This document shows, one piece after another, positions 1 through 64,000 of a stretch of 64,000 nt of DNA. Within the stretch, counting starts at the first letter, position 1; the number at the start of each line of letters is the position of its first letter. The notes below the pieces were generated by a model. It was not told the origin of the DNA. It saw nothing but the letters and a program-made list of their open reading frames with translations, and did not search any database. The position numbers were made by a program, and so were the translations under genes. This DNA comes from Eledone cirrhosa (lineage: Eukaryota): positions 252,526,001-252,590,000 of the forward strand of contig OZ024740.1 in assembly GCA_964016885.1 (NCBI GenBank). The letters run 5' to 3'.

Positions 1-897
1 TGCTGCTTGCTGTCTCAGCACAGCTGTTGCATGTGAAGCCTACATTCTTAATTAAGCTTCCTGAGATCCCGCTACATCTCTTGTGTACCCATTGTTTGCA
101 TTTGGAGCAGAGAATGGAGTTCCTACCTACACCTTTCCTACATAGTGAGCAAGGCCATTTCCCTGAGGGGATCTGGGTTCTGTTTTCTCGTCTACTTACA
201 AGGACCTTAGTCTTTGTCATGTTGACTTTGAGACCCTTTCTTTCTAGTCCCTGCTTCCAAGTTTGGAATTTATTCTCTAGTTCTACCATAGATTCAGCTA
301 TGAGTGCGAGGTCATCAGCATACAGGAGTTCCCATGGGCATCCGGTCTTAAACTCCTCCGTTATTGCCTGCAGGACTATGATGAACAGGAGGGGGCTAAG
401 AACAGAGCCCTGGTGGACCCCAACCTGTACGCTAAATTCCTCGCTATACTCATTGCTAATCCTAACTTTGCTGACTGCTCCCCCATACATGGCTTGTACC
501 GCTTTCACAAGCCATTCATCTACTCCTAGTTTTCTAAGAGCCCACCAGATTACAGCACATGGAACTCTGTCAAAGGCTTTCTCAAGGTCGACAAATGCCA
601 AGTAGAGTGGCTTACTTTTAGCTAGGTACTTTTCCTGTAATTGTCTCACAAGGAAGAGGGCATCAGTGGTGCATCTCGTCTATTTTCACCCGGTCCCTAA
701 TCAACTGTGCTATAACTCTTTCTGTTAATTTCATGACCTGGTCCATCAACTTTATACCTCTATAGTTTCCTCTATCTAGTGCATCGCCTTTACCTTTGTA
801 GCAGTTGATAATGATGCTACTGCACCAATCTTTTGGTATGACACCTAGTATTACCTGGTTAACAATACGTGTGGTTATAGTGTGACCTACAGACCCA
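1..897 (-). mobile_element. RTE LINE fragment (RT region plus PHD-like finger), degenerate
   Basis: Minus strand encodes RTE RT motifs (FVDLEKAFD, GVHQGSVLSP, LYADDL) matching the copy at 15362-19046; ORF 27..605 is its antisense. Confidence 0.9.
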
Positions 898-911
898 TTT
901 TATACACATAC

Positions 912-956
<45 letters not shown>

Positions 957-980
957 TATATACACATACATATATATATA

Positions 981-2207
981 AACGACCCTTCCCTACGAGT
1001 GTCAACAAATGACCAAAACTCCGAGTTGGTACCATCAATGTAAGCACAATGAAAGGAAGAGCAGGAGAAATCGTAGAAATGCTAGAGCGAAAGGAAATTG
1101 ATGTATGCTGTGTGCAAGAGACTAGATGGAGAGGAGAGTCTGCTAGAGTCCTTGTAGGAAAAAGTCAGGGCTACAAATTTTTCTGGGTGGGAAATGACAA
1201 TGGGATGGGTGGTGTAGGTATACTACTAGCTGAAAGTGGGTAGATAAAGTAATCTCAGTTTACAGGGTAAATGCAAGAATCATTAAACTCAGACTAGTCC
1301 TGAATAAAACAATTACCACGTTAATATCAGCTTACGCACCCCAGTCGGGGTTGCCAGACGAACTTAAAGATAGGTTTTACGAGTCCCTAATGCACACTAC
1401 TGCTCTAACAAACGACAATGACTTCCTAATCATCGCAGAAGATTTTAACGGACACGTAGGTAAACACTGTGACGGCTTCAATAGAGTCCATGGAGGCCAC
1501 GGGGTTGGCACAAGAAATGAAGAAGGATTCAGACTTCTAGAATTCTGCGACGCCAATGACATGTCGATATGTAACACAAACTTCAAAAAACCCAACAACC
1601 ACCTGATCACCTATAGATCAGGGGAGCATTCTAGTCAAATAGATTATATCCTCATCAGAGGACGTGACAGATGGACGGTCGTAAACACAAAAGCCTTCCC
1701 TAGTGAGGAATGTACCTCCCAACATAGCTTAGTTGTCAGCGACCTCACGGTCAGAACTAGACGAACCTGGAAACAGAGGCCAACCTGGAGAAGAAAGATC
1801 TGGAAGCTGAAAGACCCTCCGCCAGTAACAGATTTAAAGATATTTTACTCAACGCCTACGACAGTAGAGAAGAACAGATAGAGACATTCAATGTAGAAGA
1901 GCACTGGGAGATCCTAACAAATAACTTACTAGAGGCGACGGATGAGGTCTGTGGCTGGAGTAAGACCACAAGCAGGAGGAGAGTGACTTGGTGGTGGAAC
2001 AGTAAGGTAGATGAGGCAGTTAAGGCTAAGAGACGGGCATGGAAAGAATGGAAGATCGGGGGGAGCAGGGTACATTACATAGAGACCAAGAGGGAAGCTA
2101 GGCGACAAATATACTTAGCTAGGAGGGAAGCAGAGGATAGAAAATTCAAGCATGTTTTGCAACGTGAGGACCAGAAACAGGAGGTGTTCAAGATTGCGAG
2201 GCAGTGT
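981..2207 (+). mobile_element. RTE LINE 5' part (APE endonuclease), disrupted
   Basis: ORFs 1049, 1351 and 1983 give CCVQETRW, DFNGHVG, SQIDYIL, TWWWN. Confidence 0.9.
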
Positions 2208-2652
2208 ATCAGCCTATACCCATGGGAGGTCGGGTACTCTGTATTACTGCGTAACGCCAGAGGTCACGGTCGTGTGTCATTGCCTTTGAGAGGTGTAATT
2301 GAGTAAGGTCGGTGGTGCCTCTTCCTGGTACAAACCCAAATTGCATCTCATCTAGTTTCACCCGGTCCCTAATCAACTGTGCTATAACTCTTTCTGTTAC
2401 TTTCATGACCTGGTCCATCAGCTTTATACCTCTATAGTTTCCTCTATCTAGTGCATCACCTTTACCTTTGTAGCAGTTGACAATGATGCTACGGCACCAA
2501 TCTTTTGGTATGACACCACCTAGTATTACCTGGTTAACAATACGTGGTTATAGTGTGACCTACAGACCCAGATGCCTTCAGCATCTCGGCAGCTATACCC
2601 GATGGACCGGTTGCCTTCCCCATCTTCATATCTTTGATTGCCTTACTTACTA
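2208..2652 (-). mobile_element. RTE 3' fragment with large internal deletion
   Basis: ORF 2209..2418 joins QFGFVPGRGTTD directly to the C-terminal DLTQLHLSK..WRYAV; near-duplicate of 672-897. Confidence 0.85.
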
Positions 2653-2699
2653 ACTAACTATATATATATAATTATTAAATGTGGAGAAGGAGCACACGA

Positions 2700-3367
2700 G
2701 TCGGAATATATATATATGAAAATAGGGAGAAAAAGACGATTATTAGGAAGAAAACATTTTTTTTTCCGTTTATATTCTTCTTTTTTTTCTGGGTTAGAAA
2801 ATGCTTAACACAAAATATTTTACTTTGTGTGAAGTGTTAAGGTATTTGTTAATTTATTTATTAATTAACAATGGCATTTATTTATTTATTTATTTATATA
2901 TTTAATAATTGTCTATTACCGGTTTCAGCATTTTATGCATTATCAAAGGGAATTTGTATTGGTGTAAAATGTTTGAAAGAAAATGATGTGATGTTGAACA
3001 TGTTAAGGAAATGGAGAAGAAAGAATATTATTTACAAACAAGGTTTTTGAAGTAAAAAGAAAAAAGAGGGTGATGTGGAACATGATAAGGTAATGAGAAA
3101 GAAAGAATATTATTATTTACAGGCATAGTTCTTGAGGATAAGCAGTTCAAAATGTGTTATTATGGCAAGAGCGCTTAGTTGATCTATGATGGAAGCAAAT
3201 GGTAGTCTGGGGTTTGATTTCCCATTATAGAGAGTTAATATGCAGGGGAGGTAATTCATGGTGGTCAGGTAGGGGAGAGGGAAATGAGAAGGGGTAATTC
3301 ATTTATATAAGAAAAGGGATTAGGTAGGGTGTAAGGGAGGTAACTTTTTAGAGAACATAGGAATCCT
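2700..3367 (-). mobile_element. Probable PLE 3' tail with degenerate U3-A8 hammerhead (~2911-2950)
   Basis: Minus strand reads TTGATAA TGCA-TAAAA-TGCT GAAA CCGG TA (stem I weak); carries the TTACCTCCC motif seen in other PLE tails. Confidence 0.45.
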
Positions 3368-5238
3368 ATTTGAAATGTGCACTACTTGACACCGAGATTG
3401 CACGCAAACTTTCCCATGAAAATGAGAGGGCAAAGAAAGAAAGCAGTGCCATAGAAAATATTAAAACAAACCCTACAGCCTTCTTTAAATTTGCAAAAGA
3501 AACTACCTTGGTACACTGCAAGATTGGGCCACTCTTCCATTCAGACGGTTCATTAAGCGAGAATTCCCAAGAGATATGTGAAATACTGAACGAACAGTAC
3601 AAAAGTGTGTTCACATGTCCACCGAGACACAAAGCCAGAGGAGTTCTTTGATACCACAACACTACATGAAGAAATGGCGACCATCAACCACATAGGCATA
3701 ACGGAGGAGGATGTGGTATACGCCATACATGAAATTAGAACAGACTCAGCTGCTAGACCTGATGGATTCCCAGCAGTCCTCTTAAAAACATGTAAGCGAG
3801 CCTTAGCAACTCCACTGAAGATGCTCTTCAGAAGCTCCTTGGCTAGCGGTGTACTACCCAGGGAGCTGAAAGAAGGCACGATATGCCCTATCCATAAAGG
3901 AGGAAGCAGAGTGGAGGCCAAAAACTATAGGCCAGTCTCCCTGACTTCGCATATCAGTAAGGTCATGGAGCGAGTCGTCAGAAAGAAACTGATCACTTTC
4001 CTCGAGGAAAATGACTGCCGCCTGACTAGCACACAGCATGGCTTCTGCCCAGGAAGAAGCTGCTACATCAATACGACTGGGTACTGAAACAACTGCTAAA
4101 CAGCTCATATGTGGACGTGATATATCTTGACTTTGCGAAGGCCTTTGACAAGGTCGACCACGGAATGATATGTCACAAACTACACGGACTCAGCATAACT
4201 GGAAAAGTAGGTGAGTGGCTGCATGACTTCCTAAAGGACAGAAGCCAGGCAGTCGCAGCAAATGGGGCCCTCTCAAAGGAAACACCAATAACAAGTGGGG
4301 TGCCCCAAGGCACAGTCCTGGGACCACTACTGTTTTTGGTGGCTCTCTCAGACATGCCCTCTGTAGTACATACAACAACATCCATCACTAGCTATGCTGA
4401 TGACACTAAGGTAGCACAGGCAATCAAAAACCCGGCTGACGCTGCCCTTTTACAACAAGATCTGGATGGCATATACAAATGGGCGGAAGAAAACAATATG
4501 CAGTTTAATGCTAGCAAATTCCAAGCACTACAATACAAACCTGCAAACACAAATACAGTACAACACAGTTACGGAGAACCAGGAGGGACCGATATCCCCG
4601 TGTCAAAATCGATATCAGACCTGGGTAAAGACATGAGCGATGATGCCTCTTTTTCCTCACACATCATGAAAGTGGCGACAATGTGCAGATGACTCGCTGG
4701 CTGGATCTTGAGGACTTTCCGGACAAGAGACCGAGACACCAGGTTGACACTATGGAGGTCATTTGTCCTAAGCCGCCTGGACTATTGCTCCCATTAGTGT
4801 CAAACTAACCATGGAGGTTGAGGCAATCCAGAGAAGCTACATCAAGAGGATTGCCACGATGAAGGAGATAAGCTACTGGGAGAGGCTAAAAGAACTGAAC
4901 CTCTACTCCTTCGAACGAAGATGGGAGAGATACGCACTGATCTACATGCAATAGCCTGGGATTCAAGGGCCTTCAACTCTTCAACAAGCTGCCGAGGGAT
5001 CTGAGAGATTTGCATAGTGTGGAGGTGGATTCTTCAAGAAACATCTCGACACCTTGCTATCCAGGATCACGGATGAGCCCACAGCAAGGCACGAGTGAAT
5101 CCTAAGGGCAGCAGCAACAAACTCCCTCTTACATCAGTGGCCAACCAATACAGACTGGAGATAAAATGTGGAGCACAAGGGCGGTGGCCCAGCATGGCCT
5201 CAGCCAGATGGCTGGAACAGGTAAAAGAGTAAAAGAGT
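3368..5238 (+). mobile_element. CR1-group LINE, 5'-truncated RT pseudogene with (GTAAAAGA)2 tail
   Basis: [39 protein letters not shown]; several frameshifts; tail gtaaaagagtaaaagagt ends at (TA)n. Confidence 0.88.
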
Positions 5239-5319
5239 TTATATATATATATACACACACATACATATATATATACATATATATATATATATACATACAT
5301 ACATATATACATACATATA

Positions 5320-5710
5320 TGGTGGCTGCCAACTTGTTTTTGAGTACGGCCACTACTTTATATCCATGTAGGAGAACCCCTACCGATGCGCTGAACGAGT
5401 GTGACTTTTTAGTCCAGCCAGCGACTTGAAAACTCTGGTACAAACACTACACTTGTGACAATTATTGACACATAGTGCTGGGCCCATGGTACCATGTGAC
5501 GACAAGTGCAGAGAGATCTCCAGATACCTGTGCCGTGAAGCTTTTATAGTGAGCAAAGGCACTGCGCAAAGCCAGTCTCACTCTCTTAACCAAGATGATA
5601 TTTACCAAAAAGAAGAACAAGTCAACATCATTGGATACCATCAGGGTTGCAGGTGTTATATCAGAGTTTTCCTTCTCCTAGAATTCTGCCTTGACAAAGG
5701 CTAAGGGGTC
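5320..5710 (-). mobile_element. Internally deleted BovB-type RTE derivative (5' UTR-like part plus C-terminal C2H2 finger)
   Basis: CSVCTRVFKSLAGLKSHTRSAHR*; both ends similar to 6458-6796. Confidence 0.55.
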
Positions 5711-5714
5711 ATAA

Positions 5715-6390
5715 TACATACATATATGTATACAGACGTACAGTAGTATGGATATATATATATATATACATACATGCACACATATATATATGTACGTATG
5801 GATTCACCAAACATTTATTATAATGCTCTGTGTGTTTGTAAACAAACATCCCGTATTAAGCCGCAGTGTCTAGCAACCACCGTTGTTCGTTTGTTCAACA
5901 CTGACAAAGGAACGCTGTACTATTTTCAAGCTTGTCAGCAACGTATACCTTCCTGCCAGATTGTTGAACGTCCGAAAGTATATACTTTCCTTATGCATAT
6001 TAACGGCTGAGTAGCCCAATTTGCATATCGGCCGGGTGCACCGTAAAGTATATACTTTCGGACGTTCAACAATCTGGCAGGAAGGTATACGTTGCTGATG
6101 ATAGCTAACAAGCTTGAAACTAGTACAGCGTTCCTTTGTCAGTGTTGAATAAATGAGCAACGGTGGTTGCTAGACACTGCGGCTTAATACGGGATGTTTG
6201 TTTACAAACACACGGAGCATTATAATAAATGTTTGGTGAATCCATACGTACACATGTGTGCATGTATGAATATATATATACATACTACTGGACGTCTGTA
6301 TACATATAGGTATGTACGTGTACATACTTATATTTACGTAACAGCCGTACTAAGAGTGGGAAATGAAATTTCTTTTCATTTTTTCCGTTT
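5715..6390. mobile_element. Retrozyme-like non-coding element, fold-back copy (arms ~5715-6030 and ~6045-6390)
   Basis: Arms are reverse complements; the same unit occurs at 12786, 41396 and 59110; HHR intact in the right arm, core partly deleted in the left arm. Confidence 0.8.
6090..6130 (+). ncRNA. Minimal type I hammerhead ribozyme
   Basis: CGTTG CTGATGA TAGCT-AAC-AAGCTT GAAA CTAG TA CAGCG; palindromic stem III. Confidence 0.85.
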
Positions 6391-6457
6391 ATATATATAT
6401 ATATATATATATACACATACATATATATATATATACACACATACATATATATCTATA

Positions 6458-6796
6458 TGATGATGGCTGCCCCCTCGTTATTGAGTATCGCCATTGCACG
6501 ACATACCATTATTAATAATTATGAATTAATTCCATCGTGCAATGCCTATGCGTGAAGATATTTTTTAAAGTGAGCCAATCCCACTCTCCGAGCTACGGTA
6601 TCTATAACCTGAAAAGAAGAAACGATCAACATCATTGGGAATTACTGAGGTGCAGGTGTTATATCTGAATTATGCCAGTTTCCTGAGTTGCCTTCTACGA
6701 GAATGCCCTGACAAACGCTAGGGTCCTTCACTTCCAGTGGTTTAACCGCGTGATTGGGTATCCAGCCCGACTATTTCTATGTCCTCGCGCATATAC
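6458..6796 (-). mobile_element. RTE-derived non-autonomous (SINE-like) element related to 5320-5710
   Basis: Shared blocks tggctgcc..ttgagta, caacatcattgg, tgcaggtgttatatc, ccttct..tgacaaa.gcta; short (TGA)n at the left end. Confidence 0.5.
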
Positions 6797-6996
6797 ATAC
6801 ACCCATGCATATACACATACATATACACAAATATGTACATGTGTATATACATATTTACACACTTTTGGATGGCCGTTGACTCTTATGAGTTCTTTTGCGC
6901 TTTGTCAGGTTGTTTTTTGTCCTCCAAAACCCCACCAAGTAAGCTTGGTGGGGTTGCCGGTTTAGTCGCCGATATATATATATATATATATATATA

Positions 6997-7970
6997 CACA
7001 AAGTGTTACAATGATCAAATTTTAGTTTAGAACATTTATTTGCTGACAATTGTTTCTTCCAGAGGTAAGTCTGGAATCCTCGGAGCATATGGTATGTCGA
7101 AACATGTAACTATTTAGAACATTTAGAGTACATAATTTTTATTAGTGTCATAGGCATCATGTGGAGAGTCAGAAGTTAAAAAGATGCTTTGCTTGAGAGA
7201 ACACAATTACATTGGAAGTGTAAAAGGAATAAGTGAAAAGCACAAACAAAAAAATACAGGCAAAAAAGTTATAAGCAAGGAAAATTGGTGTACAATGCAG
7301 GAGTCAATACAGTCAATAAGGCATGTATGAGGAAAGAGTTATAATGCAGTTGAAATAAACATATTTTGTGTGGGGTGTTAAAGCATGTTGTAATTGTTAA
7401 AAATGTTTAAGATAGTGTGCAATTTGTTAGAGAGGCATGTGGTGATAATGTAGGTGTTTGTTATGTGAGGTGTGAGGCAAAGTACGTGATAGAGTTGGAT
7501 ATGTGATTTTCATTCAAGTGTTTTTGTGTTGTAGTTCGTATGTACGTGTATATGTTGTTTGTAACTCACAGCTATTAACTATGGAATTATTTTGAGTCAT
7601 TTATAGTCAATAGGTGTTTGTTTGTTAAATGTAAATTCCACCGAATTACTGGCCATGTTGTTATTGTAGGTATATTATCTTATGCATTTTTTATCTACAA
7701 ATTATCTCTTCTAGGGTTTGTATTAACCGTTATCAAGCTGTTGGTAAACCGTTAGGTTGCTTAATTTTAAGAGTTTACACAGGAAGTTGTAAAGGGGGTT
7801 AATAACAAAGGGAGGTAATTAAGGTTGTTGATGAATTAAGGGTTGTTTTAAGTGTTATAAATTAATCTTTATAGAGAATATAAAATATTATTGGTTATAT
7901 AATTATCTTTTAAACTTGTGTTAAAGACATTTTAAAAAAAATTATTATAACTAGATTGTTTTTATATAGT
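6997..7970 (-). mobile_element. PLE (Naiad-type) 3' tail
   Basis: HHR followed by AATAAA, plus the conserved TTACCTCCC motif; same layout as the tail of the Naiad at 19047-21920. Confidence 0.6.
7041..7087 (-). ncRNA. Hammerhead ribozyme, U4C core variant
   Basis: TGCT CCGAGGA TTCCAGA-CTTACC-TCTGGAA GAAA CAATTG TC AGCA. Confidence 0.75.
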
Positions 7971-7988
7971 TACTATATGTATATATAA

Positions 7989-8180
7989 ATTGTTTCTACT
8001 TTTGGCACAGGGCCAGCAATTATCCAGTAAATTACTGGTACTTTATTTTATCGACCCCATAAGGATGAAAGGCAAAGTTAACCTCGGCGGGATTTGAACT
8101 CAGAATGGCAAGGGCCATAACTCTATGCGTCAAAGCATGGCGTCCGGCCCTCTACCGATACTGCCAATCCCCAGCCCTTA
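7989..8180 (-). mobile_element. tRNA-derived SINE (octopus-type; Meta-like central domain)
   Basis: A box TGGCAGTATCGG, B box GAGTTCAAATCC, then GCCTTTCATCCTTATGGGGTCGATAAAATAAAGTACCAG. Confidence 0.75.
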
Positions 8181-8399
8181 TATGTATATATAATATAAGT
8201 TATACATATATGTGTGAGAATGTATATATATATATATATATTCCTGCCGGTTATATATATATGTATGTATGTGAGTGGTGTGTGTGTTTGTATGCATGAG
8301 TGTTGGTGTGTGAGTGGTGTGTGTGTTTGTAGTTTGTATGCATGAGTGTTGGTGTATGTGTGTGTGTGTGTCAATAGGTGTTTTTTTTGGGGGGGGGGG

Positions 8400-8560
8400 G
8401 TTATGACCATGCTGTAAAATGGAGGAGTAGAGAGGGCCCTTGAGTCTAGTAAGACATCCTCTCTAGTGCTGGTGGCACAAATAAAAGCACCCAGTCCATG
8501 CTGTAAAGTGACGCTGGTGTTAGGAAGGGCATCCAACCAGTGTATCAAGGCCAAAACGCT
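8400..8560 (+). mobile_element. RTE-type 3' UTR or SINE tail fragment
   Basis: aaaagcacccag..ctgtaaagtg..ggtgttaggaagggcatcca, as in the RTE 3' UTRs in this window. Confidence 0.6.
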
Positions 8561-8599
8561 TATCAGCACAGCAACAAATAGGAACAACAACAAAATATG

Positions 8600-11500
8600 A
8601 AGACGCCGCTTCTCAGAGTTGCAACACTTAATGTTGGCACTCTCAGAGGTAGATCTGCTGAAATAGCGGAGATGCTGAAGAGAAGGCATGTGGATGTGTG
8701 CTGCGTGCAATAGGTGAGATGGAGAGGTGCCTCTGCGAGACTAGTCGTAGGCAAACATCTTAGCTATAAGCTTTTCTGGGTAGGTAAGGATGATGGGTTA
8801 CGGGGAGTAGGCATTTTCCTGGCTGAGAGATGGATCGATAAGACAATAGAGGTAGTTCGAGTTAGTAATCGAATAATTAAGCTTAGATTAGTTGTAAGCA
8901 GGAGACTACTGACAATCATCTCTGCCTATGCTCCCCAAGCAGGCCTAGGCAAAGATGAGAAAGACTGCTTTTACGAGCAACTTTTACAAACAACCGCAAT
9001 GAGAGAGGACGGAGACATCGTTATGCTAGCAGGGGACTTCAATGGTCATGTTGGACAGCTCCAGGATGGTTACACTGGGGTACATAGTGGGCACGGTTAC
9101 AGCTCAAGAAATGAAGAAGGAGTGAGACGTCTTGAATTTTGTGATGCAAGTACACTGACTATTTGCAACACAAACTTCCAGAAACCTGCCAATCACCTAA
9201 TAACCTACAAATCTGGCGAGCACATAAGCCAGATTGACTTCTTACTAGTTAGGCAGCGGGACAGGCAGATAGTGTCTAATACCAAGGCATACACTGGGGA
9301 AGAATGTACACCACATCATAGGTTAGTCGTTAGTGATATCTCAGTAAGCAAGAGATGGAATGAGACATACAGGAAGGTGTGGAGAAGAAAGGTCTGGAAG
9401 CTAAAAGACCTTTCACTAAAATACAAATTTAGGAAAGCCATTCAAGATGTGTATGATGAAAAAGAAGGCGATTTTGAGACGTATGACATAGATAATAACT
9501 GGAATTTCTTACGTGACAACTTACTGCAGGCTACTAATGAAACTTGTGGCTGGAGCAGAGCTCCAACCAGACAGAGATTGACCTGGTGGTGGAACACATT
9601 AGAGAAAAAGACTAGCATGGAAGGCTTGGAAAAAGGGTGGGAGTAGGGAAGAATATACAGCCACTAAGAGAGAAGCTAGACGTCAGGTGTACTTAGCACG
9701 CAGAGAAGGCTGAGAGTAGAAGGTTTGCCAATGTTCTGCGACAGGAAGGTCAGAGGCGTGCGGTCTTCCACATTACAAGGCAGTGTGTCAATGCAAATCA
9801 GGATGTTGTTGGAGATAAATGTGTCCGGAACGATGCTGGTGTACTTAGTGTCACTAATGATCAGAAAATGGAGGCCTGGAAATGTCATTATGAGAGACTG
9901 ATGAATATGGAGAACGAATGGGAGAGAGAGAAATTACCCTCAGTAGATCCGACAAAGGGACCAGCTATTGAGATTGACGAATATAGGGTCCAAGAGGCGA
10001 TTAAGGAAATGAAAAATAGTAAGGCTGCTGGACCATCGGGAATAGTTGCAGAGATGCTGAAGGCATCAGGGGATGTAGGCACTAAACTGGTTGCACACAT
10101 CATCAATCAGGCTATATATGGTGGTGTCATACCCAAAAACTGGTGCAGCAGTATTCTCATAAATTGCTACAAAGGTAAAGGGGATGCTCTGGAGAGGAGC
10201 AATTATAGGGGTATGAAACTGATGGATCAGGTTATGAAAGTGGCAGAAAGGATATTAGCACAGCTAATTAGAGAAAGGGTCAAACTAGATGAGATGCAGT
10301 TTGGTTTTGTGCCTGGGAAAAGTACAACAGATGCCCTCTTCTTGGTGAGACAATTGCAAGAGAGGTTCTTAGAGAAAAATAAGCCACAATACTTAGCCTT
10401 TTTTACCTAGAGAAGGCCTTTGATAGGGAACCCCGATCTGTCATCTGGTGGTCCCTAAGGAAACTAGGTGTTGAGGAATGGCTTGTGAGGACAGTGCAAA
10501 CTTTGTACAGAGGTACTCTCAGTAAAGTCAGGGTAGGAATGGAGTTTAGTGAGGAATTCCAGATACAAGTAGGAGTACATCAAGGTTCGGTCCTCAGTCT
10601 GCTCTTGTTCATTATAGTCCTCCAAGCCATACGAAGCCATGCTGACGATCTGGTTCTTATAGCAGAATCAGTAGAGGAGCTAGAGAATAAATTCTGGCTA
10701 TGGAAACAACAGTTGGAAGCAAGAGGACTGAGAGTGAACCTAGCTAAGACAAAAGTGTTAATGAGTAGAAAAGAGGCCAAAACTCTGATTCCGTCAGGGA
10801 AATGGCCATGTTCGATTTGCAGAAAAGGAACTGGCATAAATTCTATAAAATGCACACAATGCAGATGCTGGGTACACAAGAGATGTAGCGGGATAGCAGG
10901 CAAACTAACAGGTAGGGAGATGTACAGGGAAATTAGACAGTAGAGTCGCAATGATAGACACATTTTTTCAAATGCAGGCGGGTGCTATAGAAGTGGTGGG
11001 TAGCTTCCGGTACCTAGGAGATCAGATTACCATGGGAGGGGGCTGTCACGAGGCTATAGTATCTAGAATAAGGACGGGTTGGAAGAAGTTTAGGGAGCTG
11101 CTTCCTCTGCTGACGAAGAAGGGTTTCTCCCTGCGTACGAAAGGCCGGTTATATGATGCCTGTGTGAGGAGTGCGATGTTGCATGGTAGTGAGACATGGG
11201 CAGCAACTGCAGAGGACATGCGACGGCTGGAGAGAAATTAGGCAAGCATGTTCCATTGGATGTGCAGTGTCAATGTGCGTGAACGATCCAGCATGAATGT
11301 ATTGTGAGAGACACTGTGTCTGAGAGGGATAGAATGTAGTGTGCGAGAGAGGAGACTGAGGTGGTATGGACATGTGATGCGCATGGAGGATGACCGATGG
11401 GTGAAGAAGTGCCAGGAAATGCCAGTTGAAGGAAGACGTGGTAGAGATAGACCACGAAAAACATGGACGGAGGTGGTGAGAATGGACCTCAGATCGCTGA

Positions 11501-11639
11501 AGCTCACGATGGAGATGACGAAGGACCGTGACAAGTGGAGAGATGCTGTGCTGAATAAGACCCGTCCCAGCCTTGCAACCAGGGAAGAGCGGACGTAAAA
11601 TGATGATGAATGATGATGATGATGAATGATGATGATGAT
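8600..11639 (+). mobile_element. RTE LINE, near full ORF, frameshifted, (TGA/TGAA)n tail
   Basis: APE (ISAYAPQ, AGDFNGHVG), RT (QFGFVPGKSTTDA, HADDLV), PHD-like finger, C-terminal RLRWYGHVMR. Confidence 0.92.
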
Positions 11640-11649
11640 ATATATATAT

Positions 11650-12530
11650 AAATTACACAATAATCAAAGTTATGCTCAAATCATTTTATTGCTGACAATC
11701 GTTTCTTCCAAACTTTCGTTTGGAGTCATCGGAGCACTAGCAATGTTTGTACATATAGTTAACCTCCTACTCAACTGATCAATCATGTAGATACATGGAT
11801 ATTAATGCCGTCAACAACAGTTTCGTATTCGCAGAATGGAATGGATATGACATATATCACAAGAGAATTGTACAATAATTAAAATCAAAAAGCACAGAGT
11901 GGAATGCATGCGACAGATATCACAAGGGAAAAGTATAATATGCAAGCGTGTAGAGAGTGCAAATGCGTTAGGCATATATAGGAAGTAGACAAGCAATGGT
12001 ACTAGGCATATATAATTACTGTATGGCAAAGGTATCACATAAAAAATAACATAGGTTTACAAGTATATCAGGCAGGCAAAGGTGTTTGTGTATTAATATT
12101 ACGAGTTTATGGTGGATGTAAAGCGATGATTGTTTCTGTTATGTTCAATTGTGTCTGTGTTGAGAGTATCACTGTTATTGCTATCTTTTCCATTACATTG
12201 GTTAAGTTCTATTTTAGTGAATGTTTTTAGTTAGTTGCAGCTATGGATTGTATATTGGTCCTATTATATTGTTATCATTGGTTCGAGTTGTTCTATAGTG
12301 ATTCTTCTAACGGTTTAATTTCTGGAAGTGAGTTTGAGATTCATATTAAGGGGAGATAATGCGAAAGGGAGGTAACTAGCAATTAAATTGTATATGAAAG
12401 TAAAAGAAGGAAAATATGGAAAAAATGTATAGTTGTTTACAGTTTCAATTAGTTAAATTCTTTGTGCTAATAAACATTCTATTGTGTTACAAGTGAATCC
12501 CTTTTATATAATGTTATTTGTTTATATTTA
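11650..12530 (-). mobile_element. PLE 3' tail with U4C hammerhead (11690-11736)
   Basis: TGCT CCGATGA CTCCAAA-CGAAAG-TTTGGAA GAAA CGATTG TC AGCA overlapping AATAAA; TTACCTCCC motif at ~12367. Confidence 0.65.
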
Positions 12531-12534
12531 ATTA

Positions 12535-12740
12535 TTGTCCTATAATATCAAAGAGAATAAAAATAAAAAATTTATACAATTTGATATTAATTCATACTAC
12601 ACCTCTATTTCCCCTATCCTATTAAATAAGGCATTAATTATGGCCATGAACAATAGTGACCTTACTAGATCCCAAATTGATGTCATCCTAGTGGCCCGAA
12701 AAACTATAATTACATGTGAAGATCAATTATGGACCCCCAA
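12535..12740 (+). mobile_element. Naiad-type PLE RT fragment
   Basis: KFIQFDINSYYTSISPILLNKAL..ARKT matches the RTs at 32201 and 57644. Confidence 0.8.
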
Positions 12741-12785
12741 GGAATATATGCATATATATATATAAATGCATATATATATATATAA

Positions 12786-13435
12786 AAGGAAAAAAATGAA
12801 ACGAAATTTCATTTCCCACTCTTAGTACGGCTGTTACTTAAATATAAGTATGTATACGTACATACATATATGTATACAGACGTACAGTAGTATGTATATA
12901 TATATATACATACATGCACACATATATATATGTACATATGGATTCACCGAACATTTATTATGATGCTCGGTGTGTTTGTAAACAAACATCCCAAATTAAG
13001 CCGTACAGTGTCTAGTAACCATCGTTGCTCATTTGTTCAACACTGAGAAAGGAACACTGTACTAGTTTCAAGCTTATTAGCTATCGTCAGCAACGTATAC
13101 CTTCCCGCCAGATGGTTGAACGTCTGAAAGTATATACTTTCCTTATGCATATTAACGGCTGAGCAGCCTAATTTCCATATCGAGTGAATTAATCGGCTGG
13201 GGTACCGAAAACGATAAACGGAAAAAATAAAACGAAATTTCATTTCTCACTCTTAGTACGGCTGTTACTTAAATATAAGTATGTATACGTATATACATAT
13301 ATGTATACAGAGGTACAGTAGTATGTATATATATACATACATGCACGCATATATATATATGTATGTATGGATTCACCGAACATTTATTATAATGCTCGGT
13401 GTGTTTGTAAACAAACATCCCGAATTAAGCCGTAC
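12786..13435 (-). mobile_element. Retrozyme-like element, ~1.5-mer partial tandem (period ~431 bp); HHR at 13055-13095
   Basis: Direct repeat at 12811 and 13242; CGTTG CTGACGA TAGCTAATAAGCTT GAAA CTAG TA CAGTG. Confidence 0.8.
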
Positions 13436-13665
13436 AGGAGGAAACAGTTGTAAGCATAAAAATGTTTTGAACACTTCTTTGATTCTTATATTTCATATAA
13501 CTGCTCTGTAAATCATCTGATGTTTTTACATTGAGCTACTTAACTTACTGGTAATAAGGTAGTAATATATTACTGCCTACCACTATTTAGGGCTTGTATA
13601 AAAATATATATAACTGCAAAAGGTTTTTGTATTTACATAACCATAAATAGTATAATTAATACTAT
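13436..13665 (+). mobile_element. Extreme 3' end of a Naiad-type PLE (3' half of the HHR only)
   Basis: Starts as the reverse complement of 19047-19108. Confidence 0.7.
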
Positions 13666-15361
<1,696 letters not shown>

Positions 15362-18300
15362 AGATATAATCATAAGCCAGAGACCTATACTATCGCTTAC
15401 CTGGTCGCCTTCGATATGTAGAATGGAAGGACTACGGAGTTCCGGAGAGATGAAGAGAGAAAAATCTGGACGCTCAGCGACAATGCCAAAGTTAAAGACA
15501 ATCACACCTCGTGGACGAGAATGCGAGCATGCCTCTTTGTTTCGGCCGCGGATGGCTAACATAACTCCATCTCCCCCCGCTCCCCACCTTTCCAACCCCC
15601 CAAACGCAATTCAAAACTTCAGATTTGGTACCTTGAATGTAGGCACCTTAAAGGGTCGCTCTAACGAGGTTGTAGAAATGCTTGAACGTAAGGAGGTCGA
15701 TGTTTGTTGTATTCAAGAGACCAGGTGGAGGGGTGGATCTGCTAGATTCATTGTGGGTAGAAAACGATGCTATAAGCTTTTCTGGGTGGGAAACGACAAT
15801 GGGCTGGGTGGAGTAGGAATCATGGTAGCAGAAAAGTGGGCAGATAAGATAATAGACATAAATAGAGTGAACGACAGAATAATTAAAATAAGACTTGTCC
15901 TCAATAGAACTACGGTGACAGTAATATCCGCGTACGCACCCCAATCCGGATTGCCCAGCACTATAAAAGACAGATTCTATGAGACACTGATGCTCACTAC
16001 CTCCCAAATAACTGACAGTGACTATATAATTATTGCAGGCGACCTAAACAGTCACGTTGGACAACATTGTGACGGCTACGACGAAATCCATGGAGGCTAT
16101 GGGTTTGGTACTAGAAATGAGGAAGGCTCCAGAATCCTGGAATTCTGTGATGCAAATAACCTAACAATCTGCAACACTAACTTCAAAAAACGAGACAATC
16201 ACTTGATCACCTACAGATCAGGGGAACATACCAGCCAGGTAGATTATATCCTTACCAGAAGACGTGACAAAGTGACTGTCGTAAACACTAAATCCCTCCC
16301 CATGAAGAATGCACCTCCCAACATAGACTGATAATTAGCGACCTAATAGTCAGGACGAGACGTACTACACAACATAAGAGGACTATCCTCAGGAGAAAAA
16401 TATGGAAGCTAAAGGACCCCACAGCCAAGAATAAATTCCAAAGCATATTACTTGATGCTTTCGACAGTGAGGAAGAGCAATTAGAGACGTACAAGGTAGA
16501 GGAGCAGTGGGAATTCCTGAAGGCAAACCTGCTGACGGCGGCAGACGAAGTCTGTGGCTGGAGAAGGCCTGTAGGCAGGAGGAGAGTAACATGGTGGTGG
16601 AACAGTAAGGTGGAGGGGTCAATTAAGGCCAAAAAGCAGGCTTGGAAAGTATGGCGGGATCGGGGAAGCAGAGAAGACTATCAAGTGGCCAGGAGGGAAG
16701 CTAGGAGACAAGTGTACTTCGCAAGAAGGGAAGCAGAGGAAAAAAAGTTCAAGCATGTTCTACAACGTGAGGACCAAAAACGTGAGGTGTTCAGGATTGC
16801 TAGGCAATGTGTCAAGGAAAACAGTGATATTATCGGGGAGAAGTGTGTACTTAACGATGAAGGCGTACTTGCCATCACCGACGCCGATAAGAAGGTAGCT
16901 TGGAAGTGTCACTATGAAAGGCTACTAAATGAGGAGAACAAATGGGAGAAAGACAGTCTCCCCCACATCGACCCAATAGAGGGACCAGCAGTGTTAGTCG
17001 AGGGTAGTATAATAAGTAAGGCAATCAAAGATATGAAGACAGGCAAGGCGGCTGGGCCTTCGGAAATAGTTGCCGAGATGCTGAAGGCATCTGGTACGGT
17101 GGGACACACCATGGTCACCCGGATAGTCAACCAAGTCATACAGAATGGGGTTGTTCCGAAGGACTGGCGTAGCAGCATTATCGTTTAACTGTTATAATGG
17201 TAAAGGAGATGCCCTAGATAGGAGTAACTGTAGAGGCATTAAATTAATCGACCAGGTCATGAAGGTCACGGAAAAAGTAATAGCGCAACTAATCAGAAAG
17301 CGAATTTATCTAGATGAAATGCAGTTCGGGTTTGTGTCAGGAAAAAGTACCACAGACGCTCTTTTCATTGTACGACAACTACAGGAGAAGTACCTAGCTA
17401 AAAGTAAACCTCTATACTTAGCTTTCGTCGACTTGGAGAAGGCCTTCGACAGAGTCCCCCGTTCCATTATCTGGTGGGCTCTTAGAAAACTAGGTGTTGA
17501 TGAATGGCTTGTGAGAGCTATACAAGCCATGTATAAAGAAACAGTCAGCAAGGTTAGAATTAACAACGAATATAGTGAAGAGTTTAGTGTAAAAGTTGGT
17601 GTTCATCAGGGCTCTGTTCTTAGCCCCCTACTATTTATTATTGCCCTCCAGGCTATAACAGTGGAGTTCAAGACTGGCTGCCCATGGGAACTCCTATACG
17701 CAGATGATCTAACGCTCATAGCTGAATCAATGGCCGAGCTAGAGAAGAAATTCCAAACATGGAAGCACGGCCTAGAATCAAAAGGCCTTAAAATTAACCT
17801 GGCTAAGACTAAAGTTCTAGTTTGTAAGAAAGAAAATAAGGCGGCGGTCCCCTCCGGGAAGTGGCCATGCGCAGAGTGTAGGAAAGGCGTAGGTAGAAAT
17901 TCCATTTTGTGTCCCAAATGCAAAGTTTGGGTGCATAAAAGATGTAGTGGGATCACAGGTAAGCTAACTAAGAACATAGATTTTACATGTGGCCGGTGTT
18001 CTGGGGCAATAAGTAGCAGCAAGTGCCCACAAAATACTAGCTCTTTCAACTGCGCAGAGGGTTCTATAGAAATAGTGGACAGCTTCTGTTACCTGGGTGA
18101 CAAAATCAGCAGTGGGGGAGGGTGCTCTGAAAGTACAGTAGCTAGAGTCAGAACTGGGTGGAAAAAGTTCAGAGACCTTATACCACTATTAACCGCTAAA
18201 GGGTTCTCCCTAAAAATGAAAGGCAGGCTGTACGATGCCTGCATACGAACAGAATGTTGCATGGCAGTGAGACCTGGGCATTGTGTGCAGAGGATATACG

Positions 18301-19046
18301 CAGACTAGAGAGAAACGAAGCTTGCATGCTCCGCTGGATGTGTAATAGTAATATACGTGAACGACAAAGCATAAACGAACTAAGAAAAAAATTAGAAATA
18401 AGAGGGATCAGATGTTGTTTACTAGAGAGAAGGCTACGTTGGTATGGTCACGTGATGCGCATGAAGGACGATAGCTGTATAACAAAATGCAGGGCAATAA
18501 AGATAGACAGTAGCCACGGAATAGGCAGACCCAGAAAAACCTGAGACGAGCTGATAAACTCCGACCTCACACACTTACACCTCACCAAGACAATGTCACT
18601 GGACCGAGACCTTTGGCGGTACTAAGTAATAGAGAAGACCCGCCTTACCTAAATACAAAGTAAAACCTACTACAGTCAGTAGGCATCTCTAACAAAATAC
18701 ACCCCCGTCCCCCCACCCCATCCACACCGCCCCCTTCTATGTAAAGTTATGTTGGTGCCACACCATCCAGGCCGAAACAAATGAGATCGTGTAGGTGTCA
18801 CGACAAAAAAACACACTGTCCACGCTGTAATGTGGCCGTGTAGGCAACACGGTAAAAACCTCCCAGACCCACACTGTAAATGTGGTTGGTGTTAGGAAGG
18901 GCATCCAACTGTAGAAAACCTGCCAGACAGTCCTATGCGAGCAAGACAATCACTCTTGCCTCAAGTGGGAAAACCCCCGTCCAAACCCATGCAAGCGTGG
19001 AACACGGACGTTAAACGTTGATGATGATGATGATGATGATGATGAT
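15362..19046 (+). mobile_element. Near full-length RTE LINE (5' UTR, APE-RT-PHD ORF with a few frameshifts, 3' UTR, (GAT)n tail)
   Basis: [52 protein letters not shown]; tail at 19019-19046. Confidence 0.95.
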
Positions 19047-21920
19047 GTATGAAATATAAGAATCAAAGAACTGTTCAAAACATTTTTGTGCTTACAACTG
19101 TTTCCTCCAAACCAAGGTTTGGATTCTTCGGAGCAATTTATTAATGAATGGACAGTTATATGACCTCCTTTTCACCCAAGAGACATACAGATACATATGC
19201 AAATATTGTGGGTCAACATTCATTACAGCATTTAGAGTGGCAGTACACACTTAGAGATTACATTCATATTAAAAGGTACAATCAAAAATCAAAAATACAG
19301 GTTAAAATACAACATGAAAATAAGCGGTTATATAGTGCAAATGTTATATGTGTGGCAAGCACGTGCGTCTTGTTTATATAGTGTGGCAGAGAGTTATGTG
19401 TAGTAGAAGCACTTAGGTAGGTAAACAAGAGTGTTAGGTTGGTTGATCTGGTGGCAAATTCTTTATATGATTGTTATAGTCTGTGTGTGGAGAAATGATA
19501 TAAGCATTAAAAATATTAAAAGTATTGGAAATGCACAGTGAAGGGATGATATGGACTTCATGTCAGGGGAGTGTATTTTTCAGATTATATGCCCCTCACA
19601 TAATCTACGACAATTCGATATTGAGCGTTTGACAATCCAGTTAGAGAATCGTTGTCTGATGTTCTTTAGTTCAATACAGGAGGCTGTTACGTTTCGAGAA
19701 TCGACATTGAATACTACTCGGAAGTGTGTGTGTGGCTAAGGGGAGTTAATGCATGAGGGGAGGTAACTCCGAGGTTTCTATTACTAGCTATTGAAATGTG
19801 TCTCAAAATAGACCCTAATTTCTATGGTTATGCGCAACTTCCAAAAAATTTCTAAAGCATAAAGTGTTTTAACTATAGAGTAGTCTATTAAGTTGTGCTG
19901 AAGGTGTTCGTATTATTATGGTGAATTAACCCCCATTGTAGGGTGCCACAAATGAATATTATAGACGACGAGCGAGGATTCTAAATTAATGATCTCTGTG
20001 GTTGTAGTCTACTCATAGGACCAGGCGCGGTGATTGCAGAATCACTTCAACACACAATGATCTCTGGTAAGTTCTGGGTCATCGCTTGCTACATTGGATG
20101 TCGAAAGATAATCATCACCAGGGCCGACCAGAGGTCAATCCGCAGTCCTCATGACCCCACTCTGACCATCAAATCATCCATATATGTACAACTCGCACAT
20201 CAGTTGCAATACATTCATTCTCTGCACTCAGCGTCCTGGTCCTACTGCTCAACGGCGTTACTAGATTAAATCGTTTTTCATCTGTCCAAGGAAGGCACTT
20301 CCTCCGCACAACACTACCAAGCCAATCAATTCATGCTTAAATTACCTATAGAGCGGTGTAGTGCAGTCCAAGTGGGTGGATGTTGTCACACCTAACGTAG
20401 AGGTATAAATGGGTATTCTCCCTGCGAAGGGTTCCAGAGGGATGTCGTTGTTTGTGTTATATTAGATCAGTTAGTGTTGGGTATGTGGTATAAGTTGTGC
20501 CTCTGGTGTTTGGTTCAAGTCCGACATTGCTATATATTGGGCTTAAAGTTTTGGAAGGAATGTCTGAAGTGGTGCTGGCAAGTTGCAAACACTTCAGATT
20601 TTTTGTTAAGTAGATTACGGTTAGAGAAGATAATATTGTGGGTCTCTAGTATACAGAGGTTACAAAATTTATTAGGTGGTTTGTACGAAGTCACGCTGCC
20701 TATCACTACCCATTTGAGTGTGTATGGTTTATTTTTAGTTTTTAGATAGTGTATGTAGCTAGATAGTGAGGTGGAGTTGGCTAGGTTGTGCTTTTTGAAC
20801 AAGTGGATGTGCGAATTATATCTGATTTTGAAGCAGTTAGAAGTGGAGCCTACATAGGTTTCTGAAGAGTTGCTAGTTGTGATGGTGCATGAGTATATGA
20901 TATCCTTGGTTAGGCATTTTTTATCTAAAGGGCAGGTTCTATTAGCTCTACAGTTACAATTATCCTGTGTGTTAGTCTGCTGGTTATAATGCAGTGCAGA
21001 AGTCTGGGTGGTAGCTATAGGATTTTGGACATTCGGGTTGTCAACCCCGGTGTTGTTTCTTATACTATGTTATTTCTATTGTTACTGCCGTTACTATGGT
21101 TGCTTGCTACAGAGGTATTTAGAAGGTTTGCCTCCTGTTGTGATTTCATTTGTTGGAAGTAAGAATTAATTTTACTTTTATTGCTGCTAGCTATGTGGTA
21201 TGCTAAGTTAGGCCTTTTGTTTAAAAGGTTGTGGTACTTGTGTCCTGGAGGGAAGTTTTTATCTAGTAGTGAGAAGAAAGCCCTAGGTATGTTGGTGGAG
21301 ACATTTAGGTTGAAAGGAGGGTTGAAAAATGTATTATTTCTTCTTCTATTTTTATTTTTAGTGTTTGGTGTGTTGTTTCTTCCTAAGGCACTACAGTAGT
21401 TTCCGTGGTAACGGTTACTTCCGGTGGCACCCTCCGCTTTGGTGTACTTGTGGTTGCTATTCCTATTATTAGGTTTTCTCATGGACATGTTGTGCGAGAT
21501 GATGTTGTAGCTATGTGTTTTCTTAGGTAGGAACTCAATTTCTATATTATGGCCGGATCTAGCTAATGCTTGATTGTAATATTGTGAGTTTTTGCTAAAT
21601 ATGTTTGCGTCATAGGATAGACTAGAGATTCTATTGGACACCCCCTTAGAGATAGAGTTTAATATTGATCTAGGGTGATTAGACTTGGTATCTACGTAAA
21701 TGAGTTTTTCGTTAGGCTTATGGAAAGGTGTATATATTTTTGAGTCTAGGTATAGTGTGGCGTCTAGGAAGTTAACATTTTTAGTGTTTTTGTCCATGGT
21801 GATACTAAGGTTAAAGTTTTTGAATGTCTTGTGCAATTGTTTTCTAGTTCTTTCTATATTAAATTTTTTATATTCTATAAGTAGAAGTGCATCATCGCGG
21901 TACAAACCACCGTTGAGGTA
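19047..21920 (-). mobile_element. Naiad-type Penelope-like element, 5'-truncated (RT end, GIY-YIG, long 3' tail with U4C HHR at 19089-19135)
   Basis: YRDD, NFLD, KSNHP, FFNPPF, CNC..CPL..CL, YVGST, CNLCILE, CQH; TGCT CCGAAGA ATCCAAA-CCTTGG-TTTGGAG GAAA CAGTTG TA AGCA. Confidence 0.88.
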
Positions 21921-21924
21921 AGGG

Positions 21925-21957
<33 letters not shown>

Positions 21958-22023
21958 AGGGATATATATATATATGTATATATAAGGGATATATATATAT
22001 ATATATATAGATATATGTATATA

Positions 22024-22054
<31 letters not shown>

Positions 22055-22447
22055 GTATATATATACATATATATAAAATAACAATCTTGTTTGTTTAATT
22101 TTGGCCGAAATATTCTAGGATTTATAAAATGGCCTCCTTGTCCCTCTTAATCTTTACCCCCCCCCCCCACTATATCGTATTACGCGCCAGCTAGTTTGCC
22201 CTTTCAATCATTCCCTTCTCTCACCAAATATAAATAAACCTGTTACGAGGTACGAATCTCAGAATTTGTCAACGTTTGTTAATAGTCAGACCTCGTCGTC
22301 CCCTGCGAAATGTAATGTAAATGCCATTTTTCTTATCTCTCTCCAGCCTATCAGTCCATTCATTCATATATCCGTATCATCGCCCAGAATCCAATCTTTT
22401 GCTCTCTCTTAATGCTATTCTATAATTCTGTCTGGTTGTTTCTAAAT

Positions 22448-22576
22448 AATCATCATCATCATCGTTTAACGTCCATATTCCACGCTTGCATGGGTTTGGA
22501 CGGGAGTTTTCCCACTTGAGGCAAGAGTGGTTGTCTTGCTCGCATAGGACTGTCTGGCAGGTTTTCTACGGCTGGA
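22448..22576 (-). mobile_element. Short RTE 3' end with (GAT)n tail
   Basis: Reverse complement of ~18900-19030. Confidence 0.85.
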
Positions 22577-24354
22577 TGTTCAGGATTGCTAGACAATGTG
22601 TCAAGGAAAACCGTGATATTGTCGGGGAGAAGTGTGTCCTTAATGATGATGGTGTACTTGCCATCACTGACGCTGATAAGAAGGTAGCTTGGAAGTGTCA
22701 CTACGAAAGGCTACTAAATGAGGAGAATAAATGGGAGAAAGACAGTCTCCCCCACATTGATACAATAGAGGGACCAGCAGTGCGAGTTGAAGGTAGTATA
22801 ATAAGTAAGGCAATCAAAGATATGAAGATGGGTAAGGCGCTTCGGAAATAGTTGCTGAAATGCTGAAAGTATCTGGAATGGTGGGACACACTATGGTTAC
22901 CTGGATAGTAAACCAAGTCATACAGAATGGGGTTGTTACGAAGGACTAGAGTAGCAGCAGCATCATTAACTGCTACAAGGGTAAAGTAGATGCCCTAGAT
23001 AGGGGTAACTATAGAGGCATTAAATTAATCGACCAGGTCATGAAGTCCCCTGCTCCATTATCTAGGTGTTGATGAATGGCTTGTGAGAGCTATACAAGCC
23101 ATGTATAAAGAAACAGTCAGCAAGGTTAGAATTAACAACGAATATAGTGAAGAGTTTAGCGTAAAAGTTGGTGTTCATCAGGGCTAGGTTTTTAGACCCC
23201 TACTATTTATTGCCCTTCAGGCTATAACAGTGGAGTTCAAGACCGGCTGCCCATGGGAACTCCTATACGCAAATGATCTAACGCTCATAGCTGAATCAAT
23301 GGCCGAGCTAGAGAATAAATTCCAAACATGGAAGCACGGCCTAGAATCAAAAGGCCTTAAAATTAACCTGGCTAAGACTAAAGTTCTAGTTTGTAGGAAA
23401 GAAAATAGGGCGCCGGTCCCTTCCGAGAAATGGCCATGCTCAGTGTGTAGGAAAGGCGTAGGTAGAAACTTCATTTTATGTCCCAAATGCAATGTATGGG
23501 TGCATAAAAGATGTAGTGGGATCACAGGTAAGCTAACCAAGAACATAGATTTTACATGTGGCCGGTGTTCTGGTGCAATAAGTAGCAGCAAGTGCCCACA
23601 AAATACTAGCTCTTTCAATTGCGCAGAGGGTTCTATAGAAATAGTGGACAGCTTCCGTTACCTGGGTGACAAAATCAGCAGTGATGGAGGGTGCTCTGAA
23701 AGTACAGTAGCTAGAGTCAGAACTGGATGGAAAAAGTTCAGAGAGCTTATACCACTATTGTCCGCTAAAGGGTTCTCTCTAAAAATGAAAGGCAGGCTGT
23801 ATGATGCCCGAACAGGATATACGCAGACTGGAGAGAAACGAAGCTTGCATGCTCCGCTGGATGTGTAATAGTAATATACGTGAACGGTAAAGCATAAACG
23901 AACTAAGGGAGAAATTAGGAATAAGAGGGATCAGATGTTGTTTACTCGAGAGAAGACTACGTTGGTATGGTCACATGATGTGCATGAAAGACGACAGCTG
24001 TATAAAAAAGTGCAGGGCGATAAAAATGGACGGTAGCCATGGAGTAGGCAGACACAGAAAAACCTTGGACGACTTGATAAATTCCGACCTCACACACTTA
24101 CACCTCTCCATGACGATGTCACTGGACCGAGATCTTTGGTGCTACACAGTCATACAGAAGACCCGCCTTGCCTAAGTACAAAGCGAAACCTACAGTCAGT
24201 AGGCACCTCTAACAAAATACACCCCCGGCCCACTACCCCTGCCCCATCCACACCACCCCCTTAAATGTGGAGTTATGTTGGTACCACAACATCCAGTCCG
24301 AAACAAATGAGGTCGTGTAGGTGGCACGACAAAAAAAACACACAGTCCACGCTG

Positions 24355-24357
<3 letters not shown>
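22575..24357 (+). mobile_element. RTE LINE, 5'-truncated and degenerate, 3' UTR cut at (TA)n
   Basis: Close paralogue of 16790-18830 with deletions and stops. Confidence 0.9.
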
Positions 24358-24405
<48 letters not shown>

Positions 24406-24536
24406 TATATATATACATACATATATATATATATATATACATACATATATATATATATATATACATACATATATATATATATATATATACATACATATAT
24501 ATATATATATATATACATACATATATATATATATAT

Positions 24537-24567
<31 letters not shown>

Positions 24568-24588
24568 CATACATATATATATATATAT

Positions 24589-24637
<49 letters not shown>

Positions 24638-24684
24638 CATACATATATATATATATACGTACATACATATATATATACATATAT

Positions 24685-27420
24685 ACGTGGGAAAGTGAAA
24701 AATCGGAGAATAGACCGTTAAAACATGTTTATTTAAAATATCACCTATGTACGTTTCGCCCAGTTGGGCTTCTCAAGGGCATAAACAATCACAAGTGTTC
24801 CTTATATAGTTCGGAAAGAGTTTTGGGGGTTAAATCCACATCAAGATTCATTGCTCGCAAAAATATCTTGTTTTGATTTTGCAGCAGGTCAAGGGAGGTA
24901 ACTTTGGCCGGTGTTAGGGCAGTCCTTCCCGGATAATTTTTGGTATGCAAGGATTGTTTTCTGGGTGTTATTTTGCTGCGCCTGCCCGCCGGGGTGTTAA
25001 GACTTGTTGCAGGGAGATCCAGTGTGCTATTTCACTCTTCATTCTTAACCCATCTAAAGAAGGATATTTTTAAGCGATGTGTACAACTTATCGCTGTTTC
25101 AGCTCTGCTGTTGATGAGCTCGTGGGGTGCAGTTATGATGTGGTAGAGCTCCACGAGGCAAAGAACGCATTTCCTCTTGAAGTTGTACGGTGCAGCCCTG
25201 TCGACAATCTCCCAGTGCGTGGAGAAGCTAATGTTTAAGTCCTTTAGTGATGTGATGTAGTCCGCGAGCGAGGTGGAGTGCCTTAGTTTTCTATTTGTGA
25301 AAGAGTGGAGATGTGTTCGAAACCTAATTTTGAACGGGCCGGAGGTGGCCCCTATATAATGTTTAACGCTATTGTGGCTAGTAATAGTGCATCTATATAT
25401 AACCCTATCGGTCAAGCAGTATCCTCTAAGGGGCACCGTCTTCTGTCGCGGCAGTTGCAATTTCTGTCGCTGTTCCGTCTATTTCCCACGATAAGGCTAT
25501 CATTGTTGCTGCCTACGTTGCTAGCTGTGCTACCGCAGCTGTCGTTAGCACAATTACAGCCCACAGCACGCGGGATGGTGCGATTGTTATTCTGCACGCC
25601 ATGTTTTGCATGCTCCCCAGTCACTTCGCGGTCATTCTGGTTGCGTCTGCGGATGCCGTTGCCAACACTATTGGATGCTGTCAGGGAGTTGTTAAGGCCG
25701 ATACAGTTATTGTCAGGTGTAGGTGCATCTGCGTCGAGGTGCTGTGTCTTGGTGATCTTACTGTGGTTCGTTGTTCCTATGATGTCTGCTAGGTTAGGAG
25801 TAGTAGAGAAGGATATTTTTATATTGTTCCTATTAAGAATTTTTCTATACCTATGGTTGGGTGGGAAGTTCTTCTCTAAGGCTTCGAAGAATATCCGGGG
25901 TATGTTGGAGGCCACACTTCGAGAGTAGGGGGGGGTGGAACCATAGGACGTTACGGTGGCGATTACGTGTCCTTGTACTTTTGCTACGGGTGGTTCCATC
26001 TAAGTGATTGCTCATATGTGTGTTAATGCGCTGTCGCCCGTTCGGTGCCCCTTTCACTTTATGCTCGGGTGCACTCTTTCTACCACTTCCGTGTTTATGT
26101 ACACGAAGATGTTGGTTGGAAGGCGACAGCGCATTAACACACATATGCACACTCCTAGCCTAGCAGACATCATAGGAACAACGAACCACAGTAAGATCAC
26201 CAAGACACAGCACCTCGACGCAGACGCACCTACACCTGACAATAACTGTATCGGCCTTAACAACTCCCTGACAGCATCCAATAGTGTTGGCAACGGCATC
26301 CGCAGACGCAACCAGAATGACCGCGAAGTGACTGGGGAGCATGCAAAACATGGCGTGCGGAATAACAATCGCACCATCCCGCGTGCTGTGGGCTGTAATT
26401 GTGCTAACGACAGCTGCGGTAGCACAGCTAGCAACGTAGGCAGCAACAATGATAGCCTTATCGTGGGAAATAGACGGAACAGCGACAGAAATTGCAACTG
26501 CCGCGACAGAAGACGGTGCCCCTTAGAGGATACTGCTTGACCGATAGGGTTATATATAGATGCACTATTACTAGCCACAATAGCGTTAAACATTATATAG
26601 GGGCCACCTCCGGCCCGTTCAAAATTAGGTTTTGAACACATCTCCACTCTTTCACAAATAGAAAACTAAGGCACTCCACCTCGCTCGCGGACTACATCAC
26701 ATCACTAAAGGACTTAAACATTAGCTTCTCCATGCACTGGGAGATTGTCGACAGGGCTGCACCGTACAACTTCAAGAGGAAATGCGATCTTTGCCTCATG
26801 GAGCTCTACCACATCATAACTGCACCCCACGAGCTCATCAACAGCAGAGCTGAAACAGCGATAAGTTGTACACATCGCTTAAAAATATCCTTCTTTAGAT
26901 GGGTTAAGAATGAAGAGTGAAATAGCACACTGGATCTCCCTGCAACAAGTCTTAACACCCCGGCGGGTAGGCGCAGCAAAATAACACCCAGAAAACAATC
27001 CTTGCATACCAAAAATTATCCGGGAAGGACTGCCCTAACACCGGCCAAAGTTACCTCCCTTGACCTGCTGCAAAATCAAAACAAGATATTTTTGCGAGCA
27101 ATGAATCTTGATGTGGATTTAACCCCCAAAACTATTTCCGAACTATATAAGGAACACTTGTGATTGTTTATGCCCTTGAGAAGCCCAACTGGGCGAAACG
27201 TACGTAGGTGATATTTTAAATAAACATGTTTTAACGGTCTATTCTCCGATTTTTCACTTTCCCACGTGCTTACGCTCTGCTAACTCTCTAGCCCACTAAA
27301 TATTAACACTTCGAATATTTAATACTGCCGGCACTAGTATCGAGCACCTTTGGCATACGCTACTTGGCAAATAACTATATGTATCACCTATCCCTCCTTT
27401 TTTTCTCTCTTTCTCGATAC
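24685..27420. mobile_element. Naiad-type PLE as a ~1.1 kb inverted repeat (24685-25801 minus, 26151-27267 plus; plus tail runs to ~27420)
   Basis: Near-identical GIY-YIG peptides on both strands (VIYRC..HYIGATS; CxLCLxE; CTHR). Confidence 0.92.
27171..27210 (+). ncRNA. Hammerhead, U3-A8 variant (mirror copy at 24742-24781, minus)
   Basis: TTGAGAA GCCC-AACT-GGGC GAAA CGTACG TA GG; stem I short; AATAAA follows. Confidence 0.65.
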
Positions 27421-27469
27421 GTAAATACTATATACATATATATATATATCTATACAAATATATATATAT

Positions 27470-27665
27470 ATCTCTATCTAAGGCGGGTAAAATTCCCGAG
27501 ATCCATGGACGAGTTCTCTCCAGCGCTCTCTGTCCCTCATTATCGCTGCCATGTCCTGCATCTCCAACAGACCAGTGTCTGTCCTTAGGGCATCAACATA
27601 CGTTAACCTTGGTCTTCCTCTTCTAGTGTGTCCATGTAGGGGCTCCCAAAGGAGCACTGAGTGCA
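27470..27665 (-). mobile_element. C-terminus of a different RTE family
   Basis: [32 protein letters not shown]. Confidence 0.75.
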
Positions 27666-27759
27666 ATATATATATATACAAATATATATACAAATATATA
27701 TATATATACAAATATATATATATACAAATATATATATATACAAATATATATATATACAA

Positions 27760-27790
<31 letters not shown>

Positions 27791-27808
27791 CAAATATATA
27801 TATATACT

Positions 27809-27837
<29 letters not shown>

Positions 27838-27839
<2 letters not shown>

Positions 27840-28223
27840 CATCATCATCATCATCACCGTTTTACGTCCGTTCTTCCACGCTAGCATGGGTTAGACGGGT
27901 TGTCCTGTTGTGGGCAGTGTCTGGTCGGCTGACCATGACTTGCTCATACAGGAACTGATCTGGCTTGATTTGTACAGCTGGATGCCCTTCCTAACACCAA
28001 CCTCATTTACAGTGAGTGCTGGGTGCTTTTTCGTGGCGCCTACACATCCACTTTTCAGTGTGGGCTGGGTGCTTTTTTGCCGTGGCACCTCCACGACCAC
28101 CTTGCGGTGGGGGAGTGGGGGCATATTGTTTATATGCTTCAGCTTGTATCCGTGGGAGGTCGGGTACTCTGTATTACTGCGTGACGCCAGAAGTCACGGT
28201 CGTGTGTCATTGTCTTTGAGAGG
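27838..28223 (-). mobile_element. RTE 3' end plus 3' UTR and (GAT)n tail
   Basis: Reverse complement of ~43517-43903. Confidence 0.9.
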
Positions 28224-29973
28224 GCTCACCACCACTGACATCCACCAACTCCTATCCATTGTCGTCGACAACACCTACTTCGGATTCCTTGACCAAATAT
28301 ACCAACAAACCTCGGGATTGCCCATGGGATCAAGCCTGTCGGGTGTGCTAGCGATCTCTTACATGGACAACCTCGAACGCAAGGCACTCAACGCCTGCCA
28401 CCCCAACGCTGTAGCCTTTTTCTCAAGGTACGTGGACGATATCCTCATCCTCACATCTTCCCAAGACACGGCGAACAGAATCTATGAGACGTTCAACAAC
28501 ACGGACGAGAACATTGACTTCAGTGTTGAACACCCCAACGAAGACGGGTCACTTGCCCTCCTCGACTTCCGAATCAACATCACGGAACAGGGAAGGATCC
28601 ACTGCAACTTCTACCAAAAGGCAGCCTGCAGGGTCCTATTCGTTCACTACAAGTCCGCCCTCCCTAACGGTGACAAAAGAGGATACATCATGAACGAGAT
28701 CGCGCGAATCAAAAACAGATGCAGCGATCCCACGAGTGGTGTCACTCATACCAAGCGATTCCTCGAGGTGCTGGAGACGAACGGGTACCCTACCTCGATC
28801 ACAGACAGAATAGGAGACATCAGACGCAAGAGACAGAGAAGCACCCAAGGCAAGTGCTTCCTTCAAATGCCACACCTGGGCGAGAAAACCACCAACGCTA
28901 TCCACAAGGCTATACGGAGGGAGGGCCTCGACATCCACCTGGCCCACTCGGGCCCCTCCCTGCGAAGATGCCTCTCCAGGAAACCCGAAAAATCTACTGA
29001 CGCATGCTCCCTCAGAGACTGCCCGATACGCCATGCGAACTGTTGCCTACGCACATACGTCATGTATAAGATAGAATGTGACAGGTGCAACCAATACTAC
29101 ATAGGTAGCACAATCCGACCTTTGCACATCCGGATCAAGGAACACACTAAAACCAGGGCCTCGTCTTTCCGGAAACACATAGACAAATGCGGAAACAAAG
29201 ACGGAAGGCCCATTGTCACAATTCTAGCGACTGAAAGAAACGTCGGCACGTTACGTATCAAGGAAGCGCTTTTTATCAAACGACTGCAACCGCAAATAAA
29301 CAACCGATGAGAGAGAAGCGAAATGAAATGGCTGGTTTAAGTTAACAAGCGATGCAACAACACACAACACACACGCAAACGTGACAACTACACGCACACA
29401 CACAGTAGCATTCCACCATACGAACATACTACACTGCCAATACAGAGGAACAAGGCAACAACACACGTACACACACACACTCAAGCGAGACAACAACACA
29501 CGCACACACACACGCAGTAACATTTAACAAACAGGCAGAGAATGAACTGACAGCTAGCGCCATCCCACTCCCTCATTCGGCCGCTGACCTCTGTACGACC
29601 GACCCCATTTCACGCGCACGCGCACTCTGCCGAGTACCTCAGATATTCAAAACAACAAACAGCGAAGGACGCGTTCCGGACTTGTCCGGCAGACAACCTT
29701 TTCCCCCACCCCGGAAAAAAACCCCAGTTGATGGATGTGAATCCGAAATATATAGGGACAATTAAATCTCTCCCAAGGTAACTCTCTCTTGTGTTGTTAT
29801 TTTTATTTTATCCTTTATACTCTTCCCTTCATTCTACACATCTGACACATCTTATACACACCACGCATCTCAACGTACACCCACTTACATCTCTCTCTCC
29901 ACCACCGGACCTTGTTACCTGGAGATTTAACCATTTGCATTGTCGAGGCTTCCAAACGACTTAAAGATATTTA
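28222..29973 (+). mobile_element. Penelope/Poseidon-type PLE, 5'-truncated (RT, GIY-YIG, pLTR)
   Basis: GLPMGSSLS, RYVDD, LLDF, VMYKIECDRCNQYYIGST; same family as 38043-41395. Confidence 0.92.
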
Positions 29974-30592
29974 CATATATGAATATATATATATATATAT
30001 ATATATGAATATATATATATATATATATGAATATATATATATATATATATATGAATATATATATATATATATATATATGAATATATATATATGAATATAT
30101 ATATATATATATATGAATATATATATATATATATGAATATATATATATATATATATATGAATAAGAATATATATATATGAATAAGAATATATATATATGA
30201 ATAAGAATATATATATATGAATATGAATATATATATATAAATATGAATATATATATATAAATATGAATATATATATATATGAATATATATATATATATAT
30301 ATGAATATATATATATATATGAATATATATATATATATATGAATATATATATATGAATATATATATATATATATGAATATATATATATATATATATATAT
30401 GAATATATATATATATGAATATATATGTATATATATGAATATATATATATGAATATATATATATATATGAATATATATATATATATATGAATATATATAT
30501 ATATATATGAATATATATATATATATATGAATATATATATATATATGAATATATATATATATATATGAATATATATATATATATATGAATAT

Positions 30593-30644
<52 letters not shown>

Positions 30645-30716
30645 GAATATATATATATATATATATATATGAATATATATATATATATATGAATATATAT
30701 ATATATATATGAATAT

Positions 30717-30748
<32 letters not shown>

Positions 30749-30954
30749 GAATATATATATATATATATATGAATATATATATATATATATATATGAATAT
30801 ATATATATATATGAATATATATATATATATATATATGAATATATATATATATATGAATATATATATATAAATATATATATATATAAATATATATGAATAT
30901 ATATATATATATATATATGAATATATATATATATATGAATATATATATATAAAT

Positions 30955-30986
<32 letters not shown>

Positions 30987-31340
30987 GAATATATATATAT
31001 ATATGAATATATATATATGAATTTATATATATATATGAATATATATATATGAATATATATATATATATGAATATATATATATATGAATATGAATATATAT
31101 ATATATATTCATATTTATATATATATATTCATATTCATATATATATATATATTCATATTCATATATATATATGAATATATATATATATATATGAATATAT
31201 ATATATGAATATATATATATATATGAATATATATATATATGAATATATATATATATGAATATATATATATATATATATGAATATATATATATATATGAAT
31301 ATATATATATATATATAAGAATATATATATATATATATTC

Positions 31341-31372
<32 letters not shown>

Positions 31373-31494
31373 GAATATATATATATATATATATATGAAT
31401 ATATATATATATATATATATGAATATATATATATATATATGAATATATATATATATATGAATATATATATATATATGAATATATATATATATGA

Positions 31495-31544
<50 letters not shown>

Positions 31545-31559
31545 ATATATATGTATATG

Positions 31560-31624
<65 letters not shown>

Positions 31625-31677
31625 GTATATATAAATATATATGTATATATATATATATGTATATATAAATATATATG

Positions 31678-31768
<91 letters not shown>

Positions 31769-31821
31769 TTATATATGAATATATATATATGAATATATAT
31801 ATATGAATATATATATATATA

Positions 31822-31870
<49 letters not shown>

Positions 31871-31945
31871 GAATATATATATATTTATATATATATATAT
31901 TTATGAATATATATATATTTATGAATATATATATATATGAATATA
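29974..31945. repeat. ~2 kb (TA)n-TGAA interrupted microsatellite
   Basis: Direct inspection; local orientation flips near 31105-31145 and ~31338. Confidence 0.97.
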
Positions 31946-34585
31946 TGTAGATAAATCTACCAAAAGTTTACGGTAGTGTCCAATCCGTATGAAGAACTCA
32001 ATGTAATCCGGATATCATGAAAAGAGAAGATGCATTCAAAAACTACTTTCGGTGAAAAATAAACAGAAAACAGAGTCAAGATAAATTAATAAAATAATGA
32101 ATAAACAAAGAAACAGTTCCTTATATTAAAAAAATTTCTCCTTTTTTTAGATATAACATCTAAAATCTAATTTAGATATAACATCTAAAATCTATATCAC
32201 ATGGATATTGAAAATTACAATGAGTTCAAAGAACTCAAGAAAAATTATAGAAAAACAAACAATGCGTCACTTACCAACATCAACAACAAAACACACAGCA
32301 TAGTGAATAGACTTAATATTGAAGATAGAACTGAACCTTTGGCATTGAAAAGACCACACTTCAACCTGAAAGATCATAAATATAATTTTAACTCTAATCC
32401 TTCTATAAGACTTATATGCCCTTCCAAATCTGATATTGGAATAATTAGTAAAAAAATTTTAGATAGAGTCATCCCACAACTAAGAAAACATGTTAATTTA
32501 CCACTCTGGGAAAACACATCCCAGGTAATTAACTGGTTTAATAATATTAGAAATAAATCCTCTGCTTCATTTCTACAATTTGATATAGATAATTATTATT
32601 CTTCTATATCACCTATACTCCTGAACAAAGCCTTGATATTTGCTAAAAATAGGTCTAACTTAACTTTGGATGACATTAATATTATTACACATGCTAGACT
32701 AACACTATTGGAATTTCAGAATGAATACTGGACCAGAAACACATATAGTAATCTATTCGATATTACTATGGGTTCAAGCGATTCTGCCCAAATTACTGAT
32801 CTTGTGGGCCTCTTCTTCTTTTTAACATAAATGCTTCCTTTCCCCACCTTAAAGGTGGCTTATATCGTGACGACTGTCTTCTTCTTTCCAATAACCTTAG
32901 CCTCTCAGAGATAGAAAAAAATAAAAAGCTTATTAGAACTTTCCTTAAAGACTATTATAGTCTAGATATTACATTTGAAAACACAAGTAAAGTAGTTAAT
33001 TTCCTAGATATAACATTAGACTTATCTACGGGCATCTACCAACCTTACCATAAACCCAACCAAAATTTACACTACATACACTCACAATCTAATCACCCTA
33101 AATCTATCCTTAAAAACCTTGCATATAATATATCACTTAGAATTTCTAACCTTTCATCTAACCAAGATGTATTTGATAAAAATGCGACCTTTTATAACGA
33201 AGCTCTAGTTAGAAGTGGCCACAAAAATAAATTAGTGTATATACCTTCTAGCAACAACACTACAAACATACAACCTAATATTACCAACAAACACCAAATG
33301 AAACATACACACATAAATGCCACTCACACTATACCCCAAAACACCAACATAAAACCAAATTTCTCTAACTCTTCTAATATAAAGTATAGTAACTCTCAAA
33401 AAACTACTCATCCTACAACTCTAATAAATGTTAATAATAAAACACCTAATAAACAAGCTAAAACACCTAAATCAATAAATCTAACTAAAAATGTGTGTGG
33501 TGAGGTCATTAACAATAATTCTCTTAATAAACATCAGGATGCATCCTATAAAAACAATAAACAACATCGAAACCGTAATAGACGGGTTACTTGGTATAAT
33601 GCTCCATTTAATTTACAAATTAAGGATAATATACCTAAAAAATTCTTTAATATCCTAGAGAAAAACTTACCGCCAAACCACAAATACCATCAAATTTTAA
33701 ATAGATCAACGGTTAAATTCTCCTACTCAACAACCAAAAACATAAAACAAAATATAAGTGCCTATAATGCATATAAATGTAAAAAAAACCATGAGTATAC
33801 CACCAGTACATCAAACTAACCATAATATCTCCTCAGATACAGGATTCACTAAAAGTTGTAACTGTAGAAACAAGGCAAACAGTCCATTAAAAGGAAATTG
33901 CCTTGTTAATAACATAGTATATAAATGTAAAGTTAACACTAAGGACTCAATTTATTCATATATAGGGGCTACCTCTAACAAATTTAAAGTAAGATTTAAT
34001 ACCCACAAACATAGTTTTAAAAATGCCGCACTAGCTAATACAACATCTCTAGCTGAAATAATTAATAGTTATAGAAAGAGGAATATAGATTATGACCTGA
34101 CCTGGAGTGTGCTCAAAAGGGCCATCCCTTATCAAAATAGTAGATATGAATGTAGATTATGTTCCCAAGAACTTTTTGAAATAAGCGACAGGAATTAATA
34201 ATATCGTGTAATCATAAACTGAGAAAAACCTTTAAATATTATAAACCTAATTTAATATACACTTTAGAAATTAATATATAAACTGTTTTTAATTTAGTTA
34301 ACCTATAATTAATATTCTACTACTGATGAACTACATAATTTTACTTTCCTTCTTACAACTATCACTTCCTAAAACTGATACCATTAAGTAAACATATATA
34401 ATGCTTTAACTTCAGGTTATGACTCTATGTATATTATTTATTATTTCTCACTAATAAATTTAATCCCCCCCCCAATAATTATATGTATATGTATGTATAT
34501 ATGAGTGTGTATATATATGTATGTATATATGCATATATGTATATGTATATATATATATATATGTGTATATGTGTGTGTGTATGTG

Positions 34586-34618
<33 letters not shown>

Positions 34619-35447
34619 TATTTTTATATTCTTTTAATTTCCCCTCATCTTTAACAGCACTTTTCAACTGCATCTAACTCTTATTTATCATATCTGTATG
34701 TATTAGTATAATTTTATCAATATAAATATACCCATCAATTAAATTAATCTATATTCTTTTCATAGATGTATTTTTTTCACTAACACTCTTATCGTAAAAA
34801 TTTAGTCTCCTTAGATATTTGCATTGGCATTACTATTTTATAACAGCAACTGCTTGTATACCTTTTACTGACCTGACCTATTTTCACCCCTAAAATAAGC
34901 TTCAATTACTACTATTTTACCATTTGGCCAATTATTAACTTTCTATTGGTTAATTCTAAACCTCTTACCAAACAGACAGAATATATTAGATCTTTGTTGG
35001 TTTTATTCAATGAACAAATAAAATTATTTCAGAGGTCAGCATACGACCTATTTTCTTCCCTAAAATAATCCTTCATTCATAATATTTTTTTCCATCCAAA
35101 ACTGAAATCTACCTTCCTCTACCCATAATTTAAGGTTCTTCTACTACTATATTACTATCTTGACCCTCACTATCTCTCTATTGGTCAATTCAAAACCTGT
35201 TCCCAAACAGACCTATTGTATTGAATCTTTGTTTTTTTCAATAAACAAATATCATTATTTCTGAAGACAGCATATATATGTGTAGGTATGTATATTCCCT
35301 CTGATAGTTTGTATAAATATTGTACATAGATCTATAGAATATGCATACCCACTCTAACACATATATATCCTAGAAACGATCGTAAAATGATGATTTTTTT
35401 TAATATAAGGAACTGTTTCTTTGTTTATTCATTATTTTATTAATTTA
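31945..35447 (+). mobile_element. Naiad-type PLE (RT, GIY-YIG, 3' tail) with inverted terminal segment upstream
   Basis: LKDHK, QFDIDNYYSSI, FDITMGSSDSAQ, YRDD, VYKC..YIGATS; 32081-32134 is the reverse complement of 35394-35447. Confidence 0.9.
35251..35394 (+). ncRNA. Hammerhead ribozyme with ~105-nt extended stem II
   Basis: ATCATTATTT CTGAAGA [long hairpin] GAAA CGATCG TA AAATGATGAT; 10-bp stem I. Confidence 0.7.
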
Positions 35448-35521
35448 TATATGAATATATATATATTTATGAATATATATATATATATATGAATATATAT
35501 ATATTTATAAATATATATATA

Positions 35522-36002
35522 TATCATCATCATCAACGTTTAACGTCCGCGTTCCATGCTTGCATGGGTTTGGACGGGGGTTTACCCACTTGAAGCAAGA
35601 GTGATTATCTTGCTCGCATAGGACTATCTGGCGGGTTTTCTACAGCTGGATGCCCTTCCTAACACCAACCACATTTACAGTGTGGGGCTGGGAGGTTTTT
35701 ACCGTGTTGCCTACACGGCCACATTACAGCGTGAACTGTGTGTTTTTTGACGTGACACCTACACAATCTCATTTGTTTCGGCCTGGATGTTGTGGCACCA
35801 ACATAACTTTACATTGAAAGGGGCGGTGTGGATGGGGGGGGGGGGTATTTTGTTAGAGATGCCTACTGACTGTAGTAGGTTTTACTTTGTATTTAGGTAA
35901 GGCGGGTCTTCTCTATTACTGAGTACCGCCAAAGGTCTCGGTCCAGTGACATTGTCTTGGTGAGGTGTAAGTGTGTGAGGTCGGAATTTATCAGCTCGTC
36001 CC

Positions 36003-36005
<3 letters not shown>
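35522..36005 (-). mobile_element. RTE 3' end, 5'-truncated
   Basis: Reverse complement of ~18545-19030. Confidence 0.9.
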
Positions 36006-36084
<79 letters not shown>

Positions 36085-36098
36085 ATATATATATATTC

Positions 36099-36138
<40 letters not shown>

Positions 36139-36139
36139 A

Positions 36140-36378
36140 TTTCACATTGCTCCAGTTTACTCAGCTGTAGAAATGAGATGATAGGGACTGGGGTCCATAT
36201 CATTCCACTGTAAAGTGGTCGTGGAGGTGCCACGGCAAAAAAGCACCCAGCACTCACTGTAAATGAGGTTGGTGTTAGGAAGGGCATCCAGCTGTAGAAA
36301 TCAAGCCAGAATCAGTTCCCGTCCCACCCTTGCAAGCAGGGAAAAGTGGACGTAAAACGATGATGATGATGATGATGA
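36140..36378 (+). mobile_element. SINE-body fragment fused to an RTE-type tail with (GAT)n
   Basis: ttcacattgctcc matches 37260-37272; then aaaagcacccag..ttaggaagggcatccag and gatgatgat. Confidence 0.6.
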
Positions 36379-37155
<777 letters not shown>

Positions 37156-37275
37156 AGTGAAGGCGTGTGGCTGAGTGGTTAGAGAATTGGCAATCGTAAG
37201 GTTGTGAGTTCGATTCCTGGACCAGGCGATGCGTTATGTCCTTGAGCAAGACACTTTATTTCACGTTGCTCCTTC
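37156..37275 (+). mobile_element. tRNA-derived SINE head with CORE-like segment
   Basis: A box TGGCTGAGTGG, B box GAGTTCGATTCC, then TGTCCTTGAGCAAGACACTT. Confidence 0.75.
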
Positions 37276-37540
37276 TACCTGGAGTTGCGACCGATAGATA
37301 GTATTAGCAATTGGAAAGACCAACGGAAACATTGTTCCCTCGGTCCGATTTGACGAAAGTCGATCGTTCCTATATATTATATAATATTTAGTGTTTTAAA
37401 CTCAAAAAGTCATTTACAATTAATTAGCTCAAAGAAAGAAGCATTTCTGAGCCGTGAAATACAAGTTAATATATGAAAAACACATAAGTGTTTTTATTGC
37501 AAAAGACGAAGTTAGCTACAATGAAATAAACTAATTAAAA

Positions 37541-38042
37541 TAAATATAGTTTGTCTGTCTCGATATAATTCAATAAAAACAAACCTATATTGGCAAAAGC
37601 CGTGATTCCTGGACAAATTTAAATTTCAAAATCCAAACCTGCTCCGTAGATGAATTTGAACTTCAAAACCTAAATATGTTTCGCAACGATGGTATAAAAA
37701 GTGAAATATTCAAATCTTCTGTGCTTATCAACAGGAATCCAGAAAAATTAGGACATTTCACCTCCAATAAATTTTGTAGGACTGGTTCACAAGTACAAAC
37801 GCACGAGGTACACAGCTCACTAGCTATCTCATACTCACAGTGCTAGAAATAACAGCCCTTTATATGGGATTAAAAATTAAAAATTTTATACCATCGTTGC
37901 GAAACATATTTAGGTTTTGAAGTTCAAATTCATCTACGGAGCAGGTTTGGATTTTGAAATTTAAATTTGTCCAGGAATCACGGCTTTTGCCAATATAGGT
38001 TTGTTTTTATTGATTTATATTGAGACAGACAAACTATATTTA
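37541..38042. repeat. ~160-bp inverted repeat (37541-37700 and 37884-38042), probable PLE pLTR fold-back
   Basis: Arms nearly identical; minus strand reads CCTG TTGATAA GCA..TGC GAAA CATA TT TAGG (HHR-like). Confidence 0.75.
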
Positions 38043-41000
38043 TTTTAAATAAATATCTTTAAGTCGTTTGGAAGCCTCGACAATGCAAATGGGTAAATCT
38101 CCGGGTAACAAGATCCGGTGGTGGAGAGAGAGATAGATGTAAGTGGGTGTACGTTGAGATGCGTGGTGTGTAAAAATGTGTAAATGTGTAGAAGAAAGAA
38201 GGGAAGAGTATAAAGGATAAAATAAAAATAACAACACAAGAGAGAGTTACCTTGGGAGAGATTTAATAGTCCCTATATATTTCGGATTCACATCCATCAA
38301 CTGGGGTTTTTTTTCCGGGGTAAAGGTTGTCTGTCGGACAGGTGCGAAATGCGTCCTCCGCTGTTTGTTGTTTTGAATATCTGAGGTATTCGGCAGAGCG
38401 CGCGTGCGCGTGAAATGGGGTCGGTCGGGCAGAGGTCAGCGGCCGAATGAGGGAGTGGGGTGGCGCTAGTTGTCAGTCCATTCTCTGCCTGTTTGTTAAA
38501 TGTTACTGTGTGTGTGTGTTGTTGTCTCGCTTGAGTGTGTGTGTGTGTGTGCGTGTGTAGTTGCCTTGTTCCTCTGTATTGGCAGTGTAGTATGTTCGTA
38601 TGGTGGAATGCTACTGTGTGTGTGTGTGTGTAGTTGTCTCGTTTGTGTGTGCGTGTGTTGTGTGTTGCTACATCGTTTGTTAACTTAAACCAGCCATCTC
38701 ATTTCGCTTCTCTCTCATCGGTTGTTTATTTGCGGTTGCAGGCGTTTGATAAAAAGTGCTTCCTTGATACGTAACGTGCCGACGTTTCTTTCAGTCGCTA
38801 GAATTGTGACAATGGGCCTTCCGTCTTTGTTTCCGCATTTGTCTATGTGTTTCCGGAAAGACGAGGCCCTGGTTTTAGTGTGTTCCTTGATCCGGATGTG
38901 CAAAGGTCGGATTGTGCTACCTATGTAGTATTGGTTGCACCTGTCACATTCTATCTTATACACGACGTATGTGTGTAGGCAACAGTTCGCATGGCGTATC
39001 GGTCAGTCTCTGAGGGAGCATGCGTCAGTAGATTTCCCGGGTTTCTTGGAGAGGCATCTTCGCAGGGAGGGGCCTGAGTGGGCCAGGTGGATGTCGAGGC
39101 CCTCCCTCCGTATAGCCTTGCGGATAGCGTTGGTGGTATTCTCGCCCAGGTGTGGCATTTTAAGGAAGCACTTGCCTTGGGCGCCTCTCTGTCTCTTGTG
39201 TCTGGTGTCTCCTATTCTGTCTGTGATCGAGGTAGGGTACCCGTTCGTCTCCAGCACCTCGAGGAATCGCTTGGTATGAGTGACACCACTCGCGGGTTCG
39301 CTGCATCTGTTTTTGATTCGCGCGATCTCGTTCGTGATGTATCCTCTTTTGGCACTGTTAGGGAGGGTGGACTTGTAGTGAACGAACAGGTCCCTGCAGG
39401 CTGCCTTTCGGTAGAAGTTGCAGTGGATCCTTCCCTGTTCCGTGATGTTGATTCGGAAGTCGAGGAGGGCAAGTGACCCGTCTTCGTTGGGGTGTTCAAC
39501 ACTGAAGTTAATGTTCTCGTCCGTGTTGTTGAACGTCTCATAGATTCTGTTCGCCGTGTCTTGGGAAGATGTGAGGATGAGGATATCGTCCACGTACCTT
39601 GAGAAAAAGGCTACAGCGTTGGGGTGGCAGTCGTTGAGTGCCTTGCGTTCGAGGTTGTCCATGTAAGAGATCGCTAGCACACCTGATAGGCTTGATCCCA
39701 TGGGCAATCCCGAGGTTTGTTGGCATGTTTGGTCAAGGAATCCGAAGTAGGTGTTGTCGACGACGATGGATAGGAGTTGGTGGATATCAGTGGTGGTGAG
39801 CCCGAAGCAGTGTAAGTCGGTGGATTGGACGCGTTCCATCAGTATATTGACGGCCGGGAGTGCCGGGACCGAGGTGTAGAGAACGACTACATCAAGGCTG
39901 AAGGCATATCTGTTATTCCTTCTGGTGTCGGGATCCATTTGATGCAGGCGCTTCAACACCTCTTCGGAGCTGTTAACGTGTCCCGGCAAGGTGTCTAAGA
40001 AGGGTTTGAGTATTCTGGCTAGGAGCCATAAAATTTTGTAGAGTGGTCCCTCCACGCTCGATACGATGGGCCTGATCTTCAGGTCGGGTCCCTGTTTGTG
40101 CGTTTTCACGAGGTGGTAGATTGCGGGTAGTCTGCTGTTGCTCGTGAGGAGGTTGTATCTCAGGTTCTTCGGGAGCTTCCGCCGGTCGCAGATGTTGGTC
40201 CAGGCGGCGTTGATGTGCTCTCTGTTGATGACGCAGAATTCTTTTCCCTTATCGGAGGGGAGATAGATGTGGTTCTTCGATTTTAGGTTGGAGAGTGTGG
40301 TGAGTTGAGATTTGGTGAGGTTATGTGTTGTGCGTGTGTGTTTGTGAAGTATATCCGAGATGGAGTGTTTTAGCCTGATGAGTTTAGTGTCGAGTTCGTG
40401 GTTGGTGGGTGGGGGGTGGAGTGGGTTGTCGGGGTGGTAAGTGGGGAACTTGGGGTGGGTTGCGTGGGGGCTGTTATTTTCTGTGGCGCTGTTGATGGCG
40501 GTCACCCATTTAAGTTGGTAAGCGGCTCAACAAAAGTTGGCCTCGATGTTGAGTTTGAGTCTGTCGTCGAGACGTTGTGAGACGATGAACTTGGGTCCGA
40601 GGCGTAGGAGTTTCAGCTCGTCGCTCGTGAGAGTGCAGGTTAGGTCGATGACCAGGTGCGTCGCATCGTTGAGGTATGGCTCGGTGTTGGTGGATGCGGC
40701 GGTGGCGGTTGTTAAGTTGTTGTTTCCGACGTGGTTCTGGTCCGTCTGTTCGTTAGTGTCGATGTTCTCGTCGTGGAGTTTAGACAAGATCCACTCATAT
40801 TTTCGCTTGAGCTGTTTTTTCTCGTATTGGACTCTGGAGTGGTAGCACTGGTCGATTGCTTTAGTGATTTTCAGGAGCAAGTCCCCAGGTGCTATTGGCA
40901 GTCGATGTGTCCGCTCTGAGAGTGTCCGCTTATGGACGTGTAATTGGTGGTTGAGATGTCTCAGGATCTGTTTAATACACATGCGATGTATGCGGTTAGT

Positions 41001-41395
41001 GGTGTTTTGGAAAGCTGGTGTACGTAGGCTTACTGGTAAATGGATGTTCCTGATGGTGTTGGGATGACATCGTTTTTTAGGCAGCGGTTCAGGAAAATAA
41101 TCTGACAGCCATCATTGGCCCATTTATCCGACAGTCTAAACAGTTCCCTTACGGATGCAAAAACAATTCCTGGCTCAGGTGTAAGGATAAGAGAGTATTG
41201 AAGTTTGCTTGAAGCATTGTGGAATAATAAATAAATATCTTTAAGTCGTTTGGAAGCCTCGACAATGCAAATGGGTAAATCTCCGGGTAACAAGATCCGG
41301 TGGTGGAGAGAGATAGATGTAAGTGGGTGTACGTTGAGATGCGTGGTGTGTAAAGATGTGTAAATTTTTATTTTATCCTTTATACTCTTCCCTTC
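38043..41395 (-). mobile_element. Near full-length Penelope/Poseidon-type PLE with direct pLTRs (38043-38230 and 41227-41395), frameshifted
   Basis: FLNRC..IP, LGPKF, SDKG, KTHK..IRPIVS, SLDV..LYTSVP, MGS, YVDD, GIY-YIG. Confidence 0.93.
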
Positions 41396-41972
41396 AGAAC
41401 AGCCTGATTTATGCATAAATCAGGCTGTCCGTTTGTTTACAAACGAACAAAGCGAACGTTATAATAAATGTTCGCTAAACTAATACGTACATATATATAT
41501 ATATATGTGTGCCTGTATGTATATATATATATATATATATATACATGCTACTGTACGTCTGTATACATATGTGTATGTACGTATACATACATACTTACAT
41601 TTAAGTAAGTGCCGTACTAAGAGTGAGAAATGAAATTTCATTTCATTCTATTCCATTTATCGTTTTCGGTGTGCCTGGCCGACTCAACTCACTCGATATG
41701 CATATTAGGCTGCTCAGCCGTTAATTTTCATAAGGAAAGTATATACTTTCGAACGTTCAACCATCTGGCAGAAGGGTATACGGTGCTGACGATAGCTAAC
41801 AAGCTTGAAACTCGTACATCGTTCCTGTGTCAGTGTTGAACAAAAAAGGTGACGTGGTTGCCTTAACACCGTACGGCATAAATCAGGCTGTCCATTTGTT
41901 TACAAACGAACACAGCGAACGTTATAATAAATGTTCGCTAAACTGATACATACATATATATATGTGTGCCTG

Positions 41973-42013
<41 letters not shown>

Positions 42014-42130
42014 GCTACTGTACGTCTGTATACATATGTGTATGTACGTATACATACATATATATATGTGTGCCTGTATGTATATATATGTATATATATA
42101 TATGCATATATATATATGTATATATATATA
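41396..42130 (+). mobile_element. Retrozyme-like element, partial tandem (period ~463 bp); HHR at 41781-41821; remnant resumes at 42659-42715
   Basis: Repeat at 41425 and 41888; CGGTG CTGACGA TAGCTAACAAGCTT GAAA CTCG TA CATCG; 30-bp perfect palindrome at the 5' end (41399-41428). Confidence 0.8.
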
Positions 42131-42133
42131 TAT

Positions 42134-42658
42134 ACCCGCCTTACCTAAATACAAAGTAAAAACCTACTACAGTCAGTAGGCATCTCTATCAAAACACCCC
42201 CCCGTCCCACCACCTCCACCCCATCCACACCGCCCCTTTCAATGTAAAGTTATGTTGGTCCCACAACATCCAGGCCGAAACAAATGAGATCGTGTAGGTG
42301 TCACGACAAAAAAACACACAGTCCACGCTGTAAATGTGGCCGTGTAGGCAACACGGTAAAAACCTCCCAGCCCCACACTGTAAATGTGGTTGGTGTTAGG
42401 AAGGGCATCCAGCTGTAGAAAACCCGCTAGACAGTCCACGCTGTAATGTGGCCGTGTAGGCAACACGGTAAAAACCTCCCAGCCCCACACTGTAAATGTG
42501 GTTGGTGTTAGGAAGGGCATCCAACTGTAGAAAACCCGCCAGAGAGTCCTATGCGAGCAAGACAACCACTCTTGCCTCAAGTGGGAAAACCCCCGTCCAA
42601 ACCCATGCAAGCGTGGAACACGGACGCTAAACCTGATGATGATGATGATGATGATGAT
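42134..42658 (+). mobile_element. RTE 3' UTR insertion with ~113-bp internal duplication and (GAT)n tail
   Basis: Matches 18640-19046; unit repeated at ~42319 and ~42432. Confidence 0.9.
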
Positions 42659-42736
42659 GCTACTGTACATCTGTATACATATATGTATGTACGTATACAT
42701 ACATACTTACATTTATATATCTATCTATATATATGA

Positions 42737-42767
<31 letters not shown>

Positions 42768-42768
<1 letters not shown>

Positions 42769-43903
42769 GTAAAGAAAACAGAACCCAGATCCCCTCAGGG
42801 AAATGGCCTTGCTCAGTATGTAGGAAAGGTGTAGGTAGGAACTCCATTCTTTGCCCCAAATGCAAACAATGGGTACACAAGAGATGTAGCGGGATCTCAG
42901 GAAGCTTAATTAAGAATGTAGGATTCACATGCAGCAGCTGTGCTGAAACAGCAAGCAAACAGCCACAGGAAACAAGTACCACCAATCTCTGGGAGGGCCC
43001 TGTAGAAACAGTAGACAGCTTCTGCTACCTAGGTGACCGAATTAGCAACGGAGGTGGGTGCTCAGAAAGTACAATAACTAGGGTAAGAACGGGATGGAAG
43101 AAGTTTAGGGAACTACTACCACTGCTAGCTGCAAAAGGCTTCTCCCTCAGAATGAAAGGCAGACTGTATGATGCGTGTATCCGAACAGCGATGTTGCATG
43201 GTAGTGAGACCTGGGCGCTGAAGGTGGAAGACTTACGTAGATTAGAGAGAAACGAAGCCTGCATGCTCCGATGGATGTGTAACAGTAATATACGTGAACG
43301 ACAAAGCATAAATGAATTGAGAGAGAGACTGAGCATAAGAGGAATCAAATGCTGCGTGCAGGAGAGGCGGTTACGCTGGTATGGACATGTGATGCGTATG
43401 AAGGATGACAGCTGCATAAAAAGGTGCAGAGCACTAGAAGTTGATGGAAACCGCGGAGTGGGGAGACCCAAGATGACTTGGGATGAGGTGATAAAAGCCG
43501 ACCTTACCCAACTACACCTCTCAAAGTCAATGACACACGACCGTGACTTCTGGCGTCACGCAGTAATACAGGGTACCCGACCTCCCATGGGTACATGCTG
43601 AAGCATATAAACAATATGCCCCCCCCCCCCACCGCAAGGTGGTCGTGGAGGTGCCACGGCAAAAAAGCACCCAGCCCACACTGTAAAGTGGACGTGTAGG
43701 CGCCACGAAAAAGCACCCAGCACTCACTGTAAATGAGGTTGGTGTTAGGAAGGGCATCCAGCTGTAGAAATCAAGCCAGATCAGTTCCTGTATGAGCAAG
43801 GCATGGTCAGCCGACCAGACACTGCCCACAACAGGACAACCCGTCTAACCCATGCTAGCGTGGAAGAACGGACGTAAAACGGTGATGATGATGATGATGA
43901 TGA
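42768..43903 (+). mobile_element. RTE LINE 3' portion (PHD-like finger to tail)
   Basis: WPCSVC..CPKC..HKRC..CSSC; RLRWYGHVMR; (GAT)n. Confidence 0.92.
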
Positions 43904-43961
43904 TATATATATATGAATATATATATATATATATGAATATATATATATATATATATATATA

Positions 43962-43995
<34 letters not shown>

Positions 43996-44137
43996 AATAT
44001 ATATATATATACATGGCTTAGTTCGAATCTAGCTGTCGAAACAGCTGGAACTCAGCCGTCGGCGTCCCAACTCTTTTCCTATATTTGTATATCTATATAT
44101 AGAAAGCATGTATATTTAGAAAACAGTGAGTGGAATT

Positions 44138-44184
44138 TGAAAATTGAATTAGGTCTCACCGTAACTTTGACTAAATTTAATAGT

Positions 44185-44240
<56 letters not shown>

Positions 44241-44800
44241 ATGTTGAAAAGGTGACACGCCGGAGAGAGATGTACAGTGCGCTATCAGGAAAACAGGGAC
44301 GGGACCACCAGTGTGTGGAATCTGTAACCTGTGAAAGGCGGACTATGGACGCGATAATTGGGAATGTGGATTGGAGCATAAATGAATACCTTTGTAACTA
44401 TATAGTTATAAAGGTATTTATTTAAGCTTTAATTTGTATTTTTAATTGTCGTGTCTGTGGTCTGCCTTTCATAGGTTGTAGATTCCATGCACTGGTGTTT
44501 TTTTCACTGTGTGTCTCTCTCTGGTGTGTTGCCTTTTCAACATATTGTATTTTAAAGAGCTCAGGATTTCTTCTCCTTTGAGCACATTATTTACAGGGAA
44601 TAGCGAGGGCTTATGGCTCCGTCAATTTATCGTGATATATATATATATTTACACAGAGGTATCCACTGTAAGTTGGATATATATATATATATATATATAT
44701 ATACTTGCCCATCTTTTTTTGTTCTGTGGGTTTATATGTCCCATTATTATTAGACTGTTGAATTTAGTCAAAGTTACATTGAGACCTAATTCAATTTTCA
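44138..44800. repeat. 48-bp inverted repeat pair (44138-44185 and 44753-44800) enclosing hairpin 1
   Basis: tgaaaattgaattaggtctca..gtaactttgactaaatt and its reverse complement. Confidence 0.85.
44235..44549 (+). ncRNA. Long G.U-rich fold-back hairpin 1 (putative hairpin RNA or hyper-edited retrocopy)
   Basis: ~140 paired positions centred at ~44401; 29 G.T wobbles, 0 A.C, 1 transversion, one internal loop. Confidence 0.7.
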
Positions 44801-44813
44801 TATATATATATAT

Positions 44814-45137
44814 AAACAAGAAGTGTAAGTCAACAGGTTGAAGTTACCTTTGTTTATTCGTGGCCGCTGCTATGTGTATTTCAGTGATAAGCCATTGTTC
44901 AACTGCTATGGCCTCATCAGGCGGTGGGAACTTTAAGAGAAGAAACAGGAAAACATAATGTTGTAAGATTTTACCTTGTTAATCTATAACAACATTGTTT
45001 TCCTGTTTTTTTCTGTTCAAGTTCTTGCCGCCTGATGGGGCCATGGCAGTTGAGTAGTGACATATCACTTAAATGTATATGGCAGCGGCTGTGAATAAAC
45101 AAGGCTAATTTTGACCTGTTGACTTACACTTCTTATT
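44814..45137 (+). ncRNA. Long G.U-rich fold-back hairpin 2 built from an HHR-like PLE pLTR
   Basis: 116-nt aligned core: 19 G.T, 1 A.C, 3 transversions; CTGATGA..GAAA on the minus strand of the left arm, CTGATGG in the right arm; AATAAA. Confidence 0.7.
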
Positions 45138-45236
45138 TTTACATTATTCCGGAGTAAACAGACCCACCTGTGCACTTCGTTGAGTGTTCTAACCTGCATA
45201 CTGAAGTGTCGGTAAACAACCAACACATACTCAAAG

Positions 45237-45288
<52 letters not shown>

Positions 45289-45367
45289 ATAGGTATATAT
45301 ATGTATAGGTATATATATGTATATATATGTATATATATATGTATATGTATTTATATATATATATATG

Positions 45368-45405
<38 letters not shown>

Positions 45406-45453
45406 TGTATATATATATATGTATATGTGTGTGTATATATGTATATGTATATG

Positions 45454-45493
<40 letters not shown>

Positions 45494-45599
45494 TTTAGGT
45501 TATCAATAATGTAGTGATAATATATCGTTACGTTAGAGATGAACAGCGTACGTGCAGGTTTGCTCAACGAGTATAAATTATATTCCGGAGAAATGTAGA

Positions 45600-47286
45600 A
45601 AGGATGAATATAAAATGAAAGTGCTTTTGTTAAAAAAGGAATTTATTAGGTATTGACATATGTTTCTGTAACAGACCGAATACCTATGTATCGCTGCTTG
45701 CGTAATCATATAATGTTAGCAAGTATTCGATAGCAAATGTATAATCAGTTGTCACTTCTTCAGAGATTTTGGATAAACTGGATAAAATCAGAAAAATTGA
45801 AGTATTTATATTAGTAAAAGAGGAAGGAACAGAGGGGATAGAATATGACAGATGGTAAAATAATTTACTGCTAAACAAGTATATAATGGGTTTTTAATGA
45901 GAATACCATGAGTAAATCTAAATAAGAATTTTGGGAGTGCCAATTTTAATCTCTACCTGACCAACTGGACAGTGGACAGGGCTGGTCATTTGGTGCAGTA
46001 GTATTAATTATAAAGTGTCAATTGGGGAAGGGGGAGATTTCGATTGCTACTAAATAACATCAATGCTAGTAGCCAGCTGGTATATGCATTAGGGAATTGA
46101 ATCAAGAAATCAGAAATCTCATTTTATCTATAGCAGTTTGTATTAAAAGGTAAATAATAGAAGAGTTGATAGAATTAAGACTAATAAAGAATGTTCATAT
46201 CTATTTTGACAATCAAACGGGGATAGAGACAGGCGTTCAATCCTGGTAGTATTTATAATATGAAAATGTAGATTTTAAGCGATGGTTACAGTATAACGAT
46301 CGCTCTATTCTGTTATTTAATAAAATGTTTTTGGATTTCATAATACAAAATAATTCTACATTACATAATTTACAAAATTCCTGTCCATTGGTATACGGGG
46401 GGGCAGCCGCTATTATATCCCATTTTAGGTGAAATTGTTGGTTATTTTCACGCAGCTGCCAAACCTTGTCTGCGAGTCTTGTTACATAACGCTGGTTTTC
46501 ATGTTTTATCGAATAACGATGTCTATAAAGGCGTGATTTGAAGGAGGTGGCTGTAGATCCCACATAGTACCACTTCTGTCTATCCGATTCGATAGTACAT
46601 TTGTATACGATGTTACGTTCAAGACACTGATTGTTCAACGGACACATTCCTGGTTGGACACAGTTGCAATTATAATTTTGCGTTGTTGTATTGCCATGGA
46701 TGGGTTGATGAGGTTGCTTATGTAGGACAGGATGTTGTTTGTTGTTTTGTGATGTTATAGCTAATGTTTTACGTGTATTGTTATGTGTTGGAAGGCGTTT
46801 ATACAACCGTTTTGCGTTAAGCTTTTTTATATGTTGTTCAATATTAGGGGCGGTTGAATATGAAAGTCGAATAGTGTTAGGGTTTAAGATTTTATTATAT
46901 TTATGTGATGTTGGAAAGTGTTTTCTAACTAATCGAAAGAATTTTGAGGGTAGATTGGTTTTAATAGATTTGTTATAGACCGGGTTGTACCAGATATACT
47001 CCCTACATCGCCTTCTGTTTGGTGGTGTGCGACTATTATTGTGTCTATTGCGGTAGTGTATGTATGGTGGTGATTCTGTGCTATTTCTACTCCTATGTGA
47101 TTTATTTTGGGTGTTTTGGTGATCTTTGACTATATACTCTATATTATCTAGGTGACCGGCTTTCCTAAGTGCATCATCATAATACTCGGCATGTTCTTTG
47201 AAGGTTTGTTGGTTGGACGATAGGCGGGAGATTCTAAGAGAAACGTTTCTAGGGATGGATTTAATTATAGAGAGTGGATGGTTAGG
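45600..47286 (-). mobile_element. Naiad-type PLE, 5'-truncated (GIY-YIG plus tail)
   Basis: NHP, IWYNPVY, CNCVQPGMCPLNNQC, IVYKC..YVGST, CKLCNVE, CNHR. Confidence 0.9.
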
Positions 47287-47758
47287 CATCTCTAACAAAA
47301 CACACCCACGTCCCACCACCCCCACCCCATCCACACCGCCCCTTTCAATGTAAAGTTATGTTGGTGCCACAACATCCAGGCCGAAACAAATGAGATCGTG
47401 TAGGTGTCACGACAAAAAACACACAGTCCACGCTGTAATGTGGCCGTGTAGGCAACACGGTTAAAACCTCCCAGTCCCACACTGTAAATGTGGTTGGTGT
47501 TAGGAAGGGCATCCAGCTGTAGAAAACCCGCCAGACAGTCCACGCTGTAATGTGGCCAAGTAGGCAACACGGTAAAAACCTCCCAGCCCCACACTGTAAA
47601 TGTGGTTGGTGTTAGGAAGGGCATCCAGCTGTAGAAAACCAGCCAGACAGTCCTATGCGAGCAAGACAATCACTCTTGCCTCAAGTAGGAAAACCCCCGT
47701 CCAAACCCATGCAAGCGTGGAACACGGACGTTAAACGTTGATGATGATGATGATGATG
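47284..47758 (+). mobile_element. RTE 3' UTR with duplicated unit and (GAT)n tail
   Basis: Matches 42178-42658. Confidence 0.9.
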
Positions 47759-47788
47759 TATATATATATATGTATATATATATATATG

Positions 47789-47840
<52 letters not shown>

Positions 47841-47852
47841 TGTATATATATG

Positions 47853-47904
<52 letters not shown>

Positions 47905-47905
47905 C

Positions 47906-47962
<57 letters not shown>

Positions 47963-48012
47963 CATATGTATATATATATATAAACATATGTTTATATATA
48001 TATACATATGTT

Positions 48013-48047
<35 letters not shown>

Positions 48048-48365
48048 TTATGAAAATAAAACAAAGAACCCTTCAATACATCAAAAGTCTTTATTAGCCA
48101 ACAATGTTTCGTCCTATTAAGGACTCATCAGGGCAATCAAAACTACAAGAAGCACTATCGGCCAATACAAGCCTAAAACTCCGAAGAATATGGAGTGTAC
48201 ATACACTAAAGTATTGGAAGATTATCTTCCAATACTTTAGGCTTGTATTGGCCGATAGTGCTTCTTGTGGTTTTGATTGCCCTGATGAGTCCTTAATAGG
48301 ACGAAACATTGTTGGCTAATAAAGACTTTTGATGTATTGAAGGCTTCTTTGTTTTATTTTCATAA
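48048..48365. mobile_element. Palindromic solo pLTR with two divergent canonical hammerheads (+ core at 48282-48306)
   Basis: Arms 48048-48177 and 48236-48365 differ at 2 positions; ATTGCC CTGATGA GTCC-TTAATA-GGAC GAAA CATTG TT GGCTAATAAA. Confidence 0.85.
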
Positions 48366-48505
48366 TATTTTCATAATTCTTCGGCTCTGTTTAATTACAT
48401 TGAGCTATACCTTTTACTGTCATTTCTATAATACGAAGAGGGTGTTTAACTCCAACACGCTCCAGTATTTTAATCCTTACATATATATATATATGAATAT
48501 ATATG

Positions 48506-48593
<88 letters not shown>

Positions 48594-48614
48594 TATATAT
48601 GTATATATATATAC

Positions 48615-51082
48615 ATGGAAAGTTATATTTAAATTGTTGGGTTAACAACGAGTAAATATTTATAACTGATATAAAAGCACTCAACAAGTATTTGGAGTAT
48701 ATTTATGATATTAAATAAATGGAAACTATATTTATAAAACCATATTTATTTCGTTATATATATTTCAGGGATATCATATTAACAATATGTTATGCCATCT
48801 TCAGACAAAATACAATATAAACAGTCTTATAAATAAATAGATACGACATACCTTTCAATCACCTTGCATTTGGGAGGTTGATTTGGTAGTAAAAAATGTG
48901 GACAGTTGTAAAAAGAAAGAGATAAAGAGAGAAAGAAAGAGAAACGAAGAAAAAGAAGAAATGCATGTGACTAAATAGAGGGATATAGAAAGATAGATAA
49001 AGAGAAGAACTTCATGTAAAGAAACAGAGAGAAATATATATAGAGAGAGGAAAAAAGAAAGAGATAGAGAAATTAGGAAGTTGAGTATCGGTTGATACAT
49101 TTATTTATTTATTTATTTATTTATTTAGCTCTAGTATTAATGTAAAGAGAGATGTATGTAGTTAAGAGAGAAAATAGCCGTTATATAGAGAGAAAAAAGA
49201 GAGAATGAAAAAGAGAAAATGAAACACAACCAGACATAAACGATGCAGAATTTAAAACCGCTATGTTTTATCCGTAGAAAATATTAGTTCTTATAAAACA
49301 GGCATTATAATTTAAGTACCAGTATTCATGAATGAGACATGTATCTATAATGTGTGAAAAGTAATGATCTTATGTCTAGTTTTTAAAAATTCATATGTTT
49401 ATATCATAATTATAAACAAACTCCCAATTCACACGAAAACATTCTCATTGTGCTATAAAAATTCAAGTATACATATATGTGTGTATATATACACATATAT
49501 ATATAGAGTCTATATTAATTTTAACAATACTATTCTTGTCTTTATTCAACCTGATTGTCGATCAAGCAGAAATAGAAAACAGATTTCAATATATTAATAA
49601 AAATAAAAATAAAAATATCAGAGACAAGAAAATAAATAAATAAATAAATAAACAGAAAACTAAAACATTTAATATTAAAAATAAAAAATATTACAAAATA
49701 TTAAAAAATTAATACAAATAAAACACAGAGATCAGCCTTTCAAAGTTAATTGACAATATATTGCCAAGATCATCATAAGCATCAGAGTCGAAACAGATAA
49801 AACAAAAATTGTTTACCAAATCCTGTCTAGCAGAAATCATTCCAAAAGTTTAGGATACCCATTTGGTCTACATATGTTCTTATATATAATATAATATAGA
49901 AGTTTATCTAGTTTAAAATTTAATTCGATATATTTGGGGCATCAGCTTTTAGGGTTGTTTAATTATTCATGAAGAATGTTTTAATAAAAAGAATGTTTTA
50001 ATAAAAAGAAGAAATCGAAAGATTTATCGGCTAGTTTCATAACTAATTACAAATCAAATCAAAACAAACATAATTACATTGTAAATTTAAATTTATATTT
50101 AAACGTTGAGTTCAATCTATGTCTGCAGCAACTGAATAAATTTGTCCGTAGATTAAGGGAATTTTTAGATTTTAGTATAAAGAATATCTCCTCCGCACAG
50201 AGGTCACATGTCTCAGAGGATGAATTAAAAGGAATCCCCCTTGAAACTATATTCCAAGTCGTCGAATATCTAACGTTATCATGCCTAAGTCGCCAGAGTA
50301 CGCCTGATAGTGCTGTTGAAGATTTTTTGGATGGATCTGTGAAAGAATTCTTGTGGTTGTTATAGCGAAGTTTAAATTCCGTCGATGTAGAACCAACGTA
50401 GTTAAAAGAATTAACGTCCGTTTTAACATTACAGTTGTATATTATATTTTTAACTAAGCAGTTGTTATTTAACGGACATTTAGATCTATCTCTACAGTTA
50501 CATTTGTTAACTTGGATATTATTTATGCTATTATCGCTAGGTTTTAAGTTCCTGTTATTTATTCTATTAATATTTTACGCTAAATTTTTGGTGGATGAGT
50601 AGGTTAGTTTTATAGTATGTCTATTGAAAATTGAGTGATACCTATGTGTTCTAGGGAAGCGATTATCGAGAGCTTTAAAAAATAGTTTAGCAATGTGGGT
50701 TTTAATGTTTAGTGAGAAAGGGGGGGCAAACCATATTATATTCCTAGTTCTATTTCTTTTATGGCTTTTGGAATTATTGTAATGCTTTCTATTATAGTTG
50801 TTAAGGTTGTAGCCATAATTAAAATAGTTGTTATTTTGTTTAATTTGTTTATCATTATCTATGTACATAATTTTATCACTATATCCTGCTCTAGCTAACG
50901 CTTCATTGTAATAATGGGCTTTTTCGTCGAAAATCTTTTTATTAGATGAGATTCTAGAGATACGTGATTGAACAGAGTTTACTATAGTATTTTTAACAGA
51001 TTTGGGGTGGGTTTTTTCTCTATATATAACGGCTATTTTCTCTCTTAACTACATACATCTCTCTTTACATTAATACTAGAGC

Positions 51083-51113
<31 letters not shown>

Positions 51114-51499
51114 ATGTATCAACCGATACTCAACTTCCTAATTTCTCTATCTATCTCTTTTTTTTTTCCTCTCTCTATATATATTTCTCTCTGTTTCTTT
51201 ACATGAAGTTCTTCTCTTTATCTATCCTTCTATATCCCTCTATTTAGTCACATGCATTTCTTCTTTTTCTTCGTTTCTCTTTCTTTCTCTCTTTATCTCT
51301 TTCTTTTTACAACTGTCCACATTTTTTACTACCAAATCAACCTCCCAAATGCAAGGTGATTGAAAGGTATGTCGTATCTATTTATTTATAAGACTGTTTA
51401 TATTGTATTTTGTCTGAAGATGGCATAACATATTGTTAATATGATATCCCTGAAATATATATAACGAAATAAATATGGTTTTATAAATATAGTTTCCAT
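48615..51499 (-). mobile_element. Naiad-type PLE, 5'-truncated (48615-51011), with inverted pLTR (51012-51499)
   Basis: [14 protein letters not shown] as at 57016; 51012-51499 is the reverse complement of ~48719-49198. Confidence 0.9.
51408..51469 (+). ncRNA. Hammerhead with moderately extended stem II (copies at 48749-48810 and 61379-61440, minus)
   Basis: TTTTGT CTGAAGA TGG..CATATT-GTT-AATATG..CCCT GAAA TATATA TA ACGAAA, overlapping AATAAA. Confidence 0.75.
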
Positions 51500-51659
51500 G
51501 TATATATATATATATATATAGTAGAATAATCGAGTATCGGAAAATCAGCTCACGAGTTTACGATAAACAAATCCGACATGATATATATATATATATATAT
51601 AAATATATATGTATATATATATATATATATGAATATATATGTATATATATATATTCATA

Positions 51660-51713
<54 letters not shown>

Positions 51714-51799
51714 TATATATGTGTATATATATATATATAAATATATATGTATATATATATATATATATATGAATATATATGTATATATATATATTCATG

Positions 51800-51837
<38 letters not shown>

Positions 51838-51839
51838 TA

Positions 51840-51887
<48 letters not shown>

Positions 51888-52019
51888 TATATATGTATAT
51901 ATATATATATATATGAATATATATGTATATATATATATATATTACCCCCCACTCTCCTGAGCGTGAATCTAATAAACATTTGTCGTACTGCCTCTCTGTT
52001 CTGTCCCTGTTCAATTTTT

Positions 52020-52054
<35 letters not shown>

Positions 52055-52090
52055 TATATATGTATATATATATATTCATATATATGTATG

Positions 52091-52148
<58 letters not shown>

Positions 52149-52240
52149 TATATATGTATATATATATATGAATATATATGTATATATATATATTCATATA
52201 TATGTATATATATATGTTCATATATATATGAATATATATG

Positions 52241-52276
<36 letters not shown>

Positions 52277-52300
52277 TATGAATGTATATGTATATATATA

Positions 52301-52360
<60 letters not shown>

Positions 52361-52367
52361 TATATAT

Positions 52368-53880
52368 AACCTTCTATCCCAGTCTGTTGTCCCAGTTTTC
52401 AAAAAGGGAAACAAATCCCTTGCCGTGAATTACCGTCCAATCTCACTCACCTCTCATATCATTAAGGTATTTGAGAGAGTGGTGAGATCGCGAATGACCC
52501 ACTTCCTTGAGAGTAACAATATGCTGAACTCCAACCAGCATGGATTCCGTAATGGAAGGGATTGCCTGACGCAGCTACTGCATCACTTTGATGACATTTT
52601 GAGAGCCTTGGGAGAGGGTTCCAACACTGATGTTATCTACCTTGATTTCAGCAAGGCCTTTGACAGGGTTGATCATAACATTCTACTGAGAAAGCTGTCC
52701 AATATTGGTGTCACTGGAAAGCTGCTGCAGTGGATCAAGAGCTTCCTGTCAAACAGAACCCAACATGTTGTAGTTGAGGGAGTCAAATCCAGCCCAGCCA
52801 AAGTCAGTAGTGGGGTCCCACAGGGCACTGTATTGGGTCCCACTTCTCTTCATCATCTATATTAATGACATCACTGACATCATCAAACACAGCAACATTA
52901 AAATTTTCGCTGATGATTCCAAGCTCCAAAAGGTCATCAATGGCGTGGATGACCGGATAAGCCTTCAGTCAGACCTACTGGCTGTTACCCAATGGGCGGA
53001 AAAGAACATGTTACTGAACGAAGACAAATTCGAACTGATCCACTTTGGAAAAGAGGATGCTCTGAAACTCCCGTACTCCCTTCCCTCCGGGGAAACTCTC
53101 GTGGCATCTAACAACATCAGAGACTTGGGAGTAACCGTGGACAGCCACATAAGCTGGACCACGCATATAAGCAGCAAAGTTGACATGGCCCGCAGAATGT
53201 GTTCCTGGATCCTCAGAACCTTCCGGTCGAGAGATTCCCGCACCATTATCCTTCTCTTCTCTACTTTTGCCCGACCACACCTTGAATACTGTTGTCCACT
53301 GTGGTCTCCCCACACGAAACAAAGTATCATGAAACTTGAAGTTCCTCAAAGGGCAATCACGAAAAAGATAGATGGTATGTCAGACCTTGACTACTGGGGT
53401 CGATTAGAAAACCTGAAACTTTACTCACTCCAACGTCGCCGTGAGCGTTATATTATCTGCATGATGTGGAAAATGTTCCATCATCAATGCCCAAATGATG
53501 TTGGCATCGCCTTCAAGATACACCCAAGGCTTGGGCCCCGTGCTATCCGTCCCATTCAAAAATCTAAATCGCAACTCATAACAACAATACGGCACAATTA
53601 TTTCACCTCAATCGGCCCTGCTCTCTTCAACATCACACCAGGACACGTCAAAACAGAAACTGACCACACAAAATTCAAGAAGTCTTTGGACAAATTCCTC
53701 CAAGTAATCCCGGACAAACCACCCACACCCGGATATGTCTCCGCAAACAGTAATTCTCTTCTCGAATGGGCCATGGTGCCCAAATCCTGAATTGAAAGAC
53801 TTCGCCAGGTGGTGCTATTAAGTTAGACATGGCCTGGGCCAATACTGGCCAAAACATTTCAAAGTTATTCAAAGTTATAT
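52368..53880 (+). mobile_element. CR1-group LINE, 5'-truncated RT, one frameshift, (TTCAAAGTTA)2 tail
   Basis: [46 protein letters not shown]. Confidence 0.9.
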
Positions 53881-53901
53881 ATATATATATATATATATAT
53901 A

Positions 53902-53937
<36 letters not shown>

Positions 53938-53954
53938 TATATATGTATATATAT

Positions 53955-53985
<31 letters not shown>

Positions 53986-54695
53986 GTAATAATAACTTCT
54001 TGTTTTAGTTGACTTACGTCTCCGAACCTTCATGTATTTATTTGTAGGTATGTGTGTGCGCTTGTTATATACGTATTTATTTACTTATATACGTTTATAT
54101 AATTATTTATTTATTTGTACACAAGCATACACACATACACATATTTATATGTGCGTGGTTTTGTATACCTATGGTAAGGTTATACGTATGCTTGTGTATG
54201 TACGTATCTGTTTGCGTGTATGTATTTATTTGTTTTGCTCTTAACTCTGTAGCGGAGATTCATTCGGTCTCCTAGTTAGAATTTTAGTCTACGACTTCTG
54301 CTATACCATTTACGTGGTTTTGTCTTTGCACGCTATTGTTCTCCACGCTCCACATATGACTTATTATCTTTGTTTTTTCGTTCATTGCCAGAGAACGTCT
54401 CTATGCACCACTTAGAGAACATTAGTCTACGACCTCTTTTATACCATAAACGTGGTTCTGTCCTTGCACGTAATTGTTTTTCACCGCTCCTATTAATGAC
54501 GTATTATTCGTTTTTTCCCTTTCTTTGCCAGCAAACGTCACCATGAACCAAAGTATCGTCTTCCTGTCTTCCTCCGGTTGCAACGTTTTTTCAAATATCC
54601 AGTTCTGCATTTACAGATTGACTTTGTTAGTTTCAGAAGATCCCGTTAAGGGTGAAAGCAGCGATTCTTTGCTTAAACTTTAATCTGTTATTTTA

Positions 54696-54700
<5 letters not shown>
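53986..54700 (+). mobile_element. Probable PLE 3' tail with ~138-bp imperfect tandem and U4A hammerhead (54629-54679)
   Basis: AGTTT CAGAAGA TCCC-GTTAA-GGGT GAAA GCA-N9-TGC TT AAACT then AATAAA; repeat at ~54283 and ~54422. Confidence 0.55.
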
Positions 54701-54739
<39 letters not shown>

Positions 54740-54741
<2 letters not shown>

Positions 54742-56024
54742 CATCATCATCATCATCATCATCATCAACGTTTAACGTCCGTGTTCCACGCTTGCATGGG
54801 TTTGGACGGGGGTTTTCCCACTTGAGGCAAGAGTGGTTGTCTTGCTCGCATAGGACTGTCTGGCGGGTTTTCTACAGTTGGATGCCCTTCCTAACACCAA
54901 CCTCATTTACAGTGTGGGGCTGGGAGGTTTTTACCGTGTTGCCTACACGGCCACATTACAGCGTGGACTGTCTGGCGGGTTTTCTACAGCTGGATGCCCT
55001 TCCTAACACCAACCACATTTACAGTGTGGGGCTGGGAGGTTTTTACCGTGTTGCCTACACGGCCACATTTACAGCGTGGACTGTGTGTTTTTTGTCGTGA
55101 CACCTACACGATCTCATTTGTTTCGGCCTGGATGTTGTGGGACCAACATAACTTTACATTGAAAGGGGCGGTGTGGGTGGGGTGGAGGTGGTGGGACGGG
55201 GGTGTGTTTTGATAGAGATGCCTACTGACTGTAGTAGGTTTTTACTTTGTATTTAGGTAAGGCGGGTCTTCTCTATTACTGAGTACCGCCAAAGGTCTCG
55301 GTCCAGTGACATTGTCATGGAGAGGTGTAAGCGTGTGAGGTCAGAATTTATCAGCTCGTCTCATGTTTTTCTGGGTCTGCCTACTCCGTGGCTACCGTCT
55401 ATCTTTATTGCCCTGCACTTTGTTATACAGCTGTCGTCTGTCATGCGCATCACGTGACCGTACCAACGTAGCCTTCTCTCGAGTAAACAACATCTGATCC
55501 CTCTTATTTCTAATTTTTTCCTTAGTTCGTTTATGCTTTGCCGTTCACGTATATTACTATTACACATCCAGCGGAGCATGCAAGCTTCGTTCCTCTCTAG
55601 TCTGCGTATATCCTCTGCACACCATGCCCAGGTCTCACTGCCATGCAGCATTGCTGTTCGTATGCAGGCATCGTATAACCTGCCTTTCATTTTTAGGGAG
55701 AACCCTCTAGCGGCTAATAGTGGTATAAGCTCTCTGAACTTTTTCCATCCAGTTCTGACTCTAGCTACTGTACTTTCAGAGCACCCTCCCCCACTGCTGA
55801 TTTTGTCACCCAGATAACGGAAGCTGTCCACTATTTCTATAGAACCCTCTGCGCAGTTGAAGGAGCTAGTATTTTGTGGGCACTTGCTGCTACTTATTGC
55901 ACCAGAGCACCGGCCACATGTAAAATCTATGTTCTTAGTTAGCTTACCTGTGATCCCACTACATCTTTTATGCACCCATACTTTGCATTTGGGACATAAA
56001 ATGGAGTTTCTACCTACGCCTTTC
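54740..56024 (-). mobile_element. RTE LINE 3' portion
   Basis: ORF 55361..56026; 3' UTR with duplicated unit; (GAT)n. Confidence 0.92.
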
Positions 56025-59000
56025 ATTTATTTATTTATTTATTTAGCTCTAGTATTAATGTAAGGGAGATATATGTGGTTAGGAGAGAAACTAGCTGTTA
56101 TATAGAGAGAAAAATGAAAAGTAACCAGACATAGGCAAGGCATAAAAACCCTATGTTTTAATGTAGAAGTATTAGTATGTAGAAAAACCAGGCACTATAA
56201 TGTAAATATCAGTATTCCTGAATGAGACACGTATCCATATTGTGTGAAAAGTAATGATCTTATGTTTAGTTTTAAAAATTCATATGTTTATATGATAACT
56301 ACAAACATCGATGTGAATTTACGTGATCAACCCTGCAAACCCCAATCTCAACGGAGAACATTCTCATTGTGCTATAAAAATTTAAGTATACATATATGTG
56401 TGTGTATATACACATATATATAGAGTCTATATTACTACTATTCTTGTCTTTACTCCACATGATTATCTATCAAGCAGAAATAGAGAACAGATTTCAATAT
56501 ATTAATAAAAAATATCAGAAACAAAAACCAAAAATATAATAATAATAATAATAATAAATAATAATAAAATAGAAAACTAAAAAATATTACGAAAAAATAT
56601 TACATATTAAAAATATTACATATTAAAAATAAAAATATTAGAAAATACTACAATAATAAAAATAAACCACAAAGATCAACCCTTCAAAATTAATTGAAAA
56701 TATATTGCCAAGTTCATTATAAGCATCAGAGTCGAAAACAGATAAAGCTAAAAATCATTTATCAAATCGCGTCTAGCAAAAATCATTTCAAAAAGTTTAG
56801 GATGCCCATTTGGTCTACATGTGTTCTTATATTTAATATAGAAGTTTATCTAGTGTAACGTTTATTCGAAATATTTGGAGCATCAACTTTCAGGGTAGTT
56901 TAATTTTTCATGAAGAATGTTTAAATAAAAATAAAAATAAAAAGAAGAATAAAAAGAAGAAATCGAAAGATTTATCGGCTAGTTTCCCAAATAATTATAA
57001 ATCAAACTAAATATACTACATTTTAAATTTAAATTTATATTTAAAAGTTGAGTTTAATCTATGTTTGCAGCAACTGAATAAATTTGTCCGTAGATTAAGG
57101 GAATTTTTAGATTTTAGTATAAAGAATATATCCTCTGCGCAGAGGTCACATGTCTCAGAGGATGAATTAAAAGGAATCCCTCTTGAGACTATATTCCAAG
57201 CCGTCGAATATCTAACGTTATCTAGCTTAAGTTGCCAGAGTACGCCTGATAGTGCTGTTGAAGATTTTTTGCTTGGATCTGTGAAAGAATTCTTGTGGTT
57301 ATTATAGCGAAGTTTAAATTCCGTCAATGTGGAACCGACGTAGTTAAAAGAGTTAGAGTCAGTTTTAACATTACAATTGTATATTATATTTTTAACTAAG
57401 CAGTTGTTATTTAACGGACATTTAGATCTATCTCTACAGTTACATTTGTTAACTTGTATATTATTTATGCTATTATCACTAGGTTTTAAGTTCCTATTAT
57501 TTATTCTATTAATATTTTGTGCTAAATTTTTGGTGGATGAATAGGTTAATTTTATAGTATGTCTATTGAAAATTGAGTGATACCTATGTGTTCTAGGGAA
57601 GCGATTATCAAGAGCTTTAAAAAATAGTTTAGCGATGTGGGTTTTAATGTTTAGTGAGAAAGGGGGGGGGGGCAAACCAAATTATGTTCCTAGTTCTATT
57701 TCTTTTTTGGCTTTTGGAATTATTGTAATGCTTTCTATTATAGTTGTTAAGATTGTTGCCGTAATTAAAATAGTTGTTATTTTGTTTAGTTTGTCTATCA
57801 TTATCTATGTACATAATCTTATCACTATATCCTGCTCTAGCTAACGCTTCATTGTAGTACTGGGCTTTTTCGTCGAAAATCTTTCTATTAGACGAGATTC
57901 TAGAGATACGTTTTTGAACAGAGTTTACTATAGTGTTTTTGACAGATCTGGGGTGGTTAGAGTTAAAGCTGACATAGTTTAAGTTTTCATTCAACTTGTG
58001 AAAAGGATAGTGAAGACATGTGTTGAGATTTAATGTTATATCTAGGAAATTGACTATTCTATGGTTGTTCTCAATTTCTATTTTAAGATTAAAGTAATTA
58101 AAAAATTGTGTAATTTGTTTACATTTTCTATTTAGTTCAGAGTTATTATTATCAATAAGTAAAAGCATATCATCTCTATATAAACCCCCGGTAGTACCAG
58201 GTATTTTCCTATGTAGCGAATTGATTAAAAATAAGCCCACAAGGTCAGTTACCTGAGCTGAGTCGGATGATCCCATAGTGATGTCAAAATTGCTATCTCT
58301 ATCTGCTCTGGTCCATAGTTGGTCATTAAATTCTATCAATGTTTTCCTAGCCGATAATATAATATGCATTTCATTGCTAGTTAGGTCTGTATGTTTGAAT
58401 GCGTAATTTAGTGCCTTATTTAGTAGATTAGGGGTAATAGAAGAATAATAGTTAGCAATATCAAGTTGAATAAACTTATTATTATTGTTATATTTAATTT
58501 GCTTAAACCACTCAACAACCTCTCCAGTTCCCTTCCACAAGCTCAGGTTAGGTAAACAATCCAAGTTCTTAATTTGCAGTATCACCCTGTCAAGAATGTT
58601 TTTGCTTAATTTGCCCAGGTCCGATTTTGATGGTGCGATCAATCTAACTGGCAAGTCATTTTCAAAATTCCTCTTGTGATCTTTCATATTGATCTTCGGT
58701 TTCCTGGGCACGAAAGGTTGTGTTCTGTTCTCAATTTCCAACTCGTGCATTATACAAGATGCTTCGACATTCATTTTCTCAAGCTCGGCCTTATCTGCTA
58801 CCTTGTACTTTTTCCTCAGTTCCTTCAGTATGAGGCCATTATACATGTCTTTCTGCACTCCATAGAGGTTGTTGGTCTTGTCAGATTTCACCAAGATCTT
58901 CTCAGTTTTCTCTAAGCTCTCAATATTATCCTTAATGCCTTTCAGATATTCCTGGCCTTTGAAGTTTCTCTTGAATTTGACCCCTTGTATGATAGAAATT

Positions 59001-59110
59001 ATATCGTTTTCAAAGTCAGATAAAAGTTTGTTAGGGGGTGGATTTCTTTTAGATTTGAAAAATTTGTTTAAGTCCGAGACATTTTCATTTATATTAGAAG
59101 GGCATCCAGT
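56024..59110 (-). mobile_element. Naiad-type PLE, RT plus GIY-YIG open except for one poly-C frameshift
   Basis: KSDKT, MKDHK, QLDIANYYSSI, FDITMGSSDSAQ, LYRDD, IIYNC..YVGST, CDLCAE, CCKHR. Confidence 0.93.
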
Positions 59111-59784
59111 AAGCGCCGCTAAACTGATACGTGCATATATGTATGTGTACCTGTATGCATATGTATATATATATGTATATATATATATATATATGTGCAT
59201 GCTACTGTACGTCTGTATACATATATGTATGTACGTATACATGCATACTTACATTTAAGTAAGTGCCATACTAAGAGTGAGAAATGAAATTTCGTTTTCA
59301 TTTTGTTTCAATTTATCGTTTTCGGTATGCCTGACCGATTTAACTCACTCAATATGAAAATTAGGCTGCTCAGCCGTTAATTTTCATAAGGAAAGTATAT
59401 ACTTTCGAACGTTCAACTATCTGGCAGATTGGTAAACGGTGCTGATGATAGCTAACAAGCTTGAAACTAATACATCGTTCCTGTGTCAGTGTTGAACAAA
59501 AAGGTGACGTGGTTGCCTTAACACCGTATGGCATAAATTCAGGCTGTTCAGTTTGTTTACAAACGAACAAAGCGACGTTATAATAAGCGCCGCTAAACTG
59601 ATACGTGCATATATGTATGTGTACCTGTATGCATATGTATATATATATGTATATATATATATATGTGCATGCTACTGTACGTCTGTATACATATATGTAT
59701 GTACGTATACATGCATACTTACATTTAAGTAAGTGCCATACTAAGAGTGAGAAATGAAATTTCGTTTTCATTTTGTTTCAATTT
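59110..59784 (+). mobile_element. Retrozyme-like element, ~1.4-mer (period ~474 bp); HHR at 59437-59477
   Basis: Repeat at 59110 and 59584; CGGTG CTGATGA TAGCTAACAAGCTT GAAA CTAA TA CATCG. Confidence 0.82.
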
Positions 59785-61349
<1,565 letters not shown>

Positions 61350-63358
61350 CGATATTAAACAAATGGAAACTATATTTATTTCGTTATATATATTTCTGGG
61401 ATATCATATTAAAAATATGTTATGCCTTCCTCAGACAAAATACAATACATAAGCTGTTTTATAAATAATTAGTGACATACCTTGTGATAATGCAACTTCC
61501 TTTTAAAAAGTTGATTTGGTAGTGAAACTGTTATGATAGTTATATAGAAAGAAAACGAAGATGAGAAGAAGAAGATGAAGAGATGTATGCAAATAAAAAA
61601 AGAAGATGAGATGTATGCAAAGAAAAACAACGGAGCGAGATAGAGAGACAAGGAGAGAGAGAAATACATTGATGGTGAAAAAACATAGTAAGCTGATCAA
61701 CGTATATGTGAGAGGTTAAGGGAAGGGATACAGTTAAATTAGTGTATAGGAGAAAAAGAAAGAAAGATGATATATTTAAAATATATTAAAAATATATTAT
61801 GTCTCATCCATTTGAATTATCAATTTTTATGAATTAGGTATTATAATGTAAATATCAGTATTCATGAATGAGACACATATCCATAATGTGTGAAAAAAAA
61901 AAAAAAAAAAAAATGACCACATGCTCAGTTAAAAATTCTTAGGTCTATAAGGAAAATCTGAGATAAAACTTCAAACATAAGTATATATGCATTCCCGTGA
62001 AAAAAGAGAAAAGAGAAGGTTATCTCAAATTCAAGTTGATAAATATAGACGCACATGTGAACCTACGTGATACGCTGCACTGATTCTTATATTTTATGAA
62101 AAACTTCAATGCGTTAGAAAAGATTCCACCCTACATACATTTACATACATATATACATATATATAGACACAAAACATATAAGATATACATTAACATCTAA
62201 AATAACATTCCAGCCTCACTTGCATGATCATCGATCAAGCATAGAGTAGACAACAGATATCAATATTAAAATTAAAAACGCCAAGAATATCTTCGTCACT
62301 CCACAGAGTATCTAGGGACGCAAGAGAACATAGTATGCCATGCATATCGGTCATAGAATCAGAGTCAAAAGCAAACAAAACCAAAATTGTTCATCAAGCC
62401 TTATTTAGCAGAAATCATTCAAAACTTATTCTACAAATGCTCTTATATTTATTATAGAAGTTTATCCAGCTTAAAAATGTATTCAAAAGATTGGGGACAA
62501 CGCCAATTATAGGGTAGTTTATTTAATCTCATTAATTTCATGCAGAAAGGTTTTTAAAAAAAAAAAATTTAAGGAATCGAAAGATTTATCGCCAAGTATC
62601 ACAAATAGTCAAATACCTTAAGTAAATATACTACATTTTATATTACATTTTAAATTTATATTTATATTTAAATGTTGAGTTCAATCTATGTCTGCAACAG
62701 CTGAATAAATTGGTTCGTAAATTAAGGGAATTTTTAGATTTTAATATAAAGAATATCTCCTCCGCGCAGAGGTCACAAGTCTCAGAAGAGGAATTAAAAG
62801 GAATCCCTTTTGAGACTATATTCCAAATCATCGAATATCCAACTTTATCATGCTTAAGTTGCCAGAGTAACCCTGACAGCAATGTTGAGGATTTTTTATT
62901 TGGATCCGTGAAAGAGTTTTTGTGATTATTATAGCGAAGTTTAAATTCTGTCGAGGTGGAACCAACATAATTAAAAGAATTTAAATCAGTTCTAACATTA
63001 CAGTTGTATATTATATTTTTAACTAAGCAATTGTTATTTAGCGGACATTTAGATCTATCTCTACAGTTACAGTTTTTTAGTTGAATATTGTTTAGGCTAT
63101 TTTCGGTATTTTGGCTAGGTTTTAGATTCCTATTATTTATTCTATTAATATTTTGTGCTAAATTTTTGGTGGACGAGTACGTTAATTTTATAGTATGTCT
63201 ATTAAAAATTGAGTGATACTTATGTGTTCTAGGGAAGCGTTTGTCAAGAGCATTAAAAAATAGTTTAGCGATGTGGGTTTTAATGTTTAGTGAGAAAGGG
63301 GGGGGCAAACCATATTATATTTCTAGTTCTATTTCTTTTCTGGTTTTTGAAATTATTG
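61350..63358 (-). mobile_element. Naiad-type PLE 3' portion (GIY-YIG plus tail with HHR)
   Basis: ORF 62643..63308 is a paralogue of 57016..57675. Confidence 0.9.
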
Positions 63359-63391
63359 TATATATATATATATAAATATATATATATATGA

Positions 63392-63424
<33 letters not shown>

Positions 63425-63454
63425 AATATATATATATATAAATATATATATATA

Positions 63455-63531
<77 letters not shown>

Positions 63532-63534
63532 TAT

Positions 63535-64000
63535 CTGGTCGTTATTATTTGGCTGTACGGGTGATTTTAGGCATAATCTTTGTGTGTTGGTATCTTAACG
63601 ATAGTTATAGCTCTGATTTATCTGAATTATTGAGCCCCTCTGCCACTCATGTCGGATTATGTTTATCGTAAATTCGTGAGCTGATTTTCCGATACTCGAT
63701 TATTCTATTATATTTAGCTCTAGACATAGCTATTGACCAGTTAATTTTATTGTTCATTTTTTGTCGATTCTATTGAATGATGAATAGCTCCTGTTTATTT
63801 TAACATGTCTATCGAGCACTCTTTTTTCGATATGTGTATTCCACATTACCGATTATCTTTCGCGAATATAGAGGTTATCTCCCTTGCTGGACTCCATGTG
63901 CGTCTAGCTATAGTTAATTTCTTCATTCGCCGGACATGGCCCGTTGATAAAGTTATTCCGGTCCCTCCTCTCCCTAGAAGTCTTATATATTTTTATGTGG
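63535..64000. repeat. Unclassified dispersed repeat
   Basis: ~63648-63707 is the reverse complement of 51522-51581. Confidence 0.5.

What the first reader, a model, noticed from the sequence alone, without database searches (positions are those of the whole stretch)
44010..45600. Multi-hairpin domain with one shared polarity: one edited transcript or a hairpin-RNA locus
Seen: besides hairpins 1 and 2 there is an enclosing 48-bp inverted repeat (44138-44185 / 44753-44800; 2 G.T, 1 A.C, 1 transversion), a small stem ctagctgt-cgaa-acagctgg (~44029-44048), and partial pairing of ~45137-45200 with ~45550-45600 (tcgttgagtg..aacctgcat against gtgcaggtt-tgctcaacga, again G.T). Unrelated sequences separated by (TA)n share the same strand bias. 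Inference: the ~1.6 kb block behaved as a single + strand RNA, either a retrocopied edited transcript or an anti-transposon hairpin locus.
Basis: inference. Interest (0 to 1): 0.7.

Follow-up and report, generated by a model that had tools for sequence, protein, structure and literature searches.

The report
RNA-edited transposon hairpins written into DNA
Two neighbouring mirror-image transposon fragments in this animal genome have about a quarter of their paired A's changed to G in the pattern of the RNA-editing enzyme ADAR, so an edited RNA was most likely copied back into the genome and left a heritable record of RNA editing.

Summary
The two long hairpins are real. H1 (44235-44549) has 32 G.T, 0 A.C and 3 transversion mismatches in 147 pairs; H2 (44814-45138) has 20, 2 and 5 in 142. 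Reads of related copies show the direction: at 19 of the 52 G.T sites the family letter is A, and no partner T is listed as C (40 of 177 rows shown). The changed A's prefer a 5' T (33/74) and avoid a 5' G (1/23), the ADAR signature. So the skew is A-to-G editing of + strand RNA fixed in DNA, not selection for G.U pairs. Both hairpins are built like insertions of (TA)n-targeting Penelope-like elements: inverted arm, sense arm, tail; H2 carries a hammerhead-like core. Four other inverted repeats in the window are not hyper-edited, so one RNA covering H1 and H2 is likelier than two events. No parent locus or RNA could be tested. It works like ADAR-hypermutated avian retroviral RNA fixed in proviruses, here in a non-viral retroelement.

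The parts
44012..44189 (+). Upstream piece between (TA)n runs; holds the small stem 44029-44048 and the left copy of the 48-bp repeat. Possibly a 5'-cut pLTR end with half a hammerhead core (inference). Whether it was in the edited RNA is open.
44138..44185 (+). Left copy of the outer 48-bp inverted repeat
44190..44236 (.). Pure (TA)n run, no G
44235..44400 (-). H1 left arm: inverted, tail-less copy of repeat family 1; 23 G's in G.T pairs; 19 nt (44280-44298) have no partner in the right arm
   Evidence: family reads also end at the matching place, 44550, in (TA)n (table 7)
44403..44549 (+). H1 right arm: sense copy of family 1; 9 G's in G.T pairs, 7 of them shown as family A
44550..44635 (+). 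Family 1 unpaired tail, followed by (TA)n; very deep family coverage, no G>A row shown
   Evidence: tables 2, 3, 7
44753..44800 (-). Right copy of the outer 48-bp repeat; two G's, both with a 5' T; not covered by reads (tool skipped 44667-44824)
44814..44957 (-). H2 left arm: inverted, tail-less copy of family 2; 10 G's in G.T pairs; hammerhead-like core (CTGATGA ... GAAA) on the - strand from 44920
44995..45138 (+). H2 right arm: sense copy of family 2; 10 G's in G.T pairs; hammerhead-like core from 45032 whose last core A (45038) is G here and A in the family
45139..45237 (+). Family 2 unpaired tail; inferred 3' end and priming end of the copied RNA
   Evidence: family reads end at 45235 in (TA)n; no G>A row shown
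45238..45489 (.). (TA)n array with 26 G and 0 C; not informative, since other arrays in the window are as skewed in either direction
45490..47355 (-). Separate minus-strand Penelope-like element (C-terminal endonuclease with Hydra-type CxCX5C and CxH motifs); its 3' end gives the distal 'pairing'. Not part of the edited unit.

Best explanation
H1 and H2 are 5'-truncated ends of two high-copy retroelement families, inserted in (TA)n in the usual Penelope-like form: inverted tail-less arm, sense arm, tail. H2 is probably a Hydra-clade pLTR; H1 is assigned by architecture only. At a parent locus the two lay side by side and were read through on the + strand. Each folded into a ~145-bp duplex; ADAR turned 52 of 194 paired A's into inosine on both arms; the H2 ribozyme was locked in the duplex and lost a core A. 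The RNA still ended in an intact family-2 tail, was reverse-transcribed (most simply by a Penelope-like RT acting in trans), I was read as G, and the copy entered the germline. Shown: arm asymmetry, A-to-G direction at 19 sites, 5' neighbour bias, repeat-family nature, architecture. Inferred: ADAR as the enzyme, one RNA for both hairpins, the RT used, a parent locus elsewhere. My confidence in 'ADAR-type RNA editing written back to DNA' alone is about 0.9; the figure below is for the full single-RNA retrocopy.
For: 52 G.T against 2 A.C, G's on all four arms (23, 9, 10, 10). Family A at 19 of 52 sites, at 95% or more of X1 depth for 16 of them; X1 places by kind G>A 43, C>T 18, T>C 12, A>G 6 (G>A against C>T p 0.002). 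At most 9 of 52 partner T's can show C in even 3% of X1 depth (12 T>C places, 3 shown outside the arms). 5' neighbour T 33/74, A 12/64, C 6/33, G 1/23 (p 2e-5 for T, 0.01 for G), matching the metazoan ADAR preference in PMC9989829 (passages). No G>A row shown in the two unpaired tails. Architecture and (TA)n targeting match PMC8557442; Hydra-type motifs occur in several ORFs of the window; the H2 core aligns with the pLTR core at 48804 (2 of 300 shuffles as good) and lies 206 nt before (TA)n, against 200 and 191 for two others. Four other inverted repeats are not hyper-edited, so two adjacent same-strand events would be a coincidence.
Against: No parent locus or empty site seen; no genome held. 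137 of 177 difference rows are hidden, among them 20 of X1's 43 G>A places, so some could lie in the tails; 33 of 52 G.T sites are unpolarised. The 3' G preference is weak (10/34 against 52/194 overall). The 5' G depletion is not significant in H2 alone (p 0.44). The outer repeat is edited far less (2/33) and the 47-nt (TA)n at 44190 holds no G, although both should lie in the RNA if the outer left arm did. No run holds the edited allele as such (best share of words 0.20; no spanning piece). Rfam did not call a hammerhead in H2 and the isolated core does not fold better than shuffles.
Confidence: 0.62

Rival explanations
1. Two independent events: H1 and H2 were each edited in their own RNA and retrocopied separately into the same (TA)n cluster, by chance on the same strand.
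For: Each unit is bounded by (TA)n and has its own tail. The outer repeat between and around them is barely edited. The internal (TA)n runs are pure.
Against: Hyper-edited copies look rare: 0 of 4 other inverted repeats in the window, and family reads carry A at 95% or more at most shown sites (biased, since differently edited copies may fall under 80% likeness). My rough odds are about 10 to 1 for one event (inference). Non-editing mismatches are similar in both (3 of 147, 7 of 142).
Confidence: 0.12
2. In-place write-back: this locus itself was transcribed and edited, and its cDNA converted the locus by recombination or RNA-templated repair. No parent exists elsewhere.
For: Explains one polarity for both hairpins and pure flanks without a new insertion. 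Weak hint: in X1-X3 a part of the depth at 45070 does not carry the family G while all depth at 45075 carries A, as an unedited allele or parent would give (the remaining letter is not shown).
Against: Retroposition is the ordinary route for these elements, and PLEs are reported to mobilise other RNAs in trans (PMC8557442 passage). The same hint fits a parent elsewhere.
Confidence: 0.12
3. Assembly or library artefact, such as RNA-derived sequence merged into the contig.
For: The edited allele was not recovered from other runs.
Against: A quarter of paired A's changed at once fits one molecule, not a read consensus (inference). The block is joined to ordinary repeat DNA on both sides. The sequencing artefact described in PMC2873906 (passages) gives G-to-A clusters, the opposite direction.
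Confidence: 0.05
4. A functional hairpin-RNA (endo-siRNA) locus in which selection kept only changes that give G.U pairs.
For: Two gapless ~145-bp duplexes on the + strand, complementary to abundant repeats.
Against: Selection for pairing would keep C-to-T as well as A-to-G and would give compensatory changes; the shown sites are all A-to-G with a 5' neighbour bias. The arms are plain repeat copies. A present-day small-RNA output is not excluded, but it is not needed to explain the skew.
Confidence: 0.04
5. DNA-level deamination of C on the + strand (CpG decay or an AID/APOBEC-like enzyme on single-stranded cDNA).
For: 21 of 52 partner T's are followed by G, and 16 G sites lie in tandem TG/TG pairs that CpG decay could mimic. 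The 5800-6243 palindrome does show C-to-T G.T pairs.
Against: Family reads show A at the G, not C at the T, including tandem sites such as 44253/44254 with 44531/44530. The 36 non-tandem sites keep the 5' bias (T 17, A 12, C 6, G 1). CpG decay is strand-symmetric.
Confidence: 0.03

Closest known systems
ADAR hyper-editing of avian retroviral RNA fixed after reverse transcription (Hajjar & Linial 1995; Felder et al. 1994; known to me only as summarised in PMC12925331, passages)
   Same: Clustered A-to-G in an inverted-repeat region, passed through reverse transcription into DNA.
   Different: There an exogenous retrovirus, up to nearly 50% of A's; here non-viral, non-LTR element ends in an animal genome assembly, two different families, 27% of paired A's.
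APOBEC-edited LTR retrotransposons in vertebrate genomes (Knisbacher & Levanon, PMC4866542, passages)
   Same: A burst of one-way, strand-biased changes in a single integrated retroelement copy, polarised by family sequence.
   Different: G-to-A from C deamination of cDNA, not tied to hairpins, reported absent from 19 invertebrates; here A-to-G, in duplex arms, with ADAR context.
Hyper-edited RNAs from inverted repeats (Porath et al., PMC4365171, passages; repeat-directed editing in coleoids, PMC9068888, passages)
   Same: dsRNA from nearby inverted repeat copies, dense A-to-G, G depleted 5' of the site.
   Different: Those are RNA-versus-DNA differences; here the changes stand in the DNA. The 3' G enrichment is weak here.
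Penelope-like elements, Hydra clade (Craig et al., PMC8557442, passages and section 11)
   Same: Inverted 5'-truncated copy next to a sense copy, tail at one end only, (TA)n target, hammerhead in the pLTR; Hydra-type ORFs nearby.
   Different: H1 and H2 hold no ORF; tails are 86 and 99 nt against the 30-40 bp described; no editing is described in the passages read.
Non-LTR retrozymes (bioRxiv 10.64898/2026.07.22.740005, part 1 of 5 read)
   Same: Non-coding, hammerhead-bearing, PLE-derived.
   Different: Retrozymes are tandem arrays with a ribozyme in each unit; here inverted pairs with damaged cores.

Membership tests
ADAR hyper-edited sequence | Clustered A-to-G on one strand, direction fixed by an unedited reference | tested here: met
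   19 of 52 G.T sites shown as family A, none shown as family C at the T
ADAR hyper-edited sequence | 5' neighbour favours U/A and avoids G | tested here: met
   T 33/74, A 12/64, C 6/33, G 1/23; preference as in PMC9989829
ADAR hyper-edited sequence | 3' neighbour favours G | tested here: inconclusive
   G 10/34, T 21/60, A 16/67, C 5/33; described as weaker and less conserved in PMC9989829
ADAR hyper-edited sequence | Confined to long duplex RNA | tested here: inconclusive
   No G>A row shown in the unpaired tails, one shown in the unpaired 19-nt bulge (44288); 20 of 43 X1 G>A places hidden
ADAR hyper-edited sequence | Inosine in RNA, dependent on ADAR | not testable with these tools
   Past event; no RNA run listed
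Retrocopy | Unedited parent locus with the same block order, and an empty site in relatives | not testable with these tools
   No genome held; no spanning contig
Retrocopy | Target-site duplication | tested here: inconclusive
   Both ends lie in (TA)n, where duplications cannot be read
Penelope-like element end (pLTR), H2 | Inverted truncated copy beside a sense copy, tail at one end, (TA)n target | tested here: met
   pattern in PMC8557442
Penelope-like element end (pLTR), H2 | Type I hammerhead in sense orientation | tested here: inconclusive
   Core motifs present and aligned with the pLTR at 48804 (2 of 300 shuffles); no Rfam call; fold not better than shuffles
Penelope-like element end (pLTR), H2 | Linked to an RT plus GIY-YIG ORF of its own family | not testable with these tools
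   No ORF in the unit; no close copy of the family in the window
Penelope-like element end (pLTR), H1 | Same architecture | tested here: met
   Family reads end in (TA)n at 44550 (no tail) and 44648 (tail)
Penelope-like element end (pLTR), H1 | Hammerhead or similarity to a PLE end | tested here: not met
   No core found in H1; no significant alignment to the pLTR at 48620-49198 (168 of 300 shuffles as good). May lie outside the retained piece.
hpRNA / endo-siRNA locus | Phased 21-22 nt small RNAs from the duplex | not testable with these tools
   No small-RNA run listed
hpRNA / endo-siRNA locus | Pairing kept by selection (both routes to G.U, compensatory changes); feature recalled, not read | tested here: not met
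   One-way A-to-G at all 19 polarised sites
APOBEC-edited retroelement | G-to-A on the sense strand (C-to-T on cDNA) | tested here: not met
   Window has G where the family has A
Non-LTR retrozyme | Head-to-tail tandem units, each with an intact hammerhead | tested here: not met
   Inverted pairs; no such tandem in 44010-45600

The most novel reading that the evidence does not exclude
Because Penelope-like elements normally integrate as inverted repeats, their insertions are built-in ADAR substrates, and their RT regularly writes hyper-edited, multi-element read-through RNAs back into the germline. This block would be one of a genome-wide class of 'editing fossils': a route by which A-to-I editing becomes heritable mutation in an invertebrate, which also disables the element's ribozyme, and which records germline ADAR specificity without any RNA data. 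In its boldest form the write-back happened in place, by cDNA conversion of the transcribed locus.
Probability: 0.3. Interest if true: 0.8.

Novelty: new variant of a known kind. Interest (0 to 1): 0.6.

Why it matters
It is direct sequence evidence that an RNA edited by ADAR reached the genome. Inosine-rich RNA is usually seen only as a transient RNA-DNA difference; here it appears as inherited DNA, which implies editing and reverse transcription in the germline or early embryo. The test is cheap and general: count G.T against A.C mismatches between the arms of repeat-derived palindromes, then polarise with the family. That makes the question 'how often does RNA editing feed back into animal genomes' countable in any assembly. 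The single locus is probably functionless, which caps the score.

Tried and rejected
Whole-genome search for a parent locus: no genome held. Other copies of H1 or H2 in the window: none significant (best E 0.011, low-complexity). Sequencing runs: 6 listed, no RNA holder listed; this says nothing on expression. Rfam at gathering score: 0 matches in the window; at E-value level only generic miRNA-hairpin matches on H1 and H2, far below their thresholds, rejected. A strict hammerhead scan found no complete fold in H2. Long alignment of the H2 unit to the neighbouring minus-strand element's 3' end was not significant (score 78.5, shuffle maximum 92.5); only a 20-nt motif was (3 of 300). G-rich (TA)n at 45238-45489 as editing: rejected, many arrays are as skewed. 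An apparent age gap between H1 and H2 vanished once H1 was paired with family guidance. Pfam gave no family for 4 of 6 ORFs, including 46240-47355; its assignment rests on motifs and a weak match to the RVT_1 plus GIY-YIG ORF at 27895 (E 4e-5). Lineage: protein searches gave only distant aquatic-invertebrate names (Hydractinia 61%, Branchiostoma and Mercenaria 53%); my impression that the SINEs are octopus-like is recalled and untested, so no cephalopod claim is made. Look-ups of earlier findings by place, by one word set and by sequence were empty. Paper searches for a germline-fixed ADAR-edited non-LTR or Penelope retrocopy listed none by title or abstract start; the library lacks most subscription papers, and I read no supplements.
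Full report
Setting. The window is repeat-packed animal DNA: (TA)n arrays, LINE-type RT ORFs and many Penelope-like ORF fragments. No whole genome is held. The lineage was not resolved; the nearest named proteins are from aquatic invertebrates at 53-61% identity.

What is in the sequence. A self-comparison of the masked window found two long near-perfect palindromes in the stated range. With pairing guided by family reads, H1 (44235-44549) has 112 Watson-Crick pairs, 32 G.T, 0 A.C and 3 transversion mismatches in 147, plus a 19-nt piece of the left arm without partner; H2 (44814-45138) has 115, 20, 2 and 5 in 142. An unguided alignment gave nearly the same (31:0 and 20:3 including one end column). 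Ordinary DNA mutation gives G.T and A.C equally, so 52 to 2 is far outside chance (p 1.6e-13). The G's lie on all four arms (23, 9, 10, 10). The region 44110-45240 folds at -570.9 kcal/mol on + and -448.3 on -.

Controls. Palindromes at 5800-6243, 37532-38051 and 48061-48352 have 4, 1 and 1 G.T in their well-paired stems, and the 1.1-kb inverted repeat at 24689-27263 has 6 G.T, 2 A.C and 2 transversions, several at CpG. In the 5800 element, copies elsewhere in the window show C at two of the four T's, so those are ordinary C-to-T changes. Of all pairwise alignments of 60 nt or more in the window, only H1 passed a strict one-way cluster filter; H2 did not pass that filter.

Direction. A G.T mismatch can come from A-to-G or from C-to-T on the + strand. 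Four runs (three of one sample, one of another) were laid on 44237-45237 at 80% likeness. Both hairpins are pieces of high-copy families (summed contig depth about 1e5 near 44510-44610 and 7e4 near 45200 in X1). Of 177 difference rows, 40 were shown. Nineteen of the 52 G.T sites appear, all as window G, family A: 11 in H1 and 8 in H2, at 95% or more of X1 depth for 16 of them (73-94% for the other three; 44303 rests on one contig in each of two runs). No partner T appears as C. X1 has 12 T>C places in the whole stretch, 3 of them shown outside the arms, so at most 9 of 52 partner T's can carry C in even 3% of depth. By kind, G>A exceeds C>T in all four runs (43:18, 41:20, 44:19, 51:31; p 0.002 to 0.035; three of the four are one sample). 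Four further G>A rows are not G.T sites: 44288 in the unpaired bulge, and 44911, 44923 and 45088, where both arms differ from the family together, that is before the duplication. No G>A row is shown in the unpaired tails, but 20 of X1's 43 G>A places are hidden.

Context. Counting every paired A-position in the arms, the share changed depends on the 5' neighbour: T 33/74, A 12/64, C 6/33, G 1/23 (p 2e-5 for T, 0.01 for G). This is the preference reported for ADAR across metazoans (PMC9989829, passages; PMC4365171, passages). The 3' side shows no clear G preference (10/34), which those passages call the weaker feature. A C-to-T reading shows a CpG excess (21/32), because tandem TG/TG mismatches fit both readings; the reads settle it for A-to-G, and the 36 non-tandem sites keep the 5' bias.

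What the hairpins are. Family reads end in (TA)n at 44550, 44648 and 45235. So each unit reads (TA)n, inverted tail-less arm, sense arm, tail, (TA)n, with sense on +. That is the insertion form described for Penelope-like elements, and the Hydra clade is described as inserting in (TA)n and carrying hammerheads, a DKT motif, a CxCX5C linker and CxH (PMC8557442, passages and section 11). These motifs occur in several ORFs here, including the minus-strand element at 46237-47355. The palindrome at 48061 has the same layout with a Rfam Hammerhead_1 match on each arm (E 3.7e-4, below gathering score) and is nearly unedited. H2 holds a CTGATGA ... GAAA core that aligns with the pLTR core at 48804 (2 of 300 shuffles) at a like distance from the 3' (TA)n (206 nt against 200 and 191). 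In the sense arm the last core A (45038) is one of the A-to-G sites. The hammerhead call for H2 stays tentative, and H1 shows no such core. The distal partner at 45490-45610 is the 3' end of the minus-strand element; it shares a short tail motif with family 2 (3 of 300 shuffles) and is not part of the edited unit.

One RNA or two. Shown: both hairpins were edited as + strand RNA. Inferred: one molecule. Hyper-edited copies look rare (0 of 4 other inverted repeats; family reads nearly all A, with the caveat that differently edited copies may not lay at 80%). Given two neighbouring palindromes, a copy long enough to span both seems to me about ten times likelier than a second independent edited insertion on the same strand; this is a rough estimate. 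The copy then spans at least 44254-45113 and so includes the right copy of the outer repeat. If the left copy was in it too, the 48-bp helix should have formed; its two G's both have a 5' T, but only 2 of 33 positions changed (p 0.013 against H1+H2). A short helix split by a 2-nt internal loop may be a poor substrate (recalled knowledge), or the two copies may simply be paralogues that were never one duplex. The pure (TA)n at 44190 argues mildly against inclusion. In-place conversion by cDNA would give the same picture and cannot be told apart without the genome.

Mechanism. Step 1, two Penelope-type palindromic ends sit side by side in (TA)n (architecture shown). Step 2, read-through on + gives two ~145-bp duplexes (fold shown, transcription inferred). 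Step 3, ADAR deaminates 52 of 194 paired A's on both arms (pattern shown, enzyme inferred). Step 4, the duplex hides the family-2 ribozyme, so the long RNA survives with an intact 3' tail (inferred). Step 5, a Penelope-like RT primes at that tail and copies I as G into germline DNA (inferred; mobilisation of other RNAs in trans is mentioned in PMC8557442).

Limits. The edited allele was not recovered from another run (best share of words 0.20; no spanning piece), so the block may be private to the assembled individual or species, and an artefact is not formally excluded.

Comparison. It works like the A-to-G hypermutated inverted repeat of avian retroviral RNA fixed by reverse transcription (as summarised in PMC12925331, passages; originals not read), and is the ADAR counterpart of APOBEC-edited LTR elements in vertebrate genomes (PMC4866542, passages). 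Six searches listed no paper on a genome-fixed ADAR-edited Penelope or other non-LTR copy; the library is partial. Two earlier notes of this scan report like cases in other genomes; they are unchecked, count as leads only, and suggest the kind recurs. Verdict: a real, well-supported editing fossil; new variant of a known kind; interest 0.6.

Noticed in passing
window 48061-48480: Palindromic unit with the same layout as H1/H2 and a type I hammerhead on each arm (Rfam E 3.7e-4); nearly unedited; its centre holds a second small inverted repeat.
   Followed up: partly
window 48614-51486 and 61350-61573: Hydra-type Penelope-like element with inverted pLTR copies; extended-stem hammerhead-like cores at 48804 (-), 51414 (+) and 61434 (-).
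   Followed up: partly
window 24689-27263: 1,113-bp inverted repeat at 99.1% of a Penelope-like element with a 350-bp spacer; 6 G.T, 2 A.C, 2 transversions, several at CpG.
   Followed up: partly
window 5800-6243: Palindrome of a family with copies near 12941-13432, 41595-41937 and 59249-59774; its G.T pairs are mostly C-to-T by those copies.
   Followed up: yes
window 37532-38051: Young palindrome with about 170-bp arms and a long unrelated centre; one G.T in the stem.
   Followed up: partly
window 44012-44065: Stem-loop (z about -2.6 to -3.1 for 44012-44137 on either strand) ending in a GAAA word; may be a 5'-cut hammerhead remnant of a third family.
   Followed up: partly
window 44864/45088, 44911/45041, 44923/45029: Three pairs where both H2 arms have G:C and the family has A:T; could be subfamily changes or an earlier round of editing before the duplication.
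   Followed up: no
window 42318-42549, 47423-47653, 54853-55084: 112-nt tandem unit inside a SINE-like repeat ending in (ATG)n, attached to LINE 3' ends.
   Followed up: no
window 10980-11564 against 55263-55847: Distant LINE copies with 77 G.T-type against 28 A.C-type differences at 63% identity; probably a compositional difference between families.
   Followed up: no
window 17127-18305: Best protein hit (74%) is labelled as from a bacterial metagenome bin, probably animal DNA in that bin.
   Followed up: no

What the first reader, a model, noticed from the sequence alone, without database searches (positions are those of the whole stretch)
44235..44549. Genomic hairpin in which every transition mismatch is G.T on one strand: fossil A-to-I hyper-editing?
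Seen: aligning the arms by hand gives 29 transition differences, all G.T on the + strand (20 with G in the left arm, 9 in the right), none A.C, plus 1 transversion. Neutral decay of an inverted repeat should give about 50:50. Read as A>G, the changes cluster (aattAAA>aattGGG, ttAAa>ttGGa), none has a 5' G neighbour, and the inferred ancestor is ordinary AT-rich sequence. Established: ADARs hyper-edit long dsRNA, disfavour a 5' G, and are very active in coleoid cephalopods. Inference: a hyper-edited dsRNA was reverse-transcribed back into the genome. The alternative is a hairpin-RNA (endo-siRNA) gene under selection that tolerates only G.U.
Basis: partly seen in the sequence, partly recalled or inferred. 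Interest (0 to 1): 0.9.

Follow-up and report, generated by a model that had tools for sequence, protein, structure and literature searches.

The report
RNA editing fossilised in octopus DNA
This stretch of an octopus chromosome is a copy of the region just behind the Nup155 gene in which about a quarter of the A's in two hairpins, and almost none outside them, read G, likely because an ADAR-edited RNA was reverse-transcribed and inserted into the genome; at least eight other places in this genome carry the same mark.

Summary
Confirmed and larger than reported. The hairpin has 29 G.T, 0 A.C and 1 transversion mismatch, and a second G.T-only hairpin lies 270 nt downstream. Both sit in a ~1.45-kb copy of a donor locus on another chromosome (C7), 677 nt behind the stop codon of Nup155, same strand. 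Against the donor, 50 of 204 hairpin A's are G versus 2 of 192 outside (p 1e-13), with no C>T. A is the commonest letter at these sites in 19-24 family copies. Neighbour bias fits ADAR (5'U 39%, 5'G 8% edited). Hairpin-RNA selection is refuted. Pattern searches found seven more A>G-hypermutated genomic copies (up to 76 of 94 A's), and a comparison set yielded an eighth. Three siblings of one unedited locus carry different edits; the eighth copy has a 17-bp target-site duplication and a 5' inversion whose changes flip to T>C, as reverse transcription predicts. Best reading: ADAR-hyper-edited read-through RNAs were retroposed repeatedly. Raw reads could not test an assembly artefact. Precedent: somatic insertions in L1-induced human cells and avian retroviruses; my 10 searches found no report from an animal reference genome.

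The parts
44003..45489 (+). Copy of G000:C7:213436 to about 214900, which starts 677 nt behind the Nup155 stop codon. The 5' end is at about 44003; the 3' end lies somewhere inside the TA/TG tract (not resolvable)
   Evidence: (44010-44190: 99% to C7, next best of 40 scored 81-90% and partial)
44235..44549 (+). Hairpin 1: fold-back of a high-copy repeat; 30 of 107 donor A's read G, plus 44436 in a piece the donor lacks
44817..45135 (+). Hairpin 2: fold-back of a second high-copy repeat; 20 of 97 donor A's read G, plus 45091 and 45103 in a piece the donor lacks
44139..44800 (+). Outer stem of about 48 bp (44139-44187 with 44754-44800) enclosing hairpin 1; identical to the donor, not edited
44550..44816 (+). 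Linker between the hairpins, near-identical to the donor: one A>G (44668, in a small hairpin), two other substitutions and one gap
45238..45489 (+). TA/TG tract homologous to the donor's tract; contains the 3' end of the copy; no poly(A) tail seen
42773..43896 (+). 3' fragment of a very young LINE with a GAT-repeat tail (RTE-like by recall; Pfam gave only a PHD-type finger). A separate, unedited insertion, not from C7
   Evidence: 5616 matches; 95.9-100% to the 30 fetched copies, 24 of them 99% or more; 97.5% to C7's copy, 0 shared variants
46237..47355 (-). Neighbouring 372-aa open frame, Penelope-like by a recalled GIY-YIG-type motif; Pfam found no family. Context only

Best explanation
The locus is a copy of the region behind the Nup155 stop codon on C7 whose two hairpins carry 50 A>G changes on the gene's sense strand, likely written into the genome when an ADAR-hyper-edited transcript was reverse-transcribed and inserted. 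Steps. (1, shown) Two fold-back repeats lie 0.9-1.8 kb behind the stop codon and fold into long near-perfect stems. (2, inferred) A 3'UTR or read-through transcript covers them, and ADAR deaminates about 25% of their A's. (3, inferred) A non-LTR retroelement reverse transcriptase, probably primed at a genomic TA tract annealed to the RNA's UA tract, copied about 1.45 kb and stopped before the coding region; inosine was read as G. (4, shown) The donor kept A. The same route produced at least eight other insertions; six of them lie directly upstream of a ~600-nt SINE-like element that likely carried them along.
For: Donor vs copy: A>G at 30/107, 20/97 and 2/192 A's in hairpin 1, hairpin 2 and outside (Fisher p 1.1e-13); 11 other substitutions in 1197 columns; no C>T. 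Family outgroup: 53 of the 78 differences from the commonest letter are A>G (19 and 24 copies). Copy and donor share many derived letters. Context: edited fraction by 5' base U 29/74, A 13/67, C 6/36, G 2/26; 3'G not favoured (p 0.53). This matches the hyper-editing motif in PMC5625713 (passages: upstream G depleted, reduced downstream-G preference in octopus, strongest hyper-editing signal in octopus and frog). Strand: six Nup155 tblastn blocks in order on + of C7 (96% to Octopus sinensis Nup155). Other copies: all 7 hits show A>G excess. Five of them give 76/94, 41/60, 32/54, 73/154 and 17/60 A>G with 1-5 other changes; 5'G is edited at 20/76 vs 219/344 (p 3e-9); edit sets are non-nested in 9 of 10 pairs; 30 comparison copies show 0-3 A>G. 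Unedited sibling locus C3:374.567 Mb vs copy on C403: 10/61 and 15/56 A>G confined to the stem parts of two small hairpins, 17/60 in a repeat tail that has a 94% inverted partner 4 kb away, and 1/145 in the element with no inverted partner within 40 kb. L168 has a 17-bp target-site duplication and an inverted 5' piece with 10-11 T>C, the rest A>G (15, 5, 4). A double C>T control pattern gave 0 hits against 5 for double A>G in a subfamily of 9096.
Against: No raw read confirms the edited letters (the runs do not show the donor allele either). No RNA run was listed, so neither transcription nor editing of the donor was seen. The window copy itself has no poly(A), no detectable target-site duplication and no spliced junction, so its RNA route rests on the editing pattern and on L168. 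The 48-bp outer stem and the terminal 18-27 bp of each hairpin are unedited, unexplained here. L144's edit set is nested in L141's over 53 shared sites. Which enzyme did the copying is not shown.
Confidence: 0.9

Rival explanations
1. Assembly artefact: edited cDNA reads were built into or polished onto the contigs, or a sequencing error specific to hairpins.
For: No raw-read confirmation; the densely edited bins have no depth in 4 of 4 runs laid. One of the other edited copies is on a small 74-kb contig (C403).
Against: The expressed-gene donor is the unedited copy, the reverse of what RNA polishing would give. The window copy keeps 12-nt and 18-nt pieces the assembled donor lacks and lacks 19 nt it has. 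Edited copies sit in different flanks on several chromosomes with different edit sets; one has a target-site duplication and a sign-flipped inversion. The runs lack the donor allele too (every contig over 44611 shows another letter), so their blank has no power.
Confidence: 0.04
2. DNA-level duplication followed by strand-specific A deamination of DNA (ADAR on RNA:DNA hybrids, or an unknown deaminase on single-stranded DNA hairpins), or later gene conversion by an edited cDNA.
For: ADARs can edit the DNA strand of hybrids in model substrates (PMC12925331, passage). The window copy lacks classical retrocopy hallmarks. A one-stranded hairpin DNA intermediate would also confine changes to stems.
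Against: Editing the template strand of an R-loop, or the first cDNA strand, would give T>C on the sense strand; A>G on sense is seen. Edits follow intramolecular pairing, including a partner 4 kb away. No deaminase of A in DNA hairpins is known to me (recall). Gene conversion by cDNA still needs an edited RNA.
Confidence: 0.05
3. A hairpin-RNA (endo-siRNA) gene under selection that tolerates only G.U pairs.
For: All transition mismatches stay pairable on the + strand; the + fold is z = -26.6.
Against: Selection for G.U would accept C>T at G-C pairs as well: the donor hairpins hold 102 C's and 7 CpG, yet 0 C>T against 50 A>G (p 1.8e-15). About 25% of A's changed while the background is about 0.9%, so this is not filtered neutral mutation. 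No Rfam match in the window.
Confidence: 0.01

Closest known systems
ADAR-edited processed-pseudogene insertions in L1-induced human cells (PMC11702581, passages read; supplementary Fig. S8 not seen)
   Same: Clustered A>G/T>C restricted to inverted repeats in the 3' UTR of a retroposed mRNA, read as ADAR editing; 3 of 235 pseudogene insertions.
   Different: There: somatic clones with induced L1 expression, inverted Alus. Here: a reference assembly of an octopus, apparently constitutional, with fold-back repeats, no coding part or poly(A), up to 81% of A's changed, and repeated copies from one source.
A-to-G hyper-edited avian retroviruses (Rous-associated virus, avian leukosis virus; as reviewed in PMC12925331, passage)
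   Same: Nearly 50% of A's changed to G in an LTR or an inverted repeat, fixed through reverse transcription.
   Different: Viral genomes in infected cells, not host transcripts inserted into chromosomes.
APOBEC 'DNA editing' fossils in LTR retrotransposons (PMC4866542 and PMC2873906, passages)
   Same: Deaminase clusters preserved in genomic copies and detected against paralogs.
   Different: G>A made on cDNA by APOBEC. That screen kept G-to-A alignments in LTR elements and found its 19 invertebrates at noise level. Here the change is A>G, follows RNA pairing and has ADAR context.
Octopus RNA hyper-editing (PMC5625713, passages)
   Same: Same motif, same kind of substrate (long inverted repeats), and octopus is among the two highest species.
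   Different: Described in RNA reads only; here the pattern is in DNA.
Retroprocessing of edited RNA in plant mitochondria and kinetoplastids (recalled, no call)
   Same: Edited RNA letters become genomic.
   Different: Other editing chemistry, organelle genomes, replaces the gene in place.

Membership tests
ADAR hyper-edited sequence | Dense cluster of A>G only, on one strand | tested here: met
   50 A>G, 0 C>T, 7 other changes in the hairpins
ADAR hyper-edited sequence | Confined to double-stranded RNA | tested here: met
   50/204 inside vs 2/192 outside; replicated at C3/C403
ADAR hyper-edited sequence | 5' G depleted, 5' U/A favoured | tested here: met
   2/26, p 0.03; 20/76 vs 219/344, p 3e-9 in five other copies
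ADAR hyper-edited sequence | Edited strand is the transcribed strand | tested here: inconclusive
   Same strand as Nup155, 677 nt behind its stop; transcription that far not observed; AATAAA-type signals lie inside hairpin 1
ADAR hyper-edited sequence | Inosine or A>G seen in RNA of the donor locus | not testable with these tools
   No RNA holder listed
Retroposed copy (TPRT product) | Source locus elsewhere, copy collinear and 5'-truncated | tested here: met
   (no Nup155 coding match in the window)
Retroposed copy (TPRT product) | Target-site duplication | tested here: inconclusive
   None found for the window copy, whose ends lie in TA tracts; 17 bp found at L168
Processed pseudogene | Poly(A) tail and/or lost introns | tested here: not met
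   Ends in a TA/TG tract; no exon junction in the copy. So not filed as a classical processed pseudogene
LINE 3' transduction from the C7 LINE | Adjacent LINE derives from the LINE next to the donor | tested here: not met
   0 shared variants, 22 C7-only variants
Hairpin-RNA / endo-siRNA gene | G.U arises from both A>G and C>T; small RNAs from the stem | tested here: not met
   0 C>T; small RNAs not testable
Germline (inherited) insertion | Present in DNA reads and in other individuals | tested here: inconclusive
   Runs X1-X4 had no power; presence in the assembly and divergence from the donor only suggest it

The most novel reading that the evidence does not exclude
In octopus, ADAR hyper-editing is a recurring source of inherited DNA change: edited read-through RNAs are retroposed into the germline often enough to leave many insertions, each a single-molecule record of germline ADAR activity, and editing of self-pairing UA tracts helps create the one-sided TA/TG microsatellites that fill this genome.
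Probability: 0.45. Interest if true: 0.92.

Novelty: new variant of a known kind. Interest (0 to 1): 0.82.

Why it matters
A-to-I editing is treated as non-heritable. These loci show a route by which it likely becomes DNA sequence in the animal group with the most editing. Each insertion records one RNA molecule's full edit pattern, presumably from germline or early-embryo cells, with the unedited donor still in the same genome, so germline ADAR activity and context can be read from an assembly alone. It also gives a simple genome-wide screen (A>G clusters against paralogs; G.T vs A.C skew in inverted repeats) and a caution for RNA-editing pipelines, since edited reads can map perfectly to such copies. 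The copies seen are non-coding repeats and probably functionless; the interest is the process.

Tried and rejected
Raw reads: the look-up of sequencing runs listed 6 runs, best share 0.20, no RNA holder listed. Laying 4 of them gave only repeat-family contigs and no donor allele: no verdict. DNA search with the LINE fragment returned nothing, too common. LINE 3' transduction from C7 rejected. Other edited copies in the hairpin-1 family: none; 1417 exact unedited matches, and only the window has several G's among 1, 8 and 10 hits. A random 400-kb sample (40 stretches; about 215 kb of the 464 kb queried, window included, had a close homologue in hand) gave no edited element; the L132 hits are a low-complexity tract. 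L072 was flagged but is 97-98% identical to other copies, so not edited. L115 (1 G.T vs 11 A.C; 0 vs 7) looks like divergent repeat copies by eye and was not pursued. The G.T-only 1.75-kb inverted repeat near L141 owes its skew to TA tracts; its unique arms are near-identical. My note that five edited copies share a private variant was wrong: it marks a 9096-copy subfamily. L192 shares only the junction motif. Rfam: no match. Pfam: nothing for the two Nup155 exons or the Penelope-like frame. Earlier scan findings: none. The count of copies edited on the antisense strand of the repeat core was not obtained, so (16253 unedited matches) is a denominator only.

Full report
1. Observation. The hairpin is real. 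A global alignment of the arms, scored equally for both transition types, gives 114 Watson-Crick pairs, 31 G.T pairs on the + strand (22 with G left, 9 right), 1 A.A, no A.C and a 19-nt gap. The + strand folds at -204.1 kcal/mol and the - strand at -131.1. A second hairpin at 44817-45135 has the same skew. In 758 kb of this genome I found 201 inverted repeats; apart from one low-complexity tract, only these two had p < 0.001.

2. The donor. Both hairpins are fold-back forms of high-copy repeats (592 and 1621 candidates, 40 scored each). The best other hit for both is one place, C7:213.6-214.6 kb, and it has the same flanks. The match runs from window 44005 to about 45489, and the 5' flank has only this one near-identical partner among 40 scored candidates. 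Against it, A>G occurs at 30 of 107 A's in hairpin 1, 20 of 97 in hairpin 2 and 2 of 192 outside (p 1.1e-13). There are 11 other substitutions in 1197 columns, none C>T. In the donor's predicted fold 46 of the 52 changed A's are paired.

3. Direction and lineage. Family copies polarise the changes: 53 of 78 differences from the commonest letter are A>G, and most of these G's occur in 0-2 of 18-24 copies. Window and C7 share derived letters at 17 of the 29 positions listed, so C7's lineage is the source. The window copy keeps a 12-nt and an 18-nt piece that C7 lacks, with three more A>G in them, and lacks 19 nt that C7 has. It therefore comes from an older or other allele and is not a duplicate of the assembled C7 sequence.

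4. Strand and context. Upstream of the donor lie spliced exons of Nup155 on the + strand (last exon 96% identical to Octopus sinensis Nup155; six tblastn blocks in order). The copied segment starts 677 nt behind the stop codon, so the A>G changes are on the gene's sense strand. Edited fraction by 5' neighbour is U 0.39, A 0.19, C 0.17, G 0.08, with no significant 3'G preference. PMC5625713 (passages) reports upstream-G depletion in all species studied, reduced downstream-G preference in octopus, and the strongest hyper-editing signal in octopus and frog.

5. How it got here. The copy holds no coding sequence and no poly(A), and both ends lie in TA-rich sequence shared with the donor. I infer priming at a genomic TA tract annealed to the RNA's UA tract and 5' truncation. 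A target-site duplication cannot be seen in such flanks. The LINE fragment just upstream is a separate, very young, unedited insertion: it shares no variant with the LINE beside the donor and has a similar TA-rich motif on both sides.

6. It is not alone. Within the hairpin-1 family the window is the only multi-G copy found. A pattern on a common LINE/SINE 3' core with two fixed A>G changes gave 7 hits, each with at least one further G in the motif and all with A>G excess. A second pattern about 75 nt away returned 5 of the same 7, in a subfamily of 9096 matches whose first 100 listed are unedited; a double C>T control gave 0. These five carry 76/94, 41/60, 32/54, 73/154 and 17/60 A>G with 1-5 other changes, 5'G is depleted (p 3e-9), and their edit sets are non-nested in 9 of 10 pairs. 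Three share a junction with an unedited locus on C3. Against it, the C403 copy is edited only in the stems of two small hairpins and in a repeat tail that has a 94% inverted partner 4 kb upstream, while the ~600-nt element without such a partner has 1 A>G in 145 A's. One of the 30 comparison copies, L168, proved to be an eighth case: a 17-bp target-site duplication, the same ~600-nt element at the 3' end, A>G in the upstream pieces, and T>C in an inverted 5' piece. That sign flip is what twin-primed reverse transcription of an edited RNA gives (mechanism recalled). A random 400 kb held no edited element, so they are rare: about 5 in 9096 for one subfamily and one strand, a lower bound.

7. Microsatellites. 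Two sibling copies have TA/TG tracts of exactly 457 nt that align without a gap and differ at 49 places, all A/G, in both directions (32 and 17). Slippage does not give that; editing of a self-pairing UA tract would. In random DNA 12 of 26 long TA tracts are at least 90% one-sided in their interruptions, but slippage and the elements' own repeat tails also explain that, so the genome-wide claim is untested.

8. Rivals. Selection for G.U pairs fails on 0 C>T among 102 C's. Deamination of DNA in an R-loop or of first-strand cDNA predicts T>C on the sense strand, the opposite sign. An assembly artefact is unlikely for the reasons in sections 3 and 6, but it is not excluded by reads: the four runs laid show only repeat-family contigs, and every contig over position 44611 differs from both window and donor.

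9. What is known. PMC11702581 (passages; supplementary figure not seen) reports 3 of 235 pseudogene insertions with ADAR-type clusters in inverted Alus of the 3' UTR in L1-induced human cells. PMC12925331 (passages) reviews A>G hyper-edited avian retroviruses. PMC4866542 and PMC2873906 (passages) cover APOBEC G>A fossils; the former selected G-to-A alignments in LTR elements and found invertebrates at noise. PMC7703385 (passages) finds edited coleoid sites often replaced by G, and the terms 'retro' and 'reverse transcri' do not occur in it. Ten searches (listings only unless named above) showed no report of ADAR-hyper-edited retrocopies in an animal reference genome, but the library lacks most subscription journals.

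10. Verdict. Observation confirmed and first interpretation supported (0.9). Mechanistically this is a known kind of event, seen here as apparently inherited and repeated insertions in an octopus: new variant of a known kind, interest 0.82. Shown: donor, polarity, confinement to stems, ADAR-like context, eight further loci, one with retroposition hallmarks. Inferred: transcription of the donor, ADAR as the enzyme, the reverse transcriptase used, germline origin.

Noticed in passing
L138 (G000:C1:71.324 Mb), 311 nt of a LINE/SINE 3' tail: 76 of 94 A's read G with a single other difference from the nearest unedited copy, the most complete conversion seen.
   Followed up: yes
L168 (G000:C1:5,732,616-5,735,647), 801-2670: Edited composite insertion with a 17-bp target-site duplication and a 5' inversion carrying T>C.
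   Followed up: yes
L189 / L194-L197 (G000:C3:374.565-374.568 Mb): Unedited sibling or source of three differently edited copies on C13, C22 and C403.
   Followed up: yes
L138, L140-L144, L168, L189: ~600-nt element downstream of the edited parts: SINE-like element with almost no A>G that seems to carry long upstream flanks with it (5' read-through); family not identified.
   Followed up: partly
L141 and L144, 457-nt TA/TG tracts: Gap-free, 49 differences, all A/G: a sign that UA tracts were edited. Many TA tracts in this genome are one-sided in G or C (12 of 26; window 30001-32000 has GC skew 0.74).
   Followed up: partly
L003-L008, L012; window 48048-48365, 5801-6242, 37532-38051: Fold-back palindromes of short repeats are common, several near-perfect; window 48048-48365 holds a motif resembling a hammerhead core (recalled; no Rfam match), suggesting Penelope-type origin.
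   Followed up: no
window 44139-44187 with 44754-44800: A 48-bp outer stem predicted in the donor fold is entirely unedited, as are the terminal 18-27 bp of both hairpins.
   Followed up: no
G000:C7:213 kb and C3:374.6 Mb (contig length 378.9 Mb): Both unedited source loci lie near chromosome ends.
   Followed up: no
window 42773-43896: Very young LINE subfamily: 5616 exact matches of one 26-mer, most fetched copies 99-100% identical.
   Followed up: partly

Follow-up and report, generated by a model that had tools for sequence, protein, structure and literature searches.

The window, by which we mean the whole stretch of 64,000 nucleotides of Eledone cirrhosa DNA that was analysed, contains a unit of about 1.5 kb that is present twice in the genome, in an edited form in the window and in an unedited form on contig C7. 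The features of this unit are listed below in window coordinates.

43908–44003, no strand: (TA)n tract at the left junction, of which the short TA run alone is common to C7; neither a target-site duplication nor an empty site is readable in the TA repeats.
44003–45490, + strand: the whole copied unit, with an unedited sister at G000:C7:213434 to about 214930; its 3′ end lies between about 45360 and 45490.
44003–44187, no strand: repeat piece of an unclassified family, matched by other copies at 79–90% over parts; no A>G changes.
44234–44550, + strand: hairpin 1, an inverted pair from a second repeat family, with 30 of 108 A changed to G relative to C7; the tail of its long arm runs to about 44636.
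44702–44803, no strand: repeat piece with the second arm of an unedited 51-bp outer inverted repeat.
44808–44975, − strand: left arm of hairpin 2, an antisense, short-ended copy of a Penelope pLTR, with 12 A>G on the + strand relative to C7.
44981–45144, + strand: right arm of hairpin 2, a sense copy of the same pLTR, with 8 A>G relative to C7 and two more (45091, 45103) in a stretch absent from C7.
45028–45085, + strand: minimal type I hammerhead motif, with helix I at 45028–45031/45082–45085, the core at 45032–45038 plus 45070–45073, and a palindromic helix III.
45145–45236, + strand: Penelope "tail" of the long-ended pLTR copy, single-stranded, with one A>G at its last base.
45237–45490, + strand: TA/TG microsatellite, common to C7 at least to about 45360; the likely start of reverse transcription.

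Hairpin 2 had been described in a sequence-only reading as the second hairpin of the window with G·T pairs on the same strand. When simple repeats were masked, 10 inverted repeats were found in the window, and only hairpin 2 and the pair at 44310–44493 (22 G·T : 0 A·C) reached p < 1e-4, in agreement with that description. The first 116 aligned columns of hairpin 2 (44814–44930 against 45137–45022) comprise 92 Watson–Crick pairs, 19 G·T pairs, 2 A·C pairs and 3 transversion pairs; the earlier count of 19 G·T pairs therefore stands, and its single A·C pair becomes two, the other lying at the outer end (44817/45135). Over these columns the excess of G·T over A·C has a binomial p of 2.2e-4. The full stem of 144 columns has 20 G·T and 2 A·C pairs, and the G·T pairs are even between the arms, with G in the left arm at 10 and in the right arm at 10.

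The direction of the changes was read from other genomic copies of the pLTR, a comparison that the sequence-only reading had itself proposed. Two genome searches with the arms gave 60 loci, representing 51 distinct copies; four of these come from the window locus and the C7 sister, and the majority base was taken from the 47 others. This majority is A at all 20 G·T sites (in at least 42 of the 47 copies at 19 sites and in 29 of 47 at one), and a family consensus of G/C was found at none. The C7 sister has A at 18 of the sites and a deletion at two. The partner T lies in a TpG context in only 7 of the 20 pairs, so the differences are not mainly at CpG; C>T change or CpG decay is ruled out as the cause by this count and by the family majority. 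Because that majority is A throughout, both arms have changed from A to G on the + strand, as had been claimed.

The C7 locus came to light among the matches of the arm searches (L002), with the same two hairpins and none of the changes. An alignment of window 44003–45240 to C7:213434–214680 (1,176 columns) gave 64 substitutions; on the + strand, 52 of them are A>G, 3 are T>C and one is G>A, C>T is absent, and the other 8 are transversions. Relative to C7, the A>G changes affect 30 of 108 A in hairpin 1 (three of them in an A run where the alignment is ambiguous), 20 of 105 in hairpin 2 and 2 of 173 in the rest of the unit, so that 50 of 213 stem A are changed against 2 of 173 outside the stems (Fisher p = 2.6e-12). 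Apart from the edits, divergence is about 1%, with 12 further substitutions and with indels private to either copy. Compared with its own family consensus, hairpin 1 has 9 A>G and 24 T>C, the T>C changes belonging to the antisense arm; among 43 other copies of that family, none has more than 1 A>G or 2 T>C, and the changes of hairpin 1 thus polarise in the same way as those of hairpin 2.

When two further parts of the unit were used as queries, matches of 99–100% came only from C1 and C7, the remainder being at ≤ 90% among the best 40 candidates per search. Based on these results, we infer that C7 carries a unique pile in which repeats of at least three families are nested, and that the window holds a recent copy of it. 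Two stretches, of 12 and 18 nt, are kept in the window and absent from C7, and five edits lie opposite them; the A at these five sites would have been paired in the template, which points to an earlier or another allele as the template. Judged by these stretches, the present-day C7 allele is not the exact template. The copy is also without 19 nt of the right arm of hairpin 1 (at window 44505) and without a short stretch beside a TA run (at window 44702), both of which are present in C7; each may be a template skip by the reverse transcriptase.

The changes carry the footprint of ADAR, namely A>G on one strand, confinement to long duplexes and depletion of 5′ G. By 5′ neighbour, the edited fraction is 29 of 80 for T (36%), 13 of 69 for A (19%), 6 of 37 for C (16%) and 2 of 26 for G (8%), which gives the order U > A > C > G (chi-square p = 0.005); depletion of upstream G is a mark common to ADAR editing in the part of the literature available to us (PMC5625713). 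A weak bias is seen at the 3′ neighbour (G 11/38, T 17/70, A 16/68, C 6/36). The fold predicted for the C7 sequence pairs 46 of the 52 edited A with U, and both arms of both hairpins are changed on one and the same strand, as a single RNA molecule requires. Contrary to a simple RNA model, no edit is found among the 35 A of a predicted 45-bp stem that closes over hairpin 1; this stem corresponds to the 51-bp inverted repeat 44135–44185/44753–44803, and it may never have formed, or long perfect duplexes may have been preferred. There is no skew in the flanking RTE piece on the left or in the element on the right. The change expected of APOBEC, G>A on the sense strand, accounts for 1 of the 64 substitutions. 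As for the enzyme, the adenosine deaminase family gave 12 matches at four genomic places, and the genome encodes an ADAR2-like deaminase (one frame against human ADAR2, E = 3e-102). The ADAR2-like deaminase domain at L095 and L096 (G000:C6:13.64 Mb) has only two long exons; the other deaminase loci are on C1 and C25.

The label pLTR that had been given to the arms was borne out. The hairpin 2 family ends an element with a degenerate RT and GIY-YIG at L238, where a tail copy (6399–6309) is followed by degenerate RT and GIY-YIG pieces (6228–3659) and the pLTR (2565–2306); the GIY-YIG end is common to L239 over about 1.3 kb. These RT and GIY-YIG motifs were identified by eye; Atlas gave GIY-YIG only as a lead (0.89) and placed the RT piece in unnamed clusters, and Pfam missed most Penelope frames. 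Family copies have two alternative 3′ ends about 100 nt apart, mostly just before (TA)n, and hairpin 2, as read from its sequence, is an antisense short copy head to head with a sense long copy. An RT and GIY-YIG frame of 921 aa beside a family copy (L138) was set aside as a different element with its own end; this open frame (L138:2652–5414, − strand) possibly belongs to a young Penelope-like element of another family.

The sense arm of C7 has a predicted minimal type I hammerhead layout that is intact (CUGANGA...GAAA...NUH, helices I–III), and CTGATGA occurs in 38 of the 47 family copies; the window has CTGATGG at 45032–45038. A search of Rfam returned no hammerhead match. The motif in the window is broken at three core positions, which we take to be A9 (A>G at 45038), the cleavage-site A17 (A>G at 45081) and G12 (G>T at 45070) of the hammerhead numbering. 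The first two changes are of the editing type and the third is not an edit, so the earlier statement that editing damaged the ribozyme applies to A9 and A17 and leaves the G12 change aside. Similarly, reverting the G to A restores CTGATGA, as had been proposed, and does not restore GAAA, since the right arm reads TAAA at 45070 through a G>T beyond the reach of ADAR. The identity claimed with the motif near 51408 extends to the letters GAAA-TATATA-TA, whereas the core at 51408 is CTGAAGA and the helices are different. In the predicted fold of C7, the motif would have been buried in duplex with the antisense arm before editing. Cleavage is reported to be unnecessary for insertion in vitro (PMC11167929), and the minimal hammerhead motifs of such elements are described as cleaving weakly and as dimers (PMC4209133). 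On this model the ribozyme damage is a by-product, incidental to the copying, because the motif would already have been in duplex and cleavage is dispensable for insertion.

TA runs are found at both junctions of the unit, with neither poly(A) nor an intron. The match to C7 stops at the 5′ end at the short TA run that abuts the long (TA)n tract. On the 3′ side, the copy goes past the pLTR end by 110 nt or more, into the microsatellite common to C7; two 28-mers that contain rare motifs, one at 45275 and one at 45335, are present in the C7 tract and occur 0 times in 1.45 Mb of other fetched DNA. Because the match runs into the microsatellite, the likely starting point of reverse transcription is inside it, away from the start used by the element itself, and the whole unit does not end at the element's RT start, where a Penelope-like element would end. 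Since the copy runs past the pLTR end, the Penelope RT is only a candidate for the enzyme. An upstream RTE piece (42773–43896), 97.5% identical to C7, was considered as part of the copy and rejected, the likeness being at the level of the family, in which other copies reach 99%; a genome search with this piece gave no match. In the long (TA)n tracts at window 45237–45490 and at L063:7190–9470, one strand has G and almost no C; this is explained by slippage of a TATG unit, and editing of self-pairing (UA)n RNA ahead of copying would look alike.

The inverted repeats that had been named as internal controls behaved as such: the G·T to A·C ratio was 6:2 in 1,109 pairs at 24.7–27.3 kb, 4:4 at 48.06 kb and, with the loop aligned in, 4:15 at 37.5 kb, where the true arms have only one A/G-type mismatch. 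The first of these (24685–27267) is a very young, unedited inverted repeat of 1.1 kb with 99.1% identity, a 350-nt spacer and a Penelope-like frame inside. A hairpin at 5805–6238 has 6 G·T and 0 A·C (p = 0.03), numbers too small for a call. We also surveyed 86 evenly spaced 10-kb stretches (860 kb) with simple repeats masked; 236 matches became 200 inverted repeats once overlaps were merged, 84 of them tight hairpins, and none was a further edited hairpin at p < 1e-4. The merging dropped overlapping matches at L216 with p down to 8e-7, which were in the A·C direction with about 30% transversions; these self-inverted matches (L216:578–1378) are probably a palindromic minisatellite. Among 190 inverted repeats in other fetched loci, none fell below p = 0.0039 except the hairpin locus itself. 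From the survey, the candidates L208 (17:2) and L220 (1:12) were rejected because the one-way A>G polarity failed, and a second skewed hairpin, C7:222190–224470 (139 G·T : 4 A·C), proved to be a TA/TG microsatellite artefact. Inverted repeats at large have G·T to A·C ratios without skew (306:301, 383:387 and 1159:1349). With none among the 200 sampled inverted repeats, such edited copies are rare.

We consider it very probable that the unit in the window derives from a read-through transcript of C7 that underwent hyper-editing by ADAR, was then copied into cDNA and, in the germ line, integrated into a (TA)n tract. This reading builds on what is seen directly at the two loci: a copy and its sister, and changes with a direction, a strand, a confinement to two long stems and a neighbour bias. 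The C7 locus would have been transcribed on the + strand as a read-through RNA of at least 1.35 kb (about 1.5 kb), in which each head-to-head pair would have folded into a duplex of about 130–150 bp. ADAR would have deaminated about a quarter of the stem adenosines of one molecule. A reverse transcriptase, primed from a nicked (TA)n target on the (UA/UG)n sequence that follows the pLTR tail, would have copied the inosine as G; the cDNA end may then have been joined via the short TA match at 44003. The sequence-only reading had proposed that a pLTR fold-back transcript was ADAR-edited and fixed in DNA. Its editing and fixation are retained here, and the transcript is replaced by one that runs through a nested repeat pile and carries both hairpins. 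If the reading is right, the Penelope RT would be the likeliest copying enzyme, by a modest preference, with a LINE RT as the alternative.

In an improbable two-step history, the unit was duplicated unedited from C7 and later overwritten in place by RNA-templated repair or gene conversion from cDNA. The end sequence would be identical, but the edits extend over 1 kb and through both hairpins of a 1.5-kb unit that has TA runs at its bounds, and the neighbours are unskewed; a single insertion suffices for everything, and an unedited copy with the same flanks was not found among the best 40 candidates per search. Very improbable is an artefact, in which the assembly took up an edited cDNA or systematic errors of base calling. 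Reference sequences can contain clusters of errors of one type, in the reported case chiefly G-to-A (PMC2873906), and read support is thin: of four runs placed at 92% likeness, X1 alone covers the edited left arm, at a depth of 1.9–5.8, and family copies dominate the placement. Six runs were listed in all, and none of them is recorded as RNA. Raw-read proof that the edits are in DNA is weak. Nevertheless, X1, which is perhaps the assembly sample, lists no differing letters over the part of the edited arm that it covers. An artefact is also unlikely because the copy lies in a 443-Mb contig with its own flanks and differs from C7 by the other substitutions and the private indels, and because errors would ignore the stems, the strand and the 5′ neighbour, all of which the changes respect. 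Just as improbable is adenine change at the DNA level (in fold-back cDNA, a cruciform or an RNA:DNA hybrid) or an error-prone reverse transcriptase: ADARs are able to act on the DNA strand of RNA:DNA hybrids and the unedited 45-bp stem is odd under the simple RNA model, but deamination of the cDNA strand predicts + strand T>C along the whole copy, a cruciform would affect both strands, polymerase error would not yield 52 stem-confined A>G with zero C>T, and inverted repeats at large are unskewed.

A-to-I editing is generally regarded as transient. If the edited read-through copy is accepted, the source-and-copy pair shows edits entering inherited DNA outside viruses, and it would imply that ADAR acts on RNA of repeats in cells of the germ line or the early embryo. 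A 2016 review, in the part available to us, left undetermined whether retroelements are shaped or held back through mutation by ADAR (PMC4982230); the pair makes such a mutational effect testable. The copy would be a record of editing on one molecule and would indicate that a microsatellite can serve as the starting point for copying host RNA. We give slightly less than even weight to a general germ-line write-back, in which any read-through (UA)n transcript, and not just the RNA of a transposon itself, could be primed on nicked (TA)n by a Penelope reverse transcriptase and its ADAR edits inherited. Were this true, each copy would preserve, like a fossil, the germ-line editing of a single molecule, with the unedited source still in the genome for comparison.

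Non-LTR retrotransposons copy host RNA to a new site in trans, by transduction and as processed pseudogenes. Here, too, host RNA would have been copied in trans; unlike processed pseudogenes, the copy has no poly(A), no intron loss and no readable target-site duplication, and a TA microsatellite stands at both junctions. In the accessible parts of the reports on Penelope elements, an element with a tail primes on both strands at AT-rich DNA (PMC11167929), and the pLTR has, as here, a minimal type I core, a palindromic helix III, opposite-strand pairs, two 3′ ends and AT-rich targets (PMC4209133, PMC11167929). In contrast to a Penelope element, the copied unit is a chimera of three repeat families and extends beyond the tail. 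ADAR hyper-editing of repeat dsRNA, Penelope included, is described with an exceptionally high rate in octopus and shares with our locus the inverted-repeat substrate, the clustering and the upstream-G depletion; in that description it is known from RNA reads, whereas here it is found in genomic sequence (PMC5625713). APOBEC-edited LTR retrotransposons are fixed in vertebrates and, in the available part of a screen that kept G-to-A only, were absent from 19 invertebrates (PMC4866542). They resemble the present case in being a burst of one type on one strand of a single retrocopy, polarised by the family consensus, and differ in that G>A arises on cDNA, whereas here A>G is confined to duplex and would precede reverse transcription. 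In our literature searches, which covered few subscription papers, no report of ADAR edits fixed in endogenous genomic copies was found. The closest parallel is ADAR-type A-to-G hyper-editing in the U3 of Rous-associated virus and in an inverted repeat of avian leukosis virus (Felder 1994; Hajjar and Linial 1995; as relayed by PMC12925331), in which dense A>G in an RNA inverted repeat was likewise recorded by reverse transcription. Those cases are infectious retroviruses, whereas the present one is an endogenous, non-viral host locus with an inherited copy and an unedited source that is still present. Within the sources covered, fixed ADAR-type edits were found reported for avian retroviruses only, and the special value of the present case lies in a unique host locus that stands as the source next to its edited copy.
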